Notes: a model not told the origin generated them from the letters alone. A stretch of 32,000 bases of DNA from Acaryochloris marina MBIC11017 (GCF_000018105.1 NC_009925.1:720001-752000), one strand, 5' to 3'. Numbered from the stretch's first letter, positions 1 to 32,000 are shown. Made by a program: numbers and translations.

Positions 1-309
1 GTGTGAGGGTTACAGCTTGAACTGGCAGCGTCCAAAGGGTAATAACCATACACCCGAATAGAAGAGCCCGGAGTGAATGAGTCAGTATCGTTTGAGAATT
101 ACCTGAGGTCGTCCTTGATGGGCTAGACGATAAAACGCAGCTAGAGCTAGATATTCAATATTTTTTACTGCTTTTGCAATAAAAGAGCTCTTTGTCTTAA
201 TTTATGCAGGATAAGCGGATAAAATTCCCAATTTATCTCACACCAGTTTTTTTTACATAATTTAAACATGTTCCACAACAAAAAAATAGTCTGGTGTCCT
301 GCTGCTATT

Positions 310-1105
310 GGCGTTGCTCAATGACGGGATGAATTAATTGGATTGCGTCAGGATAACCTCATGACTATTTCAAACATCATGAGGAATCTGTATGAAGTGT
401 CCTGAGTGTGGTGGTCAACATATCCATAAGAATGGGCATCGTCGAGGTAAACAAAATCATATCTGTGTGACCTGTGGACGACAGTTTCTTTCAACTTACT
501 CAAAGCGTGGCTACAGTGATTGGACGAAACGACTCTGCCTGAGAATGTATGTCAATGGAATGGGGTTGAAGGGTATCGAACGAGTCATAGGCGTTGCTCA
601 TACCACTGTGATTCATTGGGTTCAACAAGTTGGAGTTCTATTACCCGATGCTTATGACCCCGACGATATCCCACAGGTCGGAGAATTAGATGAACTCGAA
701 ACCTTTGTGGGCAAAAAACGCAATAAGGTCTGGATTTGGACTGTGGTGGATCATTTTCACCCCGGCATTCTAGGCTGGGTTGTGGGTAACCATAGTGCTG
801 AGACCTTTCGACCGTTATGGCAAGCAATCGTCTGTTGGCAATGTTTTTTCTGGGTCAGTGATGGCAATCCCGTCTATCCAGGCTTTATCCCAGAGGGTGA
901 CCAGATTGTTAGCAAGACCTACATGACACGAGTAGAGGGAGAAAATACTCGTTTACGACATTACTTGGCACGGCTCCATCGCAAGACTTTATGTTATTCA
1001 AAGTCGGTGGACATGCTCAAGCATTCAATTCGACTATTGATCCACTATCTCAAGTTTGGGGAAGTACCTATTCCTGCGTGAGTCATCCCGTCATTGAGCA
1101 ACGCC
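310..1105 (+). mobile_element. IS1-family insertion sequence (single-ORF type), 796 bp
   Basis: Perfect 23-bp terminal inverted repeats: GGCGTTGCTCAATGACGGGATGA at 310-332 and its reverse complement at 1083-1105. They are flanked by a 9-bp direct repeat GCTGCTATT (301-309 and 1106-1114) and enclose the 392-1081 transposase ORF. Confidence 0.9.
392..1081 (+). CDS. IS1-family transposase (fused InsA-like zinc finger/HTH plus InsB-like DDE domain)
   Basis: N-terminal CPECGG...CVTCGRQF zinc finger. IS1-type catalytic motifs DELETFVGKKRNKVWIWTVVD, SDGNPVY and TRVEGENTRLRHYLARLHRKTLCYSKS. One uninterrupted 229-aa ORF. Confidence 0.9.
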   Translation: MKCPECGGQHIHKNGHRRGKQNHICVTCGRQFLSTYSKRGYSDWTKRLCLRMYVNGMGLKGIERVIGVAHTTVIHWVQQVGVLLPDAYDPDDIPQVGELDELETFVGKKRNKVWIWTVVDHFHPGILGWVVGNHSAETFRPLWQAIVCWQCFFWVSDGNPVYPGFIPEGDQIVSKTYMTRVEGENTRLRHYLARLHRKTLCYSKSVDMLKHSIRLLIHYLKFGEVPIPA

Positions 1106-1241
1106 GCTGCTATTTGCTGAGTTAATTTCCCCTCCATCAATCGCGTGGAGGTTCAACCTGATTGATGTTCACTTTGGGAACTCCCATTTCTTCGATTCAA
1201 GCTAAATACTTAAGGTGGAAGGTTTGAGAGGTTTCAGCTCT

Positions 1242-2351
1242 ATGAGTAGGGTTTTAGTCATTGGCGGAGGGGGACGGATAGGGCAGAGTGTTGCATCTGA
1301 TCTTGTAAAGCAATTAGAGGCTGATGTAACCCTCACCAGCCGGGATGTAAAAACTGTGCAAGAGGCAGCTGATGGCCTTGCCTCAACCGCCCAGGCTTTG
1401 CCGTTGGATTTGGATGACTGGGTGGCATTGGATACTGCGATCTCATCCCATGATCTCGTCATTCACTGTGCCGGCCCATTCCATGATCGGGATGCGCGAG
1501 TATTGAAATCCTGCATTCAAAACCAAGTTAATTATCTGGATGTCAGCGATCATCCTTCTTTTACAGAAAAAGCGCTTCAGTATCAGGAGCAAGCCCAGGC
1601 TGCAGGGGTTACCGCGATCATTAACACAGGGGTTTTCCCTGGGATTTCCAACAGCATGGTCCGCCAAGATGTGGAAGCGTTGGATCAGCCCGATACCATT
1701 CACCTTAGCTATGTCGTCGCTGGTACGGGAGGTGCTGGGGTGACGATTATGCGCACTACTTTTCTGGGATTAATTGAGTCGTTTCCTGGGTGGCTGCAGG
1801 GGAAATGGCAGCCCATCCAGCCCTATAGTGGTCGGGAAACGATTACGTTTCCCTCGCCCTACGGTCGGGTCAATGTCTTTTGGTTTGATGTGCCGGAGCG
1901 ACTCACCTTACCGCAGACGTTTCCCGTACAGTCTGTCATCACTAAATTTGGATCAGTTCCTGAGATTTATAACGGGATTACCTGGGCTTTAGCCCATTGG
2001 ATGCCTAAATCTTGGTTACAAAACCGACGCATGATTGAATTTCTATCCTGGGGCGGTTTTGTGACGACACAATTTACGGATCGCTTTAGTGGTGTGGGTG
2101 TTGCCATGCGCTCGGCGGTGACGGGGATGCGAGAGGGGCAGCCTACCCAGGCTGTATCGACATTGGCCTTGCCTGATACTGCGATCGCAGCTGGATACGG
2201 GACTGGTAGTATTGCCCAACTGATTCTGACCCAGACATTAGAGAAACCTGGGGTTTGGCCCGTGGAAGCTGCTGTACCGACGTCTCTATTTCAGCAAACG
2301 ATGGCCCAGCGTAACGTCCAGATAGAACAAGTGATATCTTCTGTTCCATAA
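1242..2351 (+). CDS. saccharopine dehydrogenase-like NAD(P)-binding oxidoreductase
   Basis: Rossmann motif VLVIGGGGRIGQ lies right at the N-terminus if ATG 1242 is used; the ORF track starts at GTG 1215. HCAGPF and FPGISN motifs are typical of this family. Confidence 0.7.
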   Translation: MSRVLVIGGGGRIGQSVASDLVKQLEADVTLTSRDVKTVQEAADGLASTAQALPLDLDDWVALDTAISSHDLVIHCAGPFHDRDARVLKSCIQNQVNYLDVSDHPSFTEKALQYQEQAQAAGVTAIINTGVFPGISNSMVRQDVEALDQPDTIHLSYVVAGTGGAGVTIMRTTFLGLIESFPGWLQGKWQPIQPYSGRETITFPSPYGRVNVFWFDVPERLTLPQTFPVQSVITKFGSVPEIYNGITWALAHWMPKSWLQNRRMIEFLSWGGFVTTQFTDRFSGVGVAMRSAVTGMREGQPTQAVSTLALPDTAIAAGYGTGSIAQLILTQTLEKPGVWPVEAAVPTSLFQQTMAQRNVQIEQVISSVP

Positions 2352-2490
2352 ACTGCAAACCTTAAAGGGAGATTACAAATTGCCAGCTAGCCGATCATCC
2401 CAACGAACGAGGCGAAATTTTAGGATTAAGATGGTGAGAACCTGACCTGCCCGCATCCTTCCTATGGCGTCAATCTAGGATCAAAATACT

Positions 2491-2598
2491 GTGGTGAAGA
2501 TAATTCAACGTCGCTCCCTTGGCCTCCAGTCCGTTTATGACATCGGTCTCGCCCAAGATCATAATTTTGTGATGGCCAATGGTTGGGTTGCGGCCAAC
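2491..2598 (+). other. split DnaE intein C-fragment (Int-C, 36 codons); +1 Cys codon TGC at 2599-2601
   Basis: Residue pattern closely matches the known 36-aa Int-C of cyanobacterial DnaE split inteins (MVK.I.RRSLG.Q...DIGL.QDHNF...NG..AAN|CFN). Confidence 0.9.
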
Positions 2599-3831
2599 TG
2601 CTTTAATAAATCTCACTCCACCGCCTATGGATATGTCACCTATCAAACCGCCTATTTAAAAGCCAACTACCCCGTTGAGTATATGGCGGCCCTACTCACC
2701 GCCAATAGTGGTGATCAGGATAAAGTACAGAAGTACATTGCCACGGCCCTCAGCATGGGGATTGAAGTGGAACCGCCTGATATCAACCGTTCCGGCGTGG
2801 ATTTCACCCCCTTAGACAAAAATATTTTGTTTGGACTGTCTGCGGTTCGTAATTTGGGGCAAGGAGCCATTGAAGCCATTTTGGCAGCTCGGGATGAGGA
2901 TGGGGGGTTTGAGTCTTTGGCAGAGCTTTGCGATCGGGTTGATCCACGAGTGGTTAATCGGCGGGCATTAGAAGCCCTAATCTATAGCGGCGCTCTGGAT
3001 GCCTTTGACACCAATCGCAATCAGTTAGTCCATGATTTAGAACTCATTCTGGAATGGGCCCAGTCCCGGGCGAAGGATCGAGCGATAGGTCAGGGCAATC
3101 TCTTTGACATCATGGGCGGCGAAGGCGATGCACCTACCTCTTTAGAAACAGCCCCTAAAGCCGAACCCGTTGAAGATTTTCAAGAATCCGAAAAGCTGAA
3201 GCTGGAAAAAGAAATCCTTGGCTTCTATATTTCCAACCATCCCTTGCGAGAAATTGAGCGGCCCGCTCGGCTGATGGCTCCCATCAGTTTGGCGAATTTA
3301 GAAGAACAGCCCGAAAAAACCACCGTCAGTGCCATTGTGTTACTCACGGAAGTCAAGCCGATTATTACCAAGAAAGGCGATCGGATGGCGATCGTGCAGA
3401 TGGAAGACTTGTCGGGGAAGGCAGAAGGCGTCGTCTTTCCTCGAAGCTTTGAGCGGATTGGTGAGTACATTGAGACGGACCTCCGCCTAATGATTTGGGG
3501 GAAAGTAGATCGGCGAGACGATCGCATTCAGATCATTGTTGAAGATGCCGAGCCGATCGAAGAGGTGAAGCTTGTTATGGTGGAAATTCCGGCTCAAGAT
3601 GCCGGTAATATCCAGCAACAGCAACGGCTCAAGGAAATTTTGCGACAGCAAGCTGGAGAGGAAAACGCCGCCAAAGTATCTGTCATTGCCAAAATTAAGG
3701 GAGATGAAAAAAGTCAGTTGGTTCGTCTGGGGTCCCAGTTCCGAGTCCAAAATGAGCACATGGCGGTTCAAGCTCTTGCCAGTGCTGGCTTTCGCGCATC
3801 CTCTTCGGTGTTGGTTGATCTAAAAACCTGA
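2491..3831 (+). CDS. dnaE: DNA polymerase III alpha subunit, C-terminal half (split gene dnaE-C) preceded by the intein C-fragment
   Basis: Starts GTG-GTG-AAG, giving MVKIIQRRSLGLQSVYDIGLAQDHNFVMANGWVAAN (36 aa, DnaE Int-C pattern). This is followed by the CFNKSH extein junction and then Pol III alpha C-terminal sequence (AYGYVTYQTAYLKANYP, OB-fold region). Confidence 0.92.
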   Translation: MVKIIQRRSLGLQSVYDIGLAQDHNFVMANGWVAANCFNKSHSTAYGYVTYQTAYLKANYPVEYMAALLTANSGDQDKVQKYIATALSMGIEVEPPDINRSGVDFTPLDKNILFGLSAVRNLGQGAIEAILAARDEDGGFESLAELCDRVDPRVVNRRALEALIYSGALDAFDTNRNQLVHDLELILEWAQSRAKDRAIGQGNLFDIMGGEGDAPTSLETAPKAEPVEDFQESEKLKLEKEILGFYISNHPLREIERPARLMAPISLANLEEQPEKTTVSAIVLLTEVKPIITKKGDRMAIVQMEDLSGKAEGVVFPRSFERIGEYIETDLRLMIWGKVDRRDDRIQIIVEDAEPIEEVKLVMVEIPAQDAGNIQQQQRLKEILRQQAGEENAAKVSVIAKIKGDEKSQLVRLGSQFRVQNEHMAVQALASAGFRASSSVLVDLKT

Positions 3832-3997
3832 AAAAAATATTTGCGGATAATTTTAATTTCGCAAAAATATGCATAATATAGCTGGTGGACATGAATATTT
3901 CACCGCTAGACCTAGGCATATGCAAATTTCTGCGCCATAATTGGCTTTATAGGCTGGGGGTATCTAGCATACAAACCTAATCTGCAAGAGAACGCCA

Positions 3998-4600
3998 ATG
4001 AAAAACCTATTGACTGGAGCAGGTGTATCCCTACTAGTAACCACTATTGCCTCTTTCGGGTCGGTGAATGTCAGCCTTGCCCAAGAAACTAGTATTGATC
4101 CACAATCTCTACCCGGAAACTATGGGCTTGTCCGCTCTTTTGATGGCCAGAATCTAGAGGTTCGCCTATTAGACGGCACCCAAAAAACCTACTCAGTTCC
4201 TGAAGGGACTTCTGCATCCTTAGAGCAAGGCGATCTGATTGGGTTTGATCTTGATAAAGAAGGCACTATGGTGTCTAACGTTCAGCCCCCTGTTGTAGAC
4301 GAAGTCATTCGCGGTACGGTTACGGATGTCGATTTAGAAAGCGAGACCGTTACCCTTTTACCGGAAGGCGCTGACGCACCTATCGATACACGAGTGTCCC
4401 AAAGCACGATTTCTCGCTTAGGCCTAGAGCCTGGCAAAGAAATGATGGTGACCAAATTCGCCGACACTTGGGCTACGAAGGTTTGTCTGCCTAGAGCCGC
4501 AGCTCCTGTGGTTGCCCCACCCGTCCAGGAGCCGATTGTTCCTTTTGGTGGTGCTGAGCCTGACCCCATTCCCTCTGAGCCTATCCCTGCCTTGTGGTAG
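3998..4600 (+). CDS. secreted hypothetical protein with proline-rich C-terminus
   Basis: N-terminal signal-peptide-like segment MKNLLTGAGVSLLVTTIASFGSVNVSLAQE. C-terminal APVVAPPVQEPIVPFGGAEPDPIPSEPIP. An intrinsic terminator follows downstream. Confidence 0.6.
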   Translation: MKNLLTGAGVSLLVTTIASFGSVNVSLAQETSIDPQSLPGNYGLVRSFDGQNLEVRLLDGTQKTYSVPEGTSASLEQGDLIGFDLDKEGTMVSNVQPPVVDEVIRGTVTDVDLESETVTLLPEGADAPIDTRVSQSTISRLGLEPGKEMMVTKFADTWATKVCLPRAAAPVVAPPVQEPIVPFGGAEPDPIPSEPIPALW

Positions 4601-4650
4601 TCACGGTTTAATCGGATAGAGTCAACCCCCACATCTAAACTTATATGATT

Positions 4651-4684
4651 AAACAGGGATAGCCTATTGGTCTATCCCTGTTTT
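4651..4684 (+). terminator. rho-independent terminator
   Basis: 12-bp stem AAACAGGGATAG (4651-4662) / CTATCCCTGTTT (4672-4683) with a 9-nt loop, running into TTTT (4681-4684). Confidence 0.7.
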
Positions 4685-4700
4685 GGCTTGAGCTAGTTTT

Positions 4701-4994
4701 ATGAAGCAGCTATTGATTGGGATGATTCAGGTTTATCGACGACTGATCTCCCCTCTTTTCCCTCCGTCCTGTCGGTTTCATCCTACTTGTTCTGCTTATG
4801 CCATCGAAGCCATCTCTACTTGGGGATCGGTCAAAGGCAGTTGGTTAGCCGCTAAACGGATTTGTCGCTGTAATCCCTTTCACCCTGGTGGCTACGATCC
4901 TGTGCCAACAGTTGCTACATTATCGGATTCAGCTCATTCTGAAACGGTTGATTCTGAGGTAGATCAGGACAATAGCTCTCACGGTTCTGAGTAA
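4701..4994 (+). CDS. yidD: membrane protein insertion efficiency factor YidD
   Basis: Family signature YRRLISP...[15 protein letters not shown]...G...[23 protein letters not shown]. Confidence 0.9.
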
Positions 4995-5042
4995 AGCTTG
5001 AGTTTCATGAAGTAAGATTACAGTTAATGTAGTCTCTACTAC

Positions 5043-6329
5043 TTGAGAAAAGATTTGCTAACAGAAGACCGACCGTTAATTCAACTTGAGGACTCTAAAC
5101 AGCCCTTAAAGCAGGGACCAGACCAACGATGGTCTGCCATCGCCTTAGTGGCTGGAACCACGGTTGGGGCAGGTATTTTAGCCCTACCGGCCATGACTCA
5201 CCCCGCTGGATTTCTGCCCTCAACGGTGATGCTGATGGTGGTCTGGGTGTATGCCCTGGTGGCGGCCCTGTTGCTGGCTGAGGTCAATGTCGTCTGTATG
5301 CGCCGATCGGGGCAGGACAATATGGGATTGCTGGGGATGGTCGAACGTACCCTGGGTAAACCCATCGCTAATGTGGCGGGGGGTGCCTATTTATTCCTGC
5401 ACTATGCATTACTCGTTGCCTATCTGTCTCAAGGGGGAGATATTCTTTCCAGTGGGCTGGCCCATCTCGTGGGTGGGGCAGTTCCGGGTTGGGCTGGACC
5501 CACAGTGTTTGCCTTGATCTTTGGGGGGCTTCTGTATTGGGGAAGTGATCAGCTGGTCGCCAAGTTTAACAGCACCTTTGTCGGAATCGTAATTATCACG
5601 TTTGTGGCTCTATTGGTGCTGAGCGGTACTCAGGTTGATCCGGGAGAATTAGTCCATCAAAACTGGCCCGCCATTAGTCCTGCCATCTCGGTCATGTTAG
5701 TGGCGTTGTTCTATCACAATGTAGTGCCGGTGGTAGCAACCCAACTGGAGGGAGACTTAGGCAAAATCCGCCAGTCGATTGTGGTGGGGTCTGTGATTCC
5801 CCTGCTGATGTTTCTAGTTTGGAATGCAGTCATTTTGGGAAGTATAGGGGGCTTAGCTAGCTTGAGCGCTGGCAGTGAGGTGTTTGACCCCCTAGAAATA
5901 CTGCGCAACAATGCTGACTTACCGGGGTTGAGTATCGTGGTATCGGTGTTTTCAGAGTTTGCGATCGCAACCTCGTTCATCGGCTTCACCTACGGACTAC
6001 TAGATTTCCTTAAAGACGCGTTTCAAGTTCGGGAAATAACACCCGACAATCGCCTCCCCTTTTATTCGATTGTTTTTCTCCCCGCATTGGGACTCTCCAC
6101 CTTAAATCCCAATATCTTCTTTACAGCCCTTGACTATGCGGGAGCCTTTAGTATTTCGGTTTTAGGGGGCATCTTACCGGCGATCATGGCCTGGACGTTA
6201 CGGTATCGCTCTCCTCTGCAGACTTCACCCCAAACCTTAGTGCCAGGAGGACGGGGGACGCTGATTATTATGGTGGTTTTGGCCGTGGCCGTGATTGCCA
6301 TCCAAATTTCAACGATGGTGACAGCTTAA
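5043..6329 (+). CDS. amino acid permease (aromatic amino acid / Trp-Tyr permease-like), about 11-12 TM
   Basis: N-terminal GTTVGAGILALP motif and multiple hydrophobic spans throughout. TTG start; no ATG before the first TM. Confidence 0.7.
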   Translation: MRKDLLTEDRPLIQLEDSKQPLKQGPDQRWSAIALVAGTTVGAGILALPAMTHPAGFLPSTVMLMVVWVYALVAALLLAEVNVVCMRRSGQDNMGLLGMVERTLGKPIANVAGGAYLFLHYALLVAYLSQGGDILSSGLAHLVGGAVPGWAGPTVFALIFGGLLYWGSDQLVAKFNSTFVGIVIITFVALLVLSGTQVDPGELVHQNWPAISPAISVMLVALFYHNVVPVVATQLEGDLGKIRQSIVVGSVIPLLMFLVWNAVILGSIGGLASLSAGSEVFDPLEILRNNADLPGLSIVVSVFSEFAIATSFIGFTYGLLDFLKDAFQVREITPDNRLPFYSIVFLPALGLSTLNPNIFFTALDYAGAFSISVLGGILPAIMAWTLRYRSPLQTSPQTLVPGGRGTLIIMVVLAVAVIAIQISTMVTA

Positions 6330-6416
6330 AGTTATCTTTTTTCCTACTCCTTTAAGAATGTTTGGTATTTCCGACAATTGGGAAATCTAGTGGCTAAGAT
6401 TGAAATAGCCTACTAG

Positions 6417-7070
6417 GTGTACTCAGTAATGCTGACCCTGTATTGGTCTTGTTTTCTGATCGGTGGTGTTTTTGTTTTTCTAGCTGTTATTGGTGGTATT
6501 GATGGAGTTGAGTTTGAACTAGATGAGTTGGGACTAGACTCAGATGTAGAAATCTTTGATCAAAGATCTCGTTCCTCATCAACCTTCGATTCCATCTCTA
6601 AGAAACGCCGAAAGTTCCCCTTACTAGGTCTGTTTAGAAGCCTCAAATTCTGGACCTTTGGCAGTTGTTTTTTTGGCCTAACCGGCATTCTGCTGAGTGC
6701 ATTACAAACCGGGATGCCAGCTCTAGCCATTACGCTGATCGCCATGGCAATGGGCCTGTTCTTTGGAACGGCCATGTCCGGGTTACTCCTGTACCTCCGA
6801 CATCAGCAGACGGATAGCCTAATTAGCCATGATGATTTGGTGGGATTAGCAGGCACAGTTGAAATCCCTTTTGATGCCCAATCCCGAGGCAAAGTTCGCT
6901 TAAAAGTAAAGGGCAGCATCCTGGAAGTTGTGGCCTTTACCGATGGCAATCGTTCCTTTCAGCCCGGCGAGCAAGTGGTCGTCGTGGGTACCCAAGAGAA
7001 CAGAGTTTGGGTCGTCTCTAGTGATTCGTTTAATCAGCCGCCAGATGCGTTGAGCAGCGGCCAAACCTGA
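6417..7070 (+). CDS. NfeD/YqiJ-like membrane protein with C-terminal OB-fold
   Basis: N-terminal and central TM segments. C-terminal NfeD-type beta domain LAGTVEIPFDAQSRGKVRLKVKGSILEVVAF...GEQVVVVGTQENRVWVV. Sits directly upstream of flotillin genes, the canonical NfeD-SPFH arrangement. Alternative ATG at 6429. Confidence 0.75.
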   Translation: MYSVMLTLYWSCFLIGGVFVFLAVIGGIDGVEFELDELGLDSDVEIFDQRSRSSSTFDSISKKRRKFPLLGLFRSLKFWTFGSCFFGLTGILLSALQTGMPALAITLIAMAMGLFFGTAMSGLLLYLRHQQTDSLISHDDLVGLAGTVEIPFDAQSRGKVRLKVKGSILEVVAFTDGNRSFQPGEQVVVVGTQENRVWVVSSDSFNQPPDALSSGQT

Positions 7071-7171
7071 GTTTTAGCGTTTTTTACAACACCTAGTAGC
7101 GAATTTCTGTTTTGTGTTGTCGTTACATTGTTGTGTTTTTTGACATGGTAAGTAGCAGGAAATTTCAATCT

Positions 7172-8524
7172 ATGAGTGAGTCTGTCGATCAGCCCATTTG
7201 GGAGCAATCCCAATTGATTGCCCAAGTTGAATCCTCCCCTAGAGTGAATCGGGAGGAGCCTGGCCTTCCAACGGCGGTACCAATCGCGGGGGCCATTTTC
7301 GGTGTCATCCTGGTGGTTTGGTTCCTCAAGAATTTTTTGCGAATTTGCAATCCCAATGAAATCTTGATTTTATCGGGGCGCAAACATCGCACTAAAGAAG
7401 GGCAAACCGTTGGCTATCGGGTTATTTTTGGGGGCCGAGTGATTTCGATTCCCATCTTAGAATCTGTCAAAATCATGGACATGACTACCATGCCTGTCCC
7501 CGTTGAAGTCAAAAATGCCTATTCCAAGGGGGGGACACCCCTCGATATCCAAGCCATTGCCAACGTCAAAATCTCGAATGATCCGGCAGTCGTCGGCAAT
7601 GCCATTGAGCGATTCCTCGATCGCGATCGCAAAGAGATACTGCGGGTGGCCCGAGAAACATTAGAGGGGAATTTGCGGGGTGTGGTAGCTTTGCTGACCC
7701 CCGAACAAATCAACGAAGACCGACTGGAATTTGCCGAACGCATTGCCCAGGACGTCTCGCGAGAACTGGCAAAGTTGGGATTACAGCTGGATACCCTCAA
7801 AATTCAGAGTGTTGCCGATGAGGTTGATTATCTCAGCTCCATCGGCCGGAGACAGATTGCCCAGATTGTTAGGGATGCTGAGATTGCCGAGTCCAACGCC
7901 ATGGGAGAAGCCGAGCGGATCGAAGCCGACTGTCAGCAGCAGTCAGAAGTCGCTCAAACCCAGGCCCTAGCCGTTGTTCAGGAAAAACAAAACGAGCTAC
8001 GCAAAATTAAAGCGGAGCTAGAACAGCGAGCCAAGTCTGAAGAAGAACGCACCATTGCTGCCGGGAAAGAAGCCCGTGCCCGAGCAGAACAACAACTCCA
8101 GGCAATGCGAGCTGATTTAGAGCGGTTGCGTTTAGAGGCAGATGAGGTGCTTCCGGCGGAAGCCCAGCGGCAGGCCAAAGCCTTGCAGGCCCGAGGAGAA
8201 GCAGCCAGCTTAGGGGAAAATGCCAAAGCGGCAGCCCAAGTCAACGATATGTTGTCCAAAGTCTGGGAAGAAACCGGAACGGATGCCTCAGAAGTCTTCT
8301 TAATTCAGCAAATTGAAATGGTGCTGCAACAGGCGGCAGAGATTCCCAATCGGGTCAAATTAGATCGCATCAATGTCATTGATAACGGTGATGGGCAGTC
8401 CATTGCCAGTTTGGTGAATGCTTACCCAGAAATGGTGCGACAATTCCTCGATCGAGTCGATCAAACCCTAGGCATTGACGTCACTGGCACCCTCAAAGCC
8501 CAGCATCAGGATAAAGGAGAATAG
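7172..8524 (+). CDS. flotillin-like SPFH/Band-7 protein (paralog 1)
   Basis: N-terminal TM, then SPFH core (NEILILSGRKH...YRVIFGGRVISIPILE...VKNAYSKGGTPLDIQAIANVKI) and a long E/A/Q/R-rich coiled-coil flotillin tail. Start is uncertain: ATG 7172, ATG 7145 or ORF-track 7112. Confidence 0.85.
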   Translation: MSESVDQPIWEQSQLIAQVESSPRVNREEPGLPTAVPIAGAIFGVILVVWFLKNFLRICNPNEILILSGRKHRTKEGQTVGYRVIFGGRVISIPILESVKIMDMTTMPVPVEVKNAYSKGGTPLDIQAIANVKISNDPAVVGNAIERFLDRDRKEILRVARETLEGNLRGVVALLTPEQINEDRLEFAERIAQDVSRELAKLGLQLDTLKIQSVADEVDYLSSIGRRQIAQIVRDAEIAESNAMGEAERIEADCQQQSEVAQTQALAVVQEKQNELRKIKAELEQRAKSEEERTIAAGKEARARAEQQLQAMRADLERLRLEADEVLPAEAQRQAKALQARGEAASLGENAKAAAQVNDMLSKVWEETGTDASEVFLIQQIEMVLQQAAEIPNRVKLDRINVIDNGDGQSIASLVNAYPEMVRQFLDRVDQTLGIDVTGTLKAQHQDKGE

Positions 8525-8526
8525 AA

Positions 8527-10038
8527 ATGGAATTAGTGATTGTCCTATTGGGCGTGATGGGATTAGGAACGGGGGCCGTTGCTCTAGTTATCCGCAATCT
8601 CCTTTATATTTGTCAGCCCAGTGAAGTCCTCATCTTTGCGGGCAGTACCCAGCGGTCAGCAGATGGGAAGCGTATTGGTTATCGTCTCGTCAAAGGCGGT
8701 AAAAGTGTCCGTAAGCCCTTACTGGAAAGGGCATTACGCATGGACCTCACCAATATGATTATTGACTTGCGGGTCTCCAATGCCTATTCCAAAGGGGGTA
8801 TTCCACTGCAGGTAGAAGGCGTCGCCAACATCAAAATTGCTGGGGAAGAACCCACCATTCACAATGCCATTGAACGATTGTTGGGTAAAAGTCGCAAAGA
8901 GATTGAGCAAATTGCCAAGGAAACCCTAGAAGGTAATCTAAGGGGTGTCCTAGCTAGCTTGACCCCTGAGCAGGTGAATGAAGACAAAATTGCCTTTGCC
9001 AAAAGCCTATTGGAAGAAGCGGAAGATGATTTAGAACAGTTGGGTTTAGTCCTTGATACCCTACAGATTCAAAATATATCTGATGATGTGCGCTATCTAG
9101 ACTCCATTGGTCGCAAGCAGCAAGCGGATCTGCAGCGGGATGCTCGGATTTCGGAAGCGGAAGCCCAGGCTGAATCCACCATTAAAGCCGCCGAAAATGA
9201 ACGGATTACCTCTCTCAAGCGGTTAGATCGCGACATTGGCATTGCCACTGCTGAAGCGGAACGTCGAATTCAGGATGCTAAAACCAAGCGAGGCGCGGTT
9301 GTGGCGGAAGCCGAAGCAGAGATTGCCTCAGAGCTAGCTCGAATTCAAGCAGAGATTCCGGTGCAGCAGGAGCGGATCAAACAGGTGGAACAACAGCTCC
9401 AGGCCGATGTGGTGGCCCCCGCCGAAGCGAAATGCAAACGCGCTATTGCCCGAGCCCAGGGGGATGCGGCCCAGATTATTGAGGATGGCAAAGCTCAGGC
9501 CGAGGGTACATTGCGCCTCGCAGAATCCTGGCAGAAAGCAGGGAGTAGCGCTCGCGATATTTTCTTATTGCAAAAACTGGAAGTGCTGCTCTCGACCCTA
9601 ACCGCTACGGTGCCGGATGTGACGGTTCAAAATGTCACGGTTGTGGACACGACCAATGGTGGAGGCGCGACGAAAGCCGCTGCATTTCTAGAGCAGATTC
9701 GCCACACCACGGGTATGGATATTGCGGGTGCTGTCCAGAACATCGTCAAATCAGACCCGGCTCCCAAACCCATTGAGCCACAAATGACAGAGGACGATTT
9801 TGTGGCTTTGCGGGCTGATGTCCAGAATGTTCTGGGGATTGTAGCCCAATCAAAGCTGGGCGGGATTCAGGCCGAACGCTCTGTAGAGGCAGCAGTCAAA
9901 ATGAACACTTCCCTGCAAAATCGACTTCAACGCGCTCTGCAGGCCGGAGGGGATGCTGCCATTGAAGCTCTCTTTGAGCATCCTGTGATTCGAATTCCCT
10001 CGCGAATTGTTGAGGCCTGGATTCAGGACGATGACTAA
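8527..10038 (+). CDS. flotillin-like SPFH/Band-7 protein (paralog 2, with about 100-aa extra C-terminal extension)
   Basis: Same architecture and colinear motifs as paralog 1 (SEVLIFAGS...YRLVKGGKSVRKPLLE...VSNAYSKGGIPLQVEGVANIKI, EA-rich coiled coil). ATG lies 2 nt after the paralog-1 stop, with AGGAG inside the upstream gene end. Confidence 0.88.
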   Translation: MELVIVLLGVMGLGTGAVALVIRNLLYICQPSEVLIFAGSTQRSADGKRIGYRLVKGGKSVRKPLLERALRMDLTNMIIDLRVSNAYSKGGIPLQVEGVANIKIAGEEPTIHNAIERLLGKSRKEIEQIAKETLEGNLRGVLASLTPEQVNEDKIAFAKSLLEEAEDDLEQLGLVLDTLQIQNISDDVRYLDSIGRKQQADLQRDARISEAEAQAESTIKAAENERITSLKRLDRDIGIATAEAERRIQDAKTKRGAVVAEAEAEIASELARIQAEIPVQQERIKQVEQQLQADVVAPAEAKCKRAIARAQGDAAQIIEDGKAQAEGTLRLAESWQKAGSSARDIFLLQKLEVLLSTLTATVPDVTVQNVTVVDTTNGGGATKAAAFLEQIRHTTGMDIAGAVQNIVKSDPAPKPIEPQMTEDDFVALRADVQNVLGIVAQSKLGGIQAERSVEAAVKMNTSLQNRLQRALQAGGDAAIEALFEHPVIRIPSRIVEAWIQDDD

Positions 10039-10124
10039 TTCCTCTCCCGTCCTCGCTGTAAGGCATGAGGGCCATTGATATAGGCGGATAAGGGGCAAAT
10101 TGTCCCATCGGCCAAAACCATTGG

Positions 10125-10160
10125 GAATACTAAGTTTGGCTGTCTCCGAACTTAGTATTC
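10125..10160 (+). terminator. perfect 12-bp stem / 12-nt loop hairpin after the flotillin operon
   Basis: GAATACTAAGTT (10125-10136) pairs with AACTTAGTATTC (10149-10160), followed by GCTTTTG. It ends 6 nt before the GTG at 10167. Function (terminator or translational control) is not resolved. Confidence 0.45.
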
Positions 10161-10166
10161 GCTTTT

Positions 10167-12671
10167 GTGAGCCGTTTAGACACTATTCTTCCTCCCTTAG
10201 CACCGGCAGGATCCACAGATGAATCGAGTCCTGTCGCGGAAGACCTAGCGTCACGGCTTGTATCCGATCGGATGCAAGCTTTTGAAGCGAGTCAAACCTC
10301 GTCTGACCTATCCCAGCCTTTTACTCTACATGCAGAAGAAGAGCAACGATTCCTCTGGCTAGGCATTCTAGCCAAAAATGCAACCTTTACGGCTAAAACC
10401 GCCGCAATCCTTTGGTTCTGCTCTGTTAAAGAGGCTGAAGTACTCCTGCAGCGATGGGTCGACCAGCAGATCCTAATCGAACAGCAATGGTCCCAGTCCA
10501 GCCTCAGCCCTTTTCAGCACATTTACCAACTCCCTGTCTCTTTACAGCAGGTTGCCTATACCGGTTTACTGCAACAACAGCTTGAAGCACGGGAAGCTCA
10601 TGGGGCTCTGGTGGAACGCTATCAGGCCCTGACCCATAAACGGTTGTGGCATACCCTGGAAGATGATGGTTATATTCATGCCCATTTAACCTGGCACTTG
10701 CAGGCTGCAGATCGCTGTGATGAAATCCACATTCTTCTGCAGGAAGAAGCAGAATCCGGTGCAAATGGTTGGTATGAAGCTTGCGATCGCAACGGCTATA
10801 CGGCTTTCTACTGTCGGGATGTGGACTTAGCGTGGCAGCTAGCAGAGGAGCAATACGAGCAATCCCCCACTCAATCCATTCAACTGCAGTGCCGCTATGC
10901 CATGATGACGGTTGCTCATCATCGTGTGGTTCGTCGACTACCAGCCCCTTTGATAGGAGCCTTTGTCCACCAACAAGTCTGGACACCTACCCAAAGCATT
11001 ACCTTTTTTGAGCTAATTCAAGACTCTCAACATGAATTTGAGGTTCTGCAGAGCTTAATCCCAGCTCTGCCCACCACCTATCACCCCTATATCCTCTCGG
11101 TTATCCAACGTCAGTCTCATGCCGCCCACCAAGCGCAGTTATTGTGCCTTCTAGCGCCCCTATTGGAGGCAAGGCTGTTTCCGGAGCTGTTAAAAATCAT
11201 CCGATCCTTACCGGCTGATTTTTACAAAGCGATTGTGCTACGTGAGATATCAGCCCAGATACCCACTTCTCTATTAGATCAAACCATCGCCATTACCCAA
11301 ACCCTTTCCCCGTCGGATGAAATGGTTGCTGCCTGTGGAATTGTGACCCGTTGGCCCCAAACCACTTCCATTTACTTGAATCAGCTAATCAATCGCCAAA
11401 CGGGTGAAATAGAAGAGAGTGTTTGTTCAGAATTCTTGGTGGCAATTGCACCGACGATTTCTAATGCTCAAAAAGCGCAGGTCTTGAAAGTAATCAATTC
11501 TATTGACCAACCCGCTACAAGGGCCAGGCTTCTCATTCACCTTCTTCCCCATCATCCTGGTCTGCTTTCGGTGACCTTTCGCACAGTATGTTCCATTAAG
11601 GATGAACGGTCTTGTGCATTCGCCCTCAGCAAAATTGTTCCATATTTAAGTGAAGTTGAAATTCAACTTGCTTTGAACATATTGGAAAAGTTTGAGGATC
11701 CACTGGCCTACAGCACTGTCCTTCCCCCCATTTGCGAACATCAATTTGCAGCTAACATTACGACCAAACTGCTCAAAATAATCAACACTTTGCCGGATGA
11801 ACTAGACCGGGGGCAAGCGCTGGGAACTCTTTACCCCCATTTCTCCCCATCGGTCCAAAGCGAAGTGCAAGGTCAGATTAGTGCTTTCACCAATCCAACG
11901 GCAAAAGTACTCTCCATTTGCCAACTGGCCAGTACAGAGACATCTAATCTGCCCACGGCACTTCACTGGCTGTCGCAATGCCAAGATAGCCAGATTCAAT
12001 TTCGGGCCTACTGGACTTTGAGTCAACAGCGTCCCAAACTGCTGCCTGCGGCATTGACAGCGGCCTGCCAAATCACCGATATAGATGCCCAGATATTGGC
12101 CTTCCAGCAGTTAGCCCCTCTGTTAACCCATGAGCAGATTCAGCATGTCTTAGCCATTGCTCAAAAAGTAACCAGCAAAGACAAACAGCAGAGAATCCTT
12201 GAAATTGTGATTCCCTACTGTTCTCCAGGATTACTGTTAAACATTCAGGCACTGAGGAGCCCACACCCTAAGAATCAGGTTTATACATCGGTCTTAAGTA
12301 CCCTTAAGGCTCAACTGACCTCCTCAGCGTTGAAATTAAGTCCATGGGAAGCCAGAAAAAGGACCCTGGATTCTCTCAATGCCATGCTTCCCAATGACCT
12401 ATTGGCCCAGACCCTGGCTGCAACCTTTGAATTTACCGATAAAGTCGATCGAGCCAAGTCCTTAAGCCGATTGCTTCCTCAAATTCACCCTTCGCAGATC
12501 GATTATTCTCAGTGGTGTAAAATCCTACACCAATTGACCGCACTCGATTACGATACTTTTCTTCTCAATATTCCCAAGCTCAGTCCATTGATGGAATATT
12601 TAGCAAGGCCCGAGATTCTCCACTGCACTGTGCAAAATATGGAGTTGATTCATCGGCAGTGGAAGCACTAG
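10167..12671 (+). CDS. STAND-tail protein: Apaf-1-like winged-helix/helical domain plus about 10 HEAT/ARM-like helical repeats, lacking an NTPase domain
   Basis: Residues about 60-230 resemble the WHD/HD2 region that follows NB-ARC (FLWLGILAKN..FTAKTAAILW...EAEVLLQRWVDQQILIE...DDGYIHAHLTWHLQAADRCDEIHILL). The remainder is a roughly 40-45 aa repeat of the form L..LaP.L....l...L..i..i.d...ra.aL..L.P.l. No GxxxxGK[ST] anywhere in the ORF. GTG start is uncertain; next ATG is 10269. Confidence 0.6.
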   Translation: MSRLDTILPPLAPAGSTDESSPVAEDLASRLVSDRMQAFEASQTSSDLSQPFTLHAEEEQRFLWLGILAKNATFTAKTAAILWFCSVKEAEVLLQRWVDQQILIEQQWSQSSLSPFQHIYQLPVSLQQVAYTGLLQQQLEAREAHGALVERYQALTHKRLWHTLEDDGYIHAHLTWHLQAADRCDEIHILLQEEAESGANGWYEACDRNGYTAFYCRDVDLAWQLAEEQYEQSPTQSIQLQCRYAMMTVAHHRVVRRLPAPLIGAFVHQQVWTPTQSITFFELIQDSQHEFEVLQSLIPALPTTYHPYILSVIQRQSHAAHQAQLLCLLAPLLEARLFPELLKIIRSLPADFYKAIVLREISAQIPTSLLDQTIAITQTLSPSDEMVAACGIVTRWPQTTSIYLNQLINRQTGEIEESVCSEFLVAIAPTISNAQKAQVLKVINSIDQPATRARLLIHLLPHHPGLLSVTFRTVCSIKDERSCAFALSKIVPYLSEVEIQLALNILEKFEDPLAYSTVLPPICEHQFAANITTKLLKIINTLPDELDRGQALGTLYPHFSPSVQSEVQGQISAFTNPTAKVLSICQLASTETSNLPTALHWLSQCQDSQIQFRAYWTLSQQRPKLLPAALTAACQITDIDAQILAFQQLAPLLTHEQIQHVLAIAQKVTSKDKQQRILEIVIPYCSPGLLLNIQALRSPHPKNQVYTSVLSTLKAQLTSSALKLSPWEARKRTLDSLNAMLPNDLLAQTLAATFEFTDKVDRAKSLSRLLPQIHPSQIDYSQWCKILHQLTALDYDTFLLNIPKLSPLMEYLARPEILHCTVQNMELIHRQWKH

Positions 12672-12688
12672 TTAGAACCACCCGCTTC

Positions 12689-13696
12689 CTAACTGAAATA
12701 GACCTTATATTTGTTGTAGAGCGCAATTCCTGGAATCACAGTCCCAAATTCCTTCACCCGTTTATATTTTTTGGGATTATATTCATTGCGTAGATTTTGG
12801 GCGACGGTAAAGTGTCGATACCACTCTTCAAGCAGTACTACTAACTCCTGAAATTTAGGGTAAGCCGTTTTATATTTTTCTTCTAAAGCGACATACTGCA
12901 GCATACGACCAAAGGTTTTGGGATTAACCAAGGATTCTGGCATGCCGATAATTTCACCCAACCGTTGAAAGGTTTCATAATGGGCAATCACTTCCGTATT
13001 GAGGATGCCTAAGTCATGTAAGTCCAATCGATCTAATCCATCAATAATATTGGCTACCGTATTGAGCATGGAATAGTTGGTCATTTTATGGCGTTTGAAG
13101 GAACGCAATAACCGAAATCCAAACCGATGCTTAGTGATAGTTTCTAAATTTTGATGATATTGCTGTAGTACTTCTTTCCCCACCTCTGTGCGGAGTTGCG
13201 GTTGGACCTCAACAAATTTGGTATTTAAGCTATCCAGAAATTCGGCTTGGGGGACATTACTTTGAAATAATGTCTCAACATAGTCATAAAGGAGCGCATG
13301 TTTTGAACCATAGAACTTAAACTCCATGCGTTCCAATGCCACGAATGTATTTTTGGCAGAAATACCTGCATGCAGCAGTTGTAGGTAGCGGTCTAGATTC
13401 TCATATCCCTCATGGCCTTCCGCAAAAGCGCGCTTGAGCTTCACAAAAGCGAGGAATTCAGGATTACCATATTTGCCATTGTCAATAGACAATGCTCGCT
13501 TTACCAATTTATTTATTGCCTGCAAAGCATCCGTATGGGTTTTAAGGACTCGCTCAGGGACTTCTTCTCTCTTGTGCCTTTTGAACAAAGAGCCCACACG
13601 CTCTGTCATACTCCGATCACCGACTAGTGGCCGATTCCACCAAGCTCGGTGTGGTTTTTGCTGCTGTGTACTATTTTCTTGGTCTAAAAAAGCCAT
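12689..13696 (-). CDS. hypothetical protein (335 aa, predicted all-helical, K/E/Y-rich), no family recognised
   Basis: Long uninterrupted ORF with an ATG start, convergent with the 834-aa gene. Visibly more AT-rich than neighbouring genes. Confidence 0.6.
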   Translation of the reverse strand: MAFLDQENSTQQQKPHRAWWNRPLVGDRSMTERVGSLFKRHKREEVPERVLKTHTDALQAINKLVKRALSIDNGKYGNPEFLAFVKLKRAFAEGHEGYENLDRYLQLLHAGISAKNTFVALERMEFKFYGSKHALLYDYVETLFQSNVPQAEFLDSLNTKFVEVQPQLRTEVGKEVLQQYHQNLETITKHRFGFRLLRSFKRHKMTNYSMLNTVANIIDGLDRLDLHDLGILNTEVIAHYETFQRLGEIIGMPESLVNPKTFGRMLQYVALEEKYKTAYPKFQELVVLLEEWYRHFTVAQNLRNEYNPKKYKRVKEFGTVIPGIALYNKYKVYFS

Positions 13697-14259
13697 AGTG
13701 GATACCTATTCGCCATCTTCTTCTCTCATCAATTAAGAACCCCATCACGGGATAGTCAGAGAGGAGCACTCAGATATGTGGAGCTTGGGAAGCTACCCAA
13801 CGATTCCCAATTTAAGATACACAGATTTTAATGAGAACTATCATGAGTACTGTAATGATAGAAAATCAGGATTTATTTATCAATCTAGAGAAAAGTATAT
13901 TTACTTTATTTTAAATCTGAGATGAATTATCTAAATCACCTTTTTTTGTTTTTGCAATCCACGCAGTTTCTCTAAATAACCAGTCTGATTAAATTGATAG
14001 TTAACCCCATCGCTCAGTTTTTATCCTCAGCATAAATTATTCAAATGACTTAAACATAGTGATTATGCATGAGTCAATCAGCCACTATTCTTCAACAAAG
14101 ATACAGAAAAATCGATGAATATTTATATATAAATACATATCATTAGATTTTTTTGGGTTGAACCCTTAGATAGTAAAAAAACTATTAAAATAGCACGATC
14201 TATCCTTTTTTTTCTAATAATAGAGGCCAAAATATAAAGCCAAGTGAGGATAACTTAAT

Positions 14260-14559
14260 ATGGCCTCTCGAAAGGGATTCTTTGCTAAGCTCTTTGATCT
14301 GTCTTTCTCCGAATTTATTGCGATTCAAATCGCAGGGGTCCTTTATGGGATCGGTATTTTATTTATCGGTTTATTTGCTTTAGCCATTTTATTTGGAGGT
14401 TTAAGCCAAGGTGCGCTACCCGCTATTGGGGCTTTGATTGTTGCTCCCCTCGTTTTTATGCTGAATATTATTTTCTTCCGAATTACTTTAGAAGCATTTA
14501 TTGCTTCAATTAGAACAGCTGAAAATACCAGCCGTATTGCAGGGTCAATTAATCGCTAG
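14260..14559 (+). CDS. small two-TM membrane protein, DUF4282-like
   Basis: GFFAKLFDLSFSEFIAIQIAGVLYGIGILFIGL... and a C-terminal FFRITLEAFIASIRTAEN pattern typical of DUF4282. GAGGA Shine-Dalgarno about 9 nt upstream of the ATG. Confidence 0.65.
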   Translation: MASRKGFFAKLFDLSFSEFIAIQIAGVLYGIGILFIGLFALAILFGGLSQGALPAIGALIVAPLVFMLNIIFFRITLEAFIASIRTAENTSRIAGSINR

Positions 14560-14578
14560 TCTCCAGAATTTTCTGCCT

Positions 14579-14610
14579 TTGCATACTCATAGATTGCTAT
14601 TGCATACTCA
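14579..14610. repeat. 11-bp direct repeat TTGCATACTCA x2, start-to-start spacing 21 bp
   Basis: Identical copies at 14579-14589 and 14600-14610, in the spacer between the DUF4282-like gene and the trmJ-like gene. Confidence 0.8.
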
Positions 14611-14835
14611 CGCCAATTCTCTCAAATCTATAAAACGGAATCTTGATTTGCCTAATTTTAGGTTCCGTACTGTTGAGGATGATGTTAAAAGCCAGAAAAG
14701 CCGATTAAGGAGATGAATTTGAAACGCAATGGCAGTAATGCCTGGGTAGATCGTGCTAGCGTCAATAGGCAGAGAGTATCCAGTATTAGGATTAATGCCG
14801 TGTACTCCTTGTGACAAGGCAAACGTTCTATCTTC

Positions 14836-15567
14836 ATGCAGTTTTCATTCATCCTGGTTGAATCAGAAGTTCCAGAGAACCTCGGGGCTGCCGCCCGAGC
14901 TTTGAATACCATGGGCCATACGGATTTGCGGCTAGTGCGACCCCGATGCGATCGCAACTCTGAAAAAGCCCAAGTCCTGGCCCATGGTTCCCAAGCTGTC
15001 TTGAGTGCAGCTCCCATTTATCAGAATTTATCCGACGCGCTGCATGACATTGATTTTGCCTGCGCCACTACCGCCCGCCATCGCTATGAGAAGTATCAGT
15101 ATATTTCTGTCCGGGAGGTGCCCCAACGCTTACAGGCAAAGGGAGAGACTCTGCAGCAGGTTGCTTTTGTGTTTGGGGGAGAACGGTCGGGATTGAATCG
15201 ACACGATATCGATTGCTGCGATTTGATCACGACCATCCCTCAAGGGAATCCCTATCCGTCCTTGAACTTAGCTCAGGCAGTGATGGTGTACAGCTTTATG
15301 CTGTCTGAGTCGGCGGTACATATTAAAGACCAGCGACTGAATCGTACCCCCATGCCCCCGCTAGAATATGCCAATCTCAAACACTCTTCTCTTCAGCTTA
15401 TGGAGCGCATCGGCTTGGCCGAACGCTATCAGAAGTACGTTACTCGCGGTTTAGCCCGATTGGGAACTGAAGATCTATATTTATTGCATAATATTCGAGC
15501 CTGTATTGATCGCACCTTAGATCACCTGGAAGCCAAGCAGGGGAATCATCACCATGCCGATTCCTGA
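14836..15567 (+). CDS. SpoU/TrmH-class tRNA/rRNA 2'-O-methyltransferase, TrmJ/LasT-like
   Basis: N-terminal FILVESEVPENLGAAARALNTMGHTDLRLVRP matches the TrmJ-type motif. FVFGGERSGL and NLAQAV motifs match the SPOUT knot. Confidence 0.75.
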   Translation: MQFSFILVESEVPENLGAAARALNTMGHTDLRLVRPRCDRNSEKAQVLAHGSQAVLSAAPIYQNLSDALHDIDFACATTARHRYEKYQYISVREVPQRLQAKGETLQQVAFVFGGERSGLNRHDIDCCDLITTIPQGNPYPSLNLAQAVMVYSFMLSESAVHIKDQRLNRTPMPPLEYANLKHSSLQLMERIGLAERYQKYVTRGLARLGTEDLYLLHNIRACIDRTLDHLEAKQGNHHHADS

Positions 15568-16327
15568 TCCCTTTGCCCACTTGGATACAGTATCTTTAAC
15601 CCCGATTGCCTACATTCGATCTTGTTACCCTGAACGATTTGGCATTCCCCGACAGGCAGGCTTGGTGGAGTCTGCCAAAGCAGCCATTGTCTTTCCCAAC
15701 ACGGATTTGCATTGGCATTCATTGCGAGGGATAGAGAGCTTTTCCCACATCTGGGTGATCTTTTTGCTGCATGGTCAATCCTTTACCAAGTTTCGTCCCC
15801 TGGTGCGTCCCCCCCGTTTGGGTGGAAATAAAAGCATGGGAGTTTATGCAACTCGCAGCCCCAATCGTCCGAATCAAATTGGATTAAGCGCAGTGCCTTT
15901 AGATCAAGTTGAGCAGACCTCAGAGGAAATTCTGCTCCATATTCATGGCGGAGACTTCTTAGATGGCACACCCGTGTTAGATATCAAACCCTATGTACCC
16001 TATGCAGATGCAATCCCATCTGCAACCAGTGCTTGGGCTGATGATGCGGATCCACTTTTGCCGGTGGTATGGAGTCCCGAAGCAATGGCCAGCCTGACCT
16101 CAGCTTTAACTCGTGATTTTCAGGAAACCCAACAGGTAATTTCAGAGGTGATTGCCCAAGATCCTCGTCCAGGCTATGAGCGCAGGAAAGATGGTCAGGC
16201 GGGGCAAGAGTGGAATATGCGCCTAGCTGGGTTAGATATTTTTTGGAAAGTAGAAGCAGGAACAGCGATTGTTACTCGACTCTTTCCTGTATCCAGTTCT
16301 GACCCTATCCCTAAACCTCAGCCTTGA
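15554..16327 (+). CDS. trmO: tRNA (m6t6A37) methyltransferase TrmO/TsaA (YaeB family)
   Basis: Colinear with E. coli YaeB motifs: FGIPRQAGLV, SHIWVIFLLH, RPPRLGGNKSMGVYATRSPNRPNQIGLS, DGTPVLDIKPYVPYAD, AQDPRPGY. Its ATG overlaps the end of the upstream gene by 14 nt. Confidence 0.88.
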   Translation: MPIPDPFAHLDTVSLTPIAYIRSCYPERFGIPRQAGLVESAKAAIVFPNTDLHWHSLRGIESFSHIWVIFLLHGQSFTKFRPLVRPPRLGGNKSMGVYATRSPNRPNQIGLSAVPLDQVEQTSEEILLHIHGGDFLDGTPVLDIKPYVPYADAIPSATSAWADDADPLLPVVWSPEAMASLTSALTRDFQETQQVISEVIAQDPRPGYERRKDGQAGQEWNMRLAGLDIFWKVEAGTAIVTRLFPVSSSDPIPKPQP

Positions 16328-16345
16328 GTCTGAGTTCGGATTCCA

Positions 16346-17230
16346 TTAACGACATAAAGCAGGGGCGAAATCTTGCTGCCCTCTTCCCTGATGGCACAGA
16401 TAACGACCACCTGCCCATTCAATTGCCCAAATTTGATTCTCTTTTACGAGATCAACCCGAATCTGAGAGGCGAGTACCGAATCATCCGAGCAAGCCTCTC
16501 GCTTAGATTGACCACTCTTGATGACAACCGTTACTTTTGAAGCACTATAGTTTGTTGTCTTGACTTCAGTGGGTTTACATTCACCTGAGCTAGGGAACCC
16601 AGACAATTTTAAGGCAACAGTAGGGGCATCGGCGAGCCAAGATTCTTGTCGTTGCTGAGCAGCAGCATAGGTTTGATTAAAGGAAGCGAGCCAGGGATCC
16701 GCCTCAAAGTTGTAAGGGCGATAGTCTTGTCTGGGCAATAGGGAAACCGTGGATTGAGCAATAAAGTCTTCGCGAATCCAGCCTTCTGCCTGGGACTGAT
16801 TAAAACGGAGATAGTACCAGATGGCATCTCCTTCTCCTTTCGCTGTTTGGAGTAGGGTGACCGCATCCCCTTTGTAGCCAAAATGCTTGGCTTTGGAGCG
16901 AGTGGACGGTTGTGATCGCACATTAATACGGGAATCCGGATCTTTGCTCACGAGTTGGGCGGGTACAGGCGTAATTTTTTCGGCGATGTAAGTGACCTCT
17001 CGGATTTCGCCTTCATCAGGGGAAGATGAAGAACTCTCAGGTTTGCCGATTTTGTCTAATTCTTGACTGAATGGACCAGATTGGCCTGCCCCAGATTGTT
17101 GGCGGCCAGCTTGAGTCTCAATGCTGGGTGAATTCGTATCGGCCGAAGTTTGTTGGCAAGCTTGAATGGATAACCCCAAACCAAAGAGGCAAAGGAGCAA
17201 CACAAAGCTAAATCTTTGATTCCGTTTCAT
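16346..17230 (-). CDS. secreted (possible lipo-)protein with bacterial SH3 domain
   Basis: Signal peptide MKRNQRFSFVLLLCLFGLGLSIQAC from ATG 17230; the ORF track begins at TTG 17245. SH3b-like segment INVRSQPSTRSKAKHFGYKGDAVTLL...WYYLRF...EGWIREDFI. Confidence 0.7.
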   Translation of the reverse strand: MKRNQRFSFVLLLCLFGLGLSIQACQQTSADTNSPSIETQAGRQQSGAGQSGPFSQELDKIGKPESSSSSPDEGEIREVTYIAEKITPVPAQLVSKDPDSRINVRSQPSTRSKAKHFGYKGDAVTLLQTAKGEGDAIWYYLRFNQSQAEGWIREDFIAQSTVSLLPRQDYRPYNFEADPWLASFNQTYAAAQQRQESWLADAPTVALKLSGFPSSGECKPTEVKTTNYSASKVTVVIKSGQSKREACSDDSVLASQIRVDLVKENQIWAIEWAGGRYLCHQGRGQQDFAPALCR

Positions 17231-17627
17231 TGCCAACCATCTCAAAGCTGAATTTCATGTTCACAGTATAAAATTAATCCTTATTTTTGCCGATGACAAA
17301 GATCACTACAAAGTGTTAAACCACTATTAGGCCCTATTTTTGTCATCTTCAAACGGTACCGAATTCCAATTCTTTTTGTGTAGGGAAATTACCACAATTC
17401 GGGAATTATAAGTGTAGAGAGTTTAAGAATTATTTTTTGGATTGAAGGGTTGCCTTAAAGCTTAGGCAGTCGAGTATATATACTTAATTTTTTGACTGAG
17501 CTGGAATTTCCATCTTCTTTAATATGGACAATAAATGTAATTTATTGCATTATTTTTTCTTGCTCATTTAACTTTAATCCCAAACCACTAAATCATCTCT
17601 ATTCAATGATGAGCAGGTGAGCAATTT

Positions 17628-18116
17628 ATGGAGAGAAACCTCTTTGAAATATCATTGAGCCAATTCTCAGATTTTTCTATCTATGGAATAGGTGTTTCAG
17701 TTCTCGGATATCGGCCGTTTCCAAATGGACTGTATCGTGTAACGCTTTGGATAACTATATTTTTTATTCCTATATTCCCTTTAACATCACGGGTTGTCCG
17801 TCCCTTCAAATTTCAAGATAGCTCTGTCAATCGGGTATTTATTGGCGATAGTTTTGGATTCGATATTATTGGTCAAGAACCCTTACATTTACCCAACGTA
17901 ATACGGACTTATATTCTAGGCTGGAGTTTAGCTTTATTAGCTTTAGCACCCGTCGTACTCTGCATTCGACATGGGCAAAACTATTGGCCGAATGGTGGTT
18001 CACCTGAGTGGTTTGTTTTTCTAACGGTTACTAGCATTATTTGGCCTATCCTCATCCTAGGATTTCTCAATCATCGAAAAAATCAGATTCATGAAGGGCT
18101 CATCAGAAAAGAATAA
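17628..18116 (+). CDS. hypothetical membrane protein (3-4 TM), orphan
   Basis: ATG preceded by AGGTGAG. Hydrophobic spans LYRVTLWITIFFIPIFPL, YILGWSLALLALAPVVLCI and FVFLTVTSIIWPILILGFL. AT-rich surroundings. Confidence 0.5.
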   Translation: MERNLFEISLSQFSDFSIYGIGVSVLGYRPFPNGLYRVTLWITIFFIPIFPLTSRVVRPFKFQDSSVNRVFIGDSFGFDIIGQEPLHLPNVIRTYILGWSLALLALAPVVLCIRHGQNYWPNGGSPEWFVFLTVTSIIWPILILGFLNHRKNQIHEGLIRKE

Positions 18117-18496
18117 TTCTTCTCTGAATTGTCTCGATCTCTATTGAATAATGCTCAAGGCAGGGTTCGCTTTATTTCGGTTGTAGAATAAAGCCTGGTT
18201 GACAGGATTAGAGAAATATATGATTTTGTGAAGACAGTACTGAAATACCAGATGTTGACCGAACGTTCATAAATAGGATAACCAACTCAACACTCATATT
18301 CAGTTTTTTCAAGACGTCGTAGCTTTCCGTTAGGCGAAAGCGTAGTCATGGGTGACAGGGCATTGGAGTCGGCATGCTGCATTCATCTTCCAAATCGGTG
18401 TTCAGCAAGGTGAGAAGAACCAGCTGATCGAACATGAGTAATGTCAAAGCTTCACAAATGGCGGCAAACGTTTTATCAATGGACTGGATGCTTAGA

Positions 18497-18904
18497 TTAA
18501 TCGGGTTGGCTCAGCCCTTCTAGTTGATTATCCAAACTGGCCAGATAGCTGGAATCTTGAAGGGTTTCAGCAGAGAGGCGATTCGTTTTGACTGCAGCCT
18601 GGGCCACATCTACAGCGGTAATTCGTCCAATCCGATAATCTCGAATCAACCGACTCGCTGCAGGCACACCTTCCTCCGTAAACCAACCTTGGTATGCCAT
18701 ATATGCCAAGTTGAAGGGAGATAATTGGCGCGCTACTGGATTTTGGGTGGCAGCGACTTTCACAATTTTGCTTGCACCGTGGGAACCTTGGGTAATAATT
18801 TTTCGCTGGGTGGGGTCAGCCATTGCAGTGGTTGCGCTAAATCCAACAGCCAAAGCTGCAAGGCCAGCAAATGCCTTCTGAGTTAAAGCTCTAACGTTTT
18901 TCAT
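18497..18904 (-). CDS. small secreted hypothetical protein
   Basis: ATG 18904 has GGAGA 8 nt upstream and gives the signal peptide MKNVRALTQKAFAGLAALAVGFSATTAMA|DP. The ORF-track start at 18919 would place the SD inside the CDS. Confidence 0.55.
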   Translation of the reverse strand: MKNVRALTQKAFAGLAALAVGFSATTAMADPTQRKIITQGSHGASKIVKVAATQNPVARQLSPFNLAYMAYQGWFTEEGVPAASRLIRDYRIGRITAVDVAQAAVKTNRLSAETLQDSSYLASLDNQLEGLSQPD

Positions 18905-19390
18905 AAGGTCTTTCTCCATCTCGATGTTTTCAATTTACGAGGGGAGTCTGAGTAAGGTCTGATGCAATACTGTGGCAATTCCAGGAAGTTCCTGAATAAT
19001 CTAAGAGAGTATCCTGAGAAATCTGAGGATGGTATGGATTACTGAAGTTTTGTCCTATTAGAAGAACTATTTAGTCTGTAGAAGAAGAGGCATTATTGGT
19101 TAGGATGAAGTACTCATACCTAATAAGATTTATAGATAGAAAATGCAAGAAGAAAGGCTGTCTAAGAGCTAGTATTTGGGTCTCTATATATCTCCAATAC
19201 CATTGGAATTTGTGTTGATGGTAGGAGATGGATGCCCTACTGGAAGCACAAATCTGATGCGTTTTGATTTCATCTCTGAGGGAATGGGCTGGCTCACAAG
19301 ACCTCTTGCAATATTCGCTTCATGATGTGTTACTTACGCTAAAAATGTCGCGATCCGACTTGAATTTTAAGTCCTCTAGCATATCATTAG

Positions 19391-20310
19391 TTGAATTATG
19401 CAAGAGGTCTACAGTTGCTATTAGACTCAATGAGGTTGAAATATACTGTGCTGTTTAAGATAGGAATAACCCAAAAATTTGACATAAAAAATATTGGGGA
19501 AAATACCGTGTTTAAAATAAGGGATGACGTTAGTTTTACTGCCAAAAAAATGGCTGCTGGCCGTGCATATAAAACGAGAAGATCGGATGCATTATTCATT
19601 GATCTCTTTGCTGAGAAACTAGCAGGCAAAGAGGTTCTAGAAAATGTAATTCCCCGGCTAGAAGCAGATAACAAAGCGGGAAGGCCTTTAACCTCAATTC
19701 GAACGCGTTACTTTGATGACTTGAGCCTAGAGCATTCTCAAAATATCCGGCAAATTGTCCTGTTAGGGGCAGGTCTGAATACCCGAGCTTTACGTATGGA
19801 ATGGGCCTCTGGCACTCATCTTTATGAGATTGATCAAAGTAACATATTGACCTAGAAGAATCAGTTCTAGAGAATATTCAGCCTACTTGTAATCGGCATG
19901 TAATCGCAGCTGATTTAAAAGACTCTCTTTGGTCTGAGATGCTAATTACACAGGGCTATCAACCTTCAAAACCGTCAATTTGGCTCCTGGAAGGGGTTTT
20001 ATATTATCTGAACGAAGAAGAAGTTCATAATTTGCTGACAACCATCACAACTTTGTCTGTTAAAGGAAGTTGGTTCGGGGCTGATGTTATCAACTCTGTA
20101 ATAATGAACGGCCAGCATGACTGGGCTAAGTATTGGCTGTCCTGTTGTGATGATCCAGAGTCTTTCTTTGAACAGTATGGTTGGCAGACCTCAGCGATTC
20201 AACCAGGTGATGAGGGTGCTTCGTTTGGCCGCTTCACATGCCAGTTTTCAGATCCTAGTCTTATTGATAAGCCTCATCTGTATTTTATAGCTGCCTGTAG
20301 GCAAGAGTAG
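19391..20310 (+). pseudogene. class I SAM-dependent methyltransferase (LCMT / TIGR00027-like O-methyltransferase) broken by a 1-nt deletion
   Basis: ORF 19391-19855 carries RSDALFIDLFAEKLAG...IVLLGAGLNTRALRM...YEIDQSNIL, then a stop. The +2 frame continues DLEESVLENIQPTCNRHVIAADLKD...PSIWLLEGVLYYL (ORF 19939-20310). The frames join if one base is added at about 19849/19850. True start is uncertain. Confidence 0.7.
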
Positions 20311-20425
20311 TTGCACTCTAATTGGAATAGCTTGCCTTCAACATTTCCCCAAATTTGATTGGTAGGTTGGTGGTGGAGTTCCTTTTGAACTCCCTTATCT
20401 ATGACTTAGTACAGAAGGCTATCCT

Positions 20426-20453
20426 CCCCCTAAAGATGCTGTGCTTTAGGGGG
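20426..20453. terminator. 10-bp stem hairpin between convergent genes
   Basis: CCCCCTAAAG (20426-20435) pairs with CTTTAGGGGG (20444-20453), 8-nt loop. A second 7-bp hairpin GGAGTTC/GAACTCC lies at 20375-20393. No strong T tract. Confidence 0.45.
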
Positions 20454-20499
20454 TTCTCTACATTTGGCTGAACTTGATAGGTGTCTACTGGGGCAACCT

Positions 20500-20948
20500 T
20501 TACCTCTCCATGAAGCGTTGAATGCGATCGCGTTGCGTAACATCCTTTGACACCACACTGAACTGCATGGTGGTATTGCCTTTCCCCTGAAACGTCTCAT
20601 AGTTATAGAGCTGGCCTTGATACCAACGATAGGTATCACCATCGGCATGGGTTTTGGTTAGACTTGCAGCCCGAAAGTCGGCCAGAACGGCCTGTCCCCA
20701 GATGGATTGAATCAGCTTAGCTCCTTTGCCCTGCTTGCCTTGCCCAAATTCAATCGAACTAGAACAGCCTGACTTCCCCTCCCAGTAACAGGCAGGTCGG
20801 TAGTCTATGTTTTCCATTTTGACCTTCCTCGCTGGATCCAAGAAGACGGTGAGATGAACTGTGCCATCCATCGCCTCAAACGAGACATCGAGGTCGGATT
20901 GATCTGGCTCGTACTTTTGGGTGGTCTGCAACGGGAGGACTTTGACTA
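20500..20948 (-). pseudogene. 3' portion of a secreted-protein gene split by IS630 insertion
   Basis: The open frame extends to the IS boundary with no ATG (...LVKVLPLQTTQKYEPDQSDL...). It joins in frame to 22159-22302 when 20949-22160 is removed. Confidence 0.75.
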
Positions 20949-20956
20949 GTATTCCG

Positions 20957-22089
20957 TCAAAGATTTATTGATGGGTAAAGTCTGTGTAATTTGACCCTGG
21001 CATCTTGCGTCGTGAACCGCCAGTCAATCCATGTTCCCTTTTGGTTTCGGTGCTCATTCCAAGCCCTCACATGCTTTTGTAAGGTTGGAAAATCAGCAAT
21101 GCGTTGATCTAAACATTGACGAGACAGGATACTTAATTCAATCTCAGCCATATTGAGCCAGCTTCCATGTTTGGGGGTGTAGAAAAATTCGAACCGAGAT
21201 AAAAGTCTCCTGGCTTCTTCAGGTTCAAAAGCTTTGTAGAGTGAGGAGGGAGAGTGAATATTGAGATTGTCTTGAACCAGCGTGAGGGTGTGGGCCTCAG
21301 GGTAAAACACATCCACTAATTCTTTGAGTAGATGAGCATAGTCAATGGCAGTTCGTCGTTGAGTTACTTTCACATATCGCGTGCCTACTATTGGCTCACA
21401 CAACATAAAGAGATTGGCTGTGCCCTTACGTTCATACTCATAGTCAACACGTTCGGGTTGACCACGTTGAGCCGCGATGGGTAGAGTGATTTCCTCAACC
21501 AATTGCTTGGTGGCTTCATCCAGACAAATCAAAGGATTCCTCAAGTCATAAGGACGCTCATAAACCGTTAAGAGCTCCTCCATCCGCCAGACAAATTCTG
21601 CATTCTGCTGTGGGGGGATGACCCAACAGGTCTTTCGCCAAGGCTGCAACTCGTTTTTTTTAGAGTTTGTCGGACACTCTCATGACTGAGGTGGTCGATG
21701 TAGCCTAATTCCACCATCTGGTCTGCGAGTAAGCGTAATGTCCAGCGAGCATGACCAACGGGGGGTTCACTGCAGCGTAAGGCAATCAGATGAGCTTCTT
21801 GTTCTTCTTGTATTTTTCGCTTTCGACCTGCCCCAGAACGTTGATTGATAGCAGCTTCAAGGCCTTCTTCCACAAATCGCATACGCACCCGCTCAATTGT
21901 GCGTATGCTGACACCTATCGCTTCATGAATTTCTCGATCACAGCAACCACCATGAGTTTGGTTAGTATCCGCTTTCAGAAGAATGCGGGCATGATTGATT
22001 TGCCGAGCACCTCGTTTTCCCGTGAACGTGAAATTCTTGAGATACTGTTGCTCTGGCTCACTCAGAGTGACGATGTACCGTTTACCCAT
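20957..22089 (-). CDS. IS630-family transposase, two overlapping frames (orfA 21568-22089, orfB 20957-21649) joined by -1 frameshift
   Basis: orfA has HTH domains (MGKRYIVTLSEPEQQYLK...IGVSIRTIERV...). orfB has the DDE domain (KTCWVIPP...LICLDE...LVQDNLNIHS...TPKHGSWLNMAEIE). A -1 slip on A AAA AAA gives the canonical ...TLKKNELQPWRK... junction. Confidence 0.85.
21654..21661 (-). other. A8 slippery tract (A AAA AAA heptamer) for -1 ribosomal frameshift or transcriptional slippage
   Basis: T8 on the plus strand at 21654-21661, which is A8 on the coding strand, located exactly at the orfA/orfB overlap. Confidence 0.65.
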
Positions 22090-22158
22090 GACGTTCTCCT
22101 AGAATGCGTCCATTTCATTCTAGAAAATATACCTGTCAGTCTTTTCTTGACTGAACAA

Positions 22159-22302
22159 TAGCCCAGCATCAGCTTGAGCTGCATAGTTTTGGGATGACCA
22201 ACGCGTGACTTCAGCTTTGGTCATCCCCGGGAAGGCTTGTGCTGATGAGATGGTGCTGCAGGATGCGATCGCAACCACCAATCCCGTCCAAGCTTTATGC
22301 AT
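22159..22302 (-). pseudogene. 5' portion (signal peptide plus about 25 aa) of the secreted-protein gene split by IS630
   Basis: MHKAWTGLVVAIASCSTISSAQA|FPGMTKAEVTRWSSQNYAAQADAGL, then the frame runs into the IS and stops after 12 IS-encoded codons (stop at 22120). Confidence 0.75.
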
Positions 22303-22397
22303 CGTCCTCTACCCCAGTCACTATCTCGGTTTTAATAGCCCTAGAGCACGATCACAAGGATACCGATCACACAGGCCACAGCATTCTGCCCAGCGAT

Positions 22398-23597
22398 TTA
22401 TGCCTTGGCAAAATTGGTGGGGTCTTGGTCACGGCGGTGACGCACAGGGATAGGTGTCCCCTGACGATTGCCCACAAGAGCGGCTGTTGCTTCCAGGGAT
22501 TCCTTCAAACGCTTAGCTGCATAGATGGACATATCACGTGGAACACTGATGCGATCGCGCAAGTAACGCAAGCCAAGATCCGAGCCAGAGGGAGGCGTGC
22601 AAACTTCACCCGTAATCAAATGAGTGAGAGCACAGCGCAGAGCTTCGTCAATTAACTCATCCTTGGTCGGATTGACCTTAATAATATTCTCGTGATGCTT
22701 CACCACTCGATGTAATGCTTCCGCCCGAGAGGTTTCGGGTTCTGGATAGGTCACATCCGGCAATTCTGACCAAGGACCATTATCCACTCGACTCATATTG
22801 ATGGGCGTCTGTGGATCGTTGTTCTTATAGCAACCGCCCATCTGCGGGGGTAAATCATGGGCATGGGTGTGGAAGTCGCTTTGAGTCCCCCGATAAGTAG
22901 GCCGACTTTCCATGGCATCAAACCAATCCGAAAATCGGGGATTTTCTTCCCGTAACGAGTAGCCCTTGTAGTAGTAGAGGCTAGCGTTCATACGTTCGAC
23001 ATAGGGGGTAAAAATTGCGTCTGCAGTGCCAAATTCTTCCAAAAAGTAAGGTCCAGGGGTTTGGCTTAGAGCAGCTTCGACCTTTTTTACCACGCTGACA
23101 AACTGCTCTCGATTCCGCTGATCTTGTCGAGGACGGGAGGGATAGCACAACCAAGTACACCAGGCCCGAAACAGTAATCGCTCCAGTTGGCGCAAAGGCA
23201 TAACTGCCGGGTCTTGCATACCTTTGCCTAGAGGACCAAACTCTTTTTCTAAGGCAATTAAGATATCATCACTCTCGGTGATCACCTGACCCTTTAGCTC
23301 TAGAGCGGGCAACATCCCCGAGGGTACTATCTGCTTATACCATCGCTCTTTTTCCCCGTAACAAAACATCGTCACTTTTTCGATCCGATAGGGGATCTGC
23401 TTCTCTTCTAGCCATAGCCAAATTTTTTGGCAGTAGGGACACCAGGCGTGATTGTCACGGAAGAGTGTAACCTTTACATCGTCTTCGGATTGACCAAACA
23501 AACGCAGACAGGATTGGGCATTGGTTGGACCGTTCACAGGATCCAAATGGAAGTCAGTACGGTCAGCTAATTCAGACCAGCTCAGGGGAGTACTCAT
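22398..23597 (-). CDS. GST / glutaredoxin-2-like thiol transferase with CPYC active site and long C-terminal helical domain
   Basis: Thioredoxin-fold N-domain [33 protein letters not shown]...[27 protein letters not shown]. Likely start is ATG 23597 (MSTPLSW); the ORF track extends to 23717. Confidence 0.7.
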
Positions 23598-23746
23598 AAT
23601 GAATTTAGGGGAACACAAGGCTATCGGATTATAAAGGGTTCTGAGGTTAATGTGTACAGAATGACTATCCCATTTGGCTTTACCGAAATTTAAACTTTTG
23701 CAACAAGATAAGGTCACTCTATTGTTGGCTTACCTAGAATATTAAC

Positions 23747-23758
23747 GAACGTACGTTC
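23747..23758. promoter_or_regulatory. perfect 12-bp palindrome GAACGTACGTTC, candidate TetR operator
   Basis: Self-complementary 12-mer in the divergent intergenic region, 12 nt upstream of the TetR ATG. It lies just downstream of a TAGAAT -10-like hexamer (23735-23740). Confidence 0.5.
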
Positions 23759-23769
23759 AGTTTGTAGGA

Positions 23770-24396
23770 ATGCCCATTTTGGAGATTACTCAACCCAAAC
23801 GTTCTTATCGTCGCGATGGGAAACAAGCCATCTTAGATGCGGCCCTTGAGTTGTTCACCCGCCAAGGTTACGAAGAAACTTCAGTTGAGGATCTACGCAA
23901 AGCTGCAGGATTTAAGTCAAAGGCGAGTCTCTATGCACATTTTGAAAGTAAAGAAGCGGTTGCTGAAGCATTATCTGTACATATTTTTAAGCTGACCGAG
24001 CGTCAAATTCTGATTGATTACGAAGAGGCAGGTACAGATCCGCTTGAGATTCTAATCGCAATTACCAAAGGTGTTATCCGATGGGGGCTTGAGCATCCTA
24101 AAGAATATACCTTTCGGTTTATTCGGACTCAGCAGAATCGACTGATTCAAGGCCAATATGACTATGCGACCGGTCAGTTCTCAATTGCTTATGGCAAAAT
24201 GCTGAATTTACTCCAATATCTACGCCAGCACTATCCCGTCCGCCCGATTGCAGATGAAGCTCTAATCAGTGTGACTCTGGGATTAATCAGTCGATCCGTG
24301 ATTGATCGGGAAGCCTTTGGCAATATCAGTCTTGAGGAACAGGTCAACCAAGTGTTGGAACTCTGTATGGGCATCTTTTTCTATGAACCCATCTGA
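23770..24396 (+). CDS. TetR/AcrR-family transcriptional regulator
   Basis: N-terminal HTH ILDAALELFTRQGYEETSVEDLRKAAGFKSKASLYAHFESKEAV, followed by a helical ligand domain. Confidence 0.88.
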   Translation: MPILEITQPKRSYRRDGKQAILDAALELFTRQGYEETSVEDLRKAAGFKSKASLYAHFESKEAVAEALSVHIFKLTERQILIDYEEAGTDPLEILIAITKGVIRWGLEHPKEYTFRFIRTQQNRLIQGQYDYATGQFSIAYGKMLNLLQYLRQHYPVRPIADEALISVTLGLISRSVIDREAFGNISLEEQVNQVLELCMGIFFYEPI

Positions 24397-24604
24397 TGGG
24401 TCGAGACCGGCTTTGCATCATTATCCCCATCTGTATAACCCTGATTTTGTCAGTAAAAAGAATAGATTTTTTAGCCTTTTCATAGCTGTTTGTTCATGAA
24501 AAAGCTTTTGGTGAGTGTTGTCTTGCTTCACTGAGCAATAGCTCGCCCTGTCAGTGCAAGTTTGATGAGTGCCATTTTATTAATCCTACGGAGAACGATG
24601 AGTA

Positions 24605-24805
24605 ATGTCCCAAAATACCCCTAAGCAGTTAGGAGAAACCATAGATCGATTAGTCCAACTTAGAGATTTATGCTCGAACTTAGCTCTATCGGTAGATGCA
24701 GGGTTAATTCCAGCTCAGATAGCCGAAATTTGCGATATTGGTGCTGAAGAACTCCAAGATATCGGCCAACAACTCAGTCGGTTGAATACTTCCACCCAAA
24801 ATTAA
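24605..24805 (+). CDS. small hypothetical protein (66 aa, acidic, helical)
   Basis: ATG with GGAGA about 10 nt upstream, followed by a 13-bp-stem hairpin. No family recognised. Confidence 0.4.
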   Translation: MSQNTPKQLGETIDRLVQLRDLCSNLALSVDAGLIPAQIAEICDIGAEELQDIGQQLSRLNTSTQN

Positions 24806-24835
24806 GTGACATCTTGCCTAAATAGTCAATATGGA

Positions 24836-24884
24836 GCGTTGTTCAACGGCGATATTTAGGAATTATCCTATCGTTGAACAACGC
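24836..24884 (+). terminator. 13-bp perfect-stem hairpin (23-nt loop)
   Basis: GCGTTGTTCAACG (24836-24848) pairs with CGTTGAACAACGC (24872-24884), 30 nt after the stop of the 66-aa ORF. No clear T tract, so a role as a protein-binding palindrome is equally possible. Confidence 0.4.
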
Positions 24885-25100
24885 CATGTTTGCTGCACCC
24901 AGAAAATCGGATCAATCGATATGAATTCTACCCAGCATATTCCAGCAAAGGTCCAATGCAAGTTGAACTCATTCAAGCGTTTTAAAAGTTATTCATTCGC
25001 ACTCAAAATGCTGTGGCAGTTAAGCAATGCTTGCACTGCTGAAACCTAGCATATATATTTGGGATATCTAATTATGGCTGTTTCAACTGCCTTCTTCTAA

Positions 25101-25403
25101 TTAAGACATTAATCCAAGGGTTGCAATACAAGATTGCTCTTCTGTTTTAAAAGTAAATCGTTGAATCATAGCTTCAACAGATGCCAAAGGAAGAGCATCA
25201 ATAATAGTGGCTCGAAACATGATAGTGGGTCGTTCAGGAACCTCAATCCCACAATGCTCAGAACGGAGAAAAATTCGGTTAATTGGATCTTGATCAATAG
25301 AGACCTGAACCCCTAGTTCTGGATATTGGATAAAGGCTTGGAACATCTCTAACTGTTTCCAGAATTGGATCGTACTAGACTTAAATTCAATGTGTAAAGT
25401 CAT
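25101..25403 (-). CDS. hypothetical protein (100 aa), no family recognised
   Basis: ATG-initiated ORF in an otherwise ORF-poor AT-rich spacer, with an 11-bp inverted repeat 80-110 nt upstream. Confidence 0.4.
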   Translation of the reverse strand: MTLHIEFKSSTIQFWKQLEMFQAFIQYPELGVQVSIDQDPINRIFLRSEHCGIEVPERPTIMFRATIIDALPLASVEAMIQRFTFKTEEQSCIATLGLMS

Positions 25404-25770
25404 AGCATCACTCCTGGTTAAGCTTTTACTAATGGTGCCCCTAACATCATTTCCAGCTTAAATAGTCAGCAAAATCTTTATTATTTAGCACTCCAAGGTA
25501 GTGAGTGCTAAATATGATTATCTATAGGCGTTCTTCCCAGAAGCTTTTACTTATGAACATAAGGCTTGCTGGGATGGTGGCTTCGTTTATAGAAAGGGGC
25601 CAATGGTTATTTAATAATCTATTGGAAAATGATTTTTTTTGGTATCTATTGCTACTGTCAACCGAAAAAGGCATCTAACTCTTGACGATTTTTATAGCTG
25701 CCTATGGTCTTTGTCTATAGTCAAATGCAGGTAAAAACGGGTAGGTAATCAGAATAAGTTTTCGCGCTGA

Positions 25771-26997
25771 TTAACTAGTAACGGTAACTTGCTGGGCACA
25801 GGTTTTAGCTCGTTGTCTGGCTTCTTCTATTGTCTCACCGAGGGCTAGGGCCACCCCCATCCGTCGATTTTTATGGGCAGTGGGTTTGCCAAATAGGCGC
25901 ACGCGACTGGTTGGCACCGTAAGAGCCGCAGCAACACCTTCAATCTTGGGTTCCTTAGATGCGTCTGAGGCCAAAATGACTGCAGACGCTCCGGGGCTAA
26001 CCAGCTGGATATCGCCAATGGGGAGTCCCAGAATGGCGCGAGCATGTAGCTCAAACTCTGACATGTTTTGGCTGACCATGGTGACCATGCCTGTGTCGTG
26101 GGGGCGAGGACTGACTTCGCTGAAATACACTGTCTGGGCCTGATCGGCAGGGCCAGCGATAAACAGTTCCACTCCAAACAATCCCCAGCCCCCCAGGGCA
26201 TCGGTAATTTGGCGGGCCATATCTTGACAGGCTTGCAGCGTATCAGGATGGAGAGGGCAGGGTTGCCAGGACTCTCGATAGTCCCCGCTTTGCTGGACAT
26301 GGCCAATGGGGGAGCAGAAGTGGGTGCCCGACTGGGACCGCACGGTGAGTAAGGTAATTTCTGTTTCGAATTCGACAAAGCCTTCAACGATAACGCGAGG
26401 AGCATTGCCACGTCCGGCTTCTAGAGCATAGGTCCAGGCTGGGATAATTTCACTGTCTGTTTTGACTAAGCTTTGGCCTTTGCCTGAAGAACTCATGACC
26501 GGTTTGACCACGCAGGGAAGACCCACTTTCTGCACCGCCTGCTCATATTCGGCTTGAGTAGATGCAAACTGAAAGGGGGAGGTTTTTAGACCTAAATCAC
26601 TAGCTGCCAGACGCCGAATGCCTTCCCGATCCATGGTCAGATTAGTGGCTTTGGCTGTGGGAATTACGTTCCATCCTTCCGCTTCTAGGTCGAGCAGCGT
26701 TGCAGTGGCAATAGCTTCAATCTCTGGCACAATCAGATCCGGTTTCACGGACTCTACGACCTGACGCAGGGCCGCCCCATCCTGCATATTGATCACCACA
26801 TTCCGATGGGCAAACTGCATTGCAGGGGCATGATCGTAGGCATCCGATGCAATCACTTCAATCCCCAAACGCATGGCCTCTAGGGCCACTTCCCGACCTA
26901 GTTCTCCTGACCCCAACAGCAGCAGCCGCTTGGCTGAATCAGAAAAAGGGGCACCCCAAGGTGCTGCGAGAGAAGTGTTGGCAGGACGGCTGATCAT
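25771..26997 (-). CDS. purT: formate-dependent phosphoribosylglycinamide formyltransferase (GAR transformylase 2)
   Basis: Colinear with E. coli PurT: [81 protein letters not shown]. Confidence 0.93.
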
Positions 26998-27148
26998 CGT
27001 TGTCAGGGAGGATTCATTCTATAGATTTACATGGAAGCAGTATGACCCATAACGGTTTCATACCATAATGCTGATTAGCAGTTTGTGGGATATAGAATGG
27101 CGTTCTTGCTGGATCTAGTCCTGCGTTTTACAGATAGATTTAACAATC

Positions 27149-28921
27149 ATGGGCCTAATTGTTCAGAAGTTTGGTGGCACGTCCGTTGGTTCGGTAGAGC
27201 GGATCAAAGCGGTTGCTCAACGGGTAAAGCAGACCGTTGCCCAGGGCAACTCGGTGGTGGTGGTGGTATCGGCCATGGGCAAGAGCACTGATACCCTGGT
27301 CCAGCTCGCCCAAGAAGTATCCTCCAATCCCTGTCGGCGGGAGATGGACATGTTGCTATCGACGGGAGAACAGGTCTCGATTTCCCTGCTGAGTATGGCC
27401 CTCCAAGCACTGGGACAGCCCGCTATTTCCTTGACCGGGGCTCAGGTGGGCATTGTCACAGAGCCTGAACATACCCGCGCTCGCATCCTCCACATTGCCA
27501 CGGAACGATTAGAGCGCCATCTAGAAGAAGGAAAAGTGGTTGTAGTCGCTGGATTTCAGGGCACTTCTAACACTTCCGATTTGGAAGTGACAACATTAGG
27601 GCGAGGGGGATCGGATACCTCTGCGGTGGCATTAGCAGCGGCCCTTCATGCAGAAAAATGTGAGATCTATACGGATGTAGCTGGGGTCCTCACCACGGAC
27701 CCTCGGCTGGTGGAGAAGGCCCAACTGATGACAGAGATTACCTGCGAGGAAATGTTGGAGCTTGCAAGTCTAGGAGCCAACGTACTTCATCCTCGGGCCG
27801 TAGAAATTGCTCGCAATTATGGGGTGCAGATGGCCGTTCGCTCCAGCTGGACCGATGAACCGGGCACCCAAATCATTTCAACCGGGACCCAGCCTAAGAC
27901 CTTAACGGACCTGGAGTTGGGTCGGCCTGTGGATGCGGTGCATTTTGATCTGAACCAGGCCAAGGTGGCGTTGCTCCATGTGGCGGATCGTCCCGGTGTC
28001 GCAGCTGGGTTGTTTGGCGAGTTAGCCAATCAGGGTCTGGATGTGGACCTGATCATTCAATCCATCCATGATGGTAATTCAAATGATATTGCCTTCACCG
28101 TTGCCCAGGACTGTTGTGTTCAAGCGGAGGCTGTGGCAAATGCCTTTAATTCTACGGTGCCTTCTGGAAGTACCTCGGAAGTGCTAGTCGAACCGAATGT
28201 TGCCAAGGTCAGTATTGTCGGGGCAGGGATTATTGGTCGCCCACAAATTGCGGCCCAGATGTTTCAGACCCTGAGTGATTTAGGCATTAATTTGCAGATG
28301 ATTTCCACTTCTGAAGTGAATGTCAGCTGCACCATTACCGCAGCAGATTGTGAACGGGCAACCAAGGCTCTGTGCGATGTGTTTGAAGTGACGAGCTCTT
28401 CGATTGATAGTGGAATCTCTTTGCCGGATTATCCGATTCCTCCAGTGCGAGGGGTGGCCTTGGACTTAGAGCAGGCTCAGTTAGCCATTCGGAATGTCCC
28501 GGATCGTCCGGGCATGGCGGCTCATATTTTCCAGGTCTTGGCCAAGCGAAATATCAGTGTTGATATGATTATTCAGTCCCAGCGCTCCCGCCAGGTGGAA
28601 GGGCAGATTACTCGAGATATCGCCTTTACCGTAGCTGAGGGGGATTTAGAGGTGGCTAAGGGACTCTTACAGGATTTGTCCCGCAATCTAGGATGTGGGG
28701 AAGTGGCATCCGATTCTGCGATCGCAAAAGTCAGCATTGTTGGTATCGGTATGTTGGGGCAGCCGGGGGTAGCAGCTCAGATGTTTATGGCCTTAGCCCA
28801 GCAGAAAATCAACATTCAAATGATCGCCACCTCGGAAATTCGAGTCAGTTGCGTCGTGGCCCAAGGAGATGGGAGTACTGCGTTACAAGCCATTCATCAG
28901 GCATTTGGCCTAGAGGGCTAG
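27149..28921 (+). CDS. lysC: aspartate kinase, long cyanobacterial form with duplicated ACT regulatory region
   Basis: [42 protein letters not shown] and [11 protein letters not shown] form the kinase core. Two successive ACT-pair regions follow ([16 protein letters not shown]... and [16 protein letters not shown]...). Confidence 0.93.
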
Positions 28922-28966
28922 CTTTTCGGCTGCAAGCTTCACCCTCCCTTATACTGCAAAAAAGAA

Positions 28967-28994
28967 AATGACCTCGTGATCAAGCGAGGTCATT
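28967..28994 (+). terminator. hairpin after lysC (10-bp stem, 8-nt loop)
   Basis: AATGACCTCG (28967-28976) pairs with CGAGGTCATT (28985-28994), 46 nt after the lysC stop. The downstream T tract is weak (TTTGTATTTG). Confidence 0.55.
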
Positions 28995-29016
28995 CAAGGA
29001 TTTGTATTTGGATCTA

Positions 29017-29044
29017 GGTAAGGACTGCTGTAGTAGTCCTTACC
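29017..29044 (+). terminator. second hairpin after lysC (10-bp stem, 8-nt loop)
   Basis: GGTAAGGACT (29017-29026) pairs with AGTCCTTACC (29035-29044). Confidence 0.4.
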
Positions 29045-29097
29045 CAGAAACAGTGGTGAACACACAGTGATTACACTTTATCGGCAGTCACAAGTAA

Positions 29098-29995
29098 GAG
29101 GCTGTTTGAGAAGTGAGTAAAGCTCTCAAGGTACTAATCTGTCAATACACAAACACTGGACAGGACCTAGAGAGCAATGCCTACAGCATATGATAGCGAC
29201 CTCACCACCCTGCAATGGGAATTACTTGAGCCTTTGATTCCTGCTGCTAAACCTGGAGGTAGACCTCGCACCACTGATATGCTCAGTGTTCTCAATGCCA
29301 TTTTTTATCTCGTGGTTACAGGTTGTCAGTGGAGACAACTACCTCATGATTTTCCCTGTTGGTCAACGGTCTATAGCTATTTTCGAAGGTGGCGCGATGA
29401 TGGGACTTGGAGTCAAATCAATGAACATCTACGCATGCAAGTGCGGGTGAGTGAAGACCGTCATCCCAGTCCCAGTGCCGCTATCTGCGATGCTCAATCG
29501 GTCAAAGTCGGCAATCCTCGGTGTCACTTGATTGGGTTTGATGGTGGGAAAATGGTCAAAGGTCGTAAACGTCATGTGCTCGTTGATACTTTGGGGCTGG
29601 TTCTGATGGTGATGGTCACCGCTGCAAATATCTCTGACCAACGAGGGGCCAAAATACTGTTTTGGAAAGCTCAACGCCAAGGTGCGAGTTTGTCCCGTCT
29701 AGTTCGGATATGGGCTGATGCAGGCTATCAAGGACAAGCTTTGATGAAGTGGGTAATGGACCGTTTTCAATATGTCTTGGAAGTAGTCAAACGCTCAGAT
29801 AATCTAGCGGGGTTTCAGGTTATTCCCAAACGATGGATTGTAGAGCGGACGTTTGGATGGTTGTTGTGGTCTCGACGTCTTAATAAAGATTATGAGGTGC
29901 TGACTAGGACGGCTGAAGCGCTTGTTTATGTGGCGATGATTCGACTCATGGTTCGAAGGCTAGCGCAGGAGCACTAAAACTTCTCAAACAGCCTC
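29098..29995 (+). mobile_element. IS5-family insertion sequence (3-bp-TSD subgroup), 898 bp
   Basis: Perfect 17-bp terminal IRs: GAGGCTGTTTGAGAAGT at 29098-29114 and its reverse complement at 29979-29995. Flanked by direct TAA at 29095-29097 and 29996-29998. Confidence 0.88.
29177..29977 (+). CDS. IS5-family DDE transposase
   Basis: DLTTLQWELLEPLIP...GRPR...VLNAIFYLVVTGCQWRQLPHDFPCWSTVYSYFRRWRDDG N-terminal domain typical of IS5/IS427/IS1031-type transposases. DDE region DAQSVK...WADAGYQG...VERTFGWL. Confidence 0.9.
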   Translation: MPTAYDSDLTTLQWELLEPLIPAAKPGGRPRTTDMLSVLNAIFYLVVTGCQWRQLPHDFPCWSTVYSYFRRWRDDGTWSQINEHLRMQVRVSEDRHPSPSAAICDAQSVKVGNPRCHLIGFDGGKMVKGRKRHVLVDTLGLVLMVMVTAANISDQRGAKILFWKAQRQGASLSRLVRIWADAGYQGQALMKWVMDRFQYVLEVVKRSDNLAGFQVIPKRWIVERTFGWLLWSRRLNKDYEVLTRTAEALVYVAMIRLMVRRLAQEH

Positions 29996-30140
29996 TAAGC
30001 TCTACCGAATAATTACGGAGTGCAAAGGTTTTTCTAGGAGAATTTTCGGAGTAAGCAAAATGTCTATGAAGAGTAAAAAAAAGAACGTCAAAAAGTTCCG
30101 TATTTATACGGAGGTCTTCTCGTCATCAATACCATGCCAC

Positions 30141-30169
30141 TATAAAACCGACAGGCTAAATCCCGTCGG
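30141..30169 (-). terminator. second, sequence-related minus-strand terminator hairpin
   Basis: On the minus strand, CCGACGGG-ATTTAG-CCTGTCGG is followed by TTTTATA. It also forms G.U on minus and A.C on plus. Confidence 0.55.
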
Positions 30170-30181
30170 TGCGCCGTTTTC

Positions 30182-30216
30182 AAAAAAAACACCGACAAGC
30201 TGAACCAACCTGTCGG
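30182..30216 (-). terminator. rho-independent terminator of modBC (minus strand)
   Basis: On the minus strand, CCGACAGG...CTTGTCGG (8-bp stem with one G.U, 9-nt loop) is followed by GTG and T8 (plus-strand A8 at 30182-30189). The same position is an A.C mismatch on the plus strand. Confidence 0.75.
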
Positions 30217-30363
30217 ACGTATGTGTGTTCCCCAATGACGACTCAGATAGCACTAAGTCTTCTTTAATATCGCTGTAATAAATGGAAGTTAGTGTGATCT
30301 AAATCACCTTAACTAAGCAATCTTTATCACTTACAAAAATAGCCAAGAAAAAGAGGGAAATCA

Positions 30364-32000
30364 CTACTCCCGAAGTAATAAAATGTTCATGGGGTCAAGG
30401 GTAATAGACCAGGGAAAAGGCAGATTTTTGAGCTGTTGCCATTTATCTTTGAATACTTCAGCCTGAAGATAGTAATCTTCTGCGTGGGTGGGAGGAGAAT
30501 GGAGTTTTAAATAAAGGGTCATCCGGTGAGGAGTTTCCCGGGTCATCGCTAGCCAGCCTAGAAAAGTATTACTAGGGGGCGTTACGGGTACTTCTAAATC
30601 TAAAAACCGAATTTGATGGGCTCGAATACCAATTTGAGAATGGTGGGGCCGAATAGGCTCCAAGGTTTGTAGGGGGCACTCCCAGTCCAGGGCAAATACC
30701 TCTTCCGGGCCACTCTGCTGGATGCGGGAGAAGTTTTTACAGCCCGTCAGTTGGGCAATACTGAGGGTTTCGGGCTGTTCTAGGATTTGATGTTTGGGGC
30801 GTAAGGTAGAGGGTTTGCCTTGCTCCACCACCATCAACTGATCACAGAGTCGATAGGCTTCTTCCACATTGTGAGTGACCCACAGGGTCATGCCATCAAA
30901 AGTAGATAGACGAGATACCATCCCTTTCTCGATCTGGTTACGAAGGTGGGTATCTAAGGCTGAGAAGGGTTCATCAAACAGCAAGAGTTGGGGCCGACTT
31001 GCGAGGGCCCGAGCGAGGGCTACCCGCTGTTGCTGTCCTCCAGATAATTCCTGGGGCAAGCGGTGGCCGTAGTCAGCCAACTGCAGCGGTGCTAAGTGGG
31101 ATGTCACTTTAGTGGTATTTAACGATCGCCCTGCTGATAAGGCAAAGGCAATATTCTCAGCAGCGGTGAGGTGGGGGAACAAGGCATAGTTTTGGAACAG
31201 GATGCCAATGTTGCGATCGCAACTCGGTATATTAATACCCTGCGCAGAATCAAACAGCACTCGACCATTCAGAACAATCCTGCCCCGATCAGGAGTCTCA
31301 ATGCCAGCAATACAGCGAAGGAGCATACTTTTTCCAGCCCCTGACGCTCCCAACACCCCCAGAGTCGTTTCTTGGGTTTGGAAGGAGATATCCAGCTGGA
31401 ATCCAGCCACTCGCTTTTGCAAATCAACCCATAAGCCCTGATCAGCAGACGAGTAGGAAGCATCTGGGAGCAATCTGGGTCTCAAAGGGCGGCGACGACG
31501 GAACTTTAGACAGCGAGGTTTTTGACTGAGCCAAAGATTCACCCCCACCAGGAATCCTAAACTAACGAAAAGAGTGAAGCTGCACCAAATCAATGCTTCC
31601 TCAACGGCCCCACCTTCAACGGCAAAATAAATGGCCATTGGAATGGTTTGAGTCTGCCCTGGAATATTCCCCGCCAACATCAGGGTGGCGCCAAATTCCC
31701 CCAGGGCTCGGGCAAAGGCCAGACTTGTACCGGCCAATATGCCTGGCCCTGCCAAGGGTAAGATCACTTGTCGAAATACGGTCCATTCGGATGCCCCCAA
31801 CGTGCGAGCCGCCGCTGGCAGATTGGGATCGAGCTGTTGGAAAGCCCCCAACGCGGTTTTGTATTGCAAAGGGAAAGATACGACCGTCGCTGTAATCACA
31901 GCAGCATACCAAGTAAATACAGGGTTCAATCCCAAAGGGGTTAAGAGCCGACCGATGGGACCTTGAGTCCCCAGAAGGAAGAGGAGCATAAACCCCAACA
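30364..32000 (-). CDS. modBC: molybdate ABC transporter, fused permease (ModB) and ATPase (ModC) with C-terminal TOBE-like domain; 5' end outside window
   Basis: ModB part: AARTLGASEWTVFRQVILPLA, EFGATLMLAGNIPGQTQT. Basic linker RRRRPLRPR. ModC part: GASGAGKSMLLRCIAG (Walker A), LSGGQQQRVALARAL (signature), LLLFDEPFSALD (Walker B). The frame is open to the window edge. Confidence 0.88.
   Translation of the reverse strand, partial: LGFMLLFLLGTQGPIGRLLTPLGLNPVFTWYAAVITATVVSFPLQYKTALGAFQQLDPNLPAAARTLGASEWTVFRQVILPLAGPGILAGTSLAFARALGEFGATLMLAGNIPGQTQTIPMAIYFAVEGGAVEEALIWCSFTLFVSLGFLVGVNLWLSQKPRCLKFRRRRPLRPRLLPDASYSSADQGLWVDLQKRVAGFQLDISFQTQETTLGVLGASGAGKSMLLRCIAGIETPDRGRIVLNGRVLFDSAQGINIPSCDRNIGILFQNYALFPHLTAAENIAFALSAGRSLNTTKVTSHLAPLQLADYGHRLPQELSGGQQQRVALARALASRPQLLLFDEPFSALDTHLRNQIEKGMVSRLSTFDGMTLWVTHNVEEAYRLCDQLMVVEQGKPSTLRPKHQILEQPETLSIAQLTGCKNFSRIQQSGPEEVFALDWECPLQTLEPIRPHHSQIGIRAHQIRFLDLEVPVTPPSNTFLGWLAMTRETPHRMTLYLKLHSPPTHAEDYYLQAEVFKDKWQQLKNLPFPWSITLDPMNILLLRE

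What the first reader, a model, noticed from the sequence alone, without database searches (positions are those of the whole stretch)
10167..12671. 834-aa STAND tail without an NTPase, sitting directly behind a flotillin operon
The first about 230 residues look like the winged-helix plus helical-domain-2 module that normally follows the NB-ARC ATPase in Apaf-1/CED-4/R-protein-type STAND proteins. Examples: FLWLGILAKN..FTAKTAAILW..EAEVLLQRWVDQQILIE and DDGYIHAHLTWHLQAADRCDEIHILL. From memory, these parallel the Apaf-1 LSIL..D..V....L..LW....VE..L.EFVNKSLL and YWYNFLAYHMASA... segments. The remaining about 600 residues are roughly 10 copies of a 40-45 aa helical repeat (L..LAP.L....L...L..I..I.D...RA.AL..L.P.L). 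No Walker A motif occurs anywhere in the ORF. Only 128 bp separate it from the upstream flotillin stop, so no ATPase domain can be encoded in cis. It is either a decapitated STAND gene or a stand-alone sensor/adaptor module working with an ATPase in trans, or with the adjacent flotillin scaffold. I do not know of a characterised precedent for an NTPase-less STAND sensor arm linked to SPFH proteins.
Basis: partly seen in the sequence, partly recalled or inferred. Interest (0 to 1): 0.7.

Follow-up and report, generated by a model that had tools for sequence, protein, structure and literature searches.

The report
Headless STAND sensor arm, conserved gene
This cyanobacterial gene is the sensor two-thirds of an Apaf-1/NLR-type immune switch protein that lost its ATPase motor and effector head long ago yet has been kept intact by selection, and its position next to flotillin genes is ordinary local gene order rather than a functional partnership.

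Summary
The ORF (10167-12671, 834 aa) is real. It aligns end to end with the C-terminal two-thirds of cyanobacterial effector-NB-ARC-WHD-HD2-repeat STAND proteins (BLASTP E 2e-70), starting exactly at their winged-helix domain. An orthologue profile hits Apaf-1 WHD/HD2 (E 3.6e-6), and all 11 orthologues hit Pfam APAF1_C. There is no Walker A and no NB-ARC, either in the ORF or nearby. It is not a pseudogene. Orthologues down to 36% identity keep the same headless form, and dN/dS is 0.11. The ADP-contacting MHD motif (YRLHDLLHD in full-length relatives) has decayed to YQLP, which argues that no NTPase partner remains. The tail is about 15 HEAT-like hairpins of ~32 aa, not 10 x 40-45 aa. The flotillin link fails: it is present only in closer relatives (>=55% identity) as part of a larger syntenic block, and absent or interrupted in three more distant lineages. 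What does travel with the gene everywhere is a near-invariant ~65-nt 5' element (core GGGAATACTAAG, two hairpins). Precedents exist in Arabidopsis NRG1C (WHD-LRR only) and Ulva APAF1_C/WD40. My best reading is an exapted, nucleotide-independent binding or scaffold protein. It is a new prokaryotic variant of a known kind and moderately interesting.

The parts
10100..10166 (+). Conserved non-coding 5' element of the tail gene. It has an invariant core GGGAATACTAAG (10123-10134), a small hairpin (~10103-10126), and a 13-15 bp hairpin (10125-10160) followed by a T-run that abuts the GTG start.
   Evidence: It is near-invariant in every orthologue locus, including those without flotillin upstream. 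The 12-mer core occurs exactly once, on the + strand, upstream of the gene in all orthologue loci including L029 (36% identity). Among the 15 fetched loci that carry no orthologue it appears only in L027, a presumed chance hit; about 0.05 chance hits were expected. Flagged as terminator-like. RNA fold -27.8 kcal/mol, z = -4.66. 96% of cells paired versus 27-52% in slid controls, with 2 compensatory pairs. No Rfam match.
10167..12671 (+). Complete ORF, 834 aa, GTG start: a headless STAND derivative.
10167..10331 (+). Residues 1-55: a poorly conserved, predicted-disordered leader. Only MSRL.TILPP is semi-conserved. Residues ~40-55 align weakly with the HD1/WHD junction of full-length relatives.
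   Evidence: pLDDT < 50 for residues 1-50. dN/dS 0.675. Alignment. BLASTP.
10332..10529 (+). Residues 56-121: winged-helix domain (three helices H56-65, H76-83, H87-99, plus a beta-hairpin wing E104-106/E119-121).
   Evidence: Orthologue profile versus Apaf-1 1z6t, E 3.6e-6, covering Apaf-1 residues 344-503. AF2 topology. The motif WLGILAKNA aligns with the family's WLGVLPEDV.
10524..10550 (+). Residues 120-128, YQLPVSLQQ: the degenerate MHD-motif position. Full-length relatives have Y[RK][LM]HDL.HD here.
   Evidence: Column-by-column comparison of alignment A2.
10536..11021 (+). Residues ~124-285: helical domain 2 (APAF1_C-type). It includes the most conserved block of the whole family (DDGYIHAHLTWHL...NGWYEACDR...LQCRYA).
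   Evidence: Pfam PF17908, 23.4 bits against a 22.8 cutoff. All 11 of 11 orthologues hit it. Family-wide invariant columns. dN/dS 0.076 for residues 56-290.
11025..12482 (+). Residues 287-772: about 15 HEAT-like helix-turn-helix repeats with a ~32-aa period. They are degenerate relative to the regular 30-31-aa repeats of full-length relatives.
   Evidence: AF2 model, pLDDT mostly 85-96. Foldseek hits to SF3B1, TNPO3, PP2A-A and importin-beta at probability 1.0. The family repeat HMM gives only faint matches. dN/dS 0.098.
12504..12671 (+). Residues 780-834 plus the stop codon: a C-terminal helical cap (W..ILH.L...FL..IPKL.P...RQW) shared with full-length relatives.
   Evidence: BLASTP alignments run to the last residues of P0025 and P0015. 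dN/dS 0.058.
12689..13696 (-). Convergent 335-aa all-alpha protein of unknown fold. It is the most constant neighbour within the Acaryochloris clade, but a functional link is unproven.
   Evidence: It is adjacent in all Acaryochloris-clade loci, including L004/L017 where both outer flanks differ. It is not adjacent in L029, and its distant homologues lack a tail neighbour. No Pfam, PADLOC or PDB-fold match.

Best explanation
Shown: the gene encodes disordered leader + WHD + HD2 + ~15 HEAT-like repeats + C-cap. This is the sensor arm of a cyanobacterial family of effector-NB-ARC-WHD-HD2-repeat STAND proteins whose heads are caspase, TIR, CHAT, trypsin or EAD domains. The effector, the P-loop NBD and HD1 were lost at the HD1/WHD junction in an ancestor of an Acaryochloridaceae clade. 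The remainder has since been inherited vertically in a housekeeping chromosomal neighbourhood under purifying selection. Inferred: it no longer works as a nucleotide switch. It cannot bind or hydrolyse NTP itself, and the WHD His-Asp (MHD) that reads ADP in the NBD pocket has decayed, so it probably does not dock onto a trans-encoded NBD either. I commit to this mechanism: an exapted, nucleotide-independent binding or scaffold protein. Its individually differentiated, conserved HEAT-like repeats bind a fixed protein partner, the WHD-HD2 serves as a rigid structural base, and expression is controlled through its own conserved structured 5' leader. Acting as a non-signalling 'sponge' for the ancestral ligand, as NRG1C does, is the closest sub-variant. 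Its position behind the flotillin operon is local synteny.
For: Homology: BLASTP E 2e-70 (P0015, query 40 aligned to subject 323) and 8e-63 (P0025, query 54-832 aligned to subject 476-1207), both running to the extreme C-terminus. There are 2,012 family representatives, and 112 of 145 non-orthologous top hits carry >=200 aa before the WHD. WHD/HD2: Apaf-1 E 3.6e-6; APAF1_C in 11 of 11 orthologues. No NTPase. Maintained gene: 11 orthologues of 824-851 aa at 49-87% identity share one start, and there is a 36% identity headless relative. dN/dS is 0.108 overall (WHD-HD2 0.076, repeats 0.098, cap 0.058) at dS 0.62, similar to neighbouring housekeeping genes. MHD decay: all 11 orthologues have YQLP; stand-alone headless P0046 and P0033 have also lost it; P0044, with an adjacent NB-ARC ORF, keeps YRLHDLLHD; the deeper headless P0013 still has YSLHD, so the head was lost before the motif. 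Structure: pLDDT 85, pTM 0.75, a HEAT-like solenoid. Own regulatory unit: the 5' element travels with the gene whatever lies upstream. Setting: housekeeping genes, no defence genes, no PADLOC hit.
Against: No partner or ligand has been identified. The 335-aa neighbour has no recognisable fold, and its linkage breaks at greater depth. Split relatives (L014, L030) show that sensor arms of this family may work with separately encoded NB-ARC proteins, so a distant trans NTPase cannot be excluded. I could not take a genome-wide census of NB-ARC paralogues in the tail-carrying genomes. The MHD argument is correlative and rests on a few lineages. In one MAG (L029) the gene is split into two ORFs, which could mean loss in that lineage or an assembly error.
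Confidence: 0.5

Rival explanations
1. NRG1C-type brake. The headless arm competes with a full-length paralogue encoded elsewhere in the genome for the same activating ligand. It titrates that ligand without signalling and so damps a STAND cell-death or immune pathway.
For: The architecture is the same as NRG1C (WHD plus sensor repeats, with the oligomerising part lost), and NRG1C outcompetes NRG1A for activated EDS1-SAG101 (PMC12177489). Another stand-alone headless relative (P0046) sits 1.3 kb from a caspase gene and a CHAT-NACHT STAND gene. A dedicated regulatory leader would suit an inducible brake.
Against: No full-length paralogue lies in the window or in any orthologue locus. None of the named full-length hits comes from Acaryochloris. 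The query repeats are strongly diverged from the regular repeats of full-length members. Stable vertical inheritance in a housekeeping block is unlike the patchy distribution of conflict genes.
Confidence: 0.2
2. Split STAND. The tail is the sensor subunit of a multi-gene STAND system and docks onto a separately encoded NB-ARC NTPase (and effector) located elsewhere in the genome.
For: Two relatives are arranged this way: L014 has SEFIR/TIR-EAD8 | NB-ARC 265 aa | tail 1110 aa, and L030 has TIR | NB-ARC 287 aa | HD2-repeat tail 931 aa. About 17% of top representatives start at the WHD or HD2 boundary.
Against: In those cases the NB-ARC ORF is immediately upstream. Here none is within 32 kb or in any of ~10 orthologue loci. 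The MHD His-Asp needed to read the NBD-bound nucleotide is lost here but kept in split P0044. The WLGVLPEDV motif and the WHD-HD2 linker are also altered. Some 'split' relatives may be frameshifts or assembly errors.
Confidence: 0.15
3. Flotillin-associated adaptor. The tail is the fourth gene of the nfeD-flotillin-flotillin operon and tethers a client to flotillin membrane scaffolds.
For: It lies on the same strand, 110-250 nt behind the last flotillin, in the window and in L015, L005, L018, L006/L007 and L008/L016. HEAT solenoids are typical scaffolds. Band7 domains are noted as scaffolding modules in some conflict systems (PMC7159879).
Against: Adjacency exists only in relatives at >=55% identity and sits within a wider conserved block. 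L001 has TM2 and DUF2752 upstream, L004/L017 have CLC and DHC, and L003 has an opposite-strand gene in between. Flotillin copy number varies (3 in L015) with no change in the tail. A terminator-like hairpin and the gene's own conserved 5' element lie between them, and that element stays with the tail when flotillins are absent. None of the six fetched relatives' loci with called genes (L012, L013, L014, L030) or partner-homologue loci (L009, L010) shows a flotillin gene.
Confidence: 0.07
4. A truncated pseudogene or decaying remnant with no function.
For: It lacks the family's catalytic core. In L029 the gene appears as two ORFs.
Against: The reading frame is intact at ~830 aa in 11 orthologues at 49-87% identity. 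dN/dS is 0.11 across WHD-HD2, repeats and cap at dS 0.62. The AF2 model is confident. The 5' element is conserved.
Confidence: 0.02

Closest known systems
Cyanobacterial effector-NB-ARC-WHD-HD2-HEAT-like-repeat STAND proteins (e.g. P0025, P0015, P0014; Pfam PF00931 + PF17908; AP-ATPase clade, conflict systems of multicellular bacteria, PMC7159879)
   Same: Homologous over the whole 780 residues from the WHD to the last residue. Shares the HD2 signature (DDGYIH..LTWHL, NGWYEACDR, LQCRYA), the repeat type and the C-terminal cap.
   Different: No effector, P-loop NBD or HD1. The MHD motif, the PED motif and the WHD-HD2 linker are degenerate. The repeats are individually diverged rather than regular. 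The gene is vertically inherited in a housekeeping context.
Apaf-1 (PDB 1z6t, 3jbt)
   Same: The WHD and the first half of HD2 are detectable by sequence profile (E 3.6e-6, Apaf-1 residues 344-503).
   Different: Apaf-1 has CARD, NBD and HD1 and a WD40 sensor. This protein has none of the first three and has a HEAT-like sensor.
Arabidopsis NRG1C (and N. benthamiana NRG2), N-terminally truncated helper NLRs
   Same: Retains only the WHD plus the repeat sensor, lacks the P-loop and the signalling head, and is a maintained gene. The known mechanism is ligand sequestration without oligomerisation (PMC12177489).
   Different: NRG1C has an LRR sensor, no HD2, and sits in a cluster with its full-length paralogues. 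Here the sensor is HEAT-like, no paralogue is nearby, and the organism is a bacterium. The origins are independent.
Chlorophyte APAF1_C/WD40 proteins (Ulva mutabilis UM033_0004)
   Same: A conserved gene family that kept APAF1_C/HD2 plus the repeat sensor after evolutionary loss of NB-ARC. No solitary NB-ARC partner was found (PMC8891106).
   Different: It is eukaryotic, has a WD40 sensor, and has mostly lost the WHD as well. Its function is likewise unknown.
Split three-gene STAND loci in the same family (L014: SEFIR/TIR-EAD8 | NB-ARC | tail; L030: TIR | NB-ARC | tail)
   Same: The sensor arm is encoded as a separate ORF that starts at the WHD or HD2 boundary.
   Different: There the NB-ARC and effector ORFs are immediately upstream and the MHD is intact (P0044). 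Here they are absent and the MHD is lost.
Avs7-type sensor reused in NTPase-less defence proteins (Dsr1)
   Same: A STAND sensor domain operating without a STAND NTPase (PMC13581612).
   Different: In Dsr1 the sensor is fused to a SIR2 effector. Here there is no effector domain at all.
HEAT-repeat scaffolds (PP2A A subunit PR65, importin-beta, SF3B1)
   Same: An alpha-solenoid of antiparallel helix hairpins. Foldseek probability 1.0, TM up to 0.42 on the target.
   Different: No sequence-profile match to HEAT families. The repeats derive from a STAND sensor array, and the period is ~32 aa rather than ~39-45.

Membership tests
STAND NTPase, NB-ARC/AP-ATPase clade (functional membership) | P-loop NTPase domain with Walker A GxxxxGK[ST] and Walker B | tested here: not met
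   No NB-ARC or P-loop Pfam hit in the query or in any of the 11 orthologues. The regex finds no Walker A in the ORF or in six frames of 6001-14000.
STAND NTPase, NB-ARC/AP-ATPase clade (functional membership) | HD1/ARC1 helical domain with GLPL-type motif | tested here: not met
   Homology to full-length relatives starts at the WHD. The family's GYLPLALE lies N-terminal to the aligned region.
STAND NTPase, NB-ARC/AP-ATPase clade (functional membership) | Winged-helix domain (ARC2) | tested here: met
   Orthologue profile versus Apaf-1, E 3.6e-6, covering its WHD. AF2 shows three helices plus a beta-hairpin at residues 56-121.
STAND NTPase, NB-ARC/AP-ATPase clade (functional membership) | MHD motif (His-Asp contacting the bound ADP) | tested here: not met
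   YQLPVSLQQ in the query and YQLP/YQIS in all 11 orthologues, against Y[RK][LM]HDL.HD in full-length relatives.
STAND NTPase, NB-ARC/AP-ATPase clade (functional membership) | HD2 (APAF1_C) following the WHD | tested here: met
   PF17908, 23.4 bits (cutoff 22.8), E 6e-5. 11 of 11 orthologues hit it, best E 5.8e-6.
STAND NTPase, NB-ARC/AP-ATPase clade (functional membership) | C-terminal superstructure-forming repeat sensor | tested here: met
   About 15 helical hairpins, HEAT-like by Foldseek, homologous to the repeats of P0015 and P0025.
STAND NTPase, NB-ARC/AP-ATPase clade (functional membership) | N-terminal effector or adaptor domain | tested here: not met
   Residues 1-50 are disordered and poorly conserved, with no domain hit.
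Cyanobacterial NB-ARC-HEAT-like family (evolutionary descent) | Significant end-to-end homology of WHD-HD2-repeats-cap to family members | tested here: met
   E 2e-70 and 8e-63. 319 representatives at E <= 1e-30.
N-terminally truncated NLR regulators (NRG1C type) | Only the WHD plus the sensor repeats are retained, in a maintained gene | tested here: met
   Architecture of NRG1C from PMC12177489.
N-terminally truncated NLR regulators (NRG1C type) | Full-length paralogue(s) in the same genome whose ligand it competes for | tested here: inconclusive
   None in the window or in the orthologue loci. The genome-wide census was not possible, because the GTDB scan patterns were orthologue-specific.
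N-terminally truncated NLR regulators (NRG1C type) | Competitive ligand binding without oligomerisation | not testable with these tools
   Needs biochemistry.
NfeD-flotillin (SPFH) operon component | Gene adjacency conserved across orthologues beyond background synteny | tested here: not met
   Adjacent in the window, L015, L005, L018, L006/7 and L008/16. Absent in L001/2 and L004/17. Interrupted in L003.
NfeD-flotillin (SPFH) operon component | Co-transcription with the flotillin genes | not testable with these tools
   A terminator-like hairpin lies in the gap. RNA-seq is needed.
HEAT-repeat proteins | Alpha-solenoid of antiparallel two-helix repeats | tested here: met
HEAT-repeat proteins | Match to HEAT sequence profiles | tested here: not met
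   No Pfam HEAT-family hit at E <= 1.
Pseudogene | Frame disruption or relaxed selection | tested here: not met
   Intact in 11 orthologues. dN/dS 0.108.

The most novel reading that the evidence does not exclude
A STAND immune-sensor arm was domesticated in a bacterial lineage into a stand-alone, nucleotide-independent protein with a fixed cellular partner, or into a prokaryotic NRG1C-like brake on STAND-mediated cell death. It is controlled by a dedicated, previously undescribed structured 5' leader (core GGGAATACTAAG). The series full-length, then headless with MHD (P0013), then headless without MHD records the steps of that exaptation.
Probability: 0.3. Interest if true: 0.65.

Novelty: new variant of a known kind. 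Interest (0 to 1): 0.45.

Why it matters
STAND/NLR proteins are understood as nucleotide-driven switches, and what their sensor arms can do alone is known only from a few eukaryotic cases (NRG1C, algal APAF1_C/WD40). This is a bacterial lineage in which the headless arm has been kept under purifying selection from 87% down to at least 36% protein identity. There is a visible molecular trace, the decay of the MHD motif, showing that coupling to a nucleotide pocket was given up. That provides a tractable system for asking whether truncated NLR-like proteins act as decoys or brakes, or are recruited to unrelated functions. The comparison set found here (full-length, split three-gene, and stand-alone headless forms within one family) also suits study of how modular STAND systems come apart. 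The conserved 5' element is a candidate new cis-regulatory RNA or operator. The practical lesson is negative: the flotillin adjacency that made the finding look exotic is ordinary synteny.

Tried and rejected
- Single-sequence phmmer against PDB gave only spurious telomerase matches (E ~0.08). The orthologue profile was needed to reach Apaf-1.
- PADLOC gave no hit for the tail or the 335-aa neighbour.
- Foldseek of the whole model is dominated by the HEAT solenoid, so it did not test the WHD-HD2 fold separately.
- I considered the 335-aa convergent neighbour as the missing NTPase or partner. It is all-alpha with no P-loop and no fold match (best E 0.056). Its distant homologues lack a tail neighbour, and the L029 neighbour is unrelated. 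It is rejected as an NTPase and remains unproven as a partner.
- A repeat HMM built from 134 family repeats barely detects the query's repeats, so the repeat count rests on the AF2 model.
- Rfam found nothing for the 5' element or the window, and there are no tRNAs.
- The metagenome scan for the 20-mer of the element returned only the known L001 contig plus one hit inside an unrelated ORF in AT-rich DNA, taken as chance. So there is no evidence of a wider regulon.
- The GTDB scan used orthologue-specific peptide patterns. It therefore says nothing about full-length paralogues in Acaryochloris genomes.
- The sigma-70 promoter scan found no convincing promoter in the 128-nt gap.
Full report
**1. 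The observation**

The ORF 10167-12671 (+) is present as described: 834 aa, GTG start, 128 nt after the stop of a 503-aa flotillin. An in-frame TAA at 10131-10133 excludes a longer N-terminus. Upstream lie an NfeD-like gene (6417-7070; Pfam NfeD below threshold) and two Band_7/flotillin genes. No Walker A or looser P-loop pattern occurs in the ORF or in any frame of 6001-14000. Pfam finds no NB-ARC in the protein or in any of its 11 orthologues.

**2. What it is**

Database searching splits the relatives into two classes.

- About eleven orthologues of 824-851 aa, at 49-87% identity and full coverage, have no NB-ARC.
- Hundreds of proteins of 1,000-1,800 aa, at 25-33% identity, carry NB-ARC (PF00931), often APAF1_C (PF17908), and N-terminal caspase, TIR, CHAT, trypsin or EAD domains.

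BLASTP against two full-length members gives E 2e-70 and 8e-63. The alignment begins at query residue 40-54, which corresponds to subject residue 323 or 476 (the start of their winged-helix domain), and runs to the very last residues.

An HMM of the 11 orthologues hits Apaf-1 structures (1z6t, 3jbt and others) at E 3.6e-6 over Apaf-1 residues 344-503. From established domain boundaries, that region is the end of HD1, the WHD and the first part of HD2. APAF1_C is hit just above Pfam's cutoff in the query (23.4 against 22.8 bits) and in all 11 orthologues.

An exhaustive HMMER scan of 1.84 billion representatives finds 2,012 family members. Of the 145 best non-orthologous ones, 112 have at least 200 residues before the WHD. 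The 'STAND tail without NTPase' reading is therefore correct.

**3. Structure**

AlphaFold2 with a 40-sequence alignment gives pLDDT 85.2 and pTM 0.75. The model reads as follows.

- Residues 1-50 are disordered.
- Residues 56-121 form a three-helix plus beta-hairpin winged helix.
- Residues ~124-285 form a helical domain.
- About 15 helix-turn-helix hairpins follow, with a ~32-residue period (287-772).
- A helical cap closes the protein (780-834).

Foldseek against the PDB returns HEAT solenoids at probability 1.0: SF3B1, transportin-3, PP2A-A and importin-beta.

A repeat HMM built from 134 regular 30-aa repeats of full-length members recognises the query's repeats only faintly. The headless lineage thus has individually diverged repeats, which are nevertheless conserved among orthologues.

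**4. Not a pseudogene**

The orthologues share the same start (MSRL...) and length. Conservation is low for residues 1-55 and high from W64 to the C-terminal RQW. Against the 87%-identical orthologue locus L015, dN/dS is 0.108 at dS 0.62. By region it is 0.076 for WHD-HD2, 0.098 for the repeats, 0.058 for the cap, and 0.675 for the leader. This is comparable with the neighbouring NfeD-like (0.106) and TrmO (0.083) genes.

A deeper relative, P0013 from another Acaryochloridaceae MAG (36% identity), has the same short leader and no head. In that assembly, however, the gene is split into 567- and 278-aa ORFs.

**5. A molecular trace of life without an NTPase**

In alignment A2, nearly all NB-ARC-bearing relatives have Y[RK][LM]HDL.HD at the end of the WHD (a few show a one- or two-residue substitution, and P0036 a gap). 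This is the MHD-type motif, whose histidine contacts ADP in Apaf-1 and plant NLRs (established knowledge).

- All 11 headless orthologues have YQLP/YQIS there.
- They have also changed WLGVLPEDV to WLGILAKNA.
- They have lost the ~10-20-residue 'LPGLGL' WHD-HD2 linker.
- Stand-alone headless P0046 (YRLSQGLRD) and P0033 (YRLDGVLHA) have also lost the motif.
- P0044, which has an NB-ARC-only ORF 18 nt upstream, keeps YRLHDLLHD.
- P0013 still has YSLHD and the long linker.

The order of events thus seems to be head loss first, then decay of the nucleotide-reading motif. This is correlative, but it argues against a present-day NBD partner.

**6. The flotillin link**

I examined the neighbourhoods of ten distinct orthologue loci.

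- Flotillins lie directly upstream on the same strand in the window, L015 (87%; three flotillin genes there), L005 (68%), L018 (67%), L006/L007 (56%) and L008/L016 (55%). In each case this is part of a longer conserved block: epimerase, DnaE-C, a 200-aa gene, YidD, Trp/Tyr permease, NfeD-like gene, flotillins.
- In L003 (51%) a minus-strand zinc-ribbon gene intervenes.
- In L001/L002 (53%) the upstream genes are TM2 and DUF2752.
- In L004/L017 (49%) they are a CLC channel and a dihaem cytochrome.

Adjacency therefore decays with distance like ordinary synteny.

The window itself is housekeeping DNA with a few IS elements. It has no STAND NTPase and no defence genes, and PADLOC finds nothing.

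**7. The constant neighbours**

(a) A convergent 335-aa gene (12689-13696, minus strand) is adjacent in every Acaryochloris-clade locus, including L004/L017 where both outer flanks differ. It is all-alpha (pLDDT 83), with no Pfam, PADLOC or PDB-fold match, so it is not the missing NTPase. Its more distant homologues (41-46% identity) have no tail next to them, and in L029 the convergent neighbour is unrelated. A functional pairing is therefore unproven.

(b) A ~65-nt non-coding element sits immediately 5' of the start codon (10100-10166). It is almost invariant across loci whose proteins are only 49-68% identical, whether or not flotillins are upstream. Its 12-mer core GGGAATACTAAG occurs exactly once, on the + strand, upstream of the gene in every orthologue locus, including L029. 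Among the 15 fetched loci that carry no orthologue it appears only in L027; about 0.05 chance hits were expected.

The element folds into two hairpins (-27.8 kcal/mol, z -4.7). Pairing is 96%, against 27-52% in slid controls. Several substitutions preserve pairing through G-U wobble, and two pairs are compensatory, though only 8 distinct sequences are available. The larger hairpin plus T-run scores as terminator-like. Rfam has no match, and a metagenome scan found no further genuine copies.

The gene therefore carries its own conserved regulatory unit. This again separates it from the flotillin operon.

**8. Comparators inside the family**

Two relatives are encoded as split three-gene strings.

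- L014: SEFIR/TIR-EAD8 | NB-ARC (265 aa) | WHD-HD2-repeats (1110 aa).
- L030: TIR | NB-ARC (287 aa) | HD2-repeats (931 aa).

P0046 is a stand-alone headless form that lies near a caspase gene and a CHAT-NACHT gene. About 17% of the top representatives start at the WHD or HD2 boundary, though some of these may be fragments or frameshifts.

Sensor arms of this family thus appear as separate ORFs, normally right next to their NTPase. The window's gene differs in having none.

**9. Mechanism**

Shown: a folded, selected WHD-HD2-HEAT-like protein without NTPase, effector or MHD motif, and with its own 5' element.

Inferred, as my best explanation (about 0.5): an exapted, nucleotide-independent binding or scaffold protein with a fixed partner.

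Rivals are an NRG1C-like brake on a full-length paralogue (0.2), the sensor subunit of a split STAND with a distant NB-ARC (0.15), a flotillin adaptor (0.07) and a pseudogene (0.02).

**10. Comparison with the known, and novelty**

It descends from the NB-ARC STAND family but fails the functional membership tests for P-loop, HD1, MHD and effector.

Its closest functional analogues are eukaryotic. Arabidopsis NRG1C is WHD-LRR only and sequesters activated EDS1-SAG101 from NRG1A/B (PMC12177489). Chlorophyte APAF1_C/WD40 proteins lost NB-ARC, and no solitary NB-ARC partner was found for them (PMC8891106). In bacteria, reuse of a STAND sensor without the NTPase is reported for Avs7/Dsr1, but there it is fused to an effector (PMC13581612).

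In the papers I searched, I found no description of a conserved prokaryotic effector-less, NTPase-less WHD-HD2-repeat protein. That is absence of evidence from a limited library.

Verdict: a new variant of a known kind, of moderate interest. The feature that made it look exotic, SPFH linkage, does not hold.

Noticed in passing
window 10100-10166 (core 10123-10134): A near-invariant non-coding element lies directly 5' of the tail gene: two hairpins, then a T-run that abuts the GTG start. It is conserved far better than the coding sequence and is present in all orthologue loci whatever lies upstream. There is no Rfam match. It is a candidate new cis-regulatory leader or operator.
   Followed up: yes
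L014 5702-10766; L030 4164-8796: Split three-gene STAND systems occur in the same family: a TIR/SEFIR(-EAD8) gene, then an NB-ARC-only ORF (265 or 287 aa), then a separate WHD-HD2-repeat or HD2-repeat ORF. These are either genuine multi-subunit STANDs or frameshifts.
   Followed up: partly
L012 8001-16532: P0046 is another stand-alone headless tail (775 aa, MHD lost) with a Cupin_2 gene upstream. A caspase (Peptidase_C14, 708 aa) and a CHAT-NACHT STAND gene (917 aa) lie 1.3 kb downstream, among transposase fragments.
   Followed up: partly
window 12689-13696 (-): A 335-aa all-alpha protein of unknown fold (pLDDT 83, no PDB fold match, no Pfam). Only ~20 homologues exist, mostly from Acaryochloridaceae. 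It is the constant convergent neighbour of the tail within the Acaryochloris clade, with dN/dS 0.057.
   Followed up: partly
L015 5669-9872 versus window 7112-10038: The 87%-identical relative has three tandem flotillin (Band_7) genes (450, 444, 503 aa) where the window has two, so flotillin copy number varies between close relatives.
   Followed up: no
window 7112-8524: The mechanically listed TTG start (470 aa) of the first flotillin is probably too far upstream. Orthologues are 449-450 aa, which fits the ATG at 7175 (MSESVDQ...). The NfeD-like gene 6417-7070 scores below Pfam's NfeD cutoff (23.5 against 29.1 bits).
   Followed up: partly
window 2491-3831: The ORF begins with a DnaE split-intein C-fragment ([36 protein letters not shown]|CFN...), followed by the HHH_6 and OB-fold C-terminal part of DNA polymerase III alpha. 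This is the dnaE-c half of the split dnaE typical of cyanobacteria.
   Followed up: partly
window 19391-19855 and 19939-20310: Two consecutive + strand ORFs carry the N- and C-terminal parts of one LCM-type methyltransferase domain (profile positions 3-118 and 152-187). This is probably a frameshifted or interrupted gene.
   Followed up: no
window 392-1081, 20957-21649, 29177-29977: Three transposase genes of different families (IS1, DDE_3, IS4/5-type DDE_Tnp_1) are scattered through an otherwise housekeeping region.
   Followed up: no
L029 785-3337: In the Acaryochloridaceae CSU_5_19 MAG, the headless tail is split into 567-aa and 278-aa ORFs 12 nt apart (a frameshift, stop or assembly error). 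This copy still has YSLHD at the MHD position.
   Followed up: partly
window 10001-13000: GC skew turns negative (-0.06 to -0.19) across the tail gene, while the + strand genes upstream have positive skew. Cumulative skew peaks at ~10 kb. This may reflect amino-acid composition and was not investigated.
   Followed up: no
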